This document shows positions 1 to 64,000 of a stretch of 64,000 nucleotides of DNA, one piece after another (within the stretch, counting starts at the first letter, position 1; each line of letters opens with the position of its first letter). Location of the stretch: the sequence record OQ990039; one strand, given 5' to 3'. The notes under the pieces were generated by a model. The model saw only the letters and a list, made by a program, of their open reading frames with translations, made no database searches and had not been told where the DNA came from. The position numbers were made by a program, and so were the translations under genes. This stretch comes from Escherichia phage SUT_E420.

Positions 1-71
1 ACGAAAGAAACGTTTGTCTATTCCGAAATCAATAACATCTACTGTGTTAACGTAGGGTCTTGATACTTCCA

Positions 72-554
72 TTACTTCTTACCTCCAGTAGCTAGGGAAG
101 TAATTAAGTCCATGTAGTTTTGATCCCCAGCTCCAGCAATAATATTATTCTGGATGTTGGTCTGGTTAGCTGGAGTACGGGCTGCTGCCTTCACTTTCTC
201 CAATTCTACCATCATTTTCATTTCTTCCATTTTCATTTTATGTGCTTTCCAGAGAATATCCATAATATCTTGGTCAGAACCCATGCCAGTTTCTTCCAGT
301 TCCTCTAGTTTACGCTTGATAACCTCATCTAGAACACCAAATAAACGATCTCTGTTACGGAATCCACTCTCCATAAAAATATCGTTTAAGTAATTCTTAA
401 CTTCACTACGATTCATAATATCTCGGAAAGCAATTTCGGACATCCCAAGACTACGTGCGGCAGAAGGCACATCGCTGCCGCACTGTAAATACGCTTCAAT
501 TACATCCATCCCTTCAGGGGACATAAGATCTGGTACTAATACATCATTTGCCAT
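72..554 (-). CDS. hypothetical protein, possible helix-turn-helix
   Basis: 160-aa ORF co-oriented with and just downstream of the pb5-like gene; segment [20 protein letters not shown] looks HTH-like; no family assigned. Confidence 0.5.
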
Positions 555-564
555 ATTTCCTCCT

Positions 565-2664
565 TTAGGTAAGGCGTTGAATTATAAGTTTAATATTTGG
601 TAAGCATGCTTTCATGCCAATTATATTGCTCATAGAGGATTCTAACCAAATAGAGATATTATTATTTCCATCATTTCTCATATAATATGTTAGAGTATAG
701 TAACCCGTTTGACCTACTGATCCCGGCAACCCAGATACCCAGTACGGAGTTGGAGTATACCCAGCAGCCTGTAATTTACAAGCNNNNNNNNNNNNNNNNN
801 NNNNNNNNNNNNNNNNNNNNNNNNNNNNNNNNNNNNNNNNNNNNNNNNNNNNNNNNNNNNNNNNNNNNNNNNNNNNNNNNNNNGTTTGACCTACTGATCC
901 CGGCAACCCAGATACCCAGTACGGAGTTGGAGTATACCCAGCAGCCTGTAATTTACAAGCATTTACTACAGTACCTTTAATAGTAAAAAATGGTACATAT
1001 TCTCCTGCAGGTAGGGACAATATTTGGTGAAGTTTTTTATCGATAGTATTGCCACCCATTCTGAACCTACTATCTCCATATTCGGCGCCTTTAGATAGCA
1101 TTTCCGTAGGATTAAAGCAGCCAATACCTCCTGCAGACAACCATGTGTCATCCAGGAACTCCATAGTACATACAATTGCGCCATTTCTACTACTATTAAG
1201 ATCTAGTCCCACGGTGCCAACATGCACGGAACCATTACCCTGAAATACTATGTTACCAGATAGTACAGTACTTCCGCTACCACCTAGAAGTCTTAAAGGT
1301 AAAAGATTCTCACTCCAAACATCTCCATAATTGCTGCCTATTTTTGGAGGATTACTAGAAACATACCAAGATGCTGAAGGTAAAAAGTTATAAATACTAA
1401 CTACATTAGTATTTAAACCACCAACGTTACCACCTTTAATACTTGGTGCGTTATTGCTTTCCGTAGTGGGCAGCCCAAATGTTGCTATGCCAGAAACTCC
1501 AGTAGAGGGGGCACCCATACTCAAGTTACACCCAACATCACGAAAATCAGCTCTGCTACCTACATTAAAGTTTTTCTCAACAAAGTTAATAAACTTCCAT
1601 GACGTATTATTAACATTAACCCCTTTAATAATAAACTCTCTTGGGCTAAGTTTAATATCATTGCCAGTAAATAGCCCACTATCAATACTGTATCCTGAGC
1701 CATTGTATACTAGATTGGTAACATACCAAGTAATTTTAGATGGATAAATACCGAGGTGCTCACTATATATACCTATAGGCCCATTAGCAGCATCATTCGG
1801 ATCACCCATACTTTCCCAATAAGCATAGTTAGTGGGATCAGCACGTGCGAAACCTACAGAGTACTTAGGAGCCGAGGGATTGCTAGGGTTATCTATAAAG
1901 TTAAGAGCCCCAGAACTAGAAGCACCGTGCACAGCTCCAGCAGTGGTATAGTTAGGCCCTTCCATACCGTAAAGAACTCTATTGCAAGATCTACCACGAA
2001 CATATATGGCGTTAAATCCAAAGTTTCTAGCTCCGGGATGCCTAACGTAGTCGCTAGGGATAGTTATGGATCCTGAGCTGGGCACAATATATCCTGAACC
2101 ATCCCAGGCAGACTTATAAAGAGCGGCACCACCTAAGTACATTGCACTAGATGCAAATCCTCTACGCCCACTAAAGGCGCCAAACATATGCTGACATCCA
2201 GTACCATCTCTAAGCTTCTGGGGAATAGTTCCACTAGTTCCACTGTTAAAATAACCTACATCAAGGGATAGATCAGCACTAGCTGTTATTTGTGTTTTTA
2301 AGCCACCCTGGGACATGACCTGTGGATTTATAATTCCGTACGCCTTAGCACCTACCCCCATAGACATACCGGATAACATATGTCTAGAGCCATCTGAGAA
2401 CTCAATCTCCGTCAGCACAACTCTATTAGGATCATTATTATGTAACTGGGTAATTCTGCTAGGCATATCAGACCAGTAGTAATCTCCAGCACCTTGATCT
2501 AGCCTTAACCCTGTGGAGTGAGTTTCTGTTATGATAACATGGGGCATATCTGAATGGAATATGGTCTGAGAGTCAGGATTAATATGTTGATTAGTATCTC
2601 CGCCACTACCCCTGCGCAGAGAGAGTATAGATTTATTATTTAGCTTGCCAGCGAAAAAACTCAT
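565..2664 (-). CDS. oad: receptor-binding tail protein, pb5-like
   Basis: 699-aa Gly-rich ORF divergent from llp-type lipoprotein gene; includes about 59 artefactual residues from N-gap 782-883 plus duplicated flank, so true length is near 640 aa. Confidence 0.75.
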
Positions 2665-2683
2665 AAGTTCTCCAAAAATTTAA

Positions 2684-2712
2684 TTGCCTATATTGCTATA
2701 ATTCTGTATAAT
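2684..2712 (+). promoter_or_regulatory. sigma70-type promoter for llp (-35 TTGCCT, 17 bp, -10 TATAAT)
   Basis: TTGCCT at 2684-2689 and TATAAT at 2707-2712, followed by AGGAGA Shine-Dalgarno and ATG at 2744. Confidence 0.6.
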
Positions 2713-2743
2713 AGTATTATAAATTAAACATAGGAGAATGTAA

Positions 2744-2977
2744 ATGAAAAAATTATTTTTAGCTATGGCAGTGGTACTTCTTTCGGCTTGCTCTACTTTT
2801 GGTCCTAAAGATATTAAATGTGAGGCCTACTATGTACAAGATCATGTGAAATATAAGGCTAATGTTTTTGATAGGAAAGGGGATATGTTTTTGGTGTCAC
2901 CAATTATGGCCTATGGGTCTTTTTGGGCTCCCGTAAGCTACTTTACTGAGGGGAATACATGTGAGGGAGTTTTCTAA
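2744..2977 (+). CDS. llp: Llp-like lipoprotein (receptor-blocking superinfection exclusion)
   Basis: 77 aa; signal peptide MKKLFLAMAVVLLSAC with lipobox LSAC; divergent from receptor-binding protein gene. Confidence 0.8.
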   Translation: MKKLFLAMAVVLLSACSTFGPKDIKCEAYYVQDHVKYKANVFDRKGDMFLVSPIMAYGSFWAPVSYFTEGNTCEGVF

Positions 2978-3238
2978 GTAAAAACGACCTTAGTAACTAT
3001 CACCACTTAAGATAATCCTAGCGCAGAATTAGTCCAGGATGCCACACAAGACACTAGGGAAGGTATAATAAGAATATTTATACTAATCACTGCAATTGCT
3101 AGGGTATTCCAAATACCATACTCATAGGAGCATGAAAGATATGTCAAATAAAAGAAAGAACAGACGTGGAGAAGTGTACGAAGCGTGGGTTAATATTTAC
3201 GGATTTGGTTTTGTATTATTCTTAATCTTCGTAGGTTT

Positions 3239-3424
3239 TTGGTTAGCAGCTATGGCGGGGTGGCTATAATGGAATGGGTAATTATTGGCATATTCGTCTT
3301 ATTGATACTTCTCTTTGCAGGCTTACGTGTAATAGATACCTCTGTAACCCAAACAGAGATTAAATTAATGCAGTTGAGCAATAGATTATCTAGAATTGAA
3401 ACTTTATTAGAGGAGCGTAAATAA
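3239..3424 (+). CDS. small membrane protein (TM helix plus coiled coil)
   Basis: ORF with MEWVIIGIFVLLILLFAG hydrophobic N-terminus; likely true start at internal MEWVII (about 3269). Confidence 0.5.
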   Translation: MVSSYGGVAIMEWVIIGIFVLLILLFAGLRVIDTSVTQTEIKLMQLSNRLSRIETLLEERK

Positions 3425-3531
3425 TGGAATGGGTAATTATTGCACTACTGGGGATTGTGATTATTGGGCAATGTATCTTAGATAATCACTTAGCTAGAAT
3501 CGAAACCTTACTATCGGAGAAACATAAATGA
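3424..3531 (+). CDS. small membrane protein, paralog of preceding ORF
   Basis: 35-aa ORF MEWVIIALLGIVIIG... starting at TAATG overlap with upstream stop; ends ...IETLL-like as upstream paralog. Confidence 0.35.
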   Translation: MEWVIIALLGIVIIGQCILDNHLARIETLLSEKHK

Positions 3532-3722
3532 TGGAAGTGGCAATTACACTAATGGTAATATTAGTCTGGGTAATCCTCATTGTCTCTCGTATCGTGTATC
3601 TCCGCCTAAAAACTCTAGAAGCCCAGGTAAAACAACAACAAGTTATTCTAGAAAAGCTAGTACTACTGCAACGTTGTGATAGCACCCGTATTCTGCAAAT
3701 TGAGAGGGAATTAGATGTTTAG
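3528..3722 (+). CDS. small membrane protein
   Basis: 64-aa ORF, hydrophobic N-terminus ITLMVILVWVILIV, start overlaps upstream stop (ATGA). Confidence 0.5.
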   Translation: MMEVAITLMVILVWVILIVSRIVYLRLKTLEAQVKQQQVILEKLVLLQRCDSTRILQIERELDV

Positions 3723-3960
3723 TATTATAATTGCTTTTATTATCGGGATACTCGCGGGAGTTTTCGGGACGACTGCGGCAATCAATAAGCATCGGGAATA
3801 TATTGCGGGAGTGACGCGGGAGATTGCGGAAAGGGAGCGGAAGTTTGACGAGAAACGTGCGGAGTTTGAGCGAGAGTGGTCGGATGGATCTCGGGCGTCG
3901 CGGAAGAGATTCCGGGAGTTCAGACCAGAACACAGGTTTGATGACCCTTCTATGCGCTAA
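3715..3960 (+). CDS. small membrane protein with basic/acidic C-terminal tail
   Basis: 81-aa ORF, N-terminal TM segment IIIAFIIGILAGVFG, overlapping start with upstream ORF. Confidence 0.5.
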   Translation: MFSIIIAFIIGILAGVFGTTAAINKHREYIAGVTREIAERERKFDEKRAEFEREWSDGSRASRKRFREFRPEHRFDDPSMR

Positions 3961-4062
3961 TTCGACTTTTGTCAAATTTCATAAGATTACACATGGAGGT
4001 GTGTCCAGTGGCTCCCCAGATGAGAATGAGTCTCATTACCGCCCGGTACTTAGCAAGCTAAT

Positions 4063-4095
4063 AGTCACGGCATGTTATCATTACACACCGTGACT
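4063..4095. terminator. hairpin between convergent genes (possible bidirectional terminator)
   Basis: 8-bp stem AGTCACGG/CCGTGACT with 17-nt loop between the end of the plus-strand small-gene array and the dmp-like gene. Confidence 0.35.
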
Positions 4096-4111
4096 ATTTC
4101 AACTTTAATTA

Positions 4112-4846
4112 TTACGCAACTTTTAATTTCTCAATATATTGTTGCGGGCTGCAACTATATTCTGCGCGTTCTTCCTCGGTCATACTTTCCCAACATAATT
4201 TCAAACGATCAGCTAGGAACTGATAATCATTATCATCATCGAGAGATTCATCGATAAAGGTTTCACCTATCAATGCAACGCCGATTGATAGAATATCGTT
4301 AATGGCTTGCGCGTCCAGCGTTTTAAATCCGTATGATGCCGCCGCTGATAGCACGCCTTTATGATCGTCAATCATTGTAAAGTCAGCGTTTGGATATAAT
4401 TGTTTAAATAATTCAAAATAATACGATTTATAAATGGCGTCTTTGCTGTGGTATATCTCGCTAACTTTATCAGCTTCAAAATATTTGTGTAGTGTATCGC
4501 GGGAAAATACACGGATATTACTATCACCACGACCGCGCAACCCTTGTTTACGCAAATAATAATAGTCCGACTTGCTCATTAGTCGAGCGGTGCAAATAAT
4601 GTTTAAAGTATTTGCATCATTCATACATTGGCGCATATATTCAACCAATGGCAATAAAGTATCTTGCATTATTAAATGATGTTTGCAGGCTTCATTTTTA
4701 TACTTATTTAAATCTAAATTGCCCTCACTATCAAAGCAAGGCGCTACACGATGGAAAGAATTAATGATAGTGCCGTCTAAATCCCAAATCATGACGCGGG
4801 AAATATGCGGGAAATTACGGGAAATATTCATAATAGCTTTATTCAT
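4112..4846 (-). CDS. dmp: HAD-family 5'-deoxyribonucleotidase, Dmp-like
   Basis: 244 aa; DLDGT HAD phosphatase motif near N-terminus; size matches T5 pre-early Dmp. Confidence 0.7.
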   Translation of the reverse strand: MNKAIMNISRNFPHISRVMIWDLDGTIINSFHRVAPCFDSEGNLDLNKYKNEACKHHLIMQDTLLPLVEYMRQCMNDANTLNIICTARLMSKSDYYYLRKQGLRGRGDSNIRVFSRDTLHKYFEADKVSEIYHSKDAIYKSYYFELFKQLYPNADFTMIDDHKGVLSAAASYGFKTLDAQAINDILSIGVALIGETFIDESLDDDNDYQFLADRLKLCWESMTEEERAEYSCSPQQYIEKLKVA

Positions 4847-4925
4847 TTGTTACGTTCTCCATTAAAGGGATTTAGTTTATCCAGCATTACCCGCTATTTA
4901 TAAGCGGGTAATAATAAATCAACTA

Positions 4926-5318
4926 TTAAAGACCATAAGCCAACGCATCAGCAATAAAACTAATATCCTCACCTGATACATGGGAACGAATACCCGCGCA
5001 GGTATATACCTTTGCGCTCGCTAGCTGATCATCAAGGCAAGCGAGGCAAGGCGCGACAACTGCAAAGGCTAGGCCGGATTTTACTGCGTCGATGATAATC
5101 GTTTCTTGTTTCACCGTGTCAATATAAACGCCTTTTGCTTTAATATGGCTTGTTAGTTTGCCTTGCATATATGCAAATGTTGTAACCTGCATCGCATCAT
5201 TGAAATCTAACAATTCATCAATAACGTGCCACGCCTCGACGTGATAACGTTCACCATTAGAATAAACCAGAACAATGGAAGACTGAGCGCGATCGAATGG
5301 AATATTTTGCTTTTTCAT
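4926..5318 (-). CDS. hypothetical protein
   Basis: 130-aa ORF co-oriented with dmp-like gene, short intergenic gap. Confidence 0.5.
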   Translation of the reverse strand: MKKQNIPFDRAQSSIVLVYSNGERYHVEAWHVIDELLDFNDAMQVTTFAYMQGKLTSHIKAKGVYIDTVKQETIIIDAVKSGLAFAVVAPCLACLDDQLASAKVYTCAGIRSHVSGEDISFIADALAYGL

Positions 5319-5356
5319 ATTTATAAAACCCCAATTAGTTTAATAATGGATTTAAA

Positions 5357-5704
5357 TTATTTGATAATAATCTGCATCTGGTACGGCGTTAATTCACCGT
5401 TTACGGGTAGATTATTATCACTTAGCCACTCATAAAAAGCGCTATCGTCATCAAAAGGAACAACATCATTATCACGGTAATCTACGGAAATAACGCCATC
5501 AGTATTAGTTTTAGCGGCTAGGATAGGCCCGAAGCTGTAAACTTTATCAGATTCCATTTCATCCGGTGAAATNNNNNNNNNNNNNNNNNNNNNNNNNNNN
5601 NNNNNNNNNNNNNNNNNNNNNNNNNNNNNNNNNNNNNNNNNNNNNNNNNNNNNNNNNNNNNNNNNNNNNNNNGAAGTGAGCACGGCTAAACATGATATGA
5701 TCAT
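5357..5704 (-). CDS. hypothetical protein (N-terminus obscured by N-gap)
   Basis: ORF runs into N-gap 5572-5672; annotated N-terminus is not trustworthy. Confidence 0.4.
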   Translation of the reverse strand: MIISCLAVLTXXXXXXXXXXXXXXXXXXXXXXXXXXXXXXXXXXISPDEMESDKVYSFGPILAAKTNTDGVISVDYRDNDVVPFDDDSAFYEWLSDNNLPVNGELTPYQMQIIIK

Positions 5705-6134
5705 TTTAGTCGATTGTCATACTGGCTATTGCGGGGAAGGGAATACCGAGGAATACTTTGTTCCTGCTGGTACGGATCTGGACGCTTTCGCTCATGAAAT
5801 GGCTATTGATAATGCTTCTCGTTTTGGTAGCGATGGCTATGAAGACGAAGAAACTGGCGAATGGTATGAAAATGAAAACGTATATGCTGGCCTTTATCAT
5901 TATCAATTAAGTAAATCCGGCACATATGTAAACGGCGGCGATCCTATTAATTCCGTCATGAAATTAATTATTAAATATGGTGGCGTCGAAATAATTGATA
6001 ATAAAGCGGTAATATACGCAAATCGATTAAAACAGCTTGTTTATATTCCTGATAATACCCGATGGGAGGAATACGCTGTTTTACATGATGAATTAAAACG
6101 ATGTTTCAATGTTGAATCCTTACAGGTAGTTTAA
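5676..6134 (+). CDS. hypothetical protein
   Basis: 152-aa ORF starting right after N-gap; true start may lie in the gap. Confidence 0.5.
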   Translation: MSTAKHDMIILVDCHTGYCGEGNTEEYFVPAGTDLDAFAHEMAIDNASRFGSDGYEDEETGEWYENENVYAGLYHYQLSKSGTYVNGGDPINSVMKLIIKYGGVEIIDNKAVIYANRLKQLVYIPDNTRWEEYAVLHDELKRCFNVESLQVV

Positions 6135-6238
6135 TGTAAAGTTTTGTAAAGGTCGCCTTTTATGGTGGCCTTTTTTGTTATAATGCTTTTACACCAAAAC
6201 GGTGGATTAAAAATTTCCCAAAAATTTGGAGGCTTAAA

Positions 6239-6469
6239 ATGGTTGCTTACTCTTCTGCTACTCATCTGTTCACCGCTCAAGGCTGGGTATCTAACCGCGC
6301 CATTATTCATGAAATGGTGCAGGAGTTCGGCATTGCTAAAACTTATAACACCATCCAAGAACTATACAACGCCGATAAAATCGATCAGCAAACGGCGGGC
6401 TTTTTGCTGGACACGCTGAAAGCGGAACACTGTACTAAAAAACAAGCTGCAAAAATTGTTTTAATGTAA
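6239..6469 (+). CDS. hypothetical protein
   Basis: 76-aa ORF with upstream GGAGG-like ribosome-binding site. Confidence 0.5.
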   Translation: MVAYSSATHLFTAQGWVSNRAIIHEMVQEFGIAKTYNTIQELYNADKIDQQTAGFLLDTLKAEHCTKKQAAKIVLM

Positions 6470-6519
6470 TTAGTAACGGGGGATATTATATCCCTCACTG
6501 ACTAGGAGAATAAAAAAAA

Positions 6520-6669
6520 ATGGTTATTTTTCGAGCTATTCTGGCGGGTATCTTGGGCGCTATTTTATCGTTGTTTGCAATAGCTTTTGGCGTTCACGCC
6601 GTTATTATTGGCGCTGGCATTGCTGCGTTTTCTTATCTGCTGGGCTGCATGACTAGTAAAGGAGAATAA
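6520..6669 (+). CDS. small membrane protein (49 aa)
   Basis: Below ORF-track cutoff; AGGAGA ribosome-binding site then ATG; entirely hydrophobic; stop followed directly by next gene. Confidence 0.4.
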   Translation: MVIFRAILAGILGAILSLFAIAFGVHAVIIGAGIAAFSYLLGCMTSKGE

Positions 6670-6671
6670 AA

Positions 6672-6884
6672 ATGATCCGCAACGTTTCCCTTGCACGTTC
6701 GAAAGGCTTTAAGCTGGTGGATGTTAACACGTTCGAGCGGGAAGATTGTAAAATCGAATATGTAGCACGTAACAAAAATGCCTTTCGTGTTACCGAGAAA
6801 AAATTTGATAAGCGCGGCAACGTGATAGCTGAAACAGTTAAACACTTTGCCACCTTTTACGCTGCGTTTCGTGGGGTACTATGA
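6672..6884 (+). CDS. hypothetical protein
   Basis: 70-aa ORF, AGGAGA ribosome-binding site upstream. Confidence 0.5.
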   Translation: MIRNVSLARSKGFKLVDVNTFEREDCKIEYVARNKNAFRVTEKKFDKRGNVIAETVKHFATFYAAFRGVL

Positions 6885-7126
6885 AAAGCGTTATTGTTAT
6901 TATCCTTGCAATGGCTGGCGGTTTTATCGCCACCTTATTTAAAAATGACCCCATTTCATTGGGGATCTTTATGCTTTTATCTGGCTATCTAATCGGGAGG
7001 CTAACAAATGATTCAGCAAATTAAAACGGCTTTTCGTTTTTGGGGCGTCCTGCCTTCAATTGGTTTTATTCTGATAATTATTAGTCAGCTAATGATCATC
7101 GGCGGAACTATTTGGGAGCTATGCAA

Positions 7127-7471
7127 ATGATAATTTATGAAGGCAATCGTTTTGTTGCTAATTGCCGCCCAGCATTATTAGCAAACTATTTAAATCAGCT
7201 TTCCCCAGCTTATAAGGGCGTTATTAATATTTATGAGGGCAAGGCACATTATAAAATTAATGCGGTCGTTGCCCGTGAACTAGCGTTTCAATTTTTGACC
7301 TTTGCATCTTGTGACGTTCAGGTTATGGGTGAAGCATTAATTGCAGAAAATGAAGATGATTTTATTAATATTTTCCGCAAGGTATGTACCGAGCGCCTGA
7401 TAATGAAAGGCGCATATATTCAATCCACTGCGGATAGTATTGAAACAGCGTTTCGAAAGGTGGCGCAATGA
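7127..7471 (+). CDS. hypothetical protein
   Basis: ORF 7112-7471; likely start at MIIYEGNRF (ATGA overlap with a small upstream membrane ORF). Confidence 0.5.
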   Translation: MIIYEGNRFVANCRPALLANYLNQLSPAYKGVINIYEGKAHYKINAVVARELAFQFLTFASCDVQVMGEALIAENEDDFINIFRKVCTERLIMKGAYIQSTADSIETAFRKVAQ

Positions 7472-7572
7472 GATTATATATTTTCGTTGGTAATAGTAAG
7501 GCCGCTAATGATTCCGCTGGTGGCGATAACATTCGCCACTATTGGCAAAAATATATTTACTAGGGAGTTATT

Positions 7573-7767
7573 ATGAGTAATAAAATAGTTGTAACCAAGA
7601 TCAGTACAATGGTTGATGTTTTTTACGTGCCAGATACGCCGGAGAATCGGCAAGCGGTCGAGCGTGGCGAATATGATAAAGTGATTTATGATCACGATGG
7701 TTATTATCAGTATTTGGTGGATTCCTACGGGGAGGAGGAAAAAATCACGCATCGACTACCAGACTAA
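7573..7767 (+). CDS. hypothetical protein
   Basis: 64-aa ORF with AGGGAG ribosome-binding site; last gene before non-coding repeat region. Confidence 0.5.
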   Translation: MSNKIVVTKISTMVDVFYVPDTPENRQAVERGEYDKVIYDHDGYYQYLVDSYGEEEKITHRLPD

Positions 7768-8051
7768 TAATCACGGGGCGCAACTATCAGGGAGTGCCCC
7801 CAATTTTCAAATGAGAATGATTCTCATTTAACCGCGCCCGCGATGGTTAGCCTGCTAATGATTAGGGTGTTACGTGTCGCCTTGTGTGATCGTTAGCTCG
7901 CTAACTAATTTCTAAGCCTCCTCCAATTTTACCCGTGTTTTAGTATCCCCAACAAAATTAAACGCGTTAGAATGCGTTTGAGAGCGTTTTAGCTGTATAT
8001 TAGAATTATTCACTGCATAGGAATACTGTATATTTATACAGTAGGATAAGC

Positions 8052-8133
8052 TGTTGATAAGTCTGTTGATAACGCCTCAAAATGGCTAGGATTTTGTCAA
8101 GTCAAATCGTGCTGTTGATAAGTCTGTGGATAA
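8052..8133. repeat. cluster of four DnaA-box-like 9-mers
   Basis: TGTTGATAA at 8052, 8064, 8113 and TGTGGATAA at 8125 (reverse complement of TTATCCACA), all in direct orientation. Confidence 0.6.
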
Positions 8134-8149
8134 CTTAAATAATAGTGTT

Positions 8150-8330
8150 TCTCACTTCCATTCTTAAATACGAATCAGTATCATTCGCATTTCACTATCT
8201 AACTAATAATCATTCCACTTTTTAAATGAGAATCGTTTCACTTCCTGAATAATTCTCACTTCCATTCTTAAATGCGAATTATTATCATTCACATTCCGCT
8301 TTTTAAATGAGAATGATTCTCATTATCATT
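8150..8330. repeat. direct repeats and palindromes (GAGAATGATTCTC family)
   Basis: TTCTCACTTCCATTCTTAAAT(A/G)CGAAT occurs twice; palindrome AAATGAGAATGATTCTCATT at 8305-8324; similar palindromes near 7811 and 4024. Confidence 0.6.
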
Positions 8331-8366
8331 CGTATTCAGGCAAGCAGGGCAATTGCCCTGCGCTTT

Positions 8367-8968
8367 TGTGCAAATCCGACATTTGCCCCCATGGATTACG
8401 CGTGGGCGTGTATGTGCGAATCCGACAATTTTTGGTAGTGTGCAAATCCGACCCGAAAAATTTTTATAATGTGCGGATCCGACAATGAATTTTCCTAAAA
8501 ACTCCAGCAATCCGATGCTGCGCATCAATCCTGTGGAATTAACTAGAATATGTGCAAATCCGACATGGGTTTATTTGTGCGAATCCGACAAGATTTTTGT
8601 GACTTCGATTGGAGAGTGTGTGATTGTAAGAGTTTGGGGAGAAGTTGAGAGATCGAGAAAAATTTGAGGGAACTGCGAGAGGGGCGCATGTTTGGTGCGT
8701 AGCACCTGATTTGCGGGGATTTTGGGGAAGAGTTGAGAAGATTTGGGTTAATTTGAGATTAGTGCAGATAAAGTAAAATCTTATTAGCTAAATGGGGCAA
8801 AATAGCTTGACAAGTGAAAGTTTCTGTGGCTCTAAAAACTCAGGCAATCATGGGCCTTCGGCCCGAAATAATGCTGCCATTTTCAAGAGATTATATGTTC
8901 CTAAAAACTTAGGCAATTGTGCAAATCCGACCATAAATTTCTAGAAACACAATGTGCAAATCCGACAG
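8367..8968. repeat. dispersed 15-mer repeat family TGTGC(A/G)(A/G)ATCCGAC(A/C), about 8 copies
   Basis: Copies near 8367, 8413, 8439, 8470, 8551, 8576, 8928, 8954 in non-coding DNA; irregular spacing. Confidence 0.65.
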
Positions 8969-9503
8969 TAATTTCTGGAAATGTGTTTTCAAAAAATGTC
9001 TCCTAGAAATAACCGCCCTCCCCATAACCGCCCTGTATTAAACCGCCTAGTATATGTTCCTAGAAACTTAGGAGAACCGCCCTAGAAAGAGTGAGTATTT
9101 CGTGAGAACTCTGGAGTTTCTAGGAAAGTGTTGTGCCATCCTAGCAGATGAGCGGCAACAGGTGTATCATCTTGAATGTAAATTATGTGGTCAAAAGTTT
9201 TACTTTTATTTTAAATATAAGATCCCCCAGGGTTCTCATATAGAGCTTTGCCCCCGCCAGAAGGTCTCGTGATGTTTCTAGCAATTTATATTAAATTACT
9301 TATTAACTTGTCCTGTCGCTCCGTATCCTCCGCTACAAGTTAGTAATTTTAAATTACTGAACCACCACACCTTCTGTGTGGCAACTCTAAATGGTTAATT
9401 CTATTAACTCATAGAGTTATGATAACATACATTTAGCTATCTGTCAACGAGAGTTTGTATTTGAGTCTCGGTACAGGTATTGTGCACCGAGACATGCAGG
9501 ATC

Positions 9504-10388
9504 TTACAGTAACTCTTGGTATGCTTTTTGGTACGCCTCAGTGTCAGTAGGTGTATCTTTTGCTAGTGCAATTAGTTCATCTGTTATCTGAATGTTCGTA
9601 TTATAACGTGTGTGGAACTCGTTAGGAATTTCTAGGTATCTATTGATGAATGCTGCAGCAAGCGGTGTGACTAAACCAATCTCTAGAGATAGCTTAACTT
9701 GTTTTTCGTAGATTAAATATTGAGAATCAGATGGGGTTGGTGGGGTTACATCAATTTTCTCGGGTTCTTTTTCTGGAAGCAATGGATTATTATATAATGC
9801 TTCATCTGGAAGCACAGATTTACGCTCTTTAAATATATAAGTTTCTAGATCCGATGCTTTAGATCCTGAGTATACCGCAAAGATGCTAGCTTTACCCTGT
9901 GATGCCCTAACTGGTAAATAACTAGTAGGATAGCTTCTTAATGCATCATGGAATGGACTTCCTGAGTACTTGTATGTATCTCCATAGAGATCATCAATAT
10001 TCATTCGTTCATCTTCAAAGATGTGAAATGACTTAAATGGTGGAATGGTGAAGTATTCCATCTGTAACCCATAAACTAAGAAACGATGTGCATATGCACT
10101 GATTTTTAAGACTGTGAATGCTTTTTCACCTTCTTTATGGGCGTTGCCTTTTGAAGTAACTTGGTAACGTTTACAAAACATCTCTACTAGACGTTTCTCA
10201 TTAATACTAAGGGTGGAGTACAGTCGTCCACTTAATCCTATAAGTGCATCGAACATAAATGCTAGTTTATCTTTTTCTTCCTGGGTTAGTTCAGGAAATG
10301 GAAGTACTTTAGCATCAGGAACACTATTATTTTTCTTAGGTTTTGTTTTACCAGCGTTTTGTCTTAGTTTATCTTTAAAGTTATACAT
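9504..10388 (-). CDS. hypothetical protein
   Basis: 294-aa ORF, first gene of the long minus-strand block. Confidence 0.55.
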   Translation of the reverse strand: MYNFKDKLRQNAGKTKPKKNNSVPDAKVLPFPELTQEEKDKLAFMFDALIGLSGRLYSTLSINEKRLVEMFCKRYQVTSKGNAHKEGEKAFTVLKISAYAHRFLVYGLQMEYFTIPPFKSFHIFEDERMNIDDLYGDTYKYSGSPFHDALRSYPTSYLPVRASQGKASIFAVYSGSKASDLETYIFKERKSVLPDEALYNNPLLPEKEPEKIDVTPPTPSDSQYLIYEKQVKLSLEIGLVTPLAAAFINRYLEIPNEFHTRYNTNIQITDELIALAKDTPTDTEAYQKAYQELL

Positions 10389-10465
10389 TATTATCTCCCA
10401 TTTTTAAGGTCTGGATGACCTTCTTTTTATTTTAGAGCCTCCGTAGAGGCTCATGTATTAGAGGA

Positions 10466-11080
10466 TTAGCTACCTCTCTTATCTTCATTAATAGCAGCTC
10501 CCAACGCCTCCATAATAGCATCCTCTAAACTTCCATGTTTACCAGGATTATTAAAATGAATAGTACAAACAGAACTCCTAGAAACTCCAGCATCCGCAGG
10601 TGCTACGCTTCGCATATCAGATTCAAAAGCTTCTTGAGTATGTTTTAGCTGTACAGATGGGCCGTAATCTTCCACAAACTTATATGACTGCGTACTACTT
10701 ACCACACCCCCACAAGGAATATTGTGCATATCCGACATTAATCTTTTATCGGAGTTATTCAGCATTGCGATTGGTCCGGACGGCCATGAATCTCGAATAG
10801 TTACTGGAGCACTAGGACGGTTCACCTCAGTCTTCACGAGTTTATAACCAGCGTCTATTAGTGCATTAATCAGGTTATCAGCCGGGATGCGAGCCGTGCC
10901 AAAAATCTTACGAGCATCTTCGAGCTTACTCTCAAGATCTTTACAGGCTTTAAGGTCGGTGTGTGCAAATGTTAGCTTCATAGATTTGAATTGTACAGTA
11001 GCAGTTAAATCTTTAAAGCTGTAATCCCATGTGTTCAGTTCATGGTCTGGTACTACTTGAATAGGCTGTTGTGTAAACAT
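10466..11080 (-). CDS. hypothetical protein
   Basis: 204-aa ORF. Confidence 0.55.
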   Translation of the reverse strand: MFTQQPIQVVPDHELNTWDYSFKDLTATVQFKSMKLTFAHTDLKACKDLESKLEDARKIFGTARIPADNLINALIDAGYKLVKTEVNRPSAPVTIRDSWPSGPIAMLNNSDKRLMSDMHNIPCGGVVSSTQSYKFVEDYGPSVQLKHTQEAFESDMRSVAPADAGVSRSSVCTIHFNNPGKHGSLEDAIMEALGAAINEDKRGS

Positions 11081-11265
11081 TATTTATTCTCCAGTTTGTC
11101 TAACAGTTTATGGGCTGCTAGATTATATTGTTTAAGTTCACGGTTAAGGATTTGGTTCTCACACTTTAACTCTAGATTCTTGTTGTTAAGAATGTTGCAG
11201 ATTAGTAGAAGTGCTAGTATTAGTAACAGAGAACCTACGAGCATTAAAAGAAAAAGAGTTTCCAT
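11080..11265 (-). CDS. small membrane protein
   Basis: 61 aa, hydrophobic N-terminus LLMLVGSLLLILALLLI. Confidence 0.45.
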   Translation of the reverse strand: METLFLLMLVGSLLLILALLLICNILNNKNLELKCENQILNRELKQYNLAAHKLLDKLENK

Positions 11266-11498
11266 TATTTGATTCCCATGTAACGTTTAAGATATACGAT
11301 GAAGTCTTCTGCTGTATGCTCTACACTACCTTGAGCTACGAATAGCTTGAGAGCTTCACGTTGTAGTTTGAGCCCCGCTACCTCACCACGTAATTTTACT
11401 ACATCTTCTGCTAATTCTCTGGCTCTACGCATAATAGCAAAAGATACAAGTACTACGATGAATAACATAACTACTAAAATAATTGCTATGATTTCCAT
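11265..11498 (-). CDS. small membrane protein
   Basis: 77 aa, TM segment IIAIILVVMLFIVVLVSFAI. Confidence 0.45.
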   Translation of the reverse strand: MEIIAIILVVMLFIVVLVSFAIMRRARELAEDVVKLRGEVAGLKLQREALKLFVAQGSVEHTAEDFIVYLKRYMGIK

Positions 11499-11776
11499 AC
11501 TAACATCCAGCTTTTATCACACATTTGGGCATGATCTATCAATTCATTCATTGATGTATTGTTATCATAAATGCACTCTAGTATATACCTTCTGTCAAAT
11601 TCGTCAACCAAATATTCTACGTTATTTATTACTACTTTATACAGATCTGGGACTAGAGAGCATGTATTTGGTATGGGGCGGCTGCTTAATTCTATTTCAT
11701 TATAGCCCCATGTTGTTTTAAATAGTTTGTTACTAAGTGCTGCTAATGGATTTGACCATATAATATAGCTACTCAC
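11486..11776 (-). CDS. hypothetical protein
   Basis: 96-aa ORF overlapping neighbours by a few codons. Confidence 0.45.
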   Translation of the reverse strand: MSSYIIWSNPLAALSNKLFKTTWGYNEIELSSRPIPNTCSLVPDLYKVVINNVEYLVDEFDRRYILECIYDNNTSMNELIDHAQMCDKSWMLVWKS

Positions 11777-12215
11777 TATTTATCTCCATTCTTAACTTTG
11801 AAAACTTATTATACCAAACTATATGATTATCGTCAATTACAAATTTATGATAACATGCTGGTACGGTATAAGTTCCATAATCCGTGACACGCTGCACAAC
11901 CTTGTGTGCGCACAGTCGACAACCATGCCCTTCTAAATGAGATCTAGCAGTTTGCCAGTAATAACCATCATGATCTGGACAATAGATCTCGACTTGCTGT
12001 TGCATTGTTTTATAATTTACATGCTCATATCCAAAGAAAGCTCCATGAACTGCAACAGCTTTCTTGATAAATATAATATTTAGTGCTTCTTGTTGAAAGT
12101 CGGGATGTAGCTGCTTAATCTTGGTTCTATTAATAGACCCATCCGATTTGATAAACCTATTTATTGGGAAGTTGTTAGCTTCCTCGATTAATAATTCATT
12201 TATTTTATCACGCAT
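11769..12215 (-). CDS. hypothetical protein with Cys/His cluster
   Basis: 148 aa; CPDHDGYYWQTARSHLEGHGCRLCAHK suggests a metal-binding site. Confidence 0.5.
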   Translation of the reverse strand: MRDKINELLIEEANNFPINRFIKSDGSINRTKIKQLHPDFQQEALNIIFIKKAVAVHGAFFGYEHVNYKTMQQQVEIYCPDHDGYYWQTARSHLEGHGCRLCAHKVVQRVTDYGTYTVPACYHKFVIDDNHIVWYNKFSKLRMEINSE

Positions 12216-12216
12216 G

Positions 12217-12435
12217 TTACTTATTAAATAACTTATTTAGTTTGCAGTATAAGTCTTTTGCTTGTTCTTCGGATAGCCAAATAATATTGGGGGATGTTCC
12301 TCCACCTTTTTGAGCTAATCGTACTGTTTTATTTTTGCTTATTTCACAGGTTACAGCAGATTGATCTTCCGTAGGGCTATATCTAGCCTTTAGGTAGTTA
12401 TCTAATGTTTTCATACTAAGTTCCTTGAAACACAA
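12217..12435 (-). CDS. hypothetical protein
   Basis: 72-aa ORF. Confidence 0.45.
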   Translation of the reverse strand: MCFKELSMKTLDNYLKARYSPTEDQSAVTCEISKNKTVRLAQKGGGTSPNIIWLSEEQAKDLYCKLNKLFNK

Positions 12436-12468
12436 AAGGTCAGAACAATTAAGTCCTGGCCTCTAGAA

Positions 12469-12906
12469 TTAGTGGAGTTGTTTACCACTTCTTAAAATAG
12501 TGGCCGTTTCCATAAGATTTAACGTTATATCACGCTTTTTGATTTGTTTGTCCAGTTCATCGGTACGTTTGCCAATGTAAGCGTTAATAGCCATATTCAT
12601 AGCTGAGGCGAGATCTTCTTTGGTTATCTCTTCATTATCTAAAGCTAATTTAGCTAAAGAATCGAAAGTACTAGAAAGTCCTATAAGATCTGAGGTTTCA
12701 CTGGCCAAAATAGGGTTAATATTATCTATTGTTACTTCCAACATAGAGTTAACAATATCTTCTCCGTCTACTAGACCAGATTCAATATTACTCTCCCATT
12801 CCTTCATCTGCTCCAGCAATGGATTTTTCTTTTCTGTCATGGTAGAGGTTTCCTGTGTCAGTTGGTAAGAAAGCCGATTGAGCTTTAGGTGGATGTTGTT
12901 TAGCAA
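12469..12906 (-). CDS. hypothetical protein
   Basis: 145-aa ORF; N-terminus overlaps upstream gene, true start probably an internal Met near 12840. Confidence 0.45.
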   Translation of the reverse strand: MLNNIHLKLNRLSYQLTQETSTMTEKKNPLLEQMKEWESNIESGLVDGEDIVNSMLEVTIDNINPILASETSDLIGLSSTFDSLAKLALDNEEITKEDLASAMNMAINAYIGKRTDELDKQIKKRDITLNLMETATILRSGKQLH

Positions 12907-13249
12907 TCCAGTTAAGAATCAGTACACGACTAGGAACAATATCGGTATTATACCAGAAATCATGAACCCATTGACGAGCATCCTCAAACTTACCAAATTT
13001 ATACGCTTTCTTGAACAATTCAAACCCAAAACAATCTGGTGTAAAATCTACTTCACGATATTGAATTACTTTAGAACCAGTTAAATCTTGGATAGCTGCA
13101 TTAATTTCTGTATGGGAGAATTTTGTTTCGTGAAACTTATTAAAGAATCGGTAGTTGAAACGTCCGTTCGTTTCGACAAATAACTGGATAAAGAGATCGT
13201 TAAATTGGTTATCAAACCAGTAATTCTGTAGTTGTTGTAGTGCTGTCAT
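12788..13249 (-). CDS. hypothetical protein
   Basis: 153-aa ORF. Confidence 0.5.
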   Translation of the reverse strand: MTALQQLQNYWFDNQFNDLFIQLFVETNGRFNYRFFNKFHETKFSHTEINAAIQDLTGSKVIQYREVDFTPDCFGFELFKKAYKFGKFEDARQWVHDFWYNTDIVPSRVLILNWIAKQHPPKAQSAFLPTDTGNLYHDRKEKSIAGADEGMGE

Positions 13250-13446
13250 TTACGAACTCCGTTAATTGCCACGATGATGCCTTCGTACATAAAAGGAAGT
13301 AGTTTAGAAGTGTAGAAGATATTTTCCGTTATTCCTAGATGTCGAAAAAGTATATTAAATAATGCTGTTAGAAATACAATCTGAGGCAGTAATACAAAAT
13401 ACTCAGTTACAATCTTTGGTGCCTGATAAACAAGACGTTTTATCAT
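13246..13446 (-). CDS. small membrane protein
   Basis: 66 aa, hydrophobic. Confidence 0.45.
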   Translation of the reverse strand: MIKRLVYQAPKIVTEYFVLLPQIVFLTALFNILFRHLGITENIFYTSKLLPFMYEGIIVAINGVRK

Positions 13447-13545
13447 TGTTTTTAAGTCTCCTTATTACTTTGGCCTGCTCCACAATAATAAAAACTGCGA
13501 GCACTAATAGTGCTAGTAGCCCCGCAGTAATTGGTACTAAATCAA

Positions 13546-13872
13546 TCATGGGAGACGCCATACGTAATTAGCTGTCTGTAGGATCTTAGGTGTGTCATCA
13601 TGATACATTACTACAGACTTTGGTGAATAACTATCAGCTAGTTCTTTACGAATCATTTCACACTCTTCACCAGTATCAATATTTTTAACTATCACTTTCA
13701 TATTAAGTGGTGTTAATACAGAAAGTGGTTTCCAAGAGTCCTCAATCTCAATTCCTACCTTTTTCTCAATTATCATGAGAACTTCCAATGTATCATCTGG
13801 AATACTAATATTATTATTCACAAACTGTAATATCTCATGTAAGGTATTTAATTCATTAAAATTAAGCTTCAT
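13546..13872 (-). CDS. hypothetical protein
   Basis: 108-aa ORF. Confidence 0.5.
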   Translation of the reverse strand: MKLNFNELNTLHEILQFVNNNISIPDDTLEVLMIIEKKVGIEIEDSWKPLSVLTPLNMKVIVKNIDTGEECEMIRKELADSYSPKSVVMYHDDTPKILQTANYVWRLP

Positions 13873-14107
13873 CTTTAATAATATCCTCTACCATATCACA
13901 AGACTGTTGCAATTCATCAGCAATACGTTTAACATCGGTTTTTGTTACTTTACCGATTAGCATTACCAGTAACATAGAAAAGATAATAAAAGGTACTGGA
14001 ATAACAAATAATGCTACCTTAGCTACATTCTTTGGTGTCCATGTATGGTACTTAGTAACTAGTACACCAACCACAACTAAATAAAATGCGAGAATAAACA
14101 TCATCAT
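13862..14107 (-). CDS. small membrane protein
   Basis: 81 aa, two hydrophobic segments. Confidence 0.45.
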   Translation of the reverse strand: MMMFILAFYLVVVGVLVTKYHTWTPKNVAKVALFVIPVPFIIFSMLLVMLIGKVTKTDVKRIADELQQSCDMVEDIIKDEA

Positions 14108-14385
14108 TTTTTAATCTCCGTAATTATCTGTGCACGCATTACTTTATTAGGTAGTTTTGTATTCCCAGCTATTGCTTCAATATTGTTTAGTTTTTCTTTT
14201 AGAATATCTGAGCGTCTTTGCGTTAGCTCAATATCTTGTTCTTGTTCTATTAAGCGACAGTGGAGTCCACTATTAGTAATACGCATACTCTCCATATTTT
14301 TTCGTATGCTTACAATACCAATAACCCCACCAATCGCTGCTAGTGTCATAAGCACTAGCAGTCCAATAAGAATTTCTATAATCAT
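14104..14385 (-). CDS. membrane protein with coiled coil
   Basis: 93 aa, N-terminal TM IIEILIGLLVLMTLAAIGGVIGIV. Confidence 0.45.
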   Translation of the reverse strand: MIIEILIGLLVLMTLAAIGGVIGIVSIRKNMESMRITNSGLHCRLIEQEQDIELTQRRSDILKEKLNNIEAIAGNTKLPNKVMRAQIITEIKK

Positions 14386-14807
14386 TTGTCCGTTACTCCA
14401 TTACTACATTTAATGTAGGGGCTTACAGTTTCGTAGAATTTAATCTTGACTAAAGATCCGTTAACTGCTCTACAAAATCTCTTACCCTCTTCAATTTGAA
14501 GTTTGGCCTCAATTGAATCTTCCATTTTGTAGGCATCTACTACTTCAACCCCAGAATCTTTAGATAAGGCTTCATCTAGTTTTATTTGCCTGAGCACAAG
14601 GTCTACTTCTGCAAGCATTATTTTATGTTTTGATAGTAACTTATTGCTTTCTGCCCTAGCTTTAATTTCTGGACTGATATGTTCCTCTATTACAACTTCC
14701 TTCACTTCGTCACGTTGATTAAGTATATAGTCGGTAACACCAATCGATATTGCTAAAGAAAGCAGCGAGTTAACTGCTATAGTATAGAAAAATTGGCCAT
14801 TAGTCAT
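14382..14807 (-). CDS. membrane-anchored hypothetical protein
   Basis: 141 aa, N-terminal hydrophobic segment. Confidence 0.5.
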   Translation of the reverse strand: MTNGQFFYTIAVNSLLSLAISIGVTDYILNQRDEVKEVVIEEHISPEIKARAESNKLLSKHKIMLAEVDLVLRQIKLDEALSKDSGVEVVDAYKMEDSIEAKLQIEEGKRFCRAVNGSLVKIKFYETVSPYIKCSNGVTDK

Positions 14808-15076
14808 TATTTCTTACCTTTCAGTTGCTTAACTTCACGCTCAAAAGATGCTGCACGACGTTCGGCAGTTGCCTGATGCTCTTTCGCAAAACGTGCTTCC
14901 TGTTTTGCGAGGTTGAACGCCATAGCATTCTTATTCAGAGAATCATACATCTTTTTCATTGCCGGAATAGACATCTTCATGAGCTGACCCTCAAAACCCT
15001 GCATGTCGAGGAGAATTGCCAGAACGTTAGCCATTTCATTTTTAGTCATGTTTTCCATTAGAATTTCCTCTCTCAT
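14807..15076 (-). CDS. hypothetical protein
   Basis: 89 aa, preceded by promoter at 15091-15119. Confidence 0.5.
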   Translation of the reverse strand: MREEILMENMTKNEMANVLAILLDMQGFEGQLMKMSIPAMKKMYDSLNKNAMAFNLAKQEARFAKEHQATAERRAASFEREVKQLKGKK

Positions 15077-15090
15077 TAATTTATGAACTT

Positions 15091-15119
15091 ATTATACAGA
15101 ATTTTAAGGCTTAAAGCAA
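15091..15119 (-). promoter_or_regulatory. T5-early-type sigma70 promoter (-35 TTGCTT, 17 bp, -10 TATAAT)
   Basis: Plus strand shows ATTATA then 17 bp then AAGCAA; conserved leader ATAAATTGA...GAGG before start codon. Confidence 0.6.
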
Positions 15120-15136
15120 CTGAATTTTTTAATTAC

Positions 15137-15745
15137 TTACCAATCGTTAACAACGCCGGAGAACTCAGAAGCAAAAACCTTTTCAAATTTCTCTGCAATT
15201 TCAGGATGATCTTTGCAGATCAGCTCAATACATGCTTCTGGAGTCATTCCTTCATCTTCAGGATCACCGTAGTATTTGTCCCAAAGATCATCAGGGATGA
15301 TATGCTCCGCCAAATCTTGGAAAGAGATTAACTGATAACGTTCTGCTTCCTCAGCGATAAGAATTTCGCACAGATCTTTATCTATATCGCTACGATAATC
15401 CGCAATTAATAGGGCATTGCAAGCATGGCATTCCCAGACCATCAAACGTTCAGAGATAGGATTAGACTTATCTTGAACGTAAGACTGGAACAAGGTTCGG
15501 AAAGTTGCCTTAACTTGTTCNNNNNNNNNNNNNNNNNNNNNNNNNNNNNNNNNNNNNNNNNNNNNNNNNNNNNNNNNNNNNNNNNNNNNNNNNNNNNNNN
15601 NNNNNNNNNNNNNNNNNNNNAAACGTTCAGAGATAGGATTAGACTTATCTTGAACGTAAGACTGGAACAAGGTTCGGAAAGTTGCCTTAACTTGTTCAAA
15701 CTTATCTGCTGCTGCGAAAACTAGAGCTTTATCAACTTTGTTCAT
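15137..15745 (-). CDS. hypothetical protein (inflated by N-gap 15521-15620 and duplicated flank)
   Basis: 202-aa ORF contains X run and repeated 25-aa segment; true length about 143 aa. Confidence 0.45.
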   Translation of the reverse strand: MNKVDKALVFAAADKFEQVKATFRTLFQSYVQDKSNPISERXXXXXXXXXXXXXXXXXXXXXXXXXXXXXXXXXXEQVKATFRTLFQSYVQDKSNPISERLMVWECHACNALLIADYRSDIDKDLCEILIAEEAERYQLISFQDLAEHIIPDDLWDKYYGDPEDEGMTPEACIELICKDHPEIAEKFEKVFASEFSGVVNDW

Positions 15746-15775
15746 TTTGATTCCTTCTCATCAATTTATAAAGTA

Positions 15776-15804
15776 ATTATACAGAAACTTAGGCATTTTA
15801 GCAA
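15776..15804 (-). promoter_or_regulatory. T5-early-type sigma70 promoter (-35 TTGCTA, -10 TATAAT)
   Basis: Hexamers 17 bp apart; overlaps a 10-bp inverted repeat AGGCATTTTA/TAAAATGCCT. Confidence 0.6.
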
Positions 15805-15912
15805 ATAAAACTTTTAATTAAAATGCCTAATCCTGTACCAATAGCAATACAAATGATTATAAGTATTGCTATCGCTTGTATAATTCGTTTAATAATAGCC
15901 TCAGCTATATAC

Positions 15913-16503
15913 TCAGACATTTATATCACCACGCAATACAGCAGCTACGTCTTCCCCTATTTGTAATACCTCGCCGGTAGTACAATTAACTACTCTATCG
16001 TAACTAGTAAACTTACCAGACACAATATCTTCTAGTGGAATTGGAGTTTTACTCATTTCAAATGAGACATTGATATAACGTGGATCACGTAGAGAAGTAG
16101 TATGTACGTGTCCGTGAATATTTAGTTTGCCACGAAGTTCATTAGGGTGCAAAGGGCAGTGAGATAGCCAAAACTTTTTGCCACCTCCAGTCTGTTTACC
16201 TAGAGCCTGAATATCGTCATAAACTTCCGCCAAGTCCCTAATGCTCAGTCCCTGACGTTCTGCATCATGATTACCCATAATCAGTTGATTAGGAACATTG
16301 TGGATAACCGACTTTAATTTAGCTAGACCTTCACGACCTACTGCAATATCTCCTAGCAAAATAAGTTTTGTTCGTTTACCAATATGCTTGGACAAAGTAT
16401 CTAGAATATACTCATCGTGCTCTTTCATGTTCTTAAACCACGGACGGAAACGTAACGCTCCAGGGTGGTCTAGGTGCAAGTCTGACCAGAATTTAACTTT
16501 CAT
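15913..16503 (-). CDS. calcineurin-like metallophosphoesterase
   Basis: 196 aa; DLHLD, GNHD and GHVH metal-binding motifs. Confidence 0.7.
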   Translation of the reverse strand: MKVKFWSDLHLDHPGALRFRPWFKNMKEHDEYILDTLSKHIGKRTKLILLGDIAVGREGLAKLKSVIHNVPNQLIMGNHDAERQGLSIRDLAEVYDDIQALGKQTGGGKKFWLSHCPLHPNELRGKLNIHGHVHTTSLRDPRYINVSFEMSKTPIPLEDIVSGKFTSYDRVVNCTTGEVLQIGEDVAAVLRGDINV

Positions 16504-16792
16504 TACTCTTTTCCTTATTCTGTATTAAACTATCAACCCAAGAGGTTAACACTTTGGTTTTAAACTCCTCGGAAGTCTCTCCTTCCTTAAGGTCTACCTC
16601 ATTAAGATAGGTAGTAAGCCTTGTTTCTACCTCTATTTCAGTAGGAGAATTAAAACAAAAATTGACTGCTATCCCAGAATATATTACCCCCGTATCTCCT
16701 TTGACGAAAGTATTAACTAATGCCCTCCAACGAAGGGCATCAATACGCATTGCTCGTAATTCTTCTCGTACTTCTTTCATTCTATCATTCAT
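16493..16792 (-). CDS. hypothetical protein
   Basis: 99-aa ORF. Confidence 0.5.
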   Translation of the reverse strand: MNDRMKEVREELRAMRIDALRWRALVNTFVKGDTGVIYSGIAVNFCFNSPTEIEVETRLTTYLNEVDLKEGETSEEFKTKVLTSWVDSLIQNKEKSNES

Positions 16793-17667
16793 TAAAGAAT
16801 CCTCTGTACACCACAGCTATCTTCCCGGAGTGTAGTAAATGTGGTGATTTTGCCCGTTTCATCATTAACTTGCGCAACCGTCAACTGCCCGTTGAAAACA
16901 CCGCCAGTATCAAGGTAAACACGGTTTTTATAAAGAAGTGGGTAAGGTACTCCAGTATGCCCATGAAACACGAAATCTACCCCTTTAACTTCTGGCACTT
17001 CTACCATATATTTTTCTTTAAATCCTGAATAACGCTGGAAATACGGGTGTTCCTCACCATTTTTGGACAAGTAGAAGCCTATTTCTTGGATTACATCTCG
17101 ATCCCATAAATATGGTTCAATATGGTATCCAGGATGGTCATGTGGGTCTTCCTTAGCTGCTTCTACTTGTGCAATAAGATTATCCCATACTGGGGTTTCT
17201 ACTTCATTACCACATTCTTTGTACGTAAAAGGTACACCACCATGAACAACACCATACTTCTTACCACGATGCCTAACAGTTAGGAATACTGGCATTTTTT
17301 CAGCCATATCTTCGGCGATATTTTTAATGGTGTCTGCATCCAGCTCTTCCATAGCCCATATACCACCGTTATACATCCAATTAGCCCAATCTCCTGCAAT
17401 CATAAATTGGTCGTGATTACCACGGACACTGATAAAATGTGGATTATACAGGAATTTGGCTAAAACTTGTAGGTTTTGTGTGCCTCGGTCAATTAAGTCA
17501 CCAACACATACTAAGCAATCTTTCTTGCTATTATACCCAGCTAATTTCAACGCATCTTCCAGCAAATCATTGCATCCATGAATATCACCAACGAAAAACA
17601 AGTTGGCATCATCTGGCACTACTAGAGTTTTATGTACATTAAATTCTTTTTTCATAATTATTCCCAA
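16792..17667 (-). CDS. serine/threonine protein phosphatase (PPP family)
   Basis: 291 aa; GDIHGC, GDLIDRG and GNHD motifs. Confidence 0.8.
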   Translation of the reverse strand: MGIIMKKEFNVHKTLVVPDDANLFFVGDIHGCNDLLEDALKLAGYNSKKDCLVCVGDLIDRGTQNLQVLAKFLYNPHFISVRGNHDQFMIAGDWANWMYNGGIWAMEELDADTIKNIAEDMAEKMPVFLTVRHRGKKYGVVHGGVPFTYKECGNEVETPVWDNLIAQVEAAKEDPHDHPGYHIEPYLWDRDVIQEIGFYLSKNGEEHPYFQRYSGFKEKYMVEVPEVKGVDFVFHGHTGVPYPLLYKNRVYLDTGGVFNGQLTVAQVNDETGKITTFTTLREDSCGVQRIL

Positions 17668-17903
17668 ATAACAGTTAAAATAGTTGTGCCATACTCATTA
17701 GATAGTTGGAGAGTATAACCCTCTTTATAGAGGGCTTTTATAGCTTCATAACTAATTTCATCACGATTAAACTGTACAAAAGAACCTCCAATCTCCACAG
17801 AAGAAACTATTCTCTTTTTAACATACTTATATGGTTTCTTTCTGCTCTTAAGAATTGCAGCTCTATTTATCCTAGCTAAACGTTTTGCTTGTTCCGCTAA
17901 CAT
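17658..17903 (-). CDS. hypothetical protein
   Basis: 81-aa ORF. Confidence 0.45.
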   Translation of the reverse strand: MLAEQAKRLARINRAAILKSRKKPYKYVKKRIVSSVEIGGSFVQFNRDEISYEAIKALYKEGYTLQLSNEYGTTILTVIWE

Positions 17904-18036
17904 TTAATTATCTCCAGTGGTTAGTATGCTTCTCAGCTTCCTCATCGTTAGGCTCAAAGACAACATGGCAGTCAACTGCTTCCCAAAAAGCCTCACGGAT
18001 TAAAGAGTTTTTAGCTGAAATGTCTAATTCTCCCCA

Positions 18037-18285
18037 CTATTCTAAAGTCTCTAGGTCTGTATCAACTTCGGTATCACAGCCAACCAGCCCCAAAGAGACA
18101 ACAATAGTAACGCGATCTTCACGCTGTTCGGGATAAACATCAGCATATTCCCAAGCAGCTTCTTCAACATAATATTGTTGTTCCTTTTCTGGAAGTGACT
18201 TATACTTTTCTTCTGTAATACCCATCTCAACGGCGCGAGTACCACAAACTACATTGTTATTAATAATTAGATATGCATAGTTCAT
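18037..18285 (-). CDS. hypothetical protein
   Basis: 82-aa acidic ORF. Confidence 0.45.
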   Translation of the reverse strand: MNYAYLIINNNVVCGTRAVEMGITEEKYKSLPEKEQQYYVEEAAWEYADVYPEQREDRVTIVVSLGLVGCDTEVDTDLETLE

Positions 18286-18427
18286 CGTAATACTCCTATT
18301 TCTTGAGTGGCAAAGATGTCCATTAATATGGCTAAAATCCCTGCAAAGATAGGTGGCGTAAGCATATTAATGGCTCTCTTATCAATTTATATAAGTATTA
18401 TACCAAAATTTTTAGCAAAAAGCAAGT

Positions 18428-18459
18428 AAAATAAAAGCCTGATCTGCTAAGATCAGGCT
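18428..18459 (-). terminator. rho-independent terminator (bidirectional hairpin)
   Basis: Stem AGCCTGATC/GATCAGGCT with T-runs on both sides, just downstream of redoxin gene. Confidence 0.65.
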
Positions 18460-18466
18460 TTGTTTA

Positions 18467-18757
18467 TTAGTCCTCTGGATTATCATCCAGGAAATTTTTA
18501 ATAGCTTCGTGCATAGTTTCTTTACGAAGCTGACGTCCAATCAAAATATGGTTAGCTTCTACTCGACCATTAGGTAAGCGATCTGCCAGAACTACTACAG
18601 GAACTTGGCGCACACCAAATTTCTGCATTAATTCTGTATTATCAGTCTCTTTATGGATTTCCAAATTATAGTCATTGACTACTTTATCAAATACTGGCTC
18701 AAACATTTTGCAAGGATTGCAAGTGGAACCTTTTAATAGGTATACTAATTTACTCAT
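18467..18757 (-). CDS. thioredoxin/glutaredoxin-like redoxin
   Basis: 96 aa; CNPC active-site-like motif near N-terminus; plausible ribonucleotide reductase electron donor. Confidence 0.55.
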   Translation of the reverse strand: MSKLVYLLKGSTCNPCKMFEPVFDKVVNDYNLEIHKETDNTELMQKFGVRQVPVVVLADRLPNGRVEANHILIGRQLRKETMHEAIKNFLDDNPED

Positions 18758-19181
18758 AGTTATTAATGGCCTCTAAGAAGTTTTTCATAGTTTTTACGGT
18801 TGCGGTGCTCAGATCAAGATTTACACCCAAACACTCGGTTAATGCTTCCTGATAAGGAGCTTTTAATCTGCCTTCCGGGACTTCTACCTTCTTATATTCT
18901 TTATTTTTGACCTTTTTAATCATAGTCTCTAGTACAAGAAGCGGTAATTTAGCACCTTCAATATCAGTACCCAAAAGTTCAGTTAAAATTTTATTAAGAT
19001 CAAGACGAGTTAACTTTTTGCCCTTAGACATAGATGCACCTACCTTTGTATCAATAGATTTTTCCGCTTTCTTTTCGAGCTTTTTGTACTCAGGAGAGTC
19101 ATGATCACGGAGTGCAATGTTTAGCTCGTAATGTGGTATACGAAAATGTTCCGCCATTTGAGTATAGAAACGATCAGACAT
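18750..19181 (-). CDS. hypothetical protein
   Basis: 143-aa ORF. Confidence 0.5.
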   Translation of the reverse strand: MSDRFYTQMAEHFRIPHYELNIALRDHDSPEYKKLEKKAEKSIDTKVGASMSKGKKLTRLDLNKILTELLGTDIEGAKLPLLVLETMIKKVKNKEYKKVEVPEGRLKAPYQEALTECLGVNLDLSTATVKTMKNFLEAINNYE

Positions 19182-19256
19182 AATATATACCTCTCTTAAC
19201 TAATTTATGTATATATTATATAATAACTAGGGCTAAAAGTCAACTACTTTTTTATC

Positions 19257-19673
19257 TTAATCTACTGCATGTATAAATTTTTTCCTAACTAGATACATAG
19301 TTATTGGGTAAATTGAGTACATAAGTATCGGGGAGAAAAGGGTGAAATACGCTGTAACTCCCCCAGCTAACATCAAAGGTATTAATGCTAGAGTAAGGGC
19401 CATAAGAATCATACCGAATGAAACAGCCAAAGCTATGGATATAGGATTCTCTAGTTCCATCCATAACCAACAATATTTCGTATCTCTATGGCAATTGCAT
19501 TTACAAACGCCGAATGAACCCATAATTATATACTCTAGTCCGTGAATAACCTTTATTAATAAGCTATTTCGGGTAGTTAATGCAATGATAGTAAAGACTA
19601 TCATTAAAACGAATACTACTAGACTTATTTTCCAGATACCTAGCAGCATCATAGTGAATAGTTCTGCAAACAT
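19257..19673 (-). CDS. multi-pass membrane protein
   Basis: 138 aa, several hydrophobic helices. Confidence 0.5.
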   Translation of the reverse strand: MFAELFTMMLLGIWKISLVVFVLMIVFTIIALTTRNSLLIKVIHGLEYIIMGSFGVCKCNCHRDTKYCWLWMELENPISIALAVSFGMILMALTLALIPLMLAGGVTAYFTLFSPILMYSIYPITMYLVRKKFIHAVD

Positions 19674-19885
19674 GGCTTTCTCCTATCTTCAAAAANNNNN
19701 NNNNNNNNNNNNNNNNNNNNNNNNNNNNNNNNNNNNNNNNNNNNNNNNNNNNNNNNNNNNNNNNNNNNNNNNNNNNNNNNNNNNNNNNNNNNNNNCTAGA
19801 CTTATTTTCCAGATACCTAGCAGCATCATAGTGAATAGTTCTGCAAACATGGCTTTCTCCTATCTTCAAAAATTATTAAAGCCCC

Positions 19886-19917
19886 CTTTGCCTAAAAAGG
19901 CGGGAATATTCCCGCCT
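19886..19917 (-). terminator. rho-independent terminator after endolysin gene
   Basis: Stem AGGCGGGA/TCCCGCCT, followed on the minus strand by TTTTTAGG. Confidence 0.65.
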
Positions 19918-19927
19918 CAGTTATTAA

Positions 19928-20341
19928 TTAAACTAGTTCGACATGACCGCCATCATAGGTACCACGTTTTATTTCGTCGTGATAATCTCCCGAAGCATTC
20001 CAATCAGCACCAAAACGAAGTTTAATGCCTAGTTCTTTACCCGCTTGTTCAAAAGCCTTTTTAACTGCCCAAAATGCTTCTAAATCATTCCAATCAATTT
20101 TGCCATTAATGTATGGAGCAAAATCAAGGGCATCCCCAGTAATATGCTTGCTTTTACTAGGATCTTTTAAAAATGAAGTACCATTAGCAATATTCTGGGC
20201 ACTTTGTGCTACTGTACGAATACCCTGTACGATCGTGAAATCATATGGAGATAATTCTAAAGCTCTACGAGCTACTTTTTGTAGCTCTGGCTTAACGGTA
20301 GCTAATTGTTTTTCGCTATTTTTACCAAATTTAAAACTCAT
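19928..20341 (-). CDS. lys: endolysin, L-alanyl-D-glutamate peptidase (M15-like)
   Basis: 137 aa; size and content match T5-type endolysin; immediately downstream of holin gene with overlapping stop/start. Confidence 0.8.
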   Translation of the reverse strand: MSFKFGKNSEKQLATVKPELQKVARRALELSPYDFTIVQGIRTVAQSAQNIANGTSFLKDPSKSKHITGDALDFAPYINGKIDWNDLEAFWAVKKAFEQAGKELGIKLRFGADWNASGDYHDEIKRGTYDGGHVELV

Positions 20342-20994
20342 ATTGATCTACCTAAAGATCTCTGTTGTGGGGAACAGAGCTTTGTTAAATATTCCTTAAA
20401 TTTCTCAGAATCGGCTGCATCTACAGGATTATCTTTCCAAGCAATACCAATATATCCAGCATAGATATTGTTTAGATTGAAATATGGACAAGTGTATATG
20501 TAATTAAAAGTAACGTTCTTAAACGCAGGTATATTTAACCCCGTATATTTATTTACTCTTACACTTAAATCCGATGCGTAGTTAAAGCCCTCTAAGTGAC
20601 GTCTGTATAGCTCAGACGTTTTATTTACTGCTTTATCGGCCAAGTCAGCCCTATCTAATTGCGCATTGCTTTCCCATGCAATAATGTTAGAATAATCATT
20701 AATGGCATCGGGTTTATACTTGACTACAAAAACAGCATCCGCACCCGTTTGAGAAAAGAGTACCATGCTCTTTTCTCTAGCTACATTAGGAAAGTTATCT
20801 ATCCTTTGAGTTTGAACATCCTGTAGAACCGCAGACGTGGAGAAAGTCTTTAAGAATGACATCACCTCGCTAGTATTACTAACAAATAAGAAAATAATGA
20901 TAGCAACTAAGATAGTTAGCAGACGTTTAAGAAGTGATGCTGGATCTTTCGCTTCTTGGAGCAGTACCGTTAATAATTGTAAGAACTTTTCCAA
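20338..20994 (-). CDS. holin
   Basis: 218 aa, N-terminal TM segment, directly upstream of endolysin; apparent TTG start preceded by GAGGAGG. Confidence 0.7.
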   Translation of the reverse strand: MEKFLQLLTVLLQEAKDPASLLKRLLTILVAIIIFLFVSNTSEVMSFLKTFSTSAVLQDVQTQRIDNFPNVAREKSMVLFSQTGADAVFVVKYKPDAINDYSNIIAWESNAQLDRADLADKAVNKTSELYRRHLEGFNYASDLSVRVNKYTGLNIPAFKNVTFNYIYTCPYFNLNNIYAGYIGIAWKDNPVDAADSEKFKEYLTKLCSPQQRSLGRSI

Positions 20995-21018
20995 TTGTAA
21001 CCTCCTCTAACCAGTACC

Positions 21019-21047
21019 ATTATACTAATTTTGGAGGAAAATTACAA
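21019..21047 (-). promoter_or_regulatory. candidate promoter for holin-endolysin (-35 TTGTAA, -10 TATAAT)
   Basis: ATTATA then 17 bp then TTACAA on plus strand; weaker -35 than other promoters. Confidence 0.4.
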
Positions 21048-21106
21048 TGTGTTTTTAAAGATTTTCTTTGGAGCACAAAATTTTGTCGTTGTCAAGAAGA
21101 ATTTTA

Positions 21107-21140
21107 GATAAAAGAAAAGCCAGGGTTGTTAAACCCTGGC
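21107..21140 (-). terminator. rho-independent terminator
   Basis: Stem GCCAGGG/CCCTGGC, then TTTTCTTTT on the minus strand, downstream of ClpP-like gene. Confidence 0.65.
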
Positions 21141-21150
21141 TTAAAACTAC

Positions 21151-21750
21151 TTACTCTTCTTTATGCTCCTCTGATTGAGGTAACTGGGCTTTATTATACT
21201 GCTCAGATCGATATTTTGCCAAGATTTCAATACGCTTATGGATTTCTTTGCTATCTAGATAGATATTTTTGTTGTCTTTTACCATCTCATCGATTTCGTC
21301 TATTGAGAAAAACGGATAGTAGACATCTAGCATCATATCTTCTACGAACTTGTTGTAAGATTCATAGGCTTTCTTGATTTCTTGACCCTTCTCACAGAAT
21401 CCTCCAGAGAACGTGTGTCCCATTAGCGTAGCATGTGGATGTACTACCCACCCATGACAGGATAGGAAAATTGTGCAGTAAGCAGAAGCACTAGGACCAA
21501 CCAGATGTCCTATAACTGTTCCACGGCAATTAGCAATTAAGTTAGATAACTGTGCAGCAGTATCAACATAACCACCAGGGCCATTAATCATCAGATTAAT
21601 TTCGTCGTCCTCATTTGCTTGCATAAGTACCATTGATAAATCACGGTATTCATCCGGCGGGCCTAATTCTTCATCAAAGAAAAAGGTATACTCATTAGAT
21701 TGGCGAATGGAGTGAAACAGGTTAGTCTTTTCTTCTTTTTTATTAGTCAT
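21151..21750 (-). CDS. ClpP-like serine protease (S14 family)
   Basis: 199 aa; LMINGPGG motif similar to the ClpP INSPGG signature. Confidence 0.6.
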   Translation of the reverse strand: MTNKKEEKTNLFHSIRQSNEYTFFFDEELGPPDEYRDLSMVLMQANEDDEINLMINGPGGYVDTAAQLSNLIANCRGTVIGHLVGPSASAYCTIFLSCHGWVVHPHATLMGHTFSGGFCEKGQEIKKAYESYNKFVEDMMLDVYYPFFSIDEIDEMVKDNKNIYLDSKEIHKRIEILAKYRSEQYNKAQLPQSEEHKEE

Positions 21751-21762
21751 AGTGATCCTTGA

Positions 21763-22515
21763 TTATCCAACTAGTGGTTCTAGCTCTAAGTCACAGAAGT
21801 TATAAACTTCTAGTTTAAGGTTATTGATACCATCGAATTTATTAACTAATTCGTGAGTAATATATTTTGCAGGAATACCACTTTCAGATGGATGATCTGA
21901 TTTAATAGTGAACTTCTGCTCAGCGGGTACTACATTTACTATCAAAGAATCCATATCTAAATGGTTTGTTTCTCTGAGTAACTCTCCTTCATTGGGGAAT
22001 CTAACATCTGTTATTACGGCGACATCTGGGTCGTCTTTAGCGATGGATTGCTCCAGAATTATGAGCCAAATGCGTTCATGCACCAGCTGCCTTCCTAGCT
22101 CTGTCCCTACGAGCTGTAACATTTTTCTCGGAGAAATAAATAAGCTATAAAGACCGTCTTCTTTATTCTCTGATATAAGTTGTTGAGGATTAAGATATTT
22201 TTCCTCAAAAATAGGCCAAACGTACGAGAAGTCTTCAAACTTATCGATACCGTACTTAAACCACACATCCCTGGCTCGTTCCAACTGAGATTGTGTGACC
22301 GTAAACCATTGGTCAATCTCTTTTCCCCTGCGCTCTCCTAGAAACTCTGGAGTTACACCGAGGATTACGGATGCAAGTTCATAAACGGGCTTAGCAAAAC
22401 TATAACGACGAGATAAACACGTTGGATACGTGTCATTACACCAATCGATAATTAATTTTGCAACGGTATCTTTTCCCGAACCAGCTTCACCATGTAAACC
22501 GACTAATACTGACAT
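21763..22515 (-). CDS. dnk: deoxynucleoside monophosphate kinase
   Basis: 250 aa; P-loop GLHGEAGSGKDT at N-terminus; size consistent with T5 dNMP kinase. Confidence 0.7.
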   Translation of the reverse strand: MSVLVGLHGEAGSGKDTVAKLIIDWCNDTYPTCLSRRYSFAKPVYELASVILGVTPEFLGERRGKEIDQWFTVTQSQLERARDVWFKYGIDKFEDFSYVWPIFEEKYLNPQQLISENKEDGLYSLFISPRKMLQLVGTELGRQLVHERIWLIILEQSIAKDDPDVAVITDVRFPNEGELLRETNHLDMDSLIVNVVPAEQKFTIKSDHPSESGIPAKYITHELVNKFDGINNLKLEVYNFCDLELEPLVG

Positions 22516-22868
22516 TAATCTTTCCTATTGTTAATTGGTGGATAGTAAACTAAGCAACGTTTTTCTTGTAAATCTTGACGATAGAAGCAGACCATACCAG
22601 TCAGTCGTGAAATGTAAGAGTAAACTGCTTCCTCACATTTTGCTTTTGCATTCCAATCTTTGTATGGTATAACAACTACTACGCCATCTTCTCCATTTGT
22701 AGCTAATTTCTTTTCAAACTTAAAGTCAAAGCTACAAGGTTGAAGTCCTTTAGGCCAGTCTACATGAGCTTGCTTTAACTCATGAGATGGCTCTGGTTTT
22801 ATTTCTTCTGCACAGCCTGTGATTGTGATTGTGGCTGCGAGCAGTACTCCAAGTTTCCAGTTAAACAC
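22515..22868 (-). CDS. lipoprotein, o-spanin-like
   Basis: 117 aa; signal peptide plus lipobox ITGC; start overlaps end of upstream membrane/coiled-coil protein. Confidence 0.5.
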   Translation of the reverse strand: MFNWKLGVLLAATITITGCAEEIKPEPSHELKQAHVDWPKGLQPCSFDFKFEKKLATNGEDGVVVVIPYKDWNAKAKCEEAVYSYISRLTGMVCFYRQDLQEKRCLVYYPPINNRKD

Positions 22869-23248
22869 GCTAATCTTTCCTCGAACTCTTTATTCTGCTT
22901 TTTAGCAATCAATGTTACCAATCCAGGTTTTGCAGCGATAACATCTTGACGACTAAGAGCTTTATCTAGCTGCTTAATCTTTTTGTCTAGATCTGCTTGA
23001 GAAATATTATTCATCGTGAAATACTGATTCATTCTAGTCTCACGAAGTTCACTTTCAGCTTTCACCTTATTAAGGGAAGTCTCTAGAGAAGAGATCTTTT
23101 TAGTAGCTACTGCAAGATCTCCCGCTAAAGTCTCCACTTTATCTACTAAGTGATAAGCACCGAATCCGATGCCTATCGCTAGACCTGCTCCCAGGATATA
23201 CCACTTACCGTGCCATATTCCTGAAAGAAGTTTTTGTATCAAATCCAT
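22799..23248 (-). CDS. membrane-anchored coiled-coil protein, i-spanin-like
   Basis: 149 aa; N-terminal TM then long coiled coil; overlaps downstream lipoprotein gene. Confidence 0.5.
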   Translation of the reverse strand: MDLIQKLLSGIWHGKWYILGAGLAIGIGFGAYHLVDKVETLAGDLAVATKKISSLETSLNKVKAESELRETRMNQYFTMNNISQADLDKKIKQLDKALSRQDVIAAKPGLVTLIAKKQNKEFEERLACLTGNLEYCSQPQSQSQAVQKK

Positions 23249-23903
23249 GCGCTGCTAACCTGTCTTTATCTGATACTTTAATCATATCAGGCTCACCAGT
23301 TCCTAGTACTCCAAAGATATACTGTTCGAGAACTTGGTGTAAACGGTATAAGTTACTTTCAATTTCCTGCCACGGAATACCTGATTGATGGAAACGAATG
23401 TTAGTCTGAATCACGAAGTTACGAACATCATCGTTATCGTTCTTTTTAATACCTTTCACATATGCAATCGGTACACGCAGTTCGGATAAGATACGTTCTG
23501 CTTTAGGTTTTGCTTCCGCGAGCAAATCACGCATTGTTTCACGAACATCTCCGCGACTCTTATCCATTAAATAAGAGCGAGCATGCAATCCCATCTCTTC
23601 CATTTTATCGAACATAGTGTCGAGGTTGAACGTTTTGAAGCTAAATGCTGGATGCCAGCAGTACAGCTCGTGTAACCAGTAAACTTCACCTGCAACAAAT
23701 AGTGGGTTTACAAAATATTCGAAATCACCACGGAAAGATAGCGAACCATCACGAAATACCTGGCGAGTATGCACAATGTTCTTTTCTGCATCATCGGTTA
23801 CTTTGACCAGCAACTCTTCAGTTTTACGTTCCCAAACACGATCTGGGTCGAACAAACTGTTCTGCAAGTCATACACATCGGCGAACTTAGAAATAATCCT
23901 CAT
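23205..23903 (-). CDS. hypothetical protein
   Basis: 232-aa ORF preceded by promoter 23935-23963. Confidence 0.55.
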   Translation of the reverse strand: MRIISKFADVYDLQNSLFDPDRVWERKTEELLVKVTDDAEKNIVHTRQVFRDGSLSFRGDFEYFVNPLFVAGEVYWLHELYCWHPAFSFKTFNLDTMFDKMEEMGLHARSYLMDKSRGDVRETMRDLLAEAKPKAERILSELRVPIAYVKGIKKNDNDDVRNFVIQTNIRFHQSGIPWQEIESNLYRLHQVLEQYIFGVLGTGEPDMIKVSDKDRLAAHGFDTKTSFRNMAR

Positions 23904-23934
23904 ATTTAATCCTCTTGCCTCAATCTATAAACAT

Positions 23935-23963
23935 ATTATACAAAAGTTTGGGCATCTAAGTAA
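23935..23963 (-). promoter_or_regulatory. T5-early-type promoter (-35 TTACTT, -10 TATAAT)
   Basis: Hexamers 17 bp apart, conserved leader motif. Confidence 0.5.
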
Positions 23964-23965
23964 CT

Positions 23966-24013
23966 AAAATTTTATTATAAAAATAGCCCAGTCGCAAAAG
24001 TGCAGGCTGGGCT
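23966..24013 (-). terminator. rho-independent terminator (bidirectional)
   Basis: Stem AGCCCAG/CTGGGCT with T-rich flanks. Confidence 0.55.
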
Positions 24014-24057
24014 TTGTCATTATTTGCTTTTGCTAGTAAGTTGATTTAGTATCAATC

Positions 24058-24438
24058 TTATGTAATATTAGTTTCTCTAGCTTTGCGTAGTACCCCTGCG
24101 TTTCTCCACAATTTGATGTCGGCAACTGTTTCTTTATATGGAGCAATGGTAGAACCAATTGGGCCAGCAACTAATAGTCCAAAGAACCCTACAATACGCA
24201 TGTAGAACAAGCATTCTTTGGCTGTCATATTATTTACTGCTTTTTTCTGCTTTTCATCTTTAAACTTCTGTTCTTGATCATCAATACGTAGATACTTAAC
24301 AAACCATTCAGCAGAATGTTCATCCAAATGTCTAATAATAGCTATCGCATATCCAGCACCGATTAAAAACCAAGTTGTAACAAGAATTAGTAATATAGTC
24401 ATATTATCTCCAGTTATGGCTAGCAGCCACCTCACCAC
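24058..24438 (-). CDS. membrane protein
   Basis: 126 aa, two or three TM helices. Confidence 0.5.
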   Translation of the reverse strand: MVRWLLAITGDNMTILLILVTTWFLIGAGYAIAIIRHLDEHSAEWFVKYLRIDDQEQKFKDEKQKKAVNNMTAKECLFYMRIVGFFGLLVAGPIGSTIAPYKETVADIKLWRNAGVLRKARETNIT

Positions 24439-24512
24439 TTACCGCACTAAGGGGCACGACTCCCTTATCCGTAACAGTTGCAGGTGACGCAACTCGGTCC
24501 TACGCGAGTTCT

Positions 24513-24797
24513 TTAGGTATTCTGCATTTCAGCTTTAAATTTTTTCATATTACGAGTCTTTCTATAAAAGAAAAACACAGATGTTGGGCCTAGAAGAATA
24601 TCCACAATAAATATCATAGATCTAGCACATCTGAGTAATGTTTTATCATCAAGAGGAGGCAGATCTAACGGTCGAGTTTTATGTATAACGTATAATATTA
24701 CATCTTTATTCTTAGAAATATACAGATCATCAACCAAGCTGTAAATAGCTACTATAGATCCAATGACGAACCAAAGGGCAAATGGAGAGATAATCAT
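24513..24797 (-). CDS. membrane protein
   Basis: 94 aa, hydrophobic. Confidence 0.45.
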   Translation of the reverse strand: MIISPFALWFVIGSIVAIYSLVDDLYISKNKDVILYVIHKTRPLDLPPLDDKTLLRCARSMIFIVDILLGPTSVFFFYRKTRNMKKFKAEMQNT

Positions 24798-25090
24798 TTC
24801 AGATCCTTTTCATTAATTAGAATATTAGTAAACAGTGGAGTAACTCCTAGACTCATAGTAGGTCCAAACGTATTCATGGCTACCCACAATTGCATAGTAA
24901 TCATCCCATCTTTAATCTCTGGATCTTTATATTCTTCGATACGTTTTTTAGCAAAGGCAACTACATCTGGAGTACTACCGTTCTTTACAACATGATCATG
25001 CCAAAACTGAGCGTTTTCACTCCGTAGGAATGTTAAAACATCCTTAGTTGCTGGAATCTGCACTATGCTATTGATGTTTAGTCTTTTCAC
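24794..25090 (-). CDS. hypothetical protein
   Basis: 98-aa ORF. Confidence 0.45.
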   Translation of the reverse strand: MKRLNINSIVQIPATKDVLTFLRSENAQFWHDHVVKNGSTPDVVAFAKKRIEEYKDPEIKDGMITMQLWVAMNTFGPTMSLGVTPLFTNILINEKDLK

Positions 25091-25664
25091 GTTCTTCTCT
25101 CCGACGTTTAGATTCTTTCATCATATGAGCTGCTACAACTTCGTGGTAGTAGTCATTAATGTTATCTTCTGGCAAGAAATGCTTAATAGTCTCTAGCTGA
25201 CAAATAACTCGATGAAGATGGTTATTTGGTAGACACAATTTTATGCCTGCAACAAATCCAGAGAAGCCTGGAACACTGAACATGGGTTGGGCTTCTACTC
25301 TACCTTCAGGGTTGATATTAAGCTCAATTGAGATACCCATTTTCATACTATAAAGCTGGCAATATTCTCCATTACCAGACCTTGACCNNNNNNNNNNNNN
25401 NNNNNNNNNNNNNNNNNNNNNNNNNNNNNNNNNNNNNNNNNNNNNNNNNNNNNNNNNNNNNNNNNNNNNNNNNNNNNNNNNNNNNNNGTTGATATTAAGC
25501 TCAATTGAGATACCCATTTTCATACTATAAAGCTGGCAATATTCTCCATTACCAGACCTTGACCAAACAGTGAAATCCTCATCAATTTGATCTTGGATTT
25601 CTGTAATTGCAAATTTAATTCTAGGGTCTAAATTATTCATCTTCACCTTCAAAGTCGCAATCAT
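25068..25664 (-). CDS. hypothetical protein (inflated by N-gap 25388-25487)
   Basis: 198-aa ORF with X run and duplicated segment; true length about 139 aa. Confidence 0.45.
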   Translation of the reverse strand: MIATLKVKMNNLDPRIKFAITEIQDQIDEDFTVWSRSGNGEYCQLYSMKMGISIELNINXXXXXXXXXXXXXXXXXXXXXXXXXXXXXXXXXXSRSGNGEYCQLYSMKMGISIELNINPEGRVEAQPMFSVPGFSGFVAGIKLCLPNNHLHRVICQLETIKHFLPEDNINDYYHEVVAAHMMKESKRRREEREKTKHQ

Positions 25665-25998
25665 AACGACAAGTAAAAGAACTGGAGCTATTAGTACGTT
25701 GGGTGGTTATTTCACCGCGTTTGCTAATAGTAATGGCTGGAGTAGAGAAGTTTTTATTAGTATAGATTTCTACTTTACCATTACGTTCCTTAACATCACG
25801 AACTTTACCATACTCGGTAATAATGCCGTTCTGTTGGACTTTAACATTACCATTTTTCATAGAAACTTTGGTAGACGCCAGAGAACCGAAACTAACTGCG
25901 GAGATCATCAGTGCAATAATAAACTTATTCATCTTCATCCTCCCCACTACAATCACGACATACATCATAATCATTGAAAGAACGTTCGTGAGCTTCAC
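25633..25998 (-). CDS. secreted/periplasmic protein
   Basis: 121 aa; signal-peptide-like FIIALMISAVSFGSLAS. Confidence 0.45.
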   Translation of the reverse strand: MKLTNVLSMIMMYVVIVVGRMKMNKFIIALMISAVSFGSLASTKVSMKNGNVKVQQNGIITEYGKVRDVKERNGKVEIYTNKNFSTPAITISKRGEITTQRTNSSSSFTCRYDCDFEGEDE

Positions 25999-26206
25999 AC
26001 CACCAAGAACAAGAATCGCAGAGGAACATTTCGGTTTTCTCCAGTGCTTGACCTAAAAGATCATCAGCTTCCTCAGCAGTAATCTTCAATCCGCACACAT
26101 CTGCCACACGTTCTTTAATTAAACGACCTGCTTCGTGGTAAGACATACAGGTTCCAGCAACATCATGCTCAAGAACATGAACAGCACAGTCTAGACGAGT
26201 TTTCAT
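25925..26206 (-). CDS. Cys-rich small protein
   Basis: 93 aa; CDSCSWWCEAH and CRDCSGEDEDE clusters. Confidence 0.45.
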   Translation of the reverse strand: MKTRLDCAVHVLEHDVAGTCMSYHEAGRLIKERVADVCGLKITAEEADDLLGQALEKTEMFLCDSCSWWCEAHERSFNDYDVCRDCSGEDEDE

Positions 26207-26236
26207 TTCAAACCTCTCTCATCAATTTATAAACAT

Positions 26237-26265
26237 ATTATAGCAAGAAAAGAGAGGTTTAGCAA
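26237..26265 (-). promoter_or_regulatory. T5-early-type promoter (-35 TTGCTA, -10 TATAAT)
   Basis: 17-bp spacer; leader TCATCAATTTATAAA on plus strand. Confidence 0.6.
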
Positions 26266-26282
26266 ATGAATTATTTCAGAAT

Positions 26283-26630
26283 TTAGTCATAGCACCACCA
26301 TAACCCACGCTTACGCATGTCATGATCGCGATTATAGTCGTAATTTTCTGGATCTTTCATCACGCGGTGAAGTTCTTGACGATTCCCTTGACGAACCATT
26401 TTATTAGAGTGCCACTTAACATTCTTACTAATGGAATTCCAGTTATAACCATCCTTTTTCTCATTACGAATGGTTGCTTCCTTCATTTCTTTTTTGATGT
26501 CGTCCCAGGATTTGGCATAAATAACACGAATCCAGTAGCCATTTTCTTTGAAGAAAGAATATTCTTGAGAGAAGTGTTCTTTAGACTTCCACCACTGATC
26601 ACCAGATTGTTTACGATAAGTACGGCTCAT
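26283..26630 (-). CDS. hypothetical protein
   Basis: 115-aa basic ORF. Confidence 0.5.
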   Translation of the reverse strand: MSRTYRKQSGDQWWKSKEHFSQEYSFFKENGYWIRVIYAKSWDDIKKEMKEATIRNEKKDGYNWNSISKNVKWHSNKMVRQGNRQELHRVMKDPENYDYNRDHDMRKRGLWWCYD

Positions 26631-26700
26631 ATTACCTCCATTAAGTCTTTTAAATTAACCTAATGTGGATGAATTTTATTATACATATATTATGTACCTT

Positions 26701-26741
26701 TATACAGAAAAACCCCAGACTACTTATTCAATAGCTGGGGT
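26701..26741 (-). terminator. rho-independent terminator
   Basis: Stem ACCCCAG/CTGGGGT, then TTTTCTG on the minus strand. Confidence 0.5.
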
Positions 26742-26751
26742 TTGTTATTAA

Positions 26752-27066
26752 TTACAGATCGGGGCGTTCATCTTCGGAATAGCCTGAGCTGATTCCTTCT
26801 CCGAATCCTACAAAGCCATCAAATTCATCATTTGAGATGCCCATAATCATTGCTTCCATTTTCCTAATCTCCGAAATTTTCATGCCTGCTTTACTATTCT
26901 TATAATATTTGCGAGGGTTCCCGCACATCCAACAAGAACAGATGCAAGGAGTAGTAGTGATAATACCTAACCGCTTAGGGCTTTCTTCATGTGGAAAGAC
27001 TGTCCAATACTTCTTGCGGTTGTTCTTCACACGTTGCCGGTGATGGCGTCTTAATGCTCGATCCAC
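26752..27066 (-). CDS. Cys-rich small protein
   Basis: 104 aa; CICSCWMC motif. Confidence 0.45.
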   Translation of the reverse strand: MDRALRRHHRQRVKNNRKKYWTVFPHEESPKRLGIITTTPCICSCWMCGNPRKYYKNSKAGMKISEIRKMEAMIMGISNDEFDGFVGFGEGISSGYSEDERPDL

Positions 27067-27394
27067 ACATTTCTCCTAAAACTTGGGAGATAAANNNNNN
27101 NNNNNNNNNNNNNNNNNNNNNNNNNNNNNNNNNNNNNNNNNNNNNNNNNNNNNNNNNNNNNNNNNNNNNNNNNNNNNNNNNNNNNNNNNNNNNNTGCTGA
27201 CCACCTTCGATTTGAGGGGCGACTTCCACTTTGACTTCACGGAAGGCTTCGGGATCGAATTGTGGTGTGATACCTTCTAGATCTTCAACTAGAACTTTCT
27301 GTTTAAGTTCACCGTTGTCGGAGTATAGCTGAATAATCTGATTTTCATGAACAAGGTTAATTACGCCAGATTTAAGATTTTGATATGCTTTCAT
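26987..27394 (-). CDS. hypothetical protein (interrupted by N-gap 27095-27194)
   Basis: ORF crosses N run; C-terminal part unreliable. Confidence 0.35.
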   Translation of the reverse strand: MKAYQNLKSGVINLVHENQIIQLYSDNGELKQKVLVEDLEGITPQFDPEAFREVKVEVAPQIEGGQXXXXXXXXXXXXXXXXXXXXXXXXXXXXXXXXXXFISQVLGEMCGSSIKTPSPATCEEQPQEVLDSLST

Positions 27395-27436
27395 TAGATC
27401 TCCCCGATGTTAGAATTTGGCTCAGCTATTTATTCT

Positions 27437-27631
27437 TTATACTTTTCCATAGTATACGGAAACTGTCTTACCAGTTTGGTTCATGACATATGCTACTTCA
27501 TCTTCTTTTAAAAAGATGGCTTGGTCTACTCCAACTATAGCCAATCTTTTATTTCTAGGATTAAAGCTTACACTTTTGCCTGTATGAATCTGTTCCCCAT
27601 TCTTGGCTGACATTATTTTAATTGTTAACAT
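27437..27631 (-). CDS. hypothetical protein
   Basis: 64-aa ORF. Confidence 0.45.
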   Translation of the reverse strand: MLTIKIMSAKNGEQIHTGKSVSFNPRNKRLAIVGVDQAIFLKEDEVAYVMNQTGKTVSVYYGKV

Positions 27632-27668
27632 AGCTGCTCCTAAAGTTAGCTATCTCTAGCTCTTTTAA

Positions 27669-27744
27669 TGGTAGTTAGTAGTGGATTTGAACCACTGTAG
27701 TCGCTCCGTATGAAGGAGGTGCATAACCACTCTGCCAACTAACT
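27669..27744 (-). tRNA. tRNA, anticodon CAT (Met or Ile2)
   Basis: Acceptor AGTTAGT/ACTAACT, anticodon loop TTCATAC, T-arm AGTGG-TTCAAAT-CCACT, CCA encoded. Confidence 0.7.
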
Positions 27745-27911
27745 AGTTAATTCTTTATAGGTTAGATCTAGAAGATCTTTCTTACTGATAAGTCCTTCTC
27801 TATATTGGTCAATAAACATATCTATTCTAGAGTTCTCTGAGACTTCTATATCAGAAAGTTCAGCAAATATTTTTGCAAGTTTATCAATATCTTCCATACA
27901 TAACCTTAATT

Positions 27912-27988
27912 TGGTACTCCGGGAGGGATTTAAACCCCCGATCTCTCGGTTATCAGCCGAGTGCTTTAGATCGCTAAGCTACCGAAGC
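27912..27988 (-). tRNA. tRNA-Ile (anticodon GAT)
   Basis: Acceptor GCTTCGG/CCGGAGT, anticodon stem CTCGG/CCGAG with loop CTGATAA, CCA encoded. Confidence 0.7.
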
Positions 27989-27989
27989 A

Positions 27990-28217
27990 TTAACATTTTG
28001 CAGCAGAACGTTTGCCATTTCTAGGTGCACCTGGAAGTCGTGCACGTTCTGCCATTCTTCGCTTAATCTTTGAGATATTTTCTAGTGTTTGTTCTTCAGG
28101 CTTAATACCTGAAACACTACACCACTGATTACCATCCCATGCGGTAATGATCATAACACCATTACTCATGATCTTTTCTGTAAAAGTAATCCTCATTATA
28201 GCAACTCGTCTAAGCAA
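27990..28217 (-). CDS. hypothetical protein
   Basis: 75-aa ORF; probable start at internal Met. Confidence 0.35.
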   Translation of the reverse strand: MLRRVAIMRITFTEKIMSNGVMIITAWDGNQWCSVSGIKPEEQTLENISKIKRRMAERARLPGAPRNGKRSAAKC

Positions 28218-28489
28218 GAGGTATATTTAAGTTTACCATCTTTATCTACTTTGATTTCGACTTCCGCTCGTGGTACTTGACGAACTACACCATGAATCAT
28301 CTTATAGCGAATGCCTTTAGCTGGTTCATGCTCTTTTGGAAATACTTGCTTAACCGTTACTACCTTAAAACCCTCACGCGGTGTTAACACTACTACTTGA
28401 TCACCTTCTTTGATCTTCCAAGAGCCAGGAAATTCATAGGTATAGCGTTGACCACCAGTTTGGAACACAACAGAAAGATAACGTTTCAT
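28196..28489 (-). CDS. hypothetical protein
   Basis: 97-aa ORF downstream of promoter 28520-28548. Confidence 0.5.
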   Translation of the reverse strand: MKRYLSVVFQTGGQRYTYEFPGSWKIKEGDQVVVLTPREGFKVVTVKQVFPKEHEPAKGIRYKMIHGVVRQVPRAEVEIKVDKDGKLKYTSCLDELL

Positions 28490-28519
28490 TTGGCTTCCCT
28501 CTCATTAATTTATATAAAT

Positions 28520-28548
28520 ATTATAACAATAAATAAGAGAGAAAGCAA
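28520..28548 (-). promoter_or_regulatory. T5-early-type promoter (-35 TTGCTT, -10 TATAAT)
   Basis: 17-bp spacer, conserved leader. Confidence 0.6.
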
Positions 28549-28556
28549 ATGAATTT

Positions 28557-28724
28557 TTAATAAAGTTTAGTCACTTCATAAACTATACTACGAGATTCTT
28601 TATTACGTTCTATTAAATTAGAATATGCTTTTTCAGCTTCATTTTTAGTATTAAAGTCTATAACGTGGGAGGTATTCGCTCTATTTGATTGACTATACCA
28701 GATAACTACTAATAATTTAAACAT
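28557..28724 (-). CDS. hypothetical protein
   Basis: ORF 28557-28751 trimmed to internal Met because upstream part overlaps tRNA. Confidence 0.4.
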   Translation of the reverse strand: MFKLLVVIWYSQSNRANTSHVIDFNTKNEAEKAYSNLIERNKESRSIVYEVTKLY

Positions 28725-28738
28725 AATAGTCCTTAAGT

Positions 28739-28825
28739 TGGTGCTGGGCACAGGATTCGAACCTGTAACGGGATTACTCCTCCTGATTACAAATCAGGTG
28801 CATTCAACCATTCTGCCAACCCAGC
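28739..28825 (-). tRNA. tRNA, 84 nt with long variable arm, apparent anticodon TGT
   Basis: Perfect acceptor GCTGGGT/GCCCAGC, T-arm ACAGG-TTCGAAT-CCTGT, anticodon stem CCTGA/TCAGG with loop TTTGTAA; 15-nt variable region atypical for Thr. Confidence 0.55.
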
Positions 28826-28990
28826 AGAACCCGTTATTTCAACGGGATTTCTTTTTCAATAACAGGAGACTTATCAGTCATAACCGCCATTGCCATTTGT
28901 TGTAGAAATTCAAAGGTGAAGGCTACACGTTCTTCACCAATCTCTACTTCTACACGTTTCTTTTGTTTATCGATCTTGACTTTTAGGTTA

Positions 28991-29242
28991 TCAGCCATTA
29001 GAGAGTACAGTACTGGTAGTTGGCAATACTACAGATGAAGCAACAGTGTTTAAATGCTTTCTCCAGTCTAGGTTAAATTGTTTTCGAAACTCTTCATAAG
29101 GTTCTTCTGGATAAAAGCTAAAACCTCCTTTCTCATCATTCAGGATAACAGAGCCGTCAGTTTGTTCGTATGCTCGGTATGTTTCTCCAATAACAATAAC
29201 TCGTTTTTCGGTACTTTTATTACGAAACTCAAAAACGTGCAT
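28991..29242 (-). CDS. hypothetical protein
   Basis: 83-aa ORF. Confidence 0.45.
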   Translation of the reverse strand: MHVFEFRNKSTEKRVIVIGETYRAYEQTDGSVILNDEKGGFSFYPEEPYEEFRKQFNLDWRKHLNTVASSVVLPTTSTVLSNG

Positions 29243-29258
29243 AATGTTTCCTTAAAGT

Positions 29259-29334
29259 TGGAGCGGCTAGAGGGAATCGAACCCTACTCAGCGAGGCTTG
29301 GAAGGCCTGCGGCACAACCCGTGTGCTTAACCGC
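29259..29334 (-). tRNA. tRNA-Gly (anticodon TCC)
   Basis: Acceptor GCGGTTA/TAGCCGC, anticodon loop CTTCCAA, T-loop TTCGATT, CCA encoded. Confidence 0.7.
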
Positions 29335-29342
29335 TTATTGTT

Positions 29343-29418
29343 TGGCTGGAGAAGGAGGAATCGAACCTACCATTAACGGAGTCAAAGGCCGTTGTGCTAA
29401 CCGTTACACTACTCTCCA
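29343..29418 (-). tRNA. tRNA-Gln (anticodon TTG)
   Basis: Acceptor TGGAGAG/TTCTCCA, anticodon loop CTTTGAC, CCA encoded. Confidence 0.65.
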
Positions 29419-29424
29419 ATTATT

Positions 29425-29500
29425 TGGCTGGGATGCCACGGATCGAACGTGGAACCTTCGGAGTCAGAGGCCGACGATCTGCCAATTGATCTACATCCCA
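29425..29500 (-). tRNA. tRNA-Gln (anticodon CTG)
   Basis: Perfect acceptor TGGGATG/CATCCCA, anticodon loop CTCTGAC, T-arm CCACG-TTCGATC-CGTGG. Confidence 0.65.
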
Positions 29501-29512
29501 ATAATTTTTATT

Positions 29513-29707
29513 CTACGGAAAAATTGTTGTTGGCTCAGATTCTTCCAAACGTTTGCCTTCATGATCAACACGAATAACGCCGCATCCTTCGCAAATCACA
29601 ACTGCACCATAACCTTCTTTGACCTCAGCTTCTGTAATCAAACCAGAAAGATCACCAGTATCTTTACCCCACATATCAATGGAGCATTGTTTGCAGAAAT
29701 CAGCCAT
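29513..29707 (-). CDS. small zinc-ribbon-like protein
   Basis: 64 aa with CxxC (CKQC) and CEGC pairs; sits between tRNA genes. Confidence 0.5.
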   Translation of the reverse strand: MADFCKQCSIDMWGKDTGDLSGLITEAEVKEGYGAVVICEGCGVIRVDHEGKRLEESEPTTIFP

Positions 29708-29732
29708 ATTTTATTTCCTATTTAAGTTAATT

Positions 29733-29809
29733 TGGGGTGGCTAGTGGAATTCGAATCCACATAGGCCTGATTCACAATCAGGATCATTAACCAATTATGA
29801 TATAGCCAC
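29733..29809 (-). tRNA. tRNA-His (anticodon GTG)
   Basis: Perfect acceptor GTGGCTA/TAGCCAC, anticodon stem CCTGA/TCAGG with loop TTGTGAA, CCA encoded. Confidence 0.75.
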
Positions 29810-30175
29810 AATTGAAAACTCGCAGGGTTAGCGAAACCTTCCTCAATTAGCATGTTCTAGAATACTAATCAAGTTATCTCCTATTGCACGCAGCTCAAGA
29901 CGAGTACGAATTTTCAATTGTGGCGGCTCTCAGAAACTCTTCTACTCTAGTCTTAGCAGCTTACTCCCGAACGCATGTCGGGGAAGTCTTACTAAGCGCA
30001 TCAAATAGCACCGTTACACTTTGAGCCATTGGTGTATCAAGAAGCAGAAGGACTTGAACCTTCACGAGATAGACCATTTATCTCAGCCGCTTTATGAGGT
30101 ATGTTGCAGGGAGTGGATGTTCCCTATAAACCTTTTAGGCAGCCCCGTCTACCGATTCCGGCATACTTCAGGATT

Positions 30176-30270
30176 TGGAGGTAGGTAAGGGGATCGAACC
30201 CTTACACCGTATCACTACGATCAACCGATTTCAAGTCGGAGTCCAGCGCCAGCCATTGGATTGACCTACC
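30176..30270 (-). tRNA. tRNA-Ser (anticodon TGA), class II
   Basis: 92 nt; perfect acceptor GGTAGGT/ACCTACC, anticodon loop CTTGAAA, long variable arm, CCA encoded. Confidence 0.75.
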
Positions 30271-30282
30271 ATATAAATTGTT

Positions 30283-30373
30283 TGGCGGAAGAGGAGAGAT
30301 TTGAACTCTCAAGCCGTTTTACCAGTCAGCCACTTTCCAAGCGGTTTTCGTCGCCAATTCGATTTGCTCTTCC
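30283..30373 (-). tRNA. tRNA-Ser (anticodon GGA), class II
   Basis: 88 nt; perfect acceptor GGAAGAG/CTCTTCC, anticodon loop TTGGAAA, T-arm GAGAG-TTCAAAT-CTCTC. Confidence 0.7.
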
Positions 30374-30485
30374 AATAATAAGATGATGCCTCTATCACAC
30401 CAGGCAGTTACGCCTCGCTGGGATTCGAACCCATTAAAACAGCTCAACCGAGATAGTAGGTTTAATTTACTCTGACCATCAAATT

Positions 30486-30562
30486 TGGTGCGTGACAAGG
30501 GATTCGAACCCTCAAAACCCGACTTCTAAGGACGGTATGTATGCCAATTCCATCAATCACGC
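30486..30562 (-). tRNA. tRNA, anticodon TAG (Leu-type anticodon on a 74-nt class I body)
   Basis: Acceptor GCGTGAT/GTCACGC, T-arm GAGGG-TTCGAAT-CCCTT; anticodon stem has one mismatch, so identity is tentative. Confidence 0.5.
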
Positions 30563-30567
30563 ATGTT

Positions 30568-30646
30568 TGGTGGAGAATAACGGAATCGAACCGTTCTGAT
30601 GTCCTCGGTGCAAGCGAGGTGTCCACTCCATGCAGACCCATTCCCC
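30568..30646 (-). tRNA. tRNA-Ala (anticodon TGC)
   Basis: Acceptor GGGGAAT/ATTCTCC, anticodon stem CCTCG/CGAGG with loop CTTGCAC, CCA encoded. Confidence 0.75.
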
Positions 30647-30884
30647 AAATTCTTTAGTTTACTAAGGCTATTAGCTCGGCGTAACTACAGCACCTTCGCT
30701 TCAAGCGGAAGGAACCGCGTCATCTCGCAAACCCGATACACTATTCAGTTGCCGCTGAACCTAGTGGACTAATCTAGAACTTCTCCCGAATCGTAGGGAT
30801 CGTGCTTTTTGGCAGCCAGTCCTAGGTCGAGCTAATACCTTAGTGAACTATGATGAGGATTTCTCCTCATCAATTTATATAAAT

Positions 30885-30913
30885 ATTATAACAAGAAATT
30901 AAGCATTAAGCAA
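30885..30913 (-). promoter_or_regulatory. T5-early-type promoter (-35 TTGCTT, -10 TATAAT) reading into tRNA cluster
   Basis: 17-bp spacer; no protein gene immediately downstream, only leader and tRNAs. Confidence 0.55.
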
Positions 30914-30931
30914 CTGCGTTTTTCTTGAAAT

Positions 30932-31010
30932 TGGTAGATCGCCTGGGACTCGAACCCAGAACCTTCCGATTAAAAGTCGGATGCTACTAAACCTATTGAG
31001 CTAGCGATCT
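30932..31010 (-). tRNA. tRNA-Lys (anticodon TTT)
   Basis: Perfect acceptor AGATCGC/GCGATCT, anticodon stem TCCGA/TCGGA with loop CTTTTAA, T-arm CTGGG-TTCGAGT-CCCAG. Confidence 0.8.
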
Positions 31011-31199
31011 ATTAGTAACCATTATACACTTCCTTAATAGAGTGGACTTTTAAGTAAGGGTGATTAGTACTAAACTCTACCATTACTTCATCCCAATTTT
31101 TACCATAATGAGCGAGTAAGGATTTTGATGTATTCTTACCTAACCGTTTGTCACTTACTACTAATCGAAATACTTTCATTTCGAAATCCTCTATTAAAA

Positions 31200-31277
31200 T
31201 GGAAGCGGGTGCAGGAATCGAACCTACCTCTTTCTAGCTTATGAGACTAGCGATCTCTACCAGAGATCTAACCCGCA
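31200..31277 (-). tRNA. tRNA, anticodon CAT (Met or Ile2)
   Basis: Anticodon stem CTAGT/GCTAG with loop CTCATAA; position 1-72 unpaired, which may indicate an initiator-like tRNA. Confidence 0.6.
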
Positions 31278-31283
31278 ATTGTT

Positions 31284-31359
31284 TGGTCAGTGCGGCAGGA
31301 CTCGAACCTGCGACCCGAAGCATCCAAGGCTCCCACGCTACCAACTGCGCTACGCACTG
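31284..31359 (-). tRNA. tRNA-Pro (anticodon TGG)
   Basis: Perfect acceptor CAGTGCG/CGCACTG, anticodon loop CTTGGAT, T-arm GCAGG-TTCGAGT-CCTGC. Confidence 0.75.
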
Positions 31360-31368
31360 TTAATTCTT

Positions 31369-31566
31369 TTATTGTGGAGGAATATTAATAATTCGTCCGT
31401 CTACACAATAAACGGTACTAGGAATTGTACTATATATGTAGAAATTCTTTATATTACTCTCTCCGCCACAGAAATTTTTAGCAAATTCATACTCTTTATT
31501 AATGGTTGAGTCAAGTTTAAAACAACCAGTAAGTAGGAATACAGACAGCAGTAAAACTTTTTTCAT
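31369..31566 (-). CDS. small lipoprotein
   Basis: 65 aa; signal peptide MKKVLLLSVFLLTGC with lipobox LTGC. Confidence 0.55.
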   Translation of the reverse strand: MKKVLLLSVFLLTGCFKLDSTINKEYEFAKNFCGGESNIKNFYIYSTIPSTVYCVDGRIINIPPQ

Positions 31567-31598
31567 TTTGCTTTCCTTCTCAACACTTTATAAGGTAT

Positions 31599-31627
31599 AT
31601 TATACAGAGAATTAAGCATAATAGCAA
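31599..31627 (-). promoter_or_regulatory. T5-early-type promoter (-35 TTGCTA, -10 TATAAT)
   Basis: 17-bp spacer; drives lipoprotein gene and downstream tRNAs. Confidence 0.6.
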
Positions 31628-32019
31628 ATGAATTTTTAATAAATTTACTTATTGTGTAGGCCACCTGGAGGCTACCAACCCCACGGCTGACAAAGAAGTT
31701 TGCGAGACCTCTCTTAAGTGCCAGAATAGACCCGCCGATCTATCGGAACCTACATAATAAGTAAACTTTATAGTGTCATTCTAGACAGGACTCGAACCTG
31801 TTATCACTTGTGCGGACTTACGAGAACCATTCTTTCACTCGAATCGAACGAGCTTCTGCCCTCGCCAAGCTGGTTTCCCCATCAACCACGCTAGAATGTT
31901 TGATTGTTTTCAGTGCAAGAGTCCGAGTCTTGGACACGACCGCTTCGCAAGTACATAGGCAGCTTATCATGAGTCAGCACTTCCGAATTGCTAGCTCCGT
32001 GTTCTGCACTGAAATTTTA

Positions 32020-32367
32020 TTAGTTTAACCGTAAAGTATTATCTACTTCACCCTTAATTGTTCGGCATTCTTCTGGGATTGCTGGTGTAGCCTTATATTC
32101 CCACCATTCAGAACCGTCGTATTCACCACGTTCTAACCAAGTTCCATCAGTAAACCACACGTTACCATAAAGCAATTGCCCACCGAAACCAGAATCATAT
32201 TTAAAGTCTAGATTATTTAGAAAATCTTCAATATCTTTTTCTGTATAACCTACGGGTAACACCCAAACTTCTTTGTCCCCATAATAACCGAATTCTATCT
32301 TAATACACTTAACTTCAGAATTAATATTCTTTAAGGCAAGTAACAATTCTTCTTTAGCATTAATCAT
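32020..32367 (-). CDS. hypothetical protein
   Basis: 115-aa ORF. Confidence 0.5.
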   Translation of the reverse strand: MINAKEELLLALKNINSEVKCIKIEFGYYGDKEVWVLPVGYTEKDIEDFLNNLDFKYDSGFGGQLLYGNVWFTDGTWLERGEYDGSEWWEYKATPAIPEECRTIKGEVDNTLRLN

Positions 32368-32393
32368 AGCATATTTCTCGTACTAGTTTAATT

Positions 32394-32470
32394 TGGCGCG
32401 ACCGATGGGATTTGAACCCACATTCCCTCCCGTGACAGGGGAGTACCATTACCAAGCCAGCCCCGGTCGC
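32394..32470 (-). tRNA. tRNA-Asp (anticodon GTC)
   Basis: Perfect acceptor GCGACCG/CGGTCGC, anticodon stem CTCCC/GGGAG with loop CTGTCAC, CCA encoded. Confidence 0.8.
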
Positions 32471-32479
32471 ATAATTCAT

Positions 32480-32665
32480 TTACTCAGCTTTGAGTTTTTC
32501 AATAGCTGCATTAAGTTCTTTAAGAAACTTTTTTCGTACATTAAGACGGTTGAGACTTACTAGTATATCATGTTTAAGTTCTTCGATGTATTTCTTCTCA
32601 ACTTCAATATTGTTGATAGTGCTATCACGATGAACTTCTAGCTGTGCAATTACATTCTTGGACAT
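32480..32665 (-). CDS. hypothetical coiled-coil protein
   Basis: 61-aa ORF. Confidence 0.4.
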   Translation of the reverse strand: MSKNVIAQLEVHRDSTINNIEVEKKYIEELKHDILVSLNRLNVRKKFLKELNAAIEKLKAE

Positions 32666-32767
32666 GCTTGTTTCCTCAGTTATTAATGAAAATGGTATCT
32701 GTGACTGAATTCGATGTCAGCAATGATAGCTGGTTGGCTACCGGTTTACTTAACTCTACACAGAATT

Positions 32768-32850
32768 TGGCGGGCCGTGTAGGATTCGAACCTACGTTGT
32801 CTTTCGACATGGATTAACAGTCCACCGCCAAACCGCTTGGCTAACGACCC
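32768..32850 (-). tRNA. tRNA-Asn (anticodon GTT), 80 nt with 13-nt variable region
   Basis: Acceptor GGGTCGT/ACGGCCC, D-stem GCCA/TGGC, anticodon loop CTGTTAA, T-arm GTAGG-TTCGAAT-CCTAC. Confidence 0.65.
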
Positions 32851-33002
32851 TAAATTTATATTGCTGACTAGGATTTTCACCTAGACGGAGTTAGCACCGT
32901 AGCGTGTAGCGGCATACCTCTCCAAACCGTGCCTCATCTTTCAATTACGGAGACAGTGTTCCTACGCGTGCCTGAATTGATTTAACAACTCTTTCAGCAA
33001 AT

Positions 33003-33078
33003 TGGACGACCGCATGAGATTTGAACTCACATAAAAAGGATTTGCAATCCTTCGCCTAAGCCATTCAGCCAACGGTCG
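33003..33078 (-). tRNA. tRNA-Cys (anticodon GCA)
   Basis: Acceptor CGACCGT/GCGGTCG, anticodon stem AAGGA/TCCTT with loop TTGCAAA, CCA encoded. Confidence 0.75.
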
Positions 33079-33126
33079 ATTTATCTTGTTCTGTCATGTT
33101 GCTTCTCCAGTTCAATTTATGTAATT

Positions 33127-33155
33127 ATTATACAGAACTTTTGGAAACTAAGCAA
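33127..33155 (-). promoter_or_regulatory. T5-early-type promoter (-35 TTGCTT, -10 TATAAT)
   Basis: 17-bp spacer; immediately upstream of tRNA-Cys. Confidence 0.6.
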
Positions 33156-33420
33156 CTACATTTTTTAAAAATTTGATGCCTTTCTTTTTCTTCTTATATT
33201 TCCACGTTAAGGGATTCTGTCGATTATGAACGCTTGAGATCTTTGTCTCGTCAAAGTTCTTCAATATCATGTAATCACAGGATAATTGTTCTAATGGAAT
33301 GTGATCACCGTCAAAAGCGTATACATAAGGCTGTTGACTAGCACGATAATGATAGACTTTGTTAATTCTACGTTTCAGCAACTTATCCGCGCAGTAAATA
33401 AAGAAGTTTTCAGGATGCAT
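33148..33420 (-). CDS. hypothetical protein
   Basis: ORF 33148-33435 trimmed to ATG at 33420 with GAGGGAG ribosome-binding site; C-terminus overlaps promoter. Confidence 0.45.
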   Translation of the reverse strand: MHPENFFIYCADKLLKRRINKVYHYRASQQPYVYAFDGDHIPLEQLSCDYMILKNFDETKISSVHNRQNPLTWKYKKKKKGIKFLKNVVA

Positions 33421-33437
33421 CAGCAGCTCCCTCAATT

Positions 33438-33512
33438 TGGTGCACCCTGTTCGTATCGAACGAACCTCTCAAGCTCTTCAGGCAAGCGCTAATCCATCTC
33501 AGCTAAAGGTGC
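33438..33512 (-). tRNA. tRNA, probable Phe (anticodon GAA)
   Basis: Acceptor GCACCTT/AGGGTGC, T-arm GTTCG-TTCGATA-CGAAC; anticodon loop CTGAAGA if stem tolerates two mismatches. Confidence 0.5.
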
Positions 33513-33518
33513 AAATTT

Positions 33519-33595
33519 TGGCAAACCTACTAGGACTCGAACCTAGACCGTACGGTTTTGGAGACCGACATGCTGTCCAGTAACACTCTAGGAAT
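33519..33595 (-). tRNA. tRNA-Trp (anticodon CCA)
   Basis: Anticodon stem CGGT/ACCG with loop CTCCAAA; perfect T-arm CTAGG-TTCGAGT-CCTAG; acceptor has two U-U mismatches. Confidence 0.55.
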
Positions 33596-33603
33596 GCAGG
33601 AAT

Positions 33604-33680
33604 TGGCGTCCTGTGCGGGGATCGAACCCGCAAATCCTACCTTGAAAGGGTAGTGACTTTACCAGTTTGTCTAACAGGAC
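33604..33680 (-). tRNA. tRNA-Glu (anticodon TTC)
   Basis: Perfect acceptor GTCCTGT/ACAGGAC, anticodon stem CTACC/GGTAG with loop CTTTCAA, T-arm GCGGG-TTCGATC-CCCGC. Confidence 0.8.
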
Positions 33681-33687
33681 TTAAATT

Positions 33688-33778
33688 TGGTGTTGGATGA
33701 TGGAGTCGAACCACCCGAGACCCTTCCGAGTCGGCAGATTTACAGTCTGCTTCGCTACCTCTACGATACTAATCCAAC
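33688..33778 (-). tRNA. tRNA-Tyr (anticodon GTA), class II
   Basis: 88 nt; perfect acceptor GTTGGAT/ATCCAAC, anticodon stem GCAGA/TCTGC with loop CTGTAAA, long variable arm. Confidence 0.8.
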
Positions 33779-33842
33779 ATATTTAAAAGTATTCAAATAC
33801 TAGTTTAAACACTTTTAGATATGTTTCCAAATTAGATAACTA

Positions 33843-33870
33843 TTATATCAAGTTTTATGGCACTGAGCAA
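33843..33870 (-). promoter_or_regulatory. candidate promoter (-35 TTGCTC, 16 bp, -10 TATAAT) upstream of tRNA-Tyr
   Basis: Overlaps hairpin CACTGAGCAAG/CTTGCTCAGTG that follows the upstream gene. Confidence 0.45.
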
Positions 33871-33906
33871 GTCAAATTTTAAAGAACTTGCTCAGTGCTG
33901 TATTAG

Positions 33907-34182
33907 TTAGTCGAACTTAGGAGCGACAGTTAAGGAGAATGGAAGTTCGAAAACTTCTTCGCCCTCATCACTAACAGTAATTACACGACCTTTAAGTTCA
34001 GACATTGAAATATCAATATCAGCTTTTGCATCTGGAGCCATGCCAGCTTCAATACATTTAGCTTTAACTTCCGGCAGAAGTTCTACATCGTAGAAATAAA
34101 GCCATTCAATCTCACCTTCCCAGCCTTCCCAGGATTTACAGATTGCACTTTCAATACCAGTTGCTATAACACGATTTTGCAT
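33907..34182 (-). CDS. hypothetical protein
   Basis: 91-aa ORF. Confidence 0.5.
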   Translation of the reverse strand: MQNRVIATGIESAICKSWEGWEGEIEWLYFYDVELLPEVKAKCIEAGMAPDAKADIDISMSELKGRVITVSDEGEEVFELPFSLTVAPKFD

Positions 34183-34212
34183 TCGTTAACTCCTTCATCA
34201 ATTTATATAACT

Positions 34213-34242
34213 ATTATACCAGAAATTTAAAGCAAAAGGCAA
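34213..34242 (-). promoter_or_regulatory. T5-early-type promoter (-35 TTGCCT, 18 bp, -10 TATAAT)
   Basis: Conserved leader TCATCAATTTATATAA on plus strand. Confidence 0.5.
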
Positions 34243-34272
34243 GTACATTTTTAAAAATTCTGTTTGGAGGAG

Positions 34273-34479
34273 CTAAACTCCAGATTCTTCAGCTAAGTCT
34301 AGGCTAATAAGAGATATAGCCATAATTGCTGCTCCGTGTTCTCTTTCTCCTGTCTCTTTAGCTAGGGTTATAATATCAAGAAATTGCTTATGAAAGTCTG
34401 CAACCTCTTGAGTCATACCTGCCTCAGCAATCATGCCTTTAAGCATGAAACGTTGTGCGGTAATTTCGGGATTAGCCAT
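34273..34479 (-). CDS. hypothetical protein
   Basis: 68-aa ORF. Confidence 0.45.
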   Translation of the reverse strand: MANPEITAQRFMLKGMIAEAGMTQEVADFHKQFLDIITLAKETGEREHGAAIMAISLISLDLAEESGV

Positions 34480-34654
34480 GTTGTTTCTCCAGTTTCATGT
34501 TTAATAGTCTACAAATAAAATCAATGTCTTCATCTGTGCCTAGATCTCTATCTTCAAGAGTTGCCTTGAAGTTTTTCGTCAATTCCATGAGGATAACTTC
34601 TCTAGAACGACGTGTTGGCGGAGGTGGATGTCTATACATCTTATTTCCTTAAGT

Positions 34655-34731
34655 TGGTAGGGGTGGTGGGATTCGAACCCACAAAACCTGAATTTTAAGT
34701 CCAGTACCTATACCAATTCGATTACACCCCC
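34655..34731 (-). tRNA. tRNA, anticodon TAA (Leu-type anticodon on a 74-nt class I body)
   Basis: Acceptor GGGGGTG/CACCCCT, anticodon stem CTGGA/TTCAG with loop CTTAAAA, T-arm GTGGG-TTCGAAT-CCCAC. Confidence 0.55.
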
Positions 34732-34832
34732 ATGTAATCAGTTTATTAGTTGATACATATTATAGCCTAGTGAAAATCCTACTACTAGTCCCACAAACCA
34801 ACCAATATAATAATCTTTTAGTTTCACAGGTA

Positions 34833-35018
34833 TTATCCTCGTTCAATATCTAGGGAAACACCGCAGTTAGGATTAATACCTGTACCGTTGCAATTTGAAC
34901 AAATCCAGATATTGCAAAAAGTATCTCCTGCTTCTGCATCAGAACTTTCACCAATTCCCCTACACTCAGGGCAGGCACATTCTTCTAGCTCTTGCTTGAG
35001 TTCTTGAAACTTGGACAT
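34833..35018 (-). CDS. Cys-rich small protein (zinc-binding-like)
   Basis: 61 aa; CACPECRG and CSNCNG motifs. Confidence 0.5.
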   Translation of the reverse strand: MSKFQELKQELEECACPECRGIGESSDAEAGDTFCNIWICSNCNGTGINPNCGVSLDIERG

Positions 35019-35027
35019 ATAGTCTCC

Positions 35028-35216
35028 TTAGTCAATTACTTTTGAGGCTTCAAGGGAGTCGATATAGTATACGTTTTCTACCATAATCATATAATCTGCC
35101 ACTTTATCCATAGCTTGGGCCTCAGAGGTAGCTCTGGCTAACCTATATCCTTTTTTATATTCATCCGGGTATTCTCTATCTTGAATAAATACAACATAAA
35201 CTATGTATAATTCCAC
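35028..35216 (-). CDS. hypothetical protein
   Basis: ORF 35028-35363 trimmed: N-terminal part overlaps two tRNA genes; GTG start after AGGGG ribosome-binding site. Confidence 0.4.
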   Translation of the reverse strand: MELYIVYVVFIQDREYPDEYKKGYRLARATSEAQAMDKVADYMIMVENVYYIDSLEASKVID

Positions 35217-35236
35217 TTGTAATCCCCTAATTAAGT

Positions 35237-35314
35237 TGGTGGCTCCCCGAGGATTCGAACCTACGTACCTTCCGGTTATGAGCCGGGTGCTCATACCATA
35301 TGAGCTTGAGAACC
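35237..35314 (-). tRNA. tRNA, anticodon CAT (Met or Ile2)
   Basis: Acceptor GGTTCTC/GGGAGCC with G-U pairs, D-stem GCTC/GAGC, anticodon loop CTCATAA. Confidence 0.55.
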
Positions 35315-35320
35315 AGAATT

Positions 35321-35409
35321 TGGCGGAAGAAGTGGGAATCGAACCCACAAGGCTATATTTCAAACCGACAGATTAGCAATCTGCTGCAATACCGTTATGC
35401 TATTCTTCC
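35321..35409 (-). tRNA. tRNA-Ser (anticodon GCT), class II
   Basis: 86 nt; perfect acceptor GGAAGAA/TTCTTCC, anticodon stem GCAGA/TCTGT with loop TTGCTAA, T-arm GTGGG-TTCGATT-CCCAC. Confidence 0.75.
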
Positions 35410-35430
35410 GAATTTATAAGATATATTATA

Positions 35431-35949
35431 TTAGAAATTTAGCTTCATAGCAAGAAAATTTTTCAAGTTTTCGGTAGACATCTCATCCACATCTACGGGA
35501 GAAACAAAGCCGTTTAATTTTCTAGCAAATTTTTCACCCGCAGGATCGTTGTCTCCGACAGCTACCAATTTAAAAGGTAATAATTTCAGTTGCTTTAATA
35601 ACGCTTTTCCTGGAGAAGAACCTAACATTGCCAGGGCTGGATAACCAGCGTTATGTAGCGCAACTGCCTTAAATACAGATTCAGCGATCAATACTACTTT
35701 TTCATCTCCATTGAGAGTTTCTAGTCCCCATACACACTGGGTAGTAGAATAAGTAAAATATTTAGCTTCAAAGGGACACTTACCATGACCTTTTGGAGCA
35801 GAAGGATTATACGTCTGATAGCCTCGCAACATCCCGGAGAAGTCATACAACGGGACTGTTAGCCATCCTTCCGGACTTAACCAGCAATGATATTTATCTG
35901 TATCAAATCCTCTGGATAAGAGGTGCTGTGTTAGCTCATCAACATTCAT
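35431..35949 (-). CDS. Toprim-domain protein
   Basis: ORF 35431-36000 trimmed to MNVDEL start with GAGAGG ribosome-binding site; VVLIAESVFKAVAL and GDNDPAG resemble the Toprim E and DxD motifs. Confidence 0.55.
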   Translation of the reverse strand: MNVDELTQHLLSRGFDTDKYHCWLSPEGWLTVPLYDFSGMLRGYQTYNPSAPKGHGKCPFEAKYFTYSTTQCVWGLETLNGDEKVVLIAESVFKAVALHNAGYPALAMLGSSPGKALLKQLKLLPFKLVAVGDNDPAGEKFARKLNGFVSPVDVDEMSTENLKNFLAMKLNF

Positions 35950-35979
35950 ATTTGGTTCCTCTCTCAAATTTATAGATAT

Positions 35980-36008
35980 ATTATACAGAGAATTTAGCAT
36001 TCAAGCAA
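35980..36008 (-). promoter_or_regulatory. T5-early-type promoter (-35 TTGCTT, -10 TATAAT)
   Basis: 17-bp spacer, conserved leader. Confidence 0.6.
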
Positions 36009-36124
36009 TCAAATTTTTTAACTTTTTAGAGGAAAATCATAGGGCACTTAAGGGTAGCAGATAAGTGGGGAGGACCAAAATTTGTGACCCCACTAAAAAT
36101 CCGGGGGCAATTTTTAAAGACCCC

Positions 36125-36153
36125 TTGACATTTTCGCTGGGGTAGTGTAAAGT
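36125..36153 (+). promoter_or_regulatory. sigma70-type promoter (-35 TTGACA, 17 bp, -10 TAAAGT)
   Basis: Consensus -35, starts the only plus-strand operon inside the minus-strand block. Confidence 0.55.
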
Positions 36154-36215
36154 ATATGTTATGGATGAGTGATCAAAGAGACACACATTTTCTATATACT
36201 AGGAGGTGTCAAAAT

Positions 36216-37205
36216 ATGACAGAAGAAGTAGCTAAGAGTCCTGAGACCGTCGCTAGCGTTGCAGCAGAACTGCACCGTCACGAGGAATCAGATAAGAAAA
36301 AGTGGGAGAAGGTCAGAGCCTACGAAGAAAAACATCGTGAACACGATGATGAAGAAGAAGATGACGATGATGAACATTGTCATAAATATGGAAAACATAA
36401 AATGCAAGAACCAGTAAACGTATTCACTAGTGGCTTCCCTGGCCTACTGGGTGGTTACCCAGCAAACGCAGGTGCTTTCGGTGGTGAAGGTATGGGACTA
36501 TTCGGAGCTATCCTAATCGGTGCTCTATTAACCGGCGGATTCGGTGGTTTCGGTGGATTCGGTGGACGTGGTGTAGTTGGTGAAGGTACCGCAGTTGATG
36601 CAGTACTTCAGAACCAAGATACCGCTAGTATTCTAGCAGCTATCAACACTACTCGTACAGAGGCTAACCAGGGTACTGGAGCTGTTTTAAGCGCAGTTAA
36701 CAATGGTTTTAGCCAGACAACCCAAAACCAGAGCCGTGATACTCAGTCTGTACTAACTACGATCTACGGTACAGGTGCTAATCTGTCTAATCAGATCTGC
36801 CAGGAAACTCGCAACGTTATTCAGGGTCAGTTCGATCTTTCTCGCCAGATTGATCAATCTTTCGCAGCTAACCAGATAGCTCGTGCACAAGATAAGTTTG
36901 ATTCTGCACAGATCGCTTTCCAGCAGACTTTACAAACTAATAACCAGTTTGCCGCTGTTCAGGCTCAGATGTGTGCTAACCAGAACTCTCTGGAACGTCA
37001 GATCGCTGAATGTTGCTGTGAACTTCAGACTGCGATCGCTGGTGTAACTACTGCGCGTATCCAGGATGAGTTAGACGCATGTCGCCTACGTGAAGCAATC
37101 GCTGCGGGTAGCGGTGCTAACGGTCAGGTAATTAATCAAATCGCTTTAAGTCTTGGTGCTATCACTCAGACTCTGGCTGGTCTGCAGGCTAAACTGCCGG
37201 CTTAA
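36216..37205 (+). CDS. glycine-zipper membrane protein with acidic N-terminus and Q/N/T-rich C-terminal half
   Basis: ORF 36156-37205 trimmed to MTEEVAK start after AGGAGG; DDEEEDDDDEH run, GxxxG-rich hydrophobic GMGLFGAILIGALLTGGFGGFGGFGG, low-complexity tail, C-terminal CCC. Confidence 0.55.
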   Translation: MTEEVAKSPETVASVAAELHRHEESDKKKWEKVRAYEEKHREHDDEEEDDDDEHCHKYGKHKMQEPVNVFTSGFPGLLGGYPANAGAFGGEGMGLFGAILIGALLTGGFGGFGGFGGRGVVGEGTAVDAVLQNQDTASILAAINTTRTEANQGTGAVLSAVNNGFSQTTQNQSRDTQSVLTTIYGTGANLSNQICQETRNVIQGQFDLSRQIDQSFAANQIARAQDKFDSAQIAFQQTLQTNNQFAAVQAQMCANQNSLERQIAECCCELQTAIAGVTTARIQDELDACRLREAIAAGSGANGQVINQIALSLGAITQTLAGLQAKLPA

Positions 37206-37226
37206 TATTAAGGGGAGGAGCCCATT

Positions 37227-37643
37227 ATGAGTAAATATGGTTTTGTAAATAACGGACTTAATCAAAGTATGGGCTCCCAGCAGCCCATTCCGGGTCTGGA
37301 TAACCCCTACTTACAACAGTTGCAACAGCGTTTAGCAGAAGCGCAACAGATGCAGCAACAACTCCAGCAAAACCCTGGAAGTGTGAGTCCTATGCAAATG
37401 ATGCAGCAAATGAGCGGGCAGTCGCAAATGCCTCAACAAATGCAGCAACAGGTGCCTCAGCAGCAAGTTCAGCAACAAACCCAACAACCGCAGGTTTCTG
37501 CGGAAGGACAGGCAGTACTAGCCCTTTTCGAAGACTTCGCAAAGACAGAGGATGGGAAACAGCTTGTATCACTTATGGGTAAGTTTAATAGCTTCTGCCA
37601 AAGCCAAGTTGCAAAAGCTCAAAATGGGGGTAGTAACTCCTAA
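37227..37643 (+). CDS. glutamine-rich low-complexity protein
   Basis: 138 aa, about one third Gln (QQLQQ, QQMQQQ repeats); GGAGG ribosome-binding site. Confidence 0.5.
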   Translation: MSKYGFVNNGLNQSMGSQQPIPGLDNPYLQQLQQRLAEAQQMQQQLQQNPGSVSPMQMMQQMSGQSQMPQQMQQQVPQQQVQQQTQQPQVSAEGQAVLALFEDFAKTEDGKQLVSLMGKFNSFCQSQVAKAQNGGSNS

Positions 37644-37652
37644 GGAGGAAAT

Positions 37653-37847
37653 ATGTGTTGCAGAAAATCTGTTTCGTGCTGCCCAGTGCCTGTAGCACGT
37701 TGTTGCTCTCCAGCAATGTTTACGCAAATACCGGCGTTCAATCCCTTTGCCTTTAAGCCTACTCTTATCCTGCCCCCTAGAGTAGATTTTCAGTCAAGAT
37801 TGGCCTCCCGTATGGGTGGTTGCTGTACACCGAGAGTATGGTTCTAA
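37653..37847 (+). CDS. Cys-rich small protein
   Basis: 64 aa with MCC, SCC, RCC and GGCC Cys pairs; AGGAGG ribosome-binding site. Confidence 0.45.
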   Translation: MCCRKSVSCCPVPVARCCSPAMFTQIPAFNPFAFKPTLILPPRVDFQSRLASRMGGCCTPRVWF

Positions 37848-37859
37848 ACCAAAAACAAA

Positions 37860-37894
37860 AGCCCCTGCCGAAAGGTAAGGGGCTTTTTCTTTTG
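37860..37894 (+). terminator. rho-independent terminator of plus-strand cassette
   Basis: Stem AGCCCCT/AGGGGCT followed by TTTTTCTTTTG; second copy after the N-gap is an artefact. Confidence 0.8.
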
Positions 37895-38071
37895 CCTTAA
37901 ATACAGAAAANNNNNNNNNNNNNNNNNNNNNNNNNNNNNNNNNNNNNNNNNNNNNNNNNNNNNNNNNNNNNNNNNNNNNNNNNNNNNNNNNNNNNNNNNN
38001 NNNNNNNNNNGAGTATGGTTCTAAACCAAAAACAAAAGCCCCTGCCGAAAGGTAAGGGGCTTTTTCTTTTG

Positions 38072-38115
38072 CCTTAAATACAGAAAAGCCCGCGCTCTCG
38101 TAGGAAACGCGGGCT
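38072..38115 (-). terminator. rho-independent terminator after SPFH gene
   Basis: Stem AGCCCGCG/CGCGGGCT, then TTTTCTGTATTT on the minus strand; convergent with the plus-strand terminator. Confidence 0.7.
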
Positions 38116-38139
38116 TGGTTCGAAGATTACGTGTAACTA

Positions 38140-39087
38140 TTACTTGTTACGCATATCCATGATCATTTGACCATCGTAGCCAGTACCTACCACAGTCTGA
38201 GGTACACCACCTTGATACTTCTGAGCACGGATCATTTCAACTTCCAGTTGTTTCCAACGAATCATTTCAGGAGTAATGGTACGTTGCAATGCGGCGTTAG
38301 CTTCAGCTTCTTTCTTAGCTGCGTACAGTTTAGCATCTGCGTCACGTTCATTAGCAATAGCTTGGTTGTTACGAGCTTCACGATCTGCTTCTGCTTGTTT
38401 AACTTTTTGCTGTGCTTCCTGTTCAACGCGAGCAAGTTCAGCTTTCGCAGCATTAACTTGCTCTTCACGAACTTTGGTATTCTGTACCTGTTCCATGATT
38501 ACTGGCGGCAAGGTAATATCCTGAAGGAATACCTGCTTAACTGTGTAACCATATGGGCGCGCATACTCTTCAACTTCCTGTTGAATTGCAGTTTGCAATT
38601 GAGCCTGAATTTTAGCATCAAATAAATCTTGTGCTTTAGGTACAGACTTACCAAACTCACGAATAGTAGACAGTAATTTTTCAGTTACATACTTGTCTAG
38701 TGCCTGATCCTGAGTACCTGCGTTAATACGGTTAATCGGTGCTTTAGAACCATCAAACTGCAACATAACAGTCAGGTCAACAGTGGATTTAAACTTATCC
38801 TGGCTAGGAACCTGAAGTTTATCTAATTTTACAGCAATATCTTTTGTACTAAAAGTATCGAAAGATGCAAACGGGTTTACAAGATGGAAGCCCGGCAATA
38901 CTGGATTAGGGTCTACTTTACCCAGGAATGTTTGGGTTTTAACCGTACCATCAGAAACAATAGTATATGAATTAAAAGCTAGGATTAAACCTGCTAAACC
39001 AACTACAGCACCAATACCCCAACGTTTAATAGTACGAATTACTTTCTGCTCAGAAGTCAGTTCTTTCATATTTTTAGTAGCAAACAT
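38140..39087 (-). CDS. SPFH/band-7 (stomatin/prohibitin/HflK-C-like) membrane protein
   Basis: 315 aa; N-terminal TM WGIGAVVGLAGLILAF, band-7-like core, long Ala/Gln/Glu-rich coiled coil. Confidence 0.65.
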   Translation of the reverse strand: MFATKNMKELTSEQKVIRTIKRWGIGAVVGLAGLILAFNSYTIVSDGTVKTQTFLGKVDPNPVLPGFHLVNPFASFDTFSTKDIAVKLDKLQVPSQDKFKSTVDLTVMLQFDGSKAPINRINAGTQDQALDKYVTEKLLSTIREFGKSVPKAQDLFDAKIQAQLQTAIQQEVEEYARPYGYTVKQVFLQDITLPPVIMEQVQNTKVREEQVNAAKAELARVEQEAQQKVKQAEADREARNNQAIANERDADAKLYAAKKEAEANAALQRTITPEMIRWKQLEVEMIRAQKYQGGVPQTVVGTGYDGQMIMDMRNK

Positions 39088-39121
39088 ATATTTCCTTTGT
39101 TTTAGTTACAGTTAATAAAAT

Positions 39122-39196
39122 TGGCCGAGGTGACAGGATTCGAACCTGCATAAAGGAATTTAGAAGACTCCTGCCTCTCCCTTAGACTACACCCCG
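39122..39196 (-). tRNA. tRNA-Arg (anticodon TCT)
   Basis: Acceptor CGGGGTG/CACCTCG, anticodon stem GGAGT/ATTCC with loop CTTCTAA, T-arm GCAGG-TTCGAAT-CCTGT, CCA encoded. Confidence 0.7.
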
Positions 39197-39993
39197 TTTA
39201 AGTATTTTTAAGAACTCTCGTAAAAACTCTTAAAAATACAGACGATACCGGGAGAGTCATAAGTCTCACTCATTAAGTATTTCAAGACAAAATACAGTAA
39301 CGTCTATTATTTTCCAGTTTAAGTCAGGGTGACTTAGTGGTTATGTCCTGCGGTATATTGAGGACTCGGTTAGGCTTGGGGTCATGACTTCCCACCTTTT
39401 GCTGCTACTCAACAGGAGTTATCGCGAATTACCTGTGCTATTGTGCACCATTAGTGACATCTCTCATGTCAGCATTTCCCACTTTGTGGATAGCTTGAAA
39501 AACTACTCCGATATGGAGAAAGAACTTCACTATCCTAGAATACCTTCTAAAGTTCTTCTTTAGCCTGGACATAGTTAAATCGTAATAAAACTATTCAGCA
39601 GACTGGTTGGTTAGTCTGGAACCAACTACCGCGTGGTTTAGGCAGTGCGCAACTAACCTCGGAAGCTTTTATGTTAAAAGCATCAGTTATCCAGTTCTTA
39701 CCGACCGTAGGATTCGAACCTACATCTTCCACCAGTTACGGCTTGATAATACCAATTATACTAGGACGGCAGTGTTACTACATAAGTGATTTCCACACCC
39801 CACTATTTATAAATCAGAGAAGAGTTTAGGGGAGAGGTTTCAGACGCCTCATTTTACACGTTCTAGCCACTAACCGGGATTGCCGCCCCCTGTGTACTAG
39901 TTTTACAACTAACCCACCGACTCTATTCAATGCGCTCCGGTTGGGATTCTGCACTCAGCGTAATCGGCTCGCTGTTCCCTAATTTATGAATAT

Positions 39994-40022
39994 ATTATAC
40001 AGAATTTATAAGCATTTAGCAA
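39994..40022 (-). promoter_or_regulatory. T5-early-type promoter (-35 TTGCTA, -10 TATAAT)
   Basis: 17-bp spacer; no protein gene for about 900 bp downstream, so transcript is a long leader or ncRNA plus tRNA-Arg. Confidence 0.6.
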
Positions 40023-40030
40023 ATGAATTT

Positions 40031-40465
40031 TTAGAAAAATTCACTAGCAATCAAAGCAGTTGTTTTACCGTCATAACGTCCGGGAAATTCTGCCTTAATA
40101 GTTTTCATTAATAGAGCTTTGGTAATACCTGGGTTTAATTTAACCAGTTCTGCAAAATACTCACGAATCTGAACCTCAGTCAGTTGACTTGGCTGATACT
40201 CTTGCAGCATGGAATAAAGCAGTTGCTCATAGTCTACATCAGTAGGAACTTCCATACCAACTTTAATAGCGCGTTGTTTTGCATTTTCTAGAGCCTTAAT
40301 CTGAGCTTTCAGATAGGCTACGAACTCGGTTCGAGTAACAATGTCTTTATCAATACGTTGCAGATCACCAATCATGGTCTGAAGATTAAGTGCCCGTTCC
40401 TTATCACCGTGAGTACGTGCTAGACTAAGTAGTCCACGAAGGGTCATTAGAATATTTTCACCCAT
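40031..40465 (-). CDS. hypothetical protein
   Basis: 144-aa ORF; start overlaps stop of a small upstream ORF (TAATG). Confidence 0.5.
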   Translation of the reverse strand: MGENILMTLRGLLSLARTHGDKERALNLQTMIGDLQRIDKDIVTRTEFVAYLKAQIKALENAKQRAIKVGMEVPTDVDYEQLLYSMLQEYQPSQLTEVQIREYFAELVKLNPGITKALLMKTIKAEFPGRYDGKTTALIASEFF

Positions 40466-40635
40466 TATTTCATCCCCAATGCTTGGTTAAAAGATTGTTC
40501 TGTCATAACTGCTGAGACTTTGGCGAAATCAAACTTTTTAGGGTTCGTAGTTATTTCAGCAACGTTAGAAGTTTTAACAGTTTTCGTAGTACGAATACCG
40601 CGAGTGTTAACACCAATAATTACAACTGATTTCAT
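40465..40635 (-). CDS. small hypothetical protein (56 aa)
   Basis: Below ORF-track cutoff; MKSVVIIGVNTRG...; GAGG ribosome-binding site after promoter 40667-40695. Confidence 0.35.
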   Translation of the reverse strand: MKSVVIIGVNTRGIRTTKTVKTSNVAEITTNPKKFDFAKVSAVMTEQSFNQALGMK

Positions 40636-40666
40636 ATTTCGCTTCCTCTCATTAATTTATGAAAGT

Positions 40667-40695
40667 ATTATACAGAAATTTAAGTAGCTAAGCAA
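40667..40695 (-). promoter_or_regulatory. T5-early-type promoter (-35 TTGCTT, -10 TATAAT)
   Basis: 17-bp spacer, leader CTCATTAATTTATGAAAG. Confidence 0.6.
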
Positions 40696-40703
40696 GTAAA
40701 TTT

Positions 40704-41171
40704 TTAAGTTTTAGTGACAACAGGTTTATAGAATGTATGTCCCTTAATCTTAGTTGTTTTCTTAAACTTCTTTGTCCAGTAAGGTTTATCTTTACCACTA
40801 TGGAAGTATAGTGCTCCATATGTAGGATCTTGTGGTAAATCAACGTAGTATATCACTCTAGCTAAATTCTTAGCGGTTTGCCAAGCCTCATCAGTTTTAT
40901 CAACTTTTGGTCTCTTAGATACCCAAGAGAACTGGTTAGACTGATATACTACTTTACAGTAGGAATCTGGGAATTTACCGGAGTTTACACGGTTTTTAGT
41001 AACATGTGCAATCGCCGTCATTCCCTTTATGCCCTCACCACGACTTTCGAAATAGATATTTTTAGCAATGCAATCTATTTCTTTTGCATCGTGCGATGCC
41101 TGACTACTAAAGCTGAAGGTAAGGGCAGCTACTAAAAGCAAAGCTGCCTTCATTCTTTTTACTCCTGCCAA
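40704..41171 (-). CDS. secreted SleB-like cell-wall hydrolase
   Basis: 155 aa; signal peptide ending SQA; YFESRGEG, KNRV, SYCKVV and QFSW match the SleB/CwlJ signature. Confidence 0.6.
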   Translation of the reverse strand: MAGVKRMKAALLLVAALTFSFSSQASHDAKEIDCIAKNIYFESRGEGIKGMTAIAHVTKNRVNSGKFPDSYCKVVYQSNQFSWVSKRPKVDKTDEAWQTAKNLARVIYYVDLPQDPTYGALYFHSGKDKPYWTKKFKKTTKIKGHTFYKPVVTKT

Positions 41172-41476
41172 TCATATTCAACACGATTGGGATTTTCTTT
41201 ATACCCTAAGTCAAGCAAATCATTACGCATATTTTGCTTAGCTACTGGGTTCGAGGTTACTAGTACCACTTTCTTTGGTCTCTGCCCAAATTCTAAGAGT
41301 AAACGAAGAATTTGATAACCTTCCATACCATCTACAGCCAAGTCATTATCCATATAAACGAAATGGCCGGTGGTATCAGTTTTATTCAGAAACTCTACAG
41401 CGGCTTCTGGGGTTCGAATGATAATGTCCATTCCGTGAAGATTACGCACATCATCAATCAAAATATGAAAAGTCAT
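41159..41476 (-). CDS. stand-alone CheY-like receiver-domain protein (tentative)
   Basis: 105 aa; ILIDDV, YMDNDLAVDGMEGYQIL and VVLVTSN resemble receiver-domain acidic pocket, phospho-Asp and Thr positions. Confidence 0.4.
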   Translation of the reverse strand: MTFHILIDDVRNLHGMDIIIRTPEAAVEFLNKTDTTGHFVYMDNDLAVDGMEGYQILRLLLEFGQRPKKVVLVTSNPVAKQNMRNDLLDLGYKENPNRVEYDWQE

Positions 41477-41506
41477 AATAGCCTCGTTTCATCAATTTAA
41501 AAATAT

Positions 41507-41535
41507 ATTATACAGATAACTTAGTAACTTAGTAA
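41507..41535 (-). promoter_or_regulatory. T5-early-type promoter (-35 TTACTA, -10 TATAAT)
   Basis: 17-bp spacer, leader TCATCAATTTAAAAA. Confidence 0.5.
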
Positions 41536-41926
41536 ATTAGCAAATACATTTTTAAATTGTGAAACTAGTAAACCGATAAACAGCCTAGAGGCGCCACAGG
41601 CCATATCTTATGAGCCATGTACCTTTGATCTAGGGTTTGAATCATCAACGAATACTTTGCATCTTTTAGCTTTAGAAGTTTAGAAGTTTGAGTTCTTTAA
41701 ACTTTTCAGCTTTCATACTTAAATGTTGATCTTTGAAGTTGTGTCGGTAATATCAACGACGCTTTGTTCTTACGTGTCAGCTTAAAAGGCTGGTGTAATA
41801 AACATAATCTCCAATAGATTATACTTTATAGTATGGTCAGCGGTCTTATTTAACCCCGTATTTCAACCGCTGCTGCGAGGTAAGATGCTTGGGCTTTCGT
41901 CTACCGATTTACTAGCTTTTAAATTA

Positions 41927-42565
41927 TTACTCTACTTCAATGAAGGTAGAGGCGTTAGACTCGGACAGAACAAAGTCAACATTTGTTGCAAAGTCCTGGT
42001 ATTCCTCGTCATGCTGCTTAATCAACTTCTCCAGTTCCAGCGGATCAATCAAGAATGGAGTATTCTTGAGTTCCAGCAGGTTGAGTTGCATTTTAACTTC
42101 ATCTTCGGAAGTTTTCTTATCACGGGTAGCCATGCTATCCTGCAAACGCTCATATTTAGCATCAAACTGTGCTTTCTGCGTATTAAACTTAACCGTAGCG
42201 GCATGGAACTGCTTACGCATGTTAGCCAGCAGTTGAGCTTTAAGCTCCATAGAACGCTTAGCTTCAATTGCTTCCGCAACAGTCATTTTACGAGAACCGA
42301 TCTCAACGATTGTTTCTGCATTGCTCTTAATCAGAGCAGATTTAATACGATCACGCTGAGACATCATATCCAGCAGAGACTGGAAATCAGTCTTAATACG
42401 AGTAGACAGATCAGCTACTTCGATTGCAGCGCCAACTACAACCTGGTTTTTATCCTTACCTTCACCAACAGCGATCAGAAGCTGCTGTTCAGTAGCTTTA
42501 CGGATTTTAGCTTCCAGAGATTTGATAGTTGCTAGAGCGCGAGTTTTAGAAATACGAGTAGTCAT
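41927..42565 (-). CDS. hypothetical coiled-coil protein
   Basis: 212-aa ORF. Confidence 0.55.
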   Translation of the reverse strand: MTTRISKTRALATIKSLEAKIRKATEQQLLIAVGEGKDKNQVVVGAAIEVADLSTRIKTDFQSLLDMMSQRDRIKSALIKSNAETIVEIGSRKMTVAEAIEAKRSMELKAQLLANMRKQFHAATVKFNTQKAQFDAKYERLQDSMATRDKKTSEDEVKMQLNLLELKNTPFLIDPLELEKLIKQHDEEYQDFATNVDFVLSESNASTFIEVE

Positions 42566-42618
42566 TATTTGTTTCCTTATATGAGGTTTGAGATTTGAAT
42601 TTGTTTAAAGTTGGTCTA

Positions 42619-42801
42619 TTACAGACCAATTGCCAGCAGAGTGCGCAGAACAGTATCGTTACTGTTATCAATTTTAGGATTAGCACGATTTAGCAGATCA
42701 AAGATTTTCTGGACACCTGATTGACGTTCAGCCATACGACGGATACCCAGATTACGAGTAGCTTTCTTACCATTTTTACGAACATTTTTAGATACTGGCA
42801 T
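42619..42801 (-). CDS. small basic protein
   Basis: 60 aa, Lys/Arg-rich. Confidence 0.45.
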   Translation of the reverse strand: MPVSKNVRKNGKKATRNLGIRRMAERQSGVQKIFDLLNRANPKIDNSNDTVLRTLLAIGL

Positions 42802-42841
42802 ATTTGTTTTCCTTTTATTGTTTTCTCAAATTTATGAATAT

Positions 42842-42870
42842 ATTATACAGAATTTTGGAGCCGGAAGCAA
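42842..42870 (-). promoter_or_regulatory. T5-early-type promoter (-35 TTGCTT, -10 TATAAT)
   Basis: 17-bp spacer, leader CTCAAATTTATGAATA. Confidence 0.6.
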
Positions 42871-42871
42871 A

Positions 42872-43573
42872 TCAAATTTTCATTTTTTCGATCATAGCTG
42901 CAACACAATAGCTTTCAACTAAGGCATCAAATGCAGGATCATGCTTAACCGGATAGATCCCATAACGAATGGTGTCCATCTTCTCCATTTTAGCTTTTGC
43001 CCAGCTAATACCTTCAGCCTCTAGATCTTTGTAACTATAATCAGCTTGCATCCAGAGATTACGAAGAGATCGAACATTGCCCAAATTCCAGAATTTCCAC
43101 GGAACTACCTCTTCATTGGTTCCAGCATGGAATGTGTTTGCAGAGTAGATAGTCATATCAAACTCTGGGCCATTACCATAATACAAAGCATTTTCGCCTA
43201 GAGCCAACTCCATAATATTTTGAGCCATAGAGAAGGCAGCATAGTTTGAGCCAAATTTATTAGTGCAATGATGTTTACCATTTTGGAAGGCAATCAGTTT
43301 TGGATTACGTTCCTTCATAGCTTCCATAATGTGAATAGCAGACGGGCTATTTTTAGCTTGATCCATCCAGAATGCTAGAGTAGATGCTGTAACTTTAGCA
43401 CCAGAATTAAGCTGATCTTGTACATCCAAAGTAACAAATACTAGATCAGGGTCTTTATCAATTCCATGCATAGCCACAAAAGCGAAAGAAGGCATTGCGA
43501 TATGAGTAGTACCACAATCTCCTGGAGTTCCCAGAGATTCAATATCTAGCATACCAAATGGTTTTACTTTCAT
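42872..43573 (-). CDS. DnaQ-like 3'-5' exonuclease (DEDD family)
   Basis: 233 aa; LDIESLG (Exo I), YGNGPEFDMTIY (Exo II) and KHDPAFDAL (Exo III) motifs. Confidence 0.6.
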   Translation of the reverse strand: MKVKPFGMLDIESLGTPGDCGTTHIAMPSFAFVAMHGIDKDPDLVFVTLDVQDQLNSGAKVTASTLAFWMDQAKNSPSAIHIMEAMKERNPKLIAFQNGKHHCTNKFGSNYAAFSMAQNIMELALGENALYYGNGPEFDMTIYSANTFHAGTNEEVVPWKFWNLGNVRSLRNLWMQADYSYKDLEAEGISWAKAKMEKMDTIRYGIYPVKHDPAFDALVESYCVAAMIEKMKI

Positions 43574-43601
43574 AAGTTATCCTTTATTGTGTAGAAAACT
43601 A

Positions 43602-43838
43602 TTAAAGAGCTGTCTCTTTAATAGACTCCCACTTCTTGGGGTCTTTAAAACCAGGGAGCATATCCTCACTGACATCCCAGTTCTCTTCCATAGAGAAGTC
43701 GGGCCATTCATCCCAACTACCTTCCAACTCTTCATAACAGGTATCCATTACCTCATGACTAGAAAGTCGTGTATAATCCCTAGCTGACTTATGGGTGGTA
43801 GCACGGTTAAAATCATTCTTTGCCACAAAATTACGCAT
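43602..43838 (-). CDS. hypothetical acidic protein
   Basis: 78-aa ORF. Confidence 0.45.
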   Translation of the reverse strand: MRNFVAKNDFNRATTHKSARDYTRLSSHEVMDTCYEELEGSWDEWPDFSMEENWDVSEDMLPGFKDPKKWESIKETAL

Positions 43839-43839
43839 A

Positions 43840-43871
43840 GTTTCTCCAAATAAGAGGGGCTTTCGCCCCCT
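43840..43871 (-). terminator. candidate rho-independent terminator
   Basis: GC stem GAGGGGC/GCCCCCT between two co-oriented genes. Confidence 0.45.
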
Positions 43872-43879
43872 GATTTAAA

Positions 43880-44095
43880 TCACTTGCCCAGCAGTTTAAG
43901 GATATTTTCCATAATAGTTTGGGCAGATTTTTCACTCTTGTTGGTTTCAGCCAACTTTAAAGCGAGTTCTTCCTGCTGTTTCTGAATATCAGCTGCGATT
44001 TTTTGATCAGCCTCAATACGAGCTTGAAGCTCATCAGTGATAGTGGTAAAGGAAGCAACGATTTCAGTAACAGAACGTGGTTTCTTAGAGAACAT
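43880..44095 (-). CDS. hypothetical coiled-coil protein
   Basis: 71-aa ORF. Confidence 0.45.
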   Translation of the reverse strand: MFSKKPRSVTEIVASFTTITDELQARIEADQKIAADIQKQQEELALKLAETNKSEKSAQTIMENILKLLGK

Positions 44096-44159
44096 AAAAA
44101 ATATCCTTGATTAGTTAGAGAATTAGTGGATTGTAGGGGCTTCTGCCCCTATTTATCTA

Positions 44160-44675
44160 TTACTTCGCTTTACGCTTGCGAGCTGGTTTAGCAGATTTAC
44201 GAGCAGAATCACCAGTGAACTTAATGCCTACACCGTAACACAGAGCGCGAACATTATCTTTACTATACTCTACGCCAAAGATATTTGGCTTAACAGAACC
44301 AAACTGTCCACGAGTATCGCGCAATACATCTGCTGTTGGTTTACGCTTCTGGTTAACTGCCTTCTCGTAGTCTTTCATAGACATACCATTACGAGAGAAC
44401 AATTCAGCCCCAGCGTTGAAACTCAAAGATACTGGGACAGATTTGTGGCCGTAATTTTCTACATACATAACCATTTTGTAGGATTTACGGGTGGCATTTT
44501 TAGCTTTAGGCTTCTTACGAATCGGAGCCGGATTATTCAATGCTTGCGCAGCCTGAGCATCGGTAGGATGCTTACGCAGGTGACGTTCCAGACGAGCTTT
44601 GCGATTAGCCTCGGTCTGCGGGAAAGTTTTAACTGCCGGGGCTGCTTGAGTTTTTGCGTTTTTCTGCTTAGCCAT
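44160..44675 (-). CDS. basic protein, possible nucleic-acid binding
   Basis: 171 aa, Lys/Arg-rich at both ends. Confidence 0.5.
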   Translation of the reverse strand: MAKQKNAKTQAAPAVKTFPQTEANRKARLERHLRKHPTDAQAAQALNNPAPIRKKPKAKNATRKSYKMVMYVENYGHKSVPVSLSFNAGAELFSRNGMSMKDYEKAVNQKRKPTADVLRDTRGQFGSVKPNIFGVEYSKDNVRALCYGVGIKFTGDSARKSAKPARKRKAK

Positions 44676-44713
44676 TATTTGTTTTCCTTTTTGTTTATCA
44701 ATTTATGAAGTAT

Positions 44714-44742
44714 ATTATACGAGAATTTGAAGCGTTTAGCAA
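44714..44742 (-). promoter_or_regulatory. T5-early-type promoter (-35 TTGCTA, -10 TATAAT)
   Basis: 17-bp spacer. Confidence 0.6.
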
Positions 44743-44750
44743 ATGAATTT

Positions 44751-45200
44751 TTAATTTATTAACTGTAAGCTTCTTTTAATTTCAGACCTTACTTGCATCA
44801 AAAGGACTCCTAAAGTATTATCCCCGATGCCTCGGCAAACACCCCAATATGTATCTCCCCAGGTATTTCCTTCGATCAAAGTTGCATTTTCTGTTGCTAA
44901 CAGTTTATCTCTTAAATCAGGAATTGCAAACTTTAATCGTAAAAGCTCTAGCATTACATCATCTTTTACTTTATCCCAGTCAGAGCGTAGGGTTAATTTA
45001 CGTCCTCTACGTTTAGCAACTCCTGCATTTAGGGAGCGGAGTACATGAGCTACATCATCTTTTTGGTCGGATTTCATAGCCTGAAAAGCATGTTCTACAG
45101 TATCAGCATGCCATATCTCATTTAGATATTCGAAAGTAATTGGTGATAAATAAAAGTTAGATAAGAAACTATAAGTACCTTTAAATTCAGTAATCTTCAT
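44751..45200 (-). CDS. NADAR-domain protein (YbiA-like, DUF1768)
   Basis: 149 aa; FLSNFY, EHAFQAMK, W..VKDDVM, LRLKF and GDTYWG...LGVLLMQVR follow the YbiA/NADAR pattern. Confidence 0.75.
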   Translation of the reverse strand: MKITEFKGTYSFLSNFYLSPITFEYLNEIWHADTVEHAFQAMKSDQKDDVAHVLRSLNAGVAKRRGRKLTLRSDWDKVKDDVMLELLRLKFAIPDLRDKLLATENATLIEGNTWGDTYWGVCRGIGDNTLGVLLMQVRSEIKRSLQLIN

Positions 45201-45481
45201 TTTTTACGCCCCGCATCTTTAGCCTCCTCGGCTGTATAGATATACTGATAAGCCCCTTTGGAGTAGGCTGGAGCAGTACACATTTTCTTACGCTCAATCT
45301 CTTCTTGAGCTTTTCTTTCGCGTTCCGCTAATTCTTCGTCCAAATAAACTAAACGTTGTTCTGGAGGAGGTGGAAGACGTGTTTCTGGCTCGCCAATATT
45401 AGCCTTTCTTATTTGACGAGGTGATTGTGCACGTTTTCTCAATGGTTTAAATCCTAATGAATTTGAGTTATAGATCCGCAT
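45197..45481 (-). CDS. small basic protein
   Basis: 94-aa ORF. Confidence 0.45.
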   Translation of the reverse strand: MRIYNSNSLGFKPLRKRAQSPRQIRKANIGEPETRLPPPPEQRLVYLDEELAERERKAQEEIERKKMCTAPAYSKGAYQYIYTAEEAKDAGRKK

Positions 45482-45508
45482 AAAGCCCTCCTCACTTTCA
45501 ATACGAAT

Positions 45509-45537
45509 ATTATACTAAATTATAGGGCTTTAAGCAA
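45509..45537 (-). promoter_or_regulatory. T5-early-type promoter (-35 TTGCTT, -10 TATAAT)
   Basis: 17-bp spacer. Confidence 0.6.
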
Positions 45538-45558
45538 GAGAATTTTTTAATTTATTTA

Positions 45559-46047
45559 TCACATCTCAGCCATTTCAGCTTCAGTAATAACTGTATTACA
45601 TAAGGCGTCTACAGCCTCATTACCACTAATACCAGAATGTCCTTTAACCTTAATAAAGGTAGGGTTAGTATTATGAAAGTTGATATACTGCTGTGTTAAT
45701 TTAAATGCTTCCTGCCAAAGTTCTAGATTAAGAGGAACTTCACCATCTGCTTTCTTCCAGCCTTTCCTTTGCCAAGAAAACATCCAACTTTCCATGCCAT
45801 TTTTGCAATAAGCAGAGTCAGTATAGATAGCAATTGGTCTATTATCTTTTTTAACAGACCAACGTAGGGCTTCTACGATAGCTGTGAGTTCCATCTCATT
45901 ATTTGTAGTTTTAGGATTATAACCAGATTTAGAACCTAAACGATCGTCGTTATCATCATAGACAATAAAACCCCAAGCACCTGGACCTGGATTAGACTTA
46001 CAAGCACCATCTGTGTAAATGTGGAAAACCGACATTATACCTCCCAA
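45559..46047 (-). CDS. rnh: ribonuclease H (RNase HI-like)
   Basis: 162 aa; IYTDGACKSNPGPGAWGF N-terminal motif and YTDS, GHSG regions typical of RNase HI. Confidence 0.8.
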   Translation of the reverse strand: MGGIMSVFHIYTDGACKSNPGPGAWGFIVYDDNDDRLGSKSGYNPKTTNNEMELTAIVEALRWSVKKDNRPIAIYTDSAYCKNGMESWMFSWQRKGWKKADGEVPLNLELWQEAFKLTQQYINFHNTNPTFIKVKGHSGISGNEAVDALCNTVITEAEMAEM

Positions 46048-46316
46048 CTAATTTTAAGACCCATGTCTACAAAGGCGGCTTCTCGGTAGTATTGAGAGAG
46101 ATGATACCCCTTATCCGATAAGGTTTTTAGTACCGATTTAGCGGCTCCTGGCATTTCTCTAGGATTATATAGCCACCTAGCGTAAGGATTATCTCGAATA
46201 ATTACTTCTGTATTTCCAGACTTAGCAGCTTCTACAATCTTTTCTTCTATAAACTTTAGAAAAGCGGGTACTTCTGTTAATCCTGCAAGTTCTTGGGCTT
46301 CTTTGGCTGAAATCAT
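46035..46316 (-). CDS. hypothetical protein
   Basis: 93-aa ORF. Confidence 0.45.
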   Translation of the reverse strand: MISAKEAQELAGLTEVPAFLKFIEEKIVEAAKSGNTEVIIRDNPYARWLYNPREMPGAAKSVLKTLSDKGYHLSQYYREAAFVDMGLKISWEV

Positions 46317-46516
46317 GGCTTTTCACCTTCTGCTACACTTCTGGTTTTTGGTGGGATGGGAGGGTTAGGTTTTATAGCCGCTAATTCCCTATCTAAGAAT
46401 TCCTCTATTGCTCTATCTACAAAGTAGTCATAGGGTAAATGATAATGTTCTGATAGAGTAAGAAGTTTGTGCTCTTGGCTTTCTGTTAAATAAACTTTCT
46501 TTCTAAAGAGTCCCAT
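46313..46516 (-). CDS. hypothetical protein
   Basis: 67-aa ORF. Confidence 0.45.
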   Translation of the reverse strand: MGLFRKKVYLTESQEHKLLTLSEHYHLPYDYFVDRAIEEFLDRELAAIKPNPPIPPKTRSVAEGEKP

Positions 46517-46542
46517 ATGTGTATCTCCAATCTATAAAATAT

Positions 46543-46571
46543 ATTATATTTAAATTTCACTAAATAAGCAA
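46543..46571 (-). promoter_or_regulatory. T5-early-type promoter (-35 TTGCTT, -10 TATAAT)
   Basis: 17-bp spacer. Confidence 0.55.
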
Positions 46572-46588
46572 ATGAAATTTAAATATAA

Positions 46589-46604
46589 TAGCCCCGAAGG
46601 GCTA
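46589..46604 (-). terminator. rho-independent terminator after thyA
   Basis: Hairpin AGCCCC-GAA-GGGGCT just downstream of thyA stop, T/A-rich flank. Confidence 0.55.
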
Positions 46605-46610
46605 TTTAAA

Positions 46611-47465
46611 TTACACAGTGAATGGATATGCAATAGCAGGATGGTGTTCGTAACCACGAACAGTAAAATCATCCTTATTTACCCAGGTCAATACATCCTC
46701 CAGAGTTCGGATATTTGGATTGATTTCTAGAGTAGGAGGTGCAAAGGGTTCACGATCAAATTGCTTATGCTCCATCAAAACATTATACTGATCCTCATAG
46801 ATATGAAGATTGATAATCTTCTGGCGTGCAATCCCTGGTTTAAGGCCTGTAATCTGTGCCATTAATGCTAGAAGCGTATAGCACTGAACCATGTTAAATA
46901 CTTGGCCTAACAGGAAGTCATTAGATCTCTGGAAAGAGTTCAGATATAATGTATCTCCCAAAATAGAGAACTGATGAGTATGCATACATGGACGTAAGCA
47001 ACCCTTTGAGAACTCCCCCGGATTCCAGAAGGTTAGAATTTCCCCACGATCATCAATGCCCTTTTTCAGATTATGATAAATCTTGGCTAGTTGGTCAAAC
47101 ATAAGACCATCGGAATTAGTCCACTGACGTCCTTGAACACCATAGACTCGTCCCATATCATCCTCACCTTTACGGTATGGATTGTCTAGCCAAGCTAAGT
47201 TTTCATTTGCATTAGCATTCCATGTGTTAACACCAATAGCGCGGAATTGTGCTGCTGAATCATACCCACGTAGATACCCAATCATTTCCATTATTGCTTG
47301 TTTTGCAAACGCCTTACGAGTAGTAATAAGTGGGAATTCACCTGCACCTACGTTAAAAGTAAAATCTGCATCAATAATGGTGAGGCAACGAACCCCTGTT
47401 CTGGGATTCGTTACCCACTGACCTTCTGATAGAATACGTTTTCCAACTTCTATATACTGATCCAT
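46611..47465 (-). CDS. thyA: thymidylate synthase
   Basis: 284 aa; full-length ThyA-like sequence including catalytic-Cys region (CMHTHQF). Confidence 0.85.
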
Positions 47466-47998
47466 TAATAAGTAACCAATTCCTGTACAAATCGCAGGCT
47501 GTTATCACTGTTTGCGCCAGTTGCGTAAACTAAACGAGTAGATTCATAGTTGTAATCTAGAATCGTATTATCCAGATATACATCTGCCTCTAGTTTTTGA
47601 TTACTAAAGATTGTGGATACAAAAGCACTTTCAATATGACCATATTGATACATTTCTAGAAGAAGGTTAGCACCACCTAGAACTACTGTCTGCTGATCTT
47701 TCAGAAATGTAGGTAAAGCATCCCCAATCTTAGAAATTGGGGTGTAAATATCATGTGTAATATCATCTGGCAGTGGACGATCAGCACGAATAAATAGGTC
47801 AGAAGCTCCAATCATACGTTCTCTAACGGCGTATGGAAGAGCTAAATAAGTACCCGCACCAATGATGATGTTATCTGGATTCAACACGTCCAGTTGAGAA
47901 TAGAAAGCATCTAGTTCTTCTTTGAAGGAACCCCATGGAAGTTTACCGCGGAGGCCGAACTCCCCATTCGGCCCAACTGCATACATTGCTGTAATCAT
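47465..47998 (-). CDS. frd: dihydrofolate reductase
   Basis: 177 aa; [15 protein letters not shown]... start, adjacent to thyA with overlapping stop/start. Confidence 0.75.
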
Positions 47999-49140
47999 AA
48001 GAAATCTCCAAATTCATTACCCAGATCTTTCAGAGTATCAGTAGAGGTCTCAGTTACCTGACCTACACGGTAGGCTGCACCAATCTGGATTTCTTGTGGA
48101 GCAGGCTGTAGAGAAGTAGTATCCAACCAGTTCATAATCCACGGAATAGGGTTTTTGGTGATTACTGGTAAATGACTAGGCCATTCTACACCGATGTGCA
48201 TAAATGCATTACGTCCCACAAAATACAGATATTCTTCTAGAAGTTCTGCATTCAAGCCAATCAGACTACGACCTTTGAAAATGAAATGACCCCATTCAAT
48301 TTCAGTTTTCAGAGTTTTCAGGAGCTGTGCTGGTGCTTTAGCCACTGCTTCATCTACCAGATCTTTGTCAAATTGCTGAAACATAATCTGGATGATTGCT
48401 TTGGACATCTGAGTGTGCAGAGCTTCATCTTTAGCGATTAATTGCAGATTTTTAGCAATACCTTGCAGAATATCGTTCTCTGCTAATGCAAAGGTACATG
48501 CAAAGGATGCGTAAAACTGCATTGCTTCCAGACCATAGATCGCAAAGTAAGCGTCTAATAGTTTAGCCTGAGTTTCACGTTTAACTTCAGGGAACTCAGT
48601 TTCTGGATATGTATTGTCGCCACGATGATCGCGTACTGCGATGAAATACTGACCTAACTGGTACAGTTCATCGAATAGTTCAACAGAATCAGCGATGCGC
48701 GCGAATGCTTCTTGGTTTTTGGTTACAGAATCAATAAATTCTGCTGGATCAGTCAGCACATTACGAATAATATTGCTATAAGCACGACTATGCAGGTCTT
48801 CAAAATAGCTCCACTGTTTGAGCATACCTTCCAATTCTGGACGACTTACAAGCGGCATAATAGCTGCTTCAGGGGCACGACTAATAAAGGAATCAGTTTG
48901 AGTTTGCCATGCTAAGTTCAGGAGTGTAATTTCCTGAATTTCTCGTGGGAGATTAGGCCATTGTTTCTTATCTGCTTCCAGACTGATTTCAGTTTCAGTC
49001 CAAAATTGAGAGCGCTGCAGAAGTGCCAGACGTTCTAGTTCTGGATGTGCTACACGTACATAATCTGCGATACCGAGAGAATCTCCCAGGAAAAGGTCGG
49101 CGTTAGTATGATCCCAATTCAGGTTTAGTAAAGTAGTCAT
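47995..49140 (-). CDS. nrdB: ribonucleotide reductase small subunit
   Basis: 381 aa; di-iron/tyrosyl-radical region (EAMQFYASFACTFALAE) and conserved C-terminus. Confidence 0.85.
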   Translation of the reverse strand: MTTLLNLNWDHTNADLFLGDSLGIADYVRVAHPELERLALLQRSQFWTETEISLEADKKQWPNLPREIQEITLLNLAWQTQTDSFISRAPEAAIMPLVSRPELEGMLKQWSYFEDLHSRAYSNIIRNVLTDPAEFIDSVTKNQEAFARIADSVELFDELYQLGQYFIAVRDHRGDNTYPETEFPEVKRETQAKLLDAYFAIYGLEAMQFYASFACTFALAENDILQGIAKNLQLIAKDEALHTQMSKAIIQIMFQQFDKDLVDEAVAKAPAQLLKTLKTEIEWGHFIFKGRSLIGLNAELLEEYLYFVGRNAFMHIGVEWPSHLPVITKNPIPWIMNWLDTTSLQPAPQEIQIGAAYRVGQVTETSTDTLKDLGNEFGDFL

Positions 49141-49171
49141 TGATTTTCCTCTTTCTCACTATTTCAGGAAT

Positions 49172-49200
49172 ATTATAGCAAATCTGGTAGCGATTAGCAA
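49172..49200 (-). promoter_or_regulatory. T5-early-type promoter for nrdB (-35 TTGCTA, -10 TATAAT)
   Basis: 17-bp spacer. Confidence 0.55.
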
Positions 49201-49206
49201 GTAAAA

Positions 49207-49689
49207 TTATAAACTATCAAGCTCCAATAGTTTAGCATCGCGCCATTCTATAGCATCCTCTAATTCTTTGAATGTTTTAGTATGTTTTACACCTTTTCTA
49301 GCAATCTGGACTTGGTAAGATCCGCTTGCTTTTTGGTGTATATTCTTAATACCTAACTTATTGTCTTTGTGCGCTCCGACATTCTTTCCATTGTTAAATC
49401 TATCAGATGCTAATAAATTAATTGCTCTATTATCATGACGTATTCTGTTGTCATGGTCTACTTCTTTTGGAATGTATCCATGAGTGATATAGAATGCTAG
49501 GATATGTGCATAGTATTTTTTACCCCTTACTTGCATTACTATATACCCTGAGCATTTTTCTAGAGAACCTGCTTCTTTGCCAGCAAACTTAGTATTAAAG
49601 GATTTATCTTCTCTAGGTTTGTGGGTAAAGATTCCAGTTTCTGGATTATAGTCAAATAACCCAGCTATTTCTTTATATTTTTCTTCCAT
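49207..49689 (-). CDS. HNH homing endonuclease
   Basis: 160 aa; HNH motif VDHDNRIRHDNRAINL; inserted between nrdA and nrdB. Confidence 0.7.
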   Translation of the reverse strand: MEEKYKEIAGLFDYNPETGIFTHKPREDKSFNTKFAGKEAGSLEKCSGYIVMQVRGKKYYAHILAFYITHGYIPKEVDHDNRIRHDNRAINLLASDRFNNGKNVGAHKDNKLGIKNIHQKASGSYQVQIARKGVKHTKTFKELEDAIEWRDAKLLELDSL

Positions 49690-49721
49690 AATCTAAAATT
49701 ACAGCTATGATAGGCCTAATA

Positions 49722-49739
49722 AAGGGGCTTTCGCCCCTT
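49722..49739 (-). terminator. hairpin, probable terminator after nrdA
   Basis: Stem AAGGGGC/GCCCCTT with 4-nt loop, 5 bp downstream of nrdA stop. Confidence 0.5.
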
Positions 49740-49744
49740 ATTTA

Positions 49745-52078
49745 TTATAATTGACAACCACCGGATGCACATCCAGCAGCAGCTTCTTCACCTGCACCTC
49801 CACCATTTGCAGTATTGAAGTTTGCATAGTAGAAAGTTTTCCACCCATACTTAACAGCAGTCATGAAATCACGAACTACTACTGGGCCAGGAATGATTTC
49901 ATTCTCAAACTTGGTGTAGTCATAGTACATATTCGTACTGATAGACTGACTGAAGAATTTCTGCATAGTTGCTACCCACTTGATCCACTCGATACGATCT
50001 ACATCATAAGCCAGTTTATAGCTCATTAACGTTTCCCAATCGGTTGCACCTGGAGCAATTGCAATTACTTTATTTACTGCACTACCCTTGATAGATACAA
50101 TCTTACGAGGTGGTTCGATAGAGTTAGTAACACCTAACAGAACAGAAGAACTTTCTCCCGGCATCTGAGCAGTCAGAACAGAGTTACGCATACCATATTT
50201 CAGAATATCTGCACGCAGAGACTCCCAATCCATTTCTAGACCTACGGATACCAGTTCATCAACAGTTTTCTTGTACGTGTCGATTACCAGAATTCCTTTA
50301 GATGGTTTAGTACGATCAAACCACTCACATGCACCCTGTTCTTTAGCTAGGCGTACAGAGGCTTTATGCAGGAAGTAAGACAGTTTTTCAGCCTCACGGT
50401 GAATCCAGTTACGAGCTTCAATACCTTCATAAGCCAGACCTTCTGCTGCCATTGCACCTGCTGCGTTCATCAGGCCAATACCAACATTACGACGTTTCTT
50501 AGCCGTATATTCCATAGTTGGGAACGGATAATCCTGAATTTCAATAATTGTATCAACGAATTTCAGAAGGATGTAGCAAGTTTTTTCCCACTCAGCCAGA
50601 GATTCCATGCGTCCAAGTACAACACCGCCTAAGTTACACAGAGATACTTCACCAATATCCTCCGGCTTCATTTGATCAAGTTGTTCTTTTGTTTTATACA
50701 GTTCCGTGATATGATGGAACGGGCGTGTAGGCTGAGTAATTTCAACACAAAGGTTTGTCATACGGATCGGATCAAGGAAGTTACCGTGACGATTAGATTC
50801 CCCGATGTGATGAGCATACATACGTCCTGTTTCCATTCGGATACGTAGCCAAGTATCTAGGATTTCTTTTGCAGAGACTTTAGGAGCTGCTGGAACTGTT
50901 TTTCCTTCGTGGTCGATCTTTGTAAGAGATGCCACACGTTTCTCCGCTGCCACGTAGATTTCTTCAAATTTAGCCTCGTCATCACTATAAAACGCTTCAT
51001 GAACTTCTGGAGCATAGAAGTATGACATTAGCGTAATATCTTCGTTTTTAAGATAACGTTTTAACAAAAGATTGTTAAAGCTCAGAGAATAGTCCATCTT
51101 ATCGATTTTATTCTCATCTGTAGCACGTTGTTGCTTAACCTGCATCAATTGAATGATTTCAGGGTCGAAGTACGTATAAGACACTGTGGCAGAACCACCA
51201 CGAGTTTGCTGAGTATTGGCCTTTACTGAGCGGTCAATGTGTCGATAATATGGCAGTTTTCCGGAATGCGGGAATGCCCCATTTCGCACCGGATCAGCAA
51301 TTGATCGGCTTTCAAGATGATACCCGATTCCCGCTCTGGCTGCGACCATTTTGAAGACGATGTGCTCGGCGGTGTCGATTGAATCCAACGTGTCAGTGGA
51401 ATCCACGAGGCAGCAACTAGCAAATCCACGGTCACTAGAGCGCAGACCAACCAGTGGCGGCGTAGGAATGTTGATTTTGTGGAGTGACATTGCGTTGTAG
51501 AGGTCGATTGCATCTAGAATTGTCCAGTTAGGTTGAGATAACATCGCCATTGCCATACCCATGTAGGCAAACTGCGGAGTTTCATAGATTTCACCAGTGG
51601 CTATGTTACGACGGGAATACTTATCAAAGAACTGTTTCAGCCCACCACTAGTAAAAAGACGGTCACGATCATGGTCGATAACCTGATTCAGAGCTTCAAA
51701 TTGCTCATCGGTAATCCATGCACTCATGTCTTCCCATGCACCTACGCTAACCATATGGTCATGGAAGAAGCGCAGAGAAGGTGGTTCGAAGGAATCATAG
51801 AGGCGTTTACGCATTTGCGCAAGACGTAATTCCTTTGCTGGCACATCATATGCTGGATTATCTTTGATAAGACTTTCAGCAGCTTTAATTAATGCATCCA
51901 TCAGAGTGTCGGAATCTACAACCCCTTTAGGCAGAGTTTTTTGAGCAGCCATAGTAATGGCTGACCAACTTACATCAACTGTTTTGCAACCATACTCCGC
52001 CCAACCATTGAGTTTTTCAGGAGCAAAGTCTTCTACAGTACCGTCACGTTTAATTACTTTTTCAATGCGATGGCTCAT
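49745..52078 (-). CDS. nrdA: ribonucleotide reductase large subunit
   Basis: ORF 49745-52183 trimmed to MSHRIEKVIKRDGT (ATP-cone start) after AAGGAA ribosome-binding site; CNLG and catalytic regions present. Confidence 0.85.
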   Translation of the reverse strand: MSHRIEKVIKRDGTVEDFAPEKLNGWAEYGCKTVDVSWSAITMAAQKTLPKGVVDSDTLMDALIKAAESLIKDNPAYDVPAKELRLAQMRKRLYDSFEPPSLRFFHDHMVSVGAWEDMSAWITDEQFEALNQVIDHDRDRLFTSGGLKQFFDKYSRRNIATGEIYETPQFAYMGMAMAMLSQPNWTILDAIDLYNAMSLHKINIPTPPLVGLRSSDRGFASCCLVDSTDTLDSIDTAEHIVFKMVAARAGIGYHLESRSIADPVRNGAFPHSGKLPYYRHIDRSVKANTQQTRGGSATVSYTYFDPEIIQLMQVKQQRATDENKIDKMDYSLSFNNLLLKRYLKNEDITLMSYFYAPEVHEAFYSDDEAKFEEIYVAAEKRVASLTKIDHEGKTVPAAPKVSAKEILDTWLRIRMETGRMYAHHIGESNRHGNFLDPIRMTNLCVEITQPTRPFHHITELYKTKEQLDQMKPEDIGEVSLCNLGGVVLGRMESLAEWEKTCYILLKFVDTIIEIQDYPFPTMEYTAKKRRNVGIGLMNAAGAMAAEGLAYEGIEARNWIHREAEKLSYFLHKASVRLAKEQGACEWFDRTKPSKGILVIDTYKKTVDELVSVGLEMDWESLRADILKYGMRNSVLTAQMPGESSSVLLGVTNSIEPPRKIVSIKGSAVNKVIAIAPGATDWETLMSYKLAYDVDRIEWIKWVATMQKFFSQSISTNMYYDYTKFENEIIPGPVVVRDFMTAVKYGWKTFYYANFNTANGGGAGEEAAAGCASGGCQL

Positions 52079-52220
52079 TTGGCTTTCCTTTTTATAGTTA
52101 TCAGGATTTAAGGAATATTCTACTTTATTATCGGTCATTAGGCAAATAAAATTTTCTGATAGAAAAGGCCCGAGTATTTTCATACCCAGGCCCTGTATAT
52201 TACCAGTCTAGCTTTTTAGC

Positions 52221-52511
52221 TTATTCAATTACTTTAGCTCTAGCTACTTCTTTTAATAGAATATCTATGGAGGTGCTCAGCTCGTTATAATTGAATGGTT
52301 TATTTGGATTTGAGGTTACAATTTTCCACGCTAGGGTTGTCTTAGGACTTTCTTCCCCTTCCTTACGTGTAATCATATTAGCAGCACTCAGTGAAGTACG
52401 ATGTATTTTAGTTTTACGGCTCAGATGAACGACGTTTCCCATATTACACCTTCCCCATGTCTTTAAAAATATCATAGAATGCTTTAGACTCAACAGAACG
52501 AACGTTATCAA
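52221..52511 (-). CDS. hypothetical protein
   Basis: 96-aa ORF overlapping phoH end. Confidence 0.4.
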   Translation of the reverse strand: MITFVLLSLKHSMIFLKTWGRCNMGNVVHLSRKTKIHRTSLSAANMITRKEGEESPKTTLAWKIVTSNPNKPFNYNELSTSIDILLKEVARAKVIE

Positions 52512-53205
52512 TCAATTCGATCATTGAGAATGGGGCATTTTCGTATTTTTCATAGACTTCCATAAGGAGTGCTAGACCTGAGTCACCTTTAATGTCTTTC
52601 TGAGCTATATCTCCGCAGATAATTAAACGGCAGTCTTGTCCTACACGAGTTAGGAGACAAATCATTGCCTCAACGGAAATATTCTGAGCTTCATCGACAA
52701 TTACATAGGAGTTGTTGAAAGTTCTGCCACGAGCATGTTCGACAGCCAAAAATTTAATTTTCTGACGTTCGACATATCCTTTATACGCATGATCGCCGAT
52801 GGCCCATTTCATACCATCAGCTATTGGCTCCAACCAAGGCTCTAGCTTTTCCGCTAGATCACCAGGAAGCATACCAAGAGACTTACCTAGAGGTTCATTA
52901 GGACGTACGAGAATCACTTGCTCAATATCTGAGTGAATGTCTGCGAGTTCCTGAGCTGCAAGAACGGACGGAATAAAGGTTTTACCAGTACCTGGCTCAC
53001 CGATACCCACAGTCACTGTGTTGTTCTTGATCATATTGATATATGATTTTTGCTCGCGGTTTTTACCTACTAGGGATTTAGCAACTGGGTTAGCGTAATC
53101 ATTAGAAAAATCAGCCTGAATTACGTTATTCTCATATTTGTTGCCACGCTTTCTTGAACCATTACGGTTCTCTCTTTTTTGACGTGCTTTTCCCATAAAT
53201 AACAC
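52444..53205 (-). CDS. phoH: PhoH-like ATPase
   Basis: 253 aa; Walker A GEPGTGKTF and Walker B-like IVDEAQN. Confidence 0.8.
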   Translation of the reverse strand: MLFMGKARQKRENRNGSRKRGNKYENNVIQADFSNDYANPVAKSLVGKNREQKSYINMIKNNTVTVGIGEPGTGKTFIPSVLAAQELADIHSDIEQVILVRPNEPLGKSLGMLPGDLAEKLEPWLEPIADGMKWAIGDHAYKGYVERQKIKFLAVEHARGRTFNNSYVIVDEAQNISVEAMICLLTRVGQDCRLIICGDIAQKDIKGDSGLALLMEVYEKYENAPFSMIELIDNVRSVESKAFYDIFKDMGKV

Positions 53206-53269
53206 TCCTATAGTGTACTTCGCTAACAGAGGATCAACAAAAAGATCTTGTTTATCAACTTACAAATAT

Positions 53270-53298
53270 ATTATACCAATATATACAGTAAAAAGCAA
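53270..53298 (-). promoter_or_regulatory. T5-early-type promoter for phoH-nrdA operon (-35 TTGCTT, -10 TATAAT)
   Basis: 17-bp spacer, in divergent intergenic region. Confidence 0.55.
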
Positions 53299-53490
53299 CT
53301 ACAATTTTAAATAAGCCTATGATATTGCATTTAAATAAAAAATTTGCTTGCTTTTAACGTGAGATGTGTGATACTAGATAATCATTTTATATCGCGTGCA
53401 CGAGTGTGTGATTATACAATTTTTAATAGAGATTGGCAAATAAAATTTTTTGACTCAGATCATGTTACAGAACTTTATAGTAAAATATTG

Positions 53491-53519
53491 TTGACATCCG
53501 CCCTCGAATGAGTTATAAT
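53491..53519 (+). promoter_or_regulatory. consensus sigma70 promoter for nrdD (-35 TTGACA, 17 bp, -10 TATAAT)
   Basis: Perfect hexamers; GAAGGAG ribosome-binding site follows. Confidence 0.7.
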
Positions 53520-53548
53520 AGTAGTCTTAGTTAGAGAAGGAGAGTATA

Positions 53549-55423
53549 ATGAATCGCAATGAAGAACTAAAGTATAAAGAAATGCAGGCGTTAATTAGAA
53601 ACTGCAAAGAGATTATCGAAGGGTCAGCAGATGAAGAGCTGCTGTTTAATAATGCTAATAAACCCTCAGAACGTTTCCCTACACAAAGGGATATGCTTGC
53701 AGGTGAATTGAGTAAGTATCTGATTCTAGAAGAAATGCCAATTCAGATTCGAAATGCTCATATGATTGGGGATATTCATTTCCATGATGCTGATTATGCT
53801 GCATTAGGCATGACTAACTGTTGTCTGGTAGCTTTGGAAGATATGTTGAAGAATGGTATGAAGGTTGGTAATGCTGAAATTAGCACTCCAAACTCTATCA
53901 CTACTGCGGCGGCTATTACTGCTCAGATTATCACTCAGGTTAGCTCCCATCAGTATGGTGGTACTTCTGTAGACCGCCTTGATGAAGTATTAGCCCCTTA
54001 TGTTCGTAAATCATATGACAAAAATCATGCGTTTGCAAAACGTTGGACTAAGGATGAAGCCAAAGCATCCGTAATGGCTACGGAGATGACTGAAAAGGAA
54101 GTCTATGACGCTTGTCAGGGTTTAGAATATGAAATCAATACCATGTTCAACTCTAACGGTCAGAGTCCATTTATTACCTTTGGTTTTGGTCTAGGAACTT
54201 CTTGGGAAGCACGTCTAGTACAGAAAGCAATACTGAAAGTACGCATGGATGGTTTAGGTATCAATAAACGTACAGCTATCTTCCCGAAACTGGTATTTGT
54301 ACTTCGTGATGGTGTTAACATGAAACCAGGAGATGTTAATTATGACATCAAGAAGTTAGCTATGAAATGTACTGCTGAACGTATGTATCCAGATTATATC
54401 AGCTATGACAAAGTTGTAGAAGTTACTGGAGACTATAAAGTTTCTATGGGCTGTCGTTCATTCCTAGCTGCTACAGAAGATGGTGAAACTGCCGGTCGTA
54501 ATAACTTAGGTGTTGTTTCTGTAAACTTGCCTAGAATTGCTATCGAAGCTGAAGGAAATATTGACCTATTTTTTGATTTGCTTGAACTGCGTGTGGATAC
54601 AGCGTTAAAAGCATTGGAGTGGAGAGTTGATCGCTTAAAATACATCCAAGCTAAAGCTGCACCCATCCTCTATATGTCAGGAGCCTTTGGGTTACGCTTG
54701 GAGCCTGATGAATATGTATTCGATCATTTCTATAATCGTGCTTCTGTATCTCTAGGGTATATTGGCTGCCATGAAATGCTACAGTTCATGTTTGGCAAAG
54801 ATATAGACACAATGTCCGAGACCTGCATCAAGTTTGTTCAGCGTGTATTGCAGTACATGCGGGATAGAGTCGATCAGAAGAAGGAAGAAACTAAGTTAGG
54901 TTATAGCCTGTATGCTACACCATCAGAATCCCTATGTGATCGCTTTTGTCGTCTAGACCGTGAATATTTCCCGGAACATGAAGATATTCTGTCCAAAGGA
55001 TACTACACTAACTCTCACCACCTTGATGTGGAACGTAAAGTTGCTCCTAACGTGAAATTTGATTATGAATCTAACTTTACTCCGATTGCTTCTGGTGGGT
55101 GTATTTCCTACGTAGAATTACCGGATATGAAACGATTCCCAGATGCACTGGAATGGGTTATTAATTATGCTGCTAGTAAGGTTCATTACTTCGGTATTAA
55201 TACTCCAGTGGATTCTTGCGGTAAATGTGGATTCTTAGGTGAAACAATAGCATCCGAAGATGGATTTAAGTGCCCTATCTGTGGTAATCATGACCCCGAA
55301 ACTCTTGAAGTAACTCGTCGAGTTTGTGGGTATCTTGGAAATCCGGGTGCTCGTCCATTTAACCCCGGCAAACAGCACGAGGTGATGGGCAGAGTGAAAC
55401 ATCAGGATATTCGAGCTAAATAA
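53549..55423 (+). CDS. nrdD: anaerobic ribonucleoside-triphosphate reductase
   Basis: 624 aa; C-terminal glycyl-radical motif RVCGYLG and Cys cluster CGKCG...CPICG. Confidence 0.8.
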   Translation: MNRNEELKYKEMQALIRNCKEIIEGSADEELLFNNANKPSERFPTQRDMLAGELSKYLILEEMPIQIRNAHMIGDIHFHDADYAALGMTNCCLVALEDMLKNGMKVGNAEISTPNSITTAAAITAQIITQVSSHQYGGTSVDRLDEVLAPYVRKSYDKNHAFAKRWTKDEAKASVMATEMTEKEVYDACQGLEYEINTMFNSNGQSPFITFGFGLGTSWEARLVQKAILKVRMDGLGINKRTAIFPKLVFVLRDGVNMKPGDVNYDIKKLAMKCTAERMYPDYISYDKVVEVTGDYKVSMGCRSFLAATEDGETAGRNNLGVVSVNLPRIAIEAEGNIDLFFDLLELRVDTALKALEWRVDRLKYIQAKAAPILYMSGAFGLRLEPDEYVFDHFYNRASVSLGYIGCHEMLQFMFGKDIDTMSETCIKFVQRVLQYMRDRVDQKKEETKLGYSLYATPSESLCDRFCRLDREYFPEHEDILSKGYYTNSHHLDVERKVAPNVKFDYESNFTPIASGGCISYVELPDMKRFPDALEWVINYAASKVHYFGINTPVDSCGKCGFLGETIASEDGFKCPICGNHDPETLEVTRRVCGYLGNPGARPFNPGKQHEVMGRVKHQDIRAK

Positions 55424-55430
55424 GCTAATC

Positions 55431-55465
55431 AGCCGGGTTGCTAGTCGACCTGGCTTTTATTTTAT
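55431..55465 (+). terminator. candidate rho-independent terminator after nrdD
   Basis: Imperfect stem AGCCGGG.../...CCTGGCT followed by TTTTATTTTATTT. Confidence 0.45.
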
Positions 55466-55494
55466 TTGCTTTCAGCCAAAAATTTATATATAAT
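55466..55494 (+). promoter_or_regulatory. T5-type promoter (-35 TTGCTT, 17 bp, -10 TATAAT)
   Basis: Followed by AGATTTATAAATTTGAGAGGAG leader, closely resembling T5 early promoters. Confidence 0.7.
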
Positions 55495-55522
55495 AGATTT
55501 ATAAATTTGAGAGGAGAAAGGT

Positions 55523-55903
55523 ATGGAATTAAAGCCCTATATAGTTGAGTCTACATGTGGTGGTTTCCATCTTGGCGTAGACGATCTTAGAGAAGCTATT
55601 TTTGCATCTACTGGAGATTATTCCCATCTAGAGGGTATTGGATATTCATCAATTATTGGTGATTGGGTAGAAACAAATCTAGATGTATCACCATATAACT
55701 CAGATTGCTTGTTTGACGAGGATGAGGATGAAATAAAGTATGATATTGAATTTGTTTATAATAGAGTATTAAAAGTATACCAACGTAATCCCGAGGGATA
55801 CGAAGATATTACTAAAGGTATTAAACAGTATCTTAAAGATGTATACTATAATTTTTCTGATGAAGACCTAGAAACAGTTGCAGTGGAGTTTAATAATGGC
55901 TAA
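55523..55903 (+). CDS. hypothetical acidic protein
   Basis: 126-aa ORF. Confidence 0.5.
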   Translation: MELKPYIVESTCGGFHLGVDDLREAIFASTGDYSHLEGIGYSSIIGDWVETNLDVSPYNSDCLFDEDEDEIKYDIEFVYNRVLKVYQRNPEGYEDITKGIKQYLKDVYYNFSDEDLETVAVEFNNG

Positions 55904-56102
55904 GAATGTAAAACATCTTAAATATCGCTTAATTTACAATGGACGTATGGAAACAGAAGACCTGGCCCAATTAGCTATTAATTCTAACGAGGTTACAGTG
56001 CGTGCGCTGGCAATTGAAAAGTTGCGTGCCTCTTATGAAAATCGTGTTATGGAACTAGAGGAGAAACTTTATGGCATTCTCGAAGCCGATGCTACCAGAT
56101 AA
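55878..56102 (+). CDS. hypothetical protein
   Basis: 74-aa ORF, probable start at MAKNVKH. Confidence 0.45.
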   Translation: MQWSLIMAKNVKHLKYRLIYNGRMETEDLAQLAINSNEVTVRALAIEKLRASYENRVMELEEKLYGILEADATR

Positions 56103-56292
56103 GGGTTTAAACGCCGCTTTGGAAAACGCATTAATGCAGCACTGGGAAACTGGCTATAAGGATGGTGTTGAATCCTGCGCTACTATGCTAGAAGTTATTG
56201 CTAATACCTTAATGGAGAAAGGCAATAAAGAATTAGCTGAGCTATTAGACAGTATTGGGCAAAACTTCAGAGAACAGGTGAAAAATGCGTAG
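56071..56292 (+). CDS. hypothetical protein
   Basis: 73-aa ORF. Confidence 0.45.
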   Translation: MAFSKPMLPDKGLNAALENALMQHWETGYKDGVESCATMLEVIANTLMEKGNKELAELLDSIGQNFREQVKNA

Positions 56293-57100
56293 ATTAATTG
56301 TTATTAGCGGTGCAGGTTTGAGTGTTGAAAGTGGTGTACGAGCTTTTCGTACTGATACTGCTAGTGGTAAAGCATTGTGGGATGATTATGATCTAGAAGA
56401 AGTATGTAATATTCATGCCTTTCGTGGTAATTTTTATCATAAAACCCATATGTTTTACAACAAGCGTCGTGAAGAGCTAAAAACTGTTGAACCCAATCTT
56501 GCGCATTTGCGTATCGGTGAATGGTATAAACAATATCCAGGTCAAGTAGTAAACTTGACTACCAACGTTGATGACCTTATTGAGCGTTCTGGCGTTCCAC
56601 ATAATGACATTCTACACATTCATGGATATTTAAAAGAGGTTGTTGTAGCTGATAGCTACAATAGTAGCAATAAACGGATTATTGATGTAGGATACAATTC
56701 TATTGATCCAGATGATTATAAATGGGTTAAACCTAATGTAATCTTCTTTGGAGAGCATGCTCCAGCATATGCGGAGATGTACAATGTTTTTGATGGTATT
56801 ACCAGTCAAGATATGATCATTGTGGTTGGTTGCTCTAACCAAGTAATTAACTTCTACTGGGAATTATTTCCTGTTCTTAATTTGACTGCTGCCAAGCTAA
56901 TGGTTGTTAACTACTATGATAGTGCCCTAGCGGCGGAACCGAGCTATCAAGGTATGACTCGTAGTGAGATGTACCAGCTGGAAGAACGCGGTATCCCTTA
57001 CTGGGGTAAAGGTGCGGTAGATGCTTTCAGTGATCCTGATTTTATTGCTCGTGTAGAAGCTCATTTAGGGGGTAGACCTTATGTGTCAGGAAATAAGTAA
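56285..57100 (+). CDS. Sir2-family NAD-dependent protein (deacylase/ADP-ribosyltransferase fold)
   Basis: 271 aa; GAGLSVESGVRAFR (NAD-binding GAG..SG.P.FR), TTNVDDL and HIHG motifs; no zinc-ribbon Cys pairs seen. Confidence 0.7.
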   Translation: MRRLIVISGAGLSVESGVRAFRTDTASGKALWDDYDLEEVCNIHAFRGNFYHKTHMFYNKRREELKTVEPNLAHLRIGEWYKQYPGQVVNLTTNVDDLIERSGVPHNDILHIHGYLKEVVVADSYNSSNKRIIDVGYNSIDPDDYKWVKPNVIFFGEHAPAYAEMYNVFDGITSQDMIIVVGCSNQVINFYWELFPVLNLTAAKLMVVNYYDSALAAEPSYQGMTRSEMYQLEERGIPYWGKGAVDAFSDPDFIARVEAHLGGRPYVSGNK

Positions 57101-57593
57101 TACTCCAATTATTTTTCTAGACATTGATGGGGTGCTCAATTCGAGCATCTCCCACTATCATGCACCTGATGATGAAAAGATTTTCTTTGGAAGTGATTGG
57201 GTTTTCAAACCGCTTCTCAAGGCTTTTCAGGACTTTATTCGTCCTTCTCCAATAATGATTGTTGGAGTATCATCTTGGTTCTCTGTCAGAAATGAGATGG
57301 AGAACGTTCAGATTATGACCGGATTAGGCCTTATCGATCGTTTTCTTGGTACAACGGATTTTACTGGTGGTGGATTATCTAGGGGTAATTCTGTTCTTCG
57401 CTTCGTTGAAAAGCATAAGCTCAAACATTGGTGTGTGCTTGATGATGCGGGTGCTATGATGTATCAGTATCCAACGGTTATAGTCAACGGTAGGACTGGT
57501 ATAAATCTTCAAGATTTAAAAGCTGTTAGCTATATGCTAGAATTTAGCCCAGATCTTGAAATGTGTAAATCCTTACAACAATTTAAGGTGTAA
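57081..57593 (+). CDS. HAD-superfamily hydrolase
   Basis: 170 aa; FLDIDGVL motif I at N-terminus, later LDDAG; start overlaps Sir2 gene end. Confidence 0.6.
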   Translation: MCQEISNTPIIFLDIDGVLNSSISHYHAPDDEKIFFGSDWVFKPLLKAFQDFIRPSPIMIVGVSSWFSVRNEMENVQIMTGLGLIDRFLGTTDFTGGGLSRGNSVLRFVEKHKLKHWCVLDDAGAMMYQYPTVIVNGRTGINLQDLKAVSYMLEFSPDLEMCKSLQQFKV

Positions 57594-57595
57594 AT

Positions 57596-58024
57596 ATGTT
57601 CAATAATGTATTCTCTAAAGAAGCTAACCCAATTTTGGTTAACTTTTGGCGTACTCTTCCAGCTAGCCTGTATAATGAGGCTATTAACTCTTTGAAAATA
57701 TGGTGTGAGAATAACGAAATCTACTTTGCTTTTAAAGATGATATTGATGAAGCCCCCTGTATTGGTTTAATTGTTCAGGTAGAGGAGGGTCTTGAAGAGA
57801 TTGTCGGCTGGAAAGAGTTAGATGAAATGGGCTTAGTTTTTGCGTTAAACTATAAGCTGTTTATGCCTGCTAAGCATCGCCTCGTTGTTAACTATAAAAC
57901 TAGTGAATCTCCTGGTTTTCAAGTTAATGAACGTTACGGTTGGTCTTACTCACCAGAAGAAGTGAATGATGGTATCCAAAAACTTCGCCGTTTCGGGTAT
58001 ATGATCCCAGGTTTAACTGCTTAA
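57596..58024 (+). CDS. hypothetical protein, paralog A
   Basis: 142 aa; similar to next ORF (PCIG core, ELD..E..MGL, FALNYKLF, C-terminal PGL). Confidence 0.5.
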   Translation: MFNNVFSKEANPILVNFWRTLPASLYNEAINSLKIWCENNEIYFAFKDDIDEAPCIGLIVQVEEGLEEIVGWKELDEMGLVFALNYKLFMPAKHRLVVNYKTSESPGFQVNERYGWSYSPEEVNDGIQKLRRFGYMIPGLTA

Positions 58025-58033
58025 GGAGGCAGA

Positions 58034-58423
58034 ATGGAACAAGTATATTGGCGTCAGATTGACCCTAGTTTGGTGAAACGTGCGGAGAAGCTGCTACAAC
58101 GTTGGTTGGGGGTAAGACAAGCCTCCTTCACTTTTCCTGAGCAGCAAATAGATGATCCATGCATTGGCGTTTTCCTGTCTGGATACGCCAGGGAATGGGA
58201 ACTGGATTGGAATGAGTTGTCTGCTATGGGTTTAATTGTTGCCCTAAATTTCTCTTTGTTCCATCCACGTGGTTTTGCCATATGTCGTGTGCCGGATGAT
58301 GGTTGTTCGCCCCATCTTTTACAGGTGGAAAATGATATTTGGGAGTACACTCCAGATATTCTCAAAGAAGCTAAAGAACAATTAAACCGTGTTGGGATAT
58401 ATGTTCCGGGATTAAATGACTAA
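58034..58423 (+). CDS. hypothetical protein, paralog B
   Basis: 129 aa; tandem duplicate of preceding ORF. Confidence 0.5.
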   Translation: MEQVYWRQIDPSLVKRAEKLLQRWLGVRQASFTFPEQQIDDPCIGVFLSGYAREWELDWNELSAMGLIVALNFSLFHPRGFAICRVPDDGCSPHLLQVENDIWEYTPDILKEAKEQLNRVGIYVPGLND

Positions 58424-58449
58424 TGATTTTTATTAGCTGAACTCTGATT

Positions 58450-58475
58450 ACCGAGTCATTTTGGCTCGGTTTTAT
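58450..58475 (+). terminator. rho-independent terminator
   Basis: Stem ACCGAG/CTCGGT followed by TTTTA. Confidence 0.5.
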
Positions 58476-58517
58476 CCGTACTCAAGACCAATGATAGCAC
58501 CATCCGGAAAATTTTAC

Positions 58518-58546
58518 TTGCAGGATGCTCAAAATCTTGATATAAT
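58518..58546 (+). promoter_or_regulatory. sigma70-type promoter (-35 TTGCAG, 17 bp, -10 TATAAT)
   Basis: Followed by about 500 nt without a convincing ORF before the helicase-like gene. Confidence 0.55.
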
Positions 58547-59045
58547 ATTTATATTGAATTGAGAGATATTAGTAAAAATTGATTTTGCTAATTTTTCTTG
58601 TTTACAATCCGCGATACGGAACAGTTAGGCTGCCCAATTAAGGGTTGTTTTAACTGTTACGTGTTAGTTTTTAAACAAATAGTTAATAGAATACTTAGCG
58701 ATCTGCGTCCCGTAGGAACCCTGGTAAGGCCTCGAAGCAACCTAGATAGAGGTGGTTGTGAAGTGAGACGGGAGGAGTGAAAAACTCCGAGACGTGATTC
58801 TGTAAGTTATATTGCATCTAGTATGAGCTAGTACATGAAGCATTAGGTGAGCAAATCTGGCTTAGCGGCCATCCTCAAGGATTTGTGCGGTATAGCAAAG
58901 CAGCAGCGCAGCGTGAAAGTGGAAGTTGCCACCCCACTTCAGTATTTGCGATTAATTTGTTGAGAAATTGACAGTAACAGTTGTTCTATTCTTTCTGAAT
59001 AGTCCTAAAGAAAACTTATTTCATTTCCAACACAGGAGTATTGTT

Positions 59046-61460
59046 GTGTTCTCAATCCTACAAGGTCATGCAGGATTTCATCGCGATTTAGCCACAGGCA
59101 ATTGGCGAGAAGTTAAAGCAGAAGACTATCTTTTTGCTAAAAGATTTTCCTCAAAGCATCCTGAAGGTAAACCAGCTTCAATGCCCTTCAAGTTTGATGT
59201 AATTGATGAAGTTGATCCTCAAACCCTAGTAGAAATGCTTCCTCTTATGAGACGTTTAACGTCTGACCCTCATATCGTTGCGGTACGAGGTCGATGTCTT
59301 ACACCTAAAAATAATGTGCGACGTAAGAAGGGCAACTTTAATGTATCTAACCCAAGTCATATAATTGCAATGGACGTGGATGGTATTGTAGATACAGGTG
59401 GTTGCAACAAGTTTGATCTTGTTGGCATGGCTCGACATATTATTAGAATGTTAAATAGTATTAGTGAGGATATGTTTCCTCTTGATGCAGGGTTTATCGC
59501 TCATGCATCGTCTTCGGCTGGGCTNNNNNNNNNNNNNNNNNNNNNNNNNNNNNNNNNNNNNNNNNNNNNNNNNNNNNNNNNNNNNNNNNNNNNNNNNNNN
59601 NNNNNNNNNNNNNNNNNNNNNNNNATGTTAAATAGTATTAGTGAGGATATGTTTCCTCTTGATGCAGGGTTTATCGCTCATGCATCGTCTTCGGCTGGGC
59701 TAAAACCAGGTATCCGAATGCACTTAATACTAGAATCTAATGTTAAAGTAACTCAGGGTCAAATCAAATTCTTATTTACATCTATCAACGAAAGTAGTAG
59801 ACAAAAGTATGGCTTTGATATTGCCGACTTAGCTTATTACTCTTCCGTACAGCTCCACTATTTTGCAGATCCGTTATTTACCGATGGTATAGTAGATCCG
59901 TTTAAAGCGGAGGGTGCTTCACGTCTGGTATTTGTTAAGGGTTCTAAAGTAAATTTACCCAATAATCTGGTTGACTATGAAACAACTAGAGGTGAGTTTA
60001 AGGAGGAGTTTTACTCTTTACTCGATCAAATTAAAGGTAAAAAAGCTGCCTCTGATAAAGTAGAGGAAACTATCAGCGAACTAGAAGAAGCTGAGGATGG
60101 AGTGTATCTACGTATCATACCTAAACTCTATCACAGAGCCTTAGAGGATGGTGTTGATTTTGCATGGCTAGAAAAAGAAATCCGTCCAGCCTTATCAGAA
60201 TATATTGCAACTAAAGATAACAGTCGCAATATTCAAGATTACTTTAATAACGGTCGTAAACAGGCTCTGAAAGCATTTGTTAATAATTCTAAACGTGATA
60301 TACCTGATGTTTTAAAGGGTATTCCACTTAAAAAGCTAGAAACTAATTCTCTAGAAACTGATAACTTCTTGAAATTAAATACTGTACCACCAGAAGGTTA
60401 TATGACTTTTGTAAAAGCAAGTCTAGGTACAGGTAAAACTACAGCGGTTGTGCGTTGGTTAGATTCAGGAGTTATTAAAGGTAATTTCTTAGCAATTACC
60501 AATACTAGAGCACTGGTATCTTCAAATGCCAAGAAATTTAGTGCAGGACAATATGATAAGTCTGTAGATATGCTTAATTTTAAGCGGGGTGCTATTGACC
60601 GTATGTCCACAACTATTCACTCTTTGCATAAATTCAAGAGTTTTATTGGTCAAATTGATGCAATCTTTATCGATGAATGTGATGCAGTAATGAATGACCT
60701 ATTATTCGCCCCGGTTGTTAAACAACGTCGCGAGTGTATTCAGGTTCTTCGGGATATTCTTGCAACTGCAAAAATCATTATATTATCTGATGGGGATATT
60801 AGTGCAGAAACAATTGAAGCATATGGTTCTTTGATTGAGTTTGATAAACCAGTAGCATTTTATAACCATCACCGTAAAATGCTATCAAAAGCTCATGCTT
60901 ATGAGTTCCCGGATGAATCCAGTATTTGGGTTGCACTTCAGACTTCTCTAGAGATGGGTGAGAAATCTATCCTAGTATCTGACTGTGGGCCGGATGAACT
61001 GAATGAGAAGGGTATGGCATTGCGTCGTAATACGGGTGCGTTAGTTAAGGAAATCCACTCAAANNNNNNNNNNNNNNNNNNNNNNNNNNNNNNNNNNNNN
61101 NNNNNNNNNNNNNNNNNNNNNNNNNNNNNNNNNNNNNNNNNNNNNNNNNNNNNNNNNNNNNNNGATATTAAGAAGTGTTCAAATGTCACTATCAAACCAT
61201 TCATAGAAGCTCTGAAAGGTAAGAAGAAAGATTTCTTCCTTAAAACAGGTCAGAGTGCTAACCCAAAATATGCCAGAATGTATCTTGGTATGATGGGTAT
61301 TGGTAAGGATATGAACACTGAAAATATTGTAGACTGGTACAGAACCTATTGTAAAATCGAGTGTATGCCAATCCCCTATAAGTTTATGACTGATGAGGAG
61401 AAACATATGCATGATGAAGCAATGGCAGAGCTAGGTGCTAGAAATGACAGTGAAGAATAA
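59046..61460 (+). CDS. P-loop NTPase, helicase or replication-initiator-like
   Basis: ORF 58968-61460 trimmed to GTG after ACAGGAG; Walker A SLGTGKTT and Walker B IFIDECDAV; contains two N-gaps so length is inflated. Confidence 0.55.
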   Translation: MFSILQGHAGFHRDLATGNWREVKAEDYLFAKRFSSKHPEGKPASMPFKFDVIDEVDPQTLVEMLPLMRRLTSDPHIVAVRGRCLTPKNNVRRKKGNFNVSNPSHIIAMDVDGIVDTGGCNKFDLVGMARHIIRMLNSISEDMFPLDAGFIAHASSSAGXXXXXXXXXXXXXXXXXXXXXXXXXXXXXXXXXXMLNSISEDMFPLDAGFIAHASSSAGLKPGIRMHLILESNVKVTQGQIKFLFTSINESSRQKYGFDIADLAYYSSVQLHYFADPLFTDGIVDPFKAEGASRLVFVKGSKVNLPNNLVDYETTRGEFKEEFYSLLDQIKGKKAASDKVEETISELEEAEDGVYLRIIPKLYHRALEDGVDFAWLEKEIRPALSEYIATKDNSRNIQDYFNNGRKQALKAFVNNSKRDIPDVLKGIPLKKLETNSLETDNFLKLNTVPPEGYMTFVKASLGTGKTTAVVRWLDSGVIKGNFLAITNTRALVSSNAKKFSAGQYDKSVDMLNFKRGAIDRMSTTIHSLHKFKSFIGQIDAIFIDECDAVMNDLLFAPVVKQRRECIQVLRDILATAKIIILSDGDISAETIEAYGSLIEFDKPVAFYNHHRKMLSKAHAYEFPDESSIWVALQTSLEMGEKSILVSDCGPDELNEKGMALRRNTGALVKEIHSXXXXXXXXXXXXXXXXXXXXXXXXXXXXXXXXXXDIKKCSNVTIKPFIEALKGKKKDFFLKTGQSANPKYARMYLGMMGIGKDMNTENIVDWYRTYCKIECMPIPYKFMTDEEKHMHDEAMAELGARNDSEE

Positions 61461-61677
61461 AAAATGGGAAACAAGGAAGTTTCCAGTAAAAGAACGTAAA
61501 GTTCCTGTTTACGACACTTCGGAAAAGCTATGTAGGGTGGTACCGCATAGATTAGCTGGCATCCCTAACATATCCGAGTGGTTACTTAAACAACGGAAAA
61601 CAAACGTGTCTCTTCGTATCGGCTTTGAATTAGATAAAGTCTATGCTGAACTTGCTTCTTTACTCAAGGAATCGTAA
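61435..61677 (+). CDS. hypothetical protein
   Basis: 80-aa ORF overlapping the end of the helicase-like gene; apparent GTG start. Confidence 0.4.
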   Translation: MLEMTVKNKKWETRKFPVKERKVPVYDTSEKLCRVVPHRLAGIPNISEWLLKQRKTNVSLRIGFELDKVYAELASLLKES

Positions 61678-61685
61678 AAATTTAT

Positions 61686-61714
61686 TTGCATAGTGCAAAA
61701 AATTTCTGTATAAT
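61686..61714 (+). promoter_or_regulatory. T5 P_N25-like early promoter (-35 TTGCAT, 17 bp, -10 TATAAT)
   Basis: TTTATTTGCAT...TTTCTGTATAATAGATTCATAAATTTGAGAGAGGAGTTTAAATATG is near-identical to the T5 P_N25 promoter and leader as I recall them. Confidence 0.8.
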
Positions 61715-61745
61715 AGATTCATAAATTTGAGAGAGGAGTTTAAAT

Positions 61746-62450
61746 ATGGCTGGTTCTCGTAGAAAGAAACATATCCATGAAATCCCGGATGAAGTCTTTA
61801 AAAAGGTTATAGAGCATCTGGAGAACGGTGGTACCAAGAAAGCAGCATGTGAAATGCTCGGCGTATCATCCAATCCAACTATGGAAAGGATGATTGAAGA
61901 ATGGCAAGACCGCCAGATTCAAGTGGCTGAAATGAAGAAAAAGAAACGTGGCACACTCATTGAAGGCATTGAGTTAGCTAACGTTATTGAACAGTATTTG
62001 TCTGGTGATTCTTTTGAAGAAATTGCCGATCGTAATTACCGCTCTGTAGCAATGGTTAAATCTGTTCTGGAACGATATGGTGCTCTGCTTCGTTTGAATG
62101 ATATTGTAGATCCATTGAATCCTCCAATTATTCCTGATGATGCTGTAGCAGAAGAATTTGCAGTTGGTGAGCTTGTTTGGGTTCCTGGATACCAGTGTAT
62201 CGGTGAAATCAAAAAAGCAATGGATAACCCTGTTGGTTGTTACCGTGTATGGCTTCTATCAGAAGGCAAACAACAGAACGTTCATTATATGAATTACGAG
62301 CTGGCTTCTGTTAAACATCTGGAAAAGTTAGGGGTAGACGTAAAATCTCTAGGATATAAGTGGACTCGTGAAGAAATTATTACGTTGATTAACGAAGCTG
62401 TTAAGGCTGCCCTGAAACTTGATAAAGAAAAAGGAAAACGCCGTGAGTAA
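61746..62450 (+). CDS. helix-turn-helix protein downstream of P_N25-like promoter
   Basis: 234 aa; KKAACEMLGVSSNPTMERMIEEW looks HTH-like; strong GAGAGGAG ribosome-binding site. Confidence 0.6.
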   Translation: MAGSRRKKHIHEIPDEVFKKVIEHLENGGTKKAACEMLGVSSNPTMERMIEEWQDRQIQVAEMKKKKRGTLIEGIELANVIEQYLSGDSFEEIADRNYRSVAMVKSVLERYGALLRLNDIVDPLNPPIIPDDAVAEEFAVGELVWVPGYQCIGEIKKAMDNPVGCYRVWLLSEGKQQNVHYMNYELASVKHLEKLGVDVKSLGYKWTREEIITLINEAVKAALKLDKEKGKRRE

Positions 62451-62694
62451 GCTAACAGATTTGCTTAAAGATGGGGAAGTAAAAACTCTATATCGTAGAA
62501 GCTGGGATAATGACAATAATGGCTTAGTGTTACTAACTTTAGACGCTGACTCAGATGTAGTTACCCAACATACCTGGGTAGCTGGTAATTATCCCTATAG
62601 TGAGGTTGTTACGTTAACAGTATGCGAAGCTATTGCTGACGATTGGGAGATTGCCAGCATTGATGATATGCTTGCTGTTGGCCTGGTGGAGTAA
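62446..62694 (+). CDS. hypothetical protein
   Basis: ORF 62419-62694 trimmed to GTG overlapping upstream stop. Confidence 0.4.
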   Translation, partial: SKLTDLLKDGEVKTLYRRSWDNDNNGLVLLTLDADSDVVTQHTWVAGNYPYSEVVTLTVCEAIADDWEIASIDDMLAVGLVE

Positions 62695-62711
62695 CTACAG
62701 AAAAATTTCAG

Positions 62712-62740
62712 TTGCTTAATCCTATAATTCTTGATATAAT
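62712..62740 (+). promoter_or_regulatory. T5-type promoter (-35 TTGCTT, 17 bp, -10 TATAAT)
   Basis: Upstream of ORF 62798-63208. Confidence 0.65.
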
Positions 62741-62797
62741 ATTCTCATAGTTTGAAAGAACTATTCTGTTTAATTCTTAATTAAGGAAATATAAAAT

Positions 62798-63208
62798 ATG
62801 ACTACTCCAACTCAGTGGACTGATGAACTGTTCGAAAAAATGTCTTCCGAATACGTTGCTCGTATGGAGCAATTCCCAGAGGATGAACGTCCGGGTGTTA
62901 GCATGGAAATTGTTAGCGAAATTGCTCAGGAAAATGGTGTAACTCCGAACGGTTTTCGTATGAAGTTGACCAAAGCAGGTGTATATATCAAGAAAGCTGC
63001 TGGCTCTGCTTCTAAATCTAGTGCATCTACTGGAGAAAAAGCTTCTGGTGGTTCTCGCACTTCCAAAGCCCAAGCTCATGCCGATCTTCGTTCAGCATTC
63101 TCTGATGCTGGCCTAGCACCAGATTTTCTGGATGATGCAATTATCGACAAACTGACCGGTAAAGCGGCTGCTCATCTGGCAGAAGCAATCCGAGCTATCA
63201 CTAAGTAA
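62798..63208 (+). CDS. hypothetical protein
   Basis: 136-aa ORF. Confidence 0.55.
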   Translation: MTTPTQWTDELFEKMSSEYVARMEQFPEDERPGVSMEIVSEIAQENGVTPNGFRMKLTKAGVYIKKAAGSASKSSASTGEKASGGSRTSKAQAHADLRSAFSDAGLAPDFLDDAIIDKLTGKAAAHLAEAIRAITK

Positions 63209-63244
63209 TTTTTAGATAAATCCACCAACAAAAGGAACACAGTT

Positions 63245-63541
63245 ATGACCAAAGCTGAAATTATCGCACAATGTGAAAAATTTGGTGAGTTTTATCTTCA
63301 TTACGAGAAACTTCGTCAGAAAGGAACCACGTACCTTCAGGGTACGATGGAATTTGATCCAGCCCAAGATAAATATCTGGCTGAGCGTATTAAACGTGAA
63401 CGTATTCGTAAAGCGAAAGATGATGAGATCCTTGTCTTCTCTCGTACTAATGATAGCTTCCGTTTTATTCCTGTCGAGAAAGTCCGTCGTGTGACTAGCC
63501 TCCAATCAGAGTTAGATCGTGCTTCTCCAGTAGGCCGATAA
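63245..63541 (+). CDS. hypothetical protein
   Basis: 98-aa ORF with AAAGGAA ribosome-binding site. Confidence 0.5.
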   Translation: MTKAEIIAQCEKFGEFYLHYEKLRQKGTTYLQGTMEFDPAQDKYLAERIKRERIRKAKDDEILVFSRTNDSFRFIPVEKVRRVTSLQSELDRASPVGR

Positions 63542-63551
63542 GAAACCAATT

Positions 63552-63580
63552 AGCCCCTATATGGGGCTTTTTGTGTATTT
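63552..63580 (+). terminator. rho-independent terminator
   Basis: Stem AGCCCC-TATAT-GGGGCT followed by TTTTTGTGTATTT. Confidence 0.7.
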
Positions 63581-63591
63581 GGGATATGTAA

Positions 63592-63900
63592 ATGAGCGAA
63601 CAGGTAAATCAAAACTATGAAGGACACGTTGATGACCAGTCCATCATACTTTGGGAGAAGGAGGGGGAACAAGTAAGATTAACAGTATCTGAATTTCGTG
63701 GGAATCTATACATGGGTATTCGTTACTGGCTTCTTGATATTAATGATGAATGGTTTCCAACGAAATCTGGCTTCTCTTTTCCTTACACCCTAGAAACAAC
63801 ATCACAGCTTTTCTATGCGTTTACACAGATTCTTAGCGAATCTGAGGTTTTACATGAAGTACAGAAACGAGCTGAAGAACTCAAAGCCAAGAATGCCTAG
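63592..63900 (+). CDS. hypothetical protein
   Basis: 102-aa ORF. Confidence 0.5.
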   Translation: MSEQVNQNYEGHVDDQSIILWEKEGEQVRLTVSEFRGNLYMGIRYWLLDINDEWFPTKSGFSFPYTLETTSQLFYAFTQILSESEVLHEVQKRAEELKAKNA

Positions 63901-63919
63901 TTCTTGGCTTTTTCTTTAT
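63885..63919 (+). terminator. rho-independent terminator
   Basis: Stem AGCCAAGAA/TTCTTGGCT followed by TTTTTCTTTAT. Confidence 0.75.
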
Positions 63920-63927
63920 AAATGTAT

Positions 63928-63956
63928 TTGCTTTCAACTCAGTTTTGTTATATAAT
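63928..63956 (+). promoter_or_regulatory. T5-type promoter (-35 TTGCTT, 17 bp, -10 TATAAT)
   Basis: Followed by ATTTATATAAATTAATGAGAGGG leader at the window edge. Confidence 0.65.
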
Positions 63957-64000
63957 ATTTATATAAATTAATGAGAGGGTTGCAAAGTGAAAAAGATAAG

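What the first reader, a model, noticed from the sequence alone, without database searches (positions are those of the whole stretch)
56285..58423. Sir2-like gene coupled to a HAD hydrolase and two tandem paralogs
A Sir2-fold protein lacking obvious zinc-ribbon cysteines is translationally coupled to a HAD-family hydrolase (FLDIDGVL) and followed by two paralogous small proteins. The arrangement suggests an NAD-consuming or ADP-ribose-processing module, possibly host takeover or interference with NAD-dependent defences.
Basis: inference. Interest (0 to 1): 0.6.

Follow-up and report, generated by a model that had tools for sequence, protein, structure and literature searches.

The report
Known T5-phage sirtuin–phosphatase early operon
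This is the conserved early operon of T5-like phages that encodes a zinc-less sirtuin and a small HAD phosphatase, a pairing already described in 2022 and predicted, but never shown, to repair cut RNA using NAD+; the two small paralogues next to it probably belong to nucleotide metabolism instead.

Summary
The window comes from a Tequintavirus (T5-like phage). Coordinates 56285-58423 hold four tightly packed genes: a 271-aa sirtuin, a 170-aa HAD_SAK_2 phosphatase whose start overlaps the sirtuin's end by 20 nt, and two DUF7415 paralogues (31% identical).

The sirtuin keeps the NAD+ pocket, the catalytic His113 and the class III Tyr58/Arg61 pair. It has no zinc-ribbon cysteines, as in the whole phage clade. 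The HAD protein keeps all catalytic motifs and models as a cap-less HAD fold.

None of this is new. T5 has carried this Sir2 annotation in its genome record, and Iyer et al. 2022 described this sirtuin plus 'Swiss-army-knife' HAD neighbourhood using phage SP15. They predicted NAD+-dependent, KptA-like RNA 2'-phosphate removal. I found no experimental test.

My neighbourhood survey supports that prediction indirectly. The same sirtuin clade sits beside RNA ligase, cREC and polynucleotide kinase genes in Vequintavirinae-like phages. But T5-likes have no RNA ligase or kinase homologue, and both proteins are acidic.

The DUF7415 genes look independent of the pair. They persist where Sir2 and HAD are deleted, lie between nrdD and nrdG in T4-like phages, and are fused to dNTP enzymes.

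Verdict: real, ordinary and already described; function still untested.

The parts
55431..55455 (+). Terminator-like hairpin after nrdD; upstream boundary of the operon
   Evidence: 10-bp stem followed by a T run. The same place is annotated as a terminator followed by early promoter T5P31 in T5 AY587007 and as a terminator in Lindwurm.
55523..55903 (+). orfA: first gene of the operon, 126 aa, very acidic (pI 4.07, net charge about -19), phrog_11748, function unknown
   Evidence: A homologue (41% identity, E=2e-12) lies between HAD and Sir2 in the rearranged contig L014. It is present in only part of the T5-like loci.
55896..56102 (+). orfB: small ORF, phrog_5236, function unknown
   Evidence: The start follows the Lindwurm annotation mapped onto the window.
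56071..56292 (+). orfC: small ORF, phrog_5827, function unknown; overlaps the sirtuin start
56285..57100 (+). Zinc-less phage sirtuin (homologue of the T5 gene annotated cobb / T5.102 Sir2-like). Key features: GAG at residues 9-11, F21-R22, Y58/R61/R62, T92-T93-N94-V95-D96, catalytic H113 (codon 56621-56623), F154-F155-G156-E157, N209
   Evidence: Pfam SIR2 4e-24; phrog_2162 4.6e-119; E. coli CobB 1S5P 4e-17 with aligned motifs. Invariant and near-invariant residues in 25 clade members. NCBIfam CobB models are hit far below their cut-offs. No PADLOC hit.
57067..57072 (+). Shine-Dalgarno-like AGGGGG, 8 nt upstream of the HAD start and inside the sirtuin ORF
   Evidence: Sequence read directly. 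An RBS is annotated at the equivalent place in Lindwurm.
57081..57593 (+). Cap-less HAD phosphatase of family HAD_SAK_2 (Aeh1ORF302c-like in T5). Motif I D14/D16, motif II S64/S65, motif III R101, motif IV D121/D122
57596..58024 (+). DUF7415 paralogue a (T5 ORF098 / T5.106), function unknown; probably not part of the Sir2-HAD pair
   Evidence: Pfam PF24187 1.2e-36; paralogy; distribution, context and fusions.
58034..58423 (+). DUF7415 paralogue b (T5.107, Aeh1ORF298c-like), function unknown. The conserved family core is residues ~56-110
58450..58475 (+). Terminator-like hairpin ACCGAG-9 nt-CTCGGT followed by TTTTAT; downstream boundary of the operon
   Evidence: Read from the sequence. The simple scan missed it because the loop exceeds 8 nt. 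Terminators are annotated at the same place in T5 and Lindwurm.

Best explanation
The locus is one early transcription unit of a T5-like phage. Two of its genes form an accessory enzyme pair.

The first is a zinc-less sirtuin of a phage-specific clade derived from class III (CobB/SIRT5-like) sirtuins. The second is a cap-less HAD phosphatase of the HAD_SAK_2 family.

Shown here:
- Both proteins keep every catalytic residue of their superfamilies.
- The pair is co-conserved in Tequintavirus and Epseptimavirus.
- The pair is dispensable for growth of at least one phage.
- The same sirtuin clade sits in RNA-repair gene clusters in other phage families.

Inferred, following Iyer et al. 2022: the sirtuin works like Tpt1/KptA.
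1. A 2'-phosphate on damaged or re-ligated RNA is held by the anion-binding Tyr58/Arg61 pair. It attacks C1'' of NAD+ and expels nicotinamide.
2. The ADP-ribose 2''-OH, activated through His113, attacks the phosphate.
3. This releases RNA with a clean 2'-OH, plus ADP-ribose 1'',2''-cyclic phosphate.
4. The HAD enzyme removes a leftover phosphate, either from the RNA 2'/3' end or from the ADP-ribose-phosphate by-product.

The purpose would be to reverse damage done to host and phage tRNAs by RNA-cutting defences. Joining of the ends would be left to host enzymes.

The two DUF7415 paralogues are most likely a separate, deoxynucleotide-metabolism-associated function that shares the operon.
For: Identity and activity:
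- Pfam SIR2 and HAD_SAK_2 score well above their cut-offs.
- CobB is the best PDB match. H113 aligns to CobB H147, and Y58/R61 align to Y92/R95.
- G9, G11, S16, G17, Y58, R62, N94, H113 and N209 are invariant, and R61, F21, R22, D96 and E157 are >=90% conserved, in 25 sirtuins at 30-85% identity.
- D14, D16, S64, S65, R101 and D121 are invariant in 24 HADs.
- The HAD model (pLDDT 95) best matches cap-less HADs. Several of these act on macromolecular substrates, namely the Scp1/Fcp1 CTD phosphatases and UBLCP1.

Linkage:
- The genes overlap by 20 nt, with a Shine-Dalgarno-like run upstream of the HAD start.
- They lie in a single early operon bounded by a promoter and terminators.
- All 28 Tequintavirus/Epseptimavirus-type IMG/VR loci have Sir2 followed by HAD.
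- Contig L014 keeps HAD-orfA-Sir2 contiguous in a different order.
- In DT57C one deletion removed parts of both genes at once.

RNA-repair context of the same clade (49-64% identity):
- Phosphoesterase, RNA ligase and polynucleotide kinase (plus cREC in most) lie immediately upstream of Sir2 in 11 Vequintavirinae-like loci.
- The same is seen in the annotated phages Mydo and HeinrichReichert.
- RaK2 has Sir2-Nudix-cREC.
- Some distant HAD_SAK_2 genes lie next to cREC (L045, L077) or near RNA ligase + kinase + phosphoesterase (L049/L050, L007).

Published prediction for exactly this neighbourhood: PMC9503650 section 3.7.3, prototype SP15. SP15 is a Tequintavirus with the same operon.
Against: - I found no experimental evidence.
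- T5-like phages show no RNA ligase 1 homologue. Of 718 phage records with one, only 15 are Salmonella phages, and none of the 40 sampled rows is a T5-like genome of about 110 kb. That search did not enumerate every record.
- The 64-kb window has no RNA ligase, cREC, polynucleotide kinase or Nudix homologue. A full repair pathway is therefore missing.
- A 3'-phosphatase would work against host RtcB, which needs a 3'-phosphate.
- Both enzymes are acidic, which is unusual for RNA-binding enzymes. The sirtuin clade has pI 4.8-5.8 and the HAD median is pI 5.15.
- None of about 60 distant HAD relatives has a sirtuin within 6 kb.
- Sugarlandvirus keeps the sirtuin without the HAD.
- About 16 sirtuin loci show none of the tested partner genes within 6 kb.
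- In Serratia phage ChuuTotoro the HAD is coupled to NARP1-like genes, not to RNA-repair genes.
- The clusters in Vequintavirinae may simply be islands of accessory genes.
Confidence: 0.4

Rival explanations
1. The sirtuin is an ordinary NAD+-dependent protein lysine deacylase. Because it keeps the class III Tyr/Arg pair, it would prefer succinyl- or malonyl-type groups. The phage would use it early to re-tune host or phage proteins. The HAD gene would be an unrelated neighbour, or would process O-acyl-ADP-ribose-derived products.
For: - The best sequence matches are bona fide deacylases: E. coli CobB 4e-17, archaeal Sir2, and SIRT5 1e-11. NCBIfam CobB-type models are the only family hits.
- Y58/R61 align to CobB Y92/R95, catalytic His is present, and the FGE loop is conserved.
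- An acidic enzyme would suit basic protein substrates.
- This is the reading used in database annotation and in PMC5107563.
Against: - Scores are far below the NCBIfam equivalog cut-offs (99 bits against 243).
- The zinc module that shapes the peptide cleft in canonical sirtuins is absent in the whole clade.
- The canonical Gln of TQNID is replaced by Thr, Ala or Ser.
- No neighbouring gene in any lineage points to protein modification. RNA-end and ADP-ribose-processing genes recur instead.
Confidence: 0.2
2. The pair handles small NAD+/ADP-ribose metabolites rather than RNA. The HAD enzyme would be an ADP-ribose-phosphate phosphatase, a non-homologous analogue of the Macro-domain Adpp of NARP1-AP. 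The sirtuin would make or use an ADP-ribose derivative. Together they would be part of the NAD+-centred arms race.
For: - In Serratia phage ChuuTotoro the HAD_SAK_2 gene (about 40% identity) overlaps the start of a Prs-like gene, which is followed by an NAPRTase-family gene. In a related 152-kb JGI contig one 116-aa ORF separates the HAD from the same two genes.
- The NAPRTase-family protein is 40% identical over 97% of its length to Namat of phage Bas63, the NARP1 enzyme.
- Namat- or Adps-like genes lie within 6 kb of several distant HADs (L058, L071, L073, L075).
- They also lie within about 1-6 kb of the sirtuin in at least 9 loci, including RaK2.
- A phosphatase added to NARP1 is an experimentally proven counter-defence strategy.
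- Epseptimavirus T5-likes carry NARP3.
Against: - This window carries no Adps, Namat, NadR or PnuC homologue, even at the syntenic NARP3 site.
- A sirtuin consumes NAD+, which is counter-productive against NAD+-depleting defences.
- The proven Adpp is a Macro domain, not a HAD.
- The cap-less HAD fold is more typical of enzymes acting on large substrates.
- Conserved catalytic His and Tyr/Arg argue for a transfer reaction on a specific anionic acceptor rather than plain NAD+ hydrolysis.
Confidence: 0.15
3. There is no dedicated module. The genes are merely neighbours in the nucleotide-metabolism part of the T5 early region (nrdA/B, nrdD, phoH, thyA, frd). The HAD would be a nucleotide phosphatase, the DUF7415 proteins dNTP-complex accessories, and the sirtuin an independent gene.
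For: - The operon starts directly after nrdD, inside the nrdA/nrdB/thyA/frd region.
- DUF7415 lies between nrdD and nrdG in Klebsiella T4-like phages. It is fused to thymidylate kinase and to dATP/dGTP pyrophosphohydrolase.
- HAD_SAK_2 genes in T4-like phages lie in early regions near dUTPase or thymidylate synthase.
- The HAD is absent from Sugarlandvirus, where the sirtuin stays.
- Family-wide collinearity alone could explain the co-conservation.
Against: - L014 keeps HAD and Sir2 together after rearrangement and after loss of the DUF7415 genes.
- Translational coupling runs along the whole chain, including through the small ORFs in T5.
- The cap-less fold and the Pfam family of the HAD are not those of known nucleotidases.
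Confidence: 0.15

Closest known systems
Phage sirtuin + 'Swiss-army-knife-like' HAD neighbourhood, prototype Escherichia phage SP15 (Iyer, Burroughs, Anantharaman & Aravind 2022, Viruses 14:1977, PMC9503650)
   Same: It is the same locus. SP15 is a Tequintavirus with nrdD, three small ORFs, Sir2, HAD and two DUF7415 genes in the same order. Its DUF7415 gene b is 96.9% identical to the window's. The paper predicts a KptA-like role for the sirtuin and an end- or by-product-processing role for the HAD.
   Different: The window's phage lacks the small ~60-aa ORF(s) between Sir2 and HAD, so the two genes overlap directly. In the passages I read, the paper does not mention the DUF7415 genes, and its prediction is untested.
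Class III sirtuins: E. coli CobB (PDB 1S5P) and human SIRT5
   Same: Best sequence matches. Shared features are the Rossmann NAD+ site (GAGxS, FR, N-x-D), the catalytic His and the Tyr-x-x-Arg pair that binds the carboxylate of succinyl- or malonyl-lysine (the role of that pair is established knowledge; the alignment is).
   Different: No zinc-ribbon cysteines. Gln of TQNID is replaced by Thr. Scores are far below the NCBIfam CobB cut-offs. The gene context is RNA- and ADP-ribose-related, not protein-modification-related.
Tpt1/KptA RNA 2'-phosphotransferase (ADP-ribosyltransferase fold)
   Same: This is the proposed working analogy: NAD+-dependent removal of an RNA 2'-phosphate, giving nicotinamide and ADP-ribose 1'',2''-cyclic phosphate. 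In Vequintavirinae-like phages the sirtuin sits beside ligase, kinase and a predicted cyclic phosphodiesterase. This mirrors yeast Trl1 + Tpt1.
   Different: The fold is unrelated, so this is not family membership. No activity data exist. T5-likes lack the ligase and kinase partners.
Cap-less (C0) HAD phosphatases: MDP-1 and the Scp1/Fcp1 CTD phosphatases; functionally the phosphatase domain of T4 polynucleotide kinase-phosphatase
NARP1-AP (Adps-Adpp-Namat), the phage NAD+ reconstitution pathway with an ADPR-1''-phosphate phosphatase (bioRxiv 10.64898/2026.01.28.702374)
   Same: A phosphatase gene attached to Adps/Namat genes. ChuuTotoro-type phages have HAD_SAK_2-Adps-Namat.
   Different: Adpp is a Macro domain, not a HAD. 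The window has no Adps or Namat.
Defence sirtuins (ThsA, DSR1/2, SIR2-HerA, SIR2-pAgo), which are NADases
   Same: Sirtuin fold. Lack of a zinc ribbon is, from my own knowledge, also reported for these; I did not test that here.
   Different: No PADLOC model matches the phage protein. There are no sensor or partner domains. It is phage-encoded and expressed early.

Membership tests
Sirtuin superfamily (Pfam SIR2, PF02146) | Profile match above the curated threshold | tested here: met
   86 bits against a cut-off of 24, covering profile positions 1-178 of 180.
Sirtuin superfamily (Pfam SIR2, PF02146) | NAD+-binding motifs (GAGxS, FR, xNxD) and catalytic histidine | tested here: met
   G9-A10-G11, F21-R22, N94-V95-D96 and H113 align to CobB and are invariant or >=90% conserved in 25 clade members. 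The Gln before Asn is Thr.
Sirtuin superfamily (Pfam SIR2, PF02146) | Cys4 zinc-ribbon module | tested here: not met
   No Cys between H113 and K149 in the window protein or in any of 25 homologues. Zinc-less phage sirtuins were noted before (PMC5107563).
Class III sirtuin deacylases (CobB/SIRT5) | Tyr-x-x-Arg acyl-carboxylate-binding pair | tested here: met
   Y58 and R61 align to CobB chain residues Y53/R56, which are Y92/R95 in full-length numbering. Y58 is invariant and R61 is >=90% conserved.
Class III sirtuin deacylases (CobB/SIRT5) | Equivalog-level similarity to CobB (NCBIfam cut-offs) | tested here: not met
   Best hit is 99 bits against a cut-off of 243. The prot_deacyl_CobB model gives 88.7 against 320.
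Class III sirtuin deacylases (CobB/SIRT5) | NAD+-dependent lysine deacylase activity | not testable with these tools
   Needs an enzyme assay.
Phage 'RNA-repair' sirtuin clade of Iyer et al. 2022 | Phage-encoded sirtuin next to a SAK-type HAD phosphatase (SP15 type), with no adjacent Macro domain | tested here: met
   The HAD_SAK_2 gene overlaps the sirtuin gene. None of the seven operon proteins matches a Macro domain in Pfam. SP15 has the same operon.
Phage 'RNA-repair' sirtuin clade of Iyer et al. 2022 | Same clade as the sirtuins linked to RNA ligase, cREC and kinase (V5/Mydo) and to Nudix/cREC (jumbo phages) | tested here: met
   62% identity to the Mydo sirtuin, 56-57% to Vequintavirus and 32% to RaK2. 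The neighbours were verified by Pfam and in IMG/VR.
Phage 'RNA-repair' sirtuin clade of Iyer et al. 2022 | RNA 2'-phosphotransferase activity | not testable with these tools
   This is a prediction only. I found no experimental paper.
HAD superfamily, family HAD_SAK_2 (PF18143) | Profile match and the four HAD catalytic motifs | tested here: met
   71.9 bits against 27.5. D14, D16, S64, S65, R101 and D121 are invariant and D122 is >=90% conserved in 24 homologues.
HAD superfamily, family HAD_SAK_2 (PF18143) | Rossmannoid HAD fold without a cap | tested here: met
Tpt1/KptA (ADP-ribosyltransferase fold) | ART fold with the Arg-His-Arg-Arg catalytic tetrad | tested here: not met
   The protein is a Rossmann-fold sirtuin. 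Any similarity is in the proposed reaction only.
Defence-associated Sir2 NADases | Match to defence-system Sir2 profiles (PADLOC) | tested here: not met
   No hit at E<=0.01 for any of the seven operon proteins, apart from one irrelevant weak hit for orfA.
NARP1-AP phosphatase Adpp | Macro domain encoded within an Adps-Namat operon | tested here: not met
   The HAD is not a Macro domain. No Adps or Namat homologue is in the window.
DUF7415 (PF24187) | Profile match | tested here: met
   125 and 110 bits against a cut-off of 27. The structure matches only other DUF7415 proteins.

The most novel reading that the evidence does not exclude
The phage sirtuin clade would be the first sirtuin-fold enzyme shown to act on a nucleic-acid phosphate. 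It would be an NAD+-dependent RNA 2'-phosphotransferase that evolved from a class III desuccinylase by re-using its Tyr/Arg anion pocket for phosphate. The HAD_SAK_2 partner would be a non-Macro ADP-ribose-1''-phosphate (or RNA-end) phosphatase. Together they would form a minimal two-enzyme kit that lets T5-like phages undo tRNA damage by host nucleases using host ligases. The sirtuin part was predicted in 2022 but never tested. The anion-pocket rationale and the link between this HAD family and NARP1 operons are my own inferences.
Probability: 0.3. Interest if true: 0.7.

Novelty: already known. Interest (0 to 1): 0.3.

Why it matters
If the predicted activity is real, sirtuins would gain a new substrate class (RNA phosphate). 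T5-like phages, which are widely used in therapy cocktails and as model phages, would gain a defined counter-measure against RNA-cutting defences.

The question is directly testable with two small soluble proteins and existing Tpt1 assays.

As a genome-scan finding, however, it adds little. The genes are annotated in hundreds of genomes and the association is published.

The useful by-products are corrections and leads:
- The HAD gene is widely mislabelled 'Sir2'.
- The DUF7415 genes are mislabelled 'tail protein'.
- DUF7415 appears tied to deoxynucleotide metabolism.
- HAD_SAK_2 genes also attach to NARP1 operons.

Tried and rejected
- Defence-type Sir2 NADase: rejected, no PADLOC match.
- CobB equivalog: rejected, scores far below the NCBIfam cut-offs.
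- A complete phage-encoded RNA-repair pathway in this phage: local tblastn with RNA ligase, cREC, polynucleotide kinase, Nudix, MazG, Adps and Namat queries found nothing in the window. The one exception was a metallophosphoesterase-like match at 16021-16491. RNA ligase 1 homologues were not seen in T5-like genomes.
- NARP3 (NadR/PnuC) in the window: absent, although the syntenic neighbour gene is present.
- Internal repeat in DUF7415, suggested by Pfam's two matched stretches: not supported by hhalign of the two halves (probability 4%).
- A glycyl-radical 'spare part' reading of the DUF7415 C-terminus (RVGIY): dropped. The spacing differs from the RVxGY motif as I recall it, and the model shows that C-terminal segment as coil.
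- Sirtuin next to distant HAD_SAK_2 genes: none in about 60 IMG/VR loci.
- orfA as a constant third partner: rejected, it is present in only part of the T5-like loci.
- The 2016 Burroughs & Aravind paper that defined the SAK HAD families could not be read.


Full report
**What is there**

The window is part of a T5-like phage genome. The 3.1 kb around the finding is 100% identical to Escherichia phages SUT_E1520 and SUT_E520. It is 94-97% identical to many Tequintavirus genomes, and 527 phage records match.

On the + strand, after nrdD (53549-55423) and a terminator-like hairpin (55431-55455), seven tightly packed or overlapping ORFs follow:
- three small ORFs (55523-56292);
- a 271-aa sirtuin (56285-57100);
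- a 170-aa HAD protein (57081-57593);
- two small proteins of 142 aa (57596-58024) and 129 aa (58034-58423).

A hairpin with a T run at 58450-58475 closes the unit. In the T5 record AY587007 the same unit is bounded by 'early promoter T5P31' and a rho-independent terminator. The sirtuin is annotated there as cobb, 'putative transferase'. The unit is therefore one early operon.

**Check of the observation**

- Pfam assigns SIR2 (4e-24), HAD_SAK_2 (9e-20) and DUF7415 twice (1e-36, 9e-32), all far above the curated cut-offs.
- The HAD start codon lies 20 nt inside the sirtuin ORF. An AGGGGG run lies 8 nt upstream of it.
- The two small proteins are paralogues: 31% identity, E=6e-19.
- The sirtuin has no cysteine in the segment that forms the zinc ribbon in CobB.

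One correction is needed. Direct overlap of Sir2 and HAD is a minority state. T5 itself has two ~60-aa ORFs between them (motif DDIFxWxDGSWCYR for the second). Other T5-likes have one to three, each overlapping its neighbours. In the window's lineage these ORFs were deleted. That deletion joined the first four codons of small ORF 1 (MCQE) to the HAD body.

**The sirtuin**

The best solved relatives are E. coli CobB (4e-17), archaeal Sir2 and SIRT5.

The alignment places H113 on the catalytic His of CobB, which is H147 in full-length numbering. It places Y58/R61 on CobB Y92/R95. From established knowledge of SIRT5 and CobB, that Tyr-x-x-Arg pair binds the carboxylate of succinyl- or malonyl-lysine.

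I aligned 25 clade members at 30-85% identity, drawn from T5-likes, Vequintavirinae, phi92-likes, KVP40 and RaK2.
- G9, G11, S16, G17, Y58, R62, N94, H113, G114, K149, P150, F154, G182 and N209 are invariant.
- F21, R22, R61, D96 and E157 are at least 90% conserved.
- The canonical Gln of TQNID is Thr (Ala or Ser in the most distant members).
- None has zinc-ribbon cysteines.

NCBIfam CobB models are hit far below their cut-offs (99 against 243 bits). No PADLOC defence-sirtuin model matches.

The protein is therefore a catalytically intact, zinc-less, phage-specific offshoot of class III sirtuins. It is neither a CobB equivalog nor a defence NADase. Zinc-less phage sirtuins, T5's included, were already noted in 2016 (PMC5107563).

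**The HAD protein**

In 24 homologues at 27-86% identity the following are invariant:
- motif I, FLDIDGVLN (D14, D16);
- motif II, GVSSWF (S64, S65);
- R101;
- D121 of motif IV.

The Pfam family name comes from multidomain 'Swiss Army Knife' RNA-repair proteins.

**Prior knowledge**

Iyer, Burroughs, Anantharaman and Aravind (2022; PMC9503650, section 3.7.3) describe a distinct clade of phage sirtuins in three conserved neighbourhoods:
1. jumbo phages, with 2H, Nudix, cREC and PIN genes;
2. V5/Mydo-type phages, with T4-like RNA ligase, cREC, kinase, MazG and sometimes a calcineurin-like phosphoesterase;
3. [quoted passage not shown]

They propose that the sirtuin acts like KptA and removes RNA 2'-phosphates. 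The neighbours would either prepare RNA ends or process the ADP-ribose cyclic-phosphate by-product.

SP15 is a Tequintavirus with exactly this operon. The finding is therefore already described. I found no experimental follow-up.

**Independent test of the context**

I re-derived the neighbourhoods.

*Annotated genomes.*
- Mydo has metallophosphoesterase, RNA ligase, cREC, AAA_33 kinase and Sir2 in a row.
- HeinrichReichert has polynucleotide kinase, phosphoesterase, RNA ligase, cREC and Sir2.
- RaK2 has Sir2-Nudix-cREC.

*62 IMG/VR loci holding a clade member.*
- 28 are T5-like, with nrdD ... Sir2-HAD-DUF7415 (twice in all but one).
- 3 are Sugarlandvirus-like, with Sir2 and DUF7415 but no HAD.
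- 11 are Vequintavirinae-like, with phosphoesterase, RNA ligase and kinase (plus cREC in most) directly upstream of Sir2, and MazG downstream.
- At least 9 have Adps- and/or Namat-like (NARP1-type) genes about 1-6 kb from the sirtuin. In RaK2 and in L161 the Namat-like gene lies directly upstream.
- About 16 show none of the tested partners.

*About 60 distant HAD relatives in IMG/VR.*
- None has a sirtuin within 6 kb.
- Two are followed by cREC.
- One contig pair (L049/L050) lies near RNA ligase + kinase + phosphoesterase.
- Four lie near Namat or Adps.

*Other contexts.*
- In Serratia phage ChuuTotoro the HAD overlaps the start of a Prs-like gene, which is followed by an NAPRTase-family gene. 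In a related JGI contig a 116-aa ORF lies between them. The NAPRTase-family protein is 40% identical over 97% of its length to Namat of Bas63, the defining NARP1 phage.
- An 8-kb metagenomic T5-like contig (L014) has the order HAD-orfA-Sir2, all overlapping. The replication-origin-binding gene follows, and there is no DUF7415.
- Phage DT57C carries a single deletion that fuses a sirtuin fragment to the C-terminal half of the HAD, while both DUF7415 genes stay intact.

**What this means for the pair**

Sir2 and HAD behave as a linked, dispensable accessory pair within Tequintavirus and Epseptimavirus.

The RNA-repair reading rests on guilt by association in other phage families and on the family of the HAD. 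It is chemically attractive. A sirtuin normally lets an acyl oxygen attack C1' of the nicotinamide ribose, then uses the His-activated 2'-OH to form a 1',2'-cyclic intermediate. A phosphate oxygen held by the Tyr/Arg anion site could follow the same path and end as ADP-ribose 1'',2''-cyclic phosphate, the Tpt1 product. This mechanistic step is my inference.

Several facts weigh against it.
- T5-likes have no RNA ligase 1 homologue.
- The window has no cREC, kinase or Nudix.
- A 3'-phosphatase would oppose host RtcB.
- Both proteins are acidic: sirtuin clade pI 4.8-5.8, HAD median 5.15.

The recurrent neighbours cREC, HAD or phosphoesterase, Nudix, Adps and Namat can all be read as a by-product recycling chain: ADP-ribose cyclic phosphate to ADPR-1''-phosphate to ADP-ribose to NAD+. 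That chain parallels yeast Tpt1-Cpd1-Poa1. It also parallels the recently proven NARP1-AP pathway, whose phosphatase is a Macro domain.

I put the KptA-like reading at about 0.4, a plain protein deacylase at 0.2, a small-molecule NAD/ADPR role at 0.15, and 'mere neighbours in the nucleotide-metabolism region' at 0.15.

**The two paralogues**

DUF7415 is a small, phage-restricted family. An exhaustive profile search of 1.84 billion representatives gave only 158 clusters. The conserved core corresponds to residues ~56-110 of the window proteins.

Outside Demerecviridae the domain occurs as follows:
- as a 77-aa protein between nrdD and nrdG in Klebsiella T4-like phages;
- fused to thymidylate kinase;
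- fused to dATP/dGTP pyrophosphohydrolase.

In T5-likes the genes lie in the operon that starts right after nrdD. They persist in DT57C (no Sir2 or HAD) and in Sugarlandvirus (no HAD), and they are absent from L014. I conclude they are more likely tied to deoxynucleotide metabolism than to the sirtuin. Their actual function stays unknown.

**NAD+ supply in this phage**

Epseptimavirus T5-likes such as TrudiRoth carry NARP3, a NadR-like enzyme plus a PnuC-like transporter. NARP3 has been shown experimentally to rebuild NAD+ (PMC13464706).

The window lacks it, although the flanking gene is present at 92% identity. It also has no NARP1 genes.

**Verdict**

The feature is real and correctly described. 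It is an annotated, published gene neighbourhood in a very well sampled phage group. The interpretation as an NAD+-using module is reasonable, but the specific defence-interference idea and the inclusion of the paralogues are not supported. Interest is modest. The open point is biochemical: whether a sirtuin can act as an RNA 2'-phosphotransferase. It can be settled with standard assays.

Noticed in passing
window 57081-57092; L019 (T5) 2253-2611; L003 4818-4982: Most T5-likes carry one to three overlapping ~60-aa ORFs between Sir2 and HAD (motif DDIFxWxDGSWCYR). A homologue (45% identity, E=1e-15) also follows Sir2 in Sugarlandvirus, which lacks the HAD. The window's phage has lost them: the HAD begins with MCQE, the start of T5 small ORF 1. 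The function is unknown, and the ORF may be a further partner of the sirtuin.
   Followed up: partly
window 57596-58423; L012 3480-3713; proteins P0233, P0270, P0275: The DUF7415 domain lies between nrdD and nrdG in Klebsiella T4-like phages. It is fused to thymidylate kinase and to dATP/dGTP pyrophosphohydrolase (PF04447) in other proteins. This suggests a link to deoxynucleotide metabolism.
   Followed up: partly
L006 6001-9217 (Serratia phage ChuuTotoro); L009 6001-9569: A HAD_SAK_2 gene sits at the head of Adps-like and Namat-like (NARP1-type) genes, overlapping Adps in ChuuTotoro. It could be a non-Macro analogue of the NARP1-AP phosphatase Adpp.
   Followed up: partly
window 55523-55903: orfA is a very acidic 126-aa protein (pI 4.07, net charge about -19; phrog_11748). 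A homologue sits between HAD and Sir2 in contig L014, but the gene is missing from many T5-like loci.
   Followed up: partly
window 53549-55423 compared with loci L023, L024, L029, L035, L038, L040: nrdD occurs as two alleles only ~60% identical at the protein level among T5-like phages whose neighbouring Sir2-HAD genes are 89-99% identical. This suggests allelic replacement by recombination.
   Followed up: no
L013 3480-3752 (phage DT57C); PHROG phrog_18062: A natural deletion fuses a sirtuin fragment to the C-terminal half of the HAD. The PHROG built on such fusions is labelled 'Sir2', so intact HAD genes are annotated 'Sir2 (NAD-dependent deacetylase)' in many records, SP15 included. DUF7415 genes are variously labelled 'tail protein', 'tail tube protein' or 'exonuclease'.
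   Followed up: yes
window 38143-39087 and 27197-27394 (- strand): The window has a 92%-identical homologue of TrudiRoth bas30_0085 but not the adjacent NARP3 genes (NadR-like, PnuC-like). It also has a partial match (66 aa, 85% identity) to a GrcA/YfiD-like 'formate acetyltransferase' small protein, which abuts a masked N run.
   Followed up: partly
window 784-883, 5573-5672, 15521-15620, 19696-19795, 25388-25487, 27095-27194, 37911-38010, 59525-59624, 61064-61163: Nine runs of exactly 100 N interrupt the window. Two fall inside the replication-origin-binding gene downstream of the finding; none falls inside 55431-58475.
   Followed up: yes
window 16021-16491 (- strand): This is the only window match to the RNA-repair query set: a weak metallophosphoesterase similarity (E=1e-5 to the Mydo phosphoesterase). 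From memory it may be the T5 Ser/Thr phosphatase-like gene; I did not examine it.
   Followed up: no

What the first reader, a model, noticed from the sequence alone, without database searches (positions are those of the whole stretch)
58547..59045. 500-nt untranslated leader between a strong promoter and the helicase-like gene
The promoter at 58518-58546 is followed by about 500 nt of GC-balanced sequence with no credible ORF before the GTG start at 59046. The length and composition suggest a structured 5' leader, riboregulator or small RNA rather than spacer.
Basis: seen in the sequence. Interest (0 to 1): 0.5.

Follow-up and report, generated by a model that had tools for sequence, protein, structure and literature searches.

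The report
Structured leader RNA before T5 initiator gene
The roughly 490-base untranslated stretch ahead of the replication-initiator helicase gene of this T5-like phage folds into a large RNA structure. That structure is conserved across T5-family phages of enteric bacteria, is not a described RNA family, and most likely controls how much initiator protein is made.

Summary
The window is a T5-like phage (Tequintavirus). Positions 58547-59045 lie between an extended -10 early promoter (58518-58546) and the GTG start (59046) of the UL9-like origin-binding protein / D2 helicase gene. They hold no conserved ORF.

The interpretation (structured leader) is supported.
- T5-like phages carry two allelic versions of the leader core, 43-46% identical by MAFFT columns and 57-59% by pairwise global alignment. 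Folded separately, both give the same architecture.
- Each version has six compensatory double substitutions and almost no disruptive ones.
- A covariance model built from type A alone finds the syntenic element in Klebsiella, Pectobacterium, Providencia and Proteus phages. On that alignment 32 of 34 pairs covary and 94% of cells are paired.
- Folding is strand-specific, with 16-18% G-U pairs.
- Rfam 15 has no match, and the library I could search does not mention it.

The function is inferred, not shown. Most likely it is a cis-acting post-transcriptional control element for initiator synthesis. The basis is a 39-bp closing helix that would suit RNase III, an invariant UUAGCG loop, and a core that is inherited together with the variable N-terminal half of the initiator.

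Rivals are an excised trans-acting RNA, or a transcript-dependent replication origin.

The parts
58450..58475 (+). Intrinsic terminator of the upstream DUF7415 gene pair: stem ACCGAGTCA/TGGCTCGGT, then a T-run
   Evidence: Read from the sequence. Annotated as a terminator at the homologous place in T5 and Lindwurm. Nearly invariant in alignment A1.
58505..58546 (+). Early sigma-70 promoter: A/T tract, -35 TTGCAG 58518-58523, extended -10 TGaTATAAT 58538-58546
   Evidence: T5 record promoter feature. Relaxed scan. Invariant in A1. An equivalent promoter sits at the 5' edge of the gap in every lineage.
58553..58614 (+). AU-rich 5' segment of the leader, predicted to be unstructured. The transcription start is inferred at ~58553. 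It contains the TTGAGAGA box and UGCUAA (58586-58591), which is complementary to the P6 hexaloop.
   Evidence: The start site is inferred from the -10 spacing and from my recollection of T5 promoter PN25. This block is 100% identical between type A and type B phages. UGCUAA recurs in My1, DU_PP_V and Proteus leaders. The pairing with the loop is an untested idea.
58615..58650 (+). Conserved 5' box TACGGAACAGTTAGGCTGCCC plus hairpin P1a (58627-58635 / 58642-58650)
   Evidence: Invariant in 35 T5-like versions. The box is kept in Klebsiella and Pectobacterium phages. P1a appears in both alifold runs. GGAACA is complementary to UGUUCU at 59047-59052 (read from the sequence).
58651..58695 (+). P2, 5' strand of the long closing helix (39 bp with 58941-58983)
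   Evidence: G-C, G-U and A-U variants occur at 58656/58978 across types. The duplex test with windows fixed in advance gives z of -4 to -7 in 4 of 5 lineages.
58941..58983 (+). P2, 3' strand
   Evidence: As for the 5' strand. Fourteen one-sided substitutions, all compatible with G-U pairing, within types A and B.
58698..58708 (+). P3, 5' strand (GCG..CUGCGU)
   Evidence: Compensatory changes at three pairs: rel 91/296 and 93/294 in type A, 90/293 in type B.
58906..58914 (+). P3, 3' strand (GCGCAGCGU)
   Evidence: Same evidence as the P3 5' strand.
58709..58796 (+). Lineage-variable inner subdomain: P3a (58709-58772), hairpin GGAGU-GAAAA-ACUCC (58774-58788), and box GAGACGUG (58789-58796)
   Evidence: Model R2, built from type A, finds it only in Pectobacterium phages (E 1e-8 and 1e-4). 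It does not find it in T5 type B, Klebsiella, Providencia or Proteus. Compensatory changes within type A at rel 98/155 and 160/175.
58801..58902 (+). Universal core: three-way junction P4 (58801-58813 / 58889-58902), P5 (58815-58849) and P6 (58851-58886)
   Evidence: Model R1, built from type A only, gives the top, full-length, syntenic hit in Klebsiella, Pectobacterium, Providencia, Proteus and T5 type B loci. 94.2% of cells are paired and 32 of 34 pairs show changes on both sides.
58862..58867 (+). Invariant apical loop UUAGCG of P6 (within GGCUUAGCGGCC, 58859-58870)
   Evidence: CUUAGCGG is present in all seven enterobacterial lineages, while the stems around it covary. It occurs once in the window.
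58917..58939 (+). P7 hairpin (AAGUGG/CCACUU) with loop AAGUUGCCACC
   Evidence: Compensatory changes in type A (rel 307/323) and type B (304/323). A GUUGCCA(C/U)C-like loop (GUGACCACC in Klebsiella) with a covarying stem is seen in My1, DU_PP_V and Klebsiella (by eye).
58986..59002 (+). P8 hairpin CUAUUC-UUUCU-GAAUAG. It is not followed by a U-run, so it is not a terminator.
   Evidence: Its stem is invariant in T5-like phages, so there is no covariation evidence. The terminator scan found nothing here.
59025..59052 (+). Translation initiation region of obp: UUCC 59025-59028 opposite SD GGAG 59035-59038, GTG 59046-59048, UGUUCU 59047-59052
   Evidence: The start codon is predicted to be paired with p about 0.9, but through a local hairpin once coding sequence is included. 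The long-range P1 (58617-58625 / 59040-59048) is not robust.
59046..61460 (+). obp: T5.108 / D2 bipolar helicase, a UL9-like origin-binding protein. In this window it is interrupted by two 100-N runs.
   Evidence: Pfam Herpes_ori_bp at aa 389-533. PDB UL9-type hits. PMC3632103.

Best explanation
The early promoter at 58518-58546 produces an obp mRNA with a leader of about 493 nt. Within it, about 58615-59002 folds into one large RNA domain.

Anatomy of the domain:
- a conserved 5' box;
- a 39-bp closing helix (P2) extended by P3;
- a lineage-variable inner subdomain;
- a universal three-way junction (P4/P5/P6), whose P6 hairpin carries the invariant loop UUAGCG.

I propose that it is a cis-acting post-transcriptional control element for the replication initiator. 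The closing helix brings the 5' box next to the start-codon region. It also offers a long double-stranded stem that host RNase III could cut. The junction and loop would act as a specific protein-binding site, most plausibly for the variable N-terminal half of the initiator itself, giving autogenous control.

Shown: the promoter, the absence of coding, the conserved + strand structure, and the co-inheritance with the initiator's N-terminal half. Inferred: transcription through to obp, RNase III cleavage, the identity of the binding protein, and the effect on translation.
For: Structure:
- Types A and B, folded separately, give the same helices.
- In type B, 99.8% of cells are paired. There are 6 double changes against 0-1 in slid controls, and no fixed disruptive change.
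- In type A there are 6 double changes, 12 one-sided compatible changes, and 5 broken cells of 1960.
- A and B minimum-free-energy structures share 21-29 of 100 core pairs, against a null of 3-5.
- On the alignment from model R1, 32 of 34 pairs covary.
- The P2 duplex test gives z of -4 to -7 in 4 of 5 lineages.
- The + strand folds better than the - strand, and 16-18% of pairs are G-U.

Cis placement:
- The element always lies between a strong promoter and obp, with no terminator-like site between them in the window or in Proteus PM135, the two scanned.
- The 5' box is complementary to the first obp codons (read from the sequence).
- In My1 and DU_PP_V the 5' box region pairs with the SD/initiation region in the predicted ensemble.

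Link to the protein:
- The leader core and the first 1260 nt of obp are inherited as one allelic module in 26 of 26 loci.
- Both flanks are homogenised between the two types.
Against: - No transcript data were available.
- The long-range pairing with the start codon (P1) has no covariation support. In T5-like phages a local hairpin competes with it.
- Proteus phages have a second perfect promoter 37 nt upstream of obp, so obp can be expressed there without the RNA.
- A domain of about 370 nt is much larger than known phage translational operators.
- The co-inheritance with obp could be plain physical linkage.
- Klebsiella phages show weak thermodynamic support.
Confidence: 0.4

Rival explanations
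1. The domain is a stand-alone non-coding RNA. It would be excised from the early transcript by cleavage in the long P2 stem, as rRNAs are cut from their precursors, and would act in trans on a host or phage target, for example in host takeover or as a decoy against a defence system.
For: - The closing stem flanks a compact domain.
- Proteus phages put a perfect promoter between the RNA and obp.
- The core is a hypervariable island (32-53% identity) inside 86-100% identical flanks, as expected under an arms race.
- The invariant apical loop could be a recognition site.
Against: - No terminator or defined 3' end was found.
- The RNA is never found anywhere except directly upstream of obp.
- No target is known.
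Confidence: 0.2
2. The region is, or is part of, the T5 replication origin. Transcription from the strong promoter activates it, and the folded transcript acts like ColE1 RNA II. Alternatively, the displaced non-template DNA strand, which has the same sequence, is the structure that the initiator recognises or uses as a primer.
For: - It lies next to the initiator gene, and the T5 origin is unmapped (PMC3632103, PMC10055335).
- The core co-varies with the N-terminal half of OBP while the helicase half does not. Origin and initiator specificity pairs behave this way in lambdoid phages (my own knowledge).
- The 5' flank is AT-rich.
- The RNA is purine-rich with positive GC skew.
- Covariation cannot tell RNA from + strand single-stranded DNA.
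Against: - There are no iterons or tandem repeats.
- No antisense promoter was found.
- The cumulative GC-skew minimum is at ~52-54 kb, where gene orientation flips, not here.
- One study reports dominant unidirectional replication from one genome end (PMC10055335).
- 16-18% G-U pairs and wobble-mediated substitutions are typical of RNA.
Confidence: 0.2
3. It is a riboswitch that senses a metabolite, such as a nucleotide, and gates obp expression.
For: It is a long structured leader with a possible SD/start-occluding element.
Against: - No Rfam riboswitch matches, even at E up to 10.
- Junction and loop nucleotides are poorly conserved between lineages. One whole subdomain is replaced in type B, Klebsiella, Providencia and Proteus phages.
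- There is no terminator-type expression platform.
Confidence: 0.05
4. It is a non-functional spacer or mosaic junk left by recombination. On this view the predicted folds are what any AU-rich 430-nt sequence gives.
For: - Shuffled sequences often give many long-range pairs; 2-11% reach the observed count.
- Minimum-free-energy z-scores are modest, from 0.1 to -4.1.
Against: - There are twelve compensatory double changes and 21 wobble-compatible single changes, with almost no disruptive ones.
- 32 of 34 pairs covary across genera.
- Length is held to 414-418 nt in both alleles.
- Synteny is conserved across genera.
Confidence: 0.03
5. The region encodes one or more small proteins, as some phage records annotate (for example three 'hypothetical proteins' in phage SCF).
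For: Mechanical ORFs of 33, 60 and 38 aa exist. They are annotated in a few records.
Against: - Similarity between lineages appears equally in all six frames, and only where nucleotides are conserved.
- Nothing is conserved in the divergent core.
- The 60-aa ORF is cut to 21 codons in type B.
- There are no PHROG matches.
- The 60-aa ORF has no Shine-Dalgarno sequence upstream.
Confidence: 0.02

Closest known systems
RNase III-processed leaders of phage early mRNAs (lambda N leader, T7 early-region R sites)
   Same: A long, imperfect double-stranded stem sits in an early, host-polymerase transcript upstream of a regulatory or replication gene. In those systems, cutting the stem changes translation or stability (established knowledge).
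   Different: Here the stem (39 bp) closes a conserved domain of about 290 nt with its own junctions and an invariant loop, rather than being a simple hairpin. Cleavage is untested. There is no sequence or Rfam relationship.
Translational operators of T4 replication genes (gene 32 pseudoknot, gene 43 hairpin, RegA sites)
   Same: A replication protein's own mRNA leader carries an RNA structure that could be bound by the protein it encodes. The co-inheritance of the core with the OBP N-terminal half fits that idea.
   Different: Those operators are under 50 nt and overlap the initiation region. This domain is about 370 nt and ends about 45 nt before the start codon. Binding is untested.
ColE1 RNA II replication primer
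   Same: A strong promoter lies about 500 nt upstream, and the untranslated transcript has a conserved fold. Sequence diverges between relatives while the fold is kept.
   Different: No antisense RNA I-type promoter was found. No origin has been mapped here. T5 has its own primase and helicases. Hybrid formation and RNase H cleavage were not testable.
Herpes simplex oriS / oriS* recognised by UL9
   Same: The downstream protein shares the UL9 helicase domain. UL9 recognises a structured single-stranded form of its origin (my own knowledge). Here the structured element lies next to the gene.
   Different: Only the helicase core of OBP matches UL9, not its DNA-binding domain. No UL9-box repeats or palindrome centred on an AT spacer were found.
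Large orphan structured RNAs of phages and prophages (GOLLD, ROOL)
   Same: It is a several-hundred-nucleotide, covariation-supported RNA of unknown biochemical function, carried by phages.
   Different: There is no match to those Rfam models. It is smaller. It is fixed in one syntenic position as a gene leader and restricted to Demerecviridae of enterobacteria.

Membership tests
Any Rfam 15 family (4227 models) | Match to a curated covariance model | tested here: not met
   In the window 58300-59300 the best hits have E of 1 or more and sit far below gathering scores. The six distant loci give nothing relevant. ARAGORN finds no tRNA or tmRNA here.
RNase III processing stem | About 20 bp or more of near-continuous double-stranded RNA | tested here: met
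   P2 runs 10+11+11+7 bp, interrupted only by single-nucleotide bulges and one small internal loop. An equivalent long stem is present in T5 type B, My1 and DU_PP_V.
RNase III processing stem | Cleavage by RNase III in vivo or in vitro | not testable with these tools
   This needs rnc+/rnc- comparison or an in vitro cleavage assay.
Autogenous translational operator | RNA element overlaps or occludes the initiation region | tested here: inconclusive
   The start codon is predicted to be paired (p 0.8-0.9) in T5-like phages, but mainly by a local hairpin. Long-range P1 has no covariation support. The 5' box region pairs with the SD/initiation region in My1 and DU_PP_V ensembles.
Autogenous translational operator | Bound by the protein encoded downstream | not testable with these tools
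   There is only indirect support. The leader core and the OBP N-terminal half are inherited together in 26 of 26 loci.
ColE1 RNA II-type primer / transcription-activated origin | Strong promoter followed by a structured untranslated transcript | tested here: met
ColE1 RNA II-type primer / transcription-activated origin | Antisense regulator RNA with its own promoter | tested here: not met
   No promoter-like site on the - strand in 57800-59400.
ColE1 RNA II-type primer / transcription-activated origin | Replication initiates at this site | not testable with these tools
   The T5 origin is not mapped in the literature I could read (PMC3632103, PMC10055335).
Iteron-type origin | Three or more direct repeats of an initiator-binding site next to an AT-rich unwinding element | tested here: not met
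   Only short two-copy repeats of 8-12 nt, at the chance level. The AACAGTT/AACTGTT copies change in concert, as paired RNA strands do.
Riboswitch | Highly conserved ligand-binding core across lineages | tested here: not met
   Across genera, only the 5' box (absent from the Providencia and Proteus leaders) and the UUAGCG loop are conserved. Subdomain 58709-58796 is replaced in most lineages.
Lambda-type nut site (boxA + boxB) | boxB hairpin with a GNRA-like pentaloop, conserved, plus boxA | tested here: not met
   GGAGU-GAAAA-ACUCC (58774-58788) looks like boxB, but its loop is not conserved in DU_PP_V, My1 or Klebsiella. No boxA-like sequence was seen by eye in the leader.
Protein-coding gene | Frame-specific conservation or a family match | tested here: not met

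The most novel reading that the evidence does not exclude
The folded transcript, or the displaced non-template DNA strand of identical sequence, is the recognition element or primer of the long-sought T5 replication origin. It would be read by the variable N-terminal half of the UL9-like initiator, which keeps invariant Asp-x-Asp, His and Asp residues reminiscent of archaeo-eukaryotic primase motifs. The two leader alleles would then be two origin-initiator specificity types.
Probability: 0.15. Interest if true: 0.85.

Novelty: new member of a known kind. Interest (0 to 1): 0.6.

Why it matters
T5 is a classical model phage. Even so, its origin of replication and the control of its initiator are still unknown.

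This work defines a well-supported structured RNA of about 370 nt, in a fixed position ahead of the initiator gene in the sampled T5-family phages of enteric bacteria. It has a universal core, an invariant loop, and two interchangeable alleles that travel with the initiator's N-terminal half.

That gives a concrete, mutable element for asking three questions:
- how initiator synthesis is set;
- whether the initiator recognises RNA;
- where replication starts.

It also removes spurious 'hypothetical protein' calls from many phage records and supplies a seed for a new RNA family.

Tried and rejected
- **Rfam and ARAGORN:** nothing.
- **Small ORFs:** no frame-specific conservation and no PHROG match.
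- **Iterons and tandem repeats:** none.
- **Whole-segment RNAduplex energy against shuffles:** uninformative, because long segments always give large interior-loop duplexes. I replaced it with a test using windows fixed in advance.
- **Count of long-range pairs in minimum-free-energy folds:** only modest significance per lineage.
- **Sequence-only MAFFT alignment across genera:** poor structural register. I used covariance models instead.
- **Gapped pattern GAGAMGTG..CTTAGCGG in viral contigs:** non-specific. Loci L056-L168 are junk.
- **Metagenome and bacterial-genome scans with a specific two-box pattern:** they added only more type A and Klebsiella-type copies. All hits in bacterial genomes are chance matches.
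- **Long-range P1 pairing with the start codon:** not robust once coding sequence is added.
- **HNH endonuclease 'inside the leader' of phage S132:** it is in fact inserted upstream of the promoter.
- **OBP N-terminal domain:**
  - no Pfam or PDB sequence hit, even with a profile;
  - the large protein search returned only 2 fragments;
  - the AlphaFold model had pLDDT 42 and was discarded.
- **Literature searches:** no description of this leader found.

Full report
**What the window is.** The region is 100% identical to Escherichia phage SUT_E1520 and 97-99% identical to many Tequintavirus genomes. The gene that starts at 59046 is T5.108, the 'replication origin binding protein'. It is also the D2 bipolar helicase studied biochemically in PMC3632103. 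It carries a Herpes_ori_bp domain at aa 389-533 and matches solved UL9-type origin-binding proteins.

**The observation.** The T5 reference record annotates a terminator, a promoter and then a ~470-nt gap before T5.108 at the homologous place. The features in the window are:
- the terminator hairpin at 58450-58475;
- the promoter: -35 TTGCAG 58518-58523, 17-nt spacer, extended -10 TGaTATAAT 58538-58546;
- the GTG start at 59046, with AGGAG 7 nt upstream.

The consensus scan missed the promoter because its -35 matches only 3 of 6 positions. I infer a transcription start near 58553, which would give a leader of about 493 nt. That inference rests on spacing and on my recollection of T5 promoter PN25, not on data.

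Only mechanical ORFs of 60 aa or less lie in between. They have no PHROG match. In a six-frame comparison of ten lineages, similarity appears equally in all frames, and only where nucleotides are conserved. Nothing is conserved in the divergent core.

**Known RNA families.** Rfam 15 gives nothing, either for the window or for six distant relatives. ARAGORN gives nothing here.

**Two alleles, one fold.**
- An alignment of seven phages showed that the terminator, the promoter, the first ~110 nt of the leader and the last ~90 nt are almost invariant. The middle (about 58660-58975) exists in two very different versions.
- Thirty-five distinct T5-like versions fall cleanly into type A (this window) and type B (T5 itself and Epseptimavirus). 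The distance from the 5' box to the ribosome-binding site is 414-418 nt in all of them.
- RNAalifold run separately on A and on B gives the same architecture, helix for helix. This holds although the cores are only 43-46% identical by MAFFT columns, or 57-59% by pairwise global alignment.
- Single-sequence minimum-free-energy folds of A and B share 21-29 of 100 core pairs. The null, from shuffling the B core, is 3-5 with a maximum of 15-24.

**Covariation in unambiguous alignments.**

| Alignment | Pairs | Cells paired | Compensatory double changes | One-sided wobble-compatible changes | Disruptions |
|---|---|---|---|---|---|
| Type B (20 sequences) | 136 | 99.8% | 6 (0-1 in slid controls) | 9 | no fixed one; 4 single-sequence broken cells |
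| Type A (14 distinct sequences) | 140 | 1955 of 1960 | 6 | 12 | 5 broken cells |

The doubles fall in P3, P3a, the GAAAA hairpin, P4, P5, P6 and P7. P2 varies only by wobble-compatible single changes within each type. Between types its base shows G-C (A), G-U (T5) and A-U (other B) at one pair.

**Covariation across genera.**
- A covariance model (R1) built from type A alone for 58799-58904 (P4/P5/P6) returns a full-length + strand match at the syntenic place as the top hit in every enterobacterial lineage locus. E-values are Klebsiella 2e-6, Pectobacterium DU_PP_V 2e-5, Providencia 0.005-0.01, T5 type B 0.05, My1 0.13 and Proteus 0.2. These values are rough.
- The two Vibrio loci gave nothing.
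- On the resulting alignment, 94.2% of cells are paired (shuffles 62.7%, slid 37-43%). Thirty-two of 34 pairs show changes on both sides (shuffles 18.7, slid 13-19). The covariation score is 0.73 against 0.20 and about 0.10.
- That alignment is fitted to the model, which inflates the counts, but the margin is large.
- A second model (R2) for 58707-58798 finds only the two Pectobacterium phages. That subdomain is therefore lineage-variable.

**The closing helix.** With windows fixed in advance from the homology anchors, the duplex between the segment after the 5' box and the segment upstream of the start has these z-scores: -4.0 and -3.3 for two type A versions, -4.9 for T5, -7.0 for Seafire, -4.9 for My1 and -4.2 for DU_PP_V. 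None of 300 shuffles reached the observed value. Klebsiella is not significant (-1.7).

**Strand.** The + strand folds 22-27 kcal/mol better than the - strand. Between 16% and 18% of pairs are G-U. In Proteus PM135 the asymmetry is -218 against -163 kcal/mol. This points to an RNA. Strictly, it could also be the + strand as single-stranded DNA.

**Anatomy in window coordinates.**

| Element | Coordinates |
|---|---|
| AU-rich 5' segment | 58553-58614 |
| 5' box | 58615-58635 |
| P1a | 58627-58650 |
| P2 (39 bp) | 58651-58695 with 58941-58983 |
| P3 | 58698-58708 with 58906-58914 |
| Variable subdomain | 58709-58796 |
| P4/P5/P6 junction | 58801-58902 |
| UUAGCG loop | 58862-58867 |
| P7 | 58917-58939 |
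| P8 | 58986-59002 |
| Initiation region | 59025-59052 |

The core is GC-enriched (42-53%) and G-rich relative to the genome.

**Distribution and evolution.**
- Every Demerecviridae lineage sampled has a strong promoter at the 5' edge of a 470-760-nt gap before obp, with no gene in it apart from one annotated ORF of under 60 aa in each of the two Vibrio records.
- The enterobacterial lineages share the core. The Vibrio phages show neither homology nor excess folding energy.
- Metagenome and bacterial-genome scans found only phage copies.
- Between Lindwurm (A) and T5 (B) the flanks are 86-100% identical, while the core is 32-53%.
- The first 1260 nt of obp are also allele-specific, but nt 1500-2500 are not. 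In 26 of 26 loci the core type and the obp N-terminal type go together.
- Proteus phages have a second perfect promoter 37 nt before obp.

**Mechanism.** No terminator-like site separates the RNA from obp in the window or in Proteus PM135, the two regions scanned, so it is at least a leader.

I favour a cis-acting control element, at confidence 0.4. The features behind that choice are:
- P2 is a textbook-length double-stranded target for RNase III;
- the 5' box is complementary to the first obp codons;
- the invariant loop on a covarying scaffold looks like a protein-binding site;
- the co-inheritance with the initiator's N-terminal half suggests the initiator as that protein.

None of these steps is shown. 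The long-range pairing with the start codon is not robust.

The rivals are an excised trans-acting RNA (0.2) and a transcript-dependent origin (0.2). Sequence cannot separate them. The T5 origin is unmapped in what I could read (PMC3632103, PMC10055335). Riboswitch, spacer and coding readings are disfavoured, for the reasons given in the rival list.

**Novelty.** I found no Rfam model, and no mention in the searchable library. I cannot exclude a description in subscription journals, for example the 2005 T5 genome paper. I rate it a new member of a known kind: structured leader or non-coding RNAs of phages.

Noticed in passing
window 784-883, 5573-5672, 15521-15620, 19696-19795, 25388-25487, 27095-27194, 37911-38010, 59525-59624, 61064-61163: There are nine runs of exactly 100 N. 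At 59525-59624 the 77 nt before the gap are repeated after it, so the obp reading frame in this window carries an assembly or masking artefact.
   Followed up: partly
window 58599-58610 and 59047-59058: A direct repeat, TGTTTACAATCC / TGTTCTCAATCC (10 of 12), brackets the structured domain. The first copy starts a TTG ORF 'MFTI...', which mimics the obp start 'MFSI...'. It could be chance, or a trace of a duplication when the domain was acquired. It is not seen in Pectobacterium phages.
   Followed up: partly
window 58579-58608: A second promoter-like site, TTGATT-18-TACAAT, lies inside the conserved 5' segment. If it is used, the RNA would start at about 58615, exactly at the 5' box.
   Followed up: no
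L004 (Gostya9) 587-683; L007 (oselot) 559-589; L009 (S132) 446-1000: Three insertion events occur near the promoter. Gostya9 has a 97-nt insert in the unstructured 5' segment, flanked by TTTTTCTT. Oselot has TTTTGCTAA three times. S132 has an HNH endonuclease gene with its own promoter, inserted between the terminator and the leader promoter. All three leave the structured domain intact.
   Followed up: partly
L169 (Proteus PM135) 405-433 and 1135-1164: Two perfect 12-of-12 sigma-70 promoters bracket a non-coding region of about 690 nt, which folds far better on the + strand. A second CUUAGC-containing sequence lies at 1115-1122.
   Followed up: partly
obp aa 1-390 (window 59046 onward; alignment A7): The N-terminal half has no detectable Pfam or PDB relative. 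It keeps invariant D110-x-D112, H167 and D202 from T5 to Vibrio phages. From memory, these resemble archaeo-eukaryotic primase motifs I-III. The structure prediction failed (pLDDT 42).
   Followed up: partly
L041 (Vibrio River4) 662-1371; L042 (Vibrio 234P1) 773-1500: Vibrio Demerecviridae keep an equally long gap between promoter and obp. It shows no homology to the enterobacterial RNA and no excess folding energy. Each has one small annotated ORF.
   Followed up: partly
window 57596-58024 and 58034-58423: Two tandem paralogous genes of the DUF7415 family lie directly upstream. A Sir2-like gene is at 56285-57100.
   Followed up: no
window 27669-39196, - strand: A cluster of 21 tRNA genes, the known T5 tRNA region.
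   Followed up: no
window about 52000-54000: The cumulative GC-skew minimum lies about 5 kb upstream of the leader.
   Followed up: no
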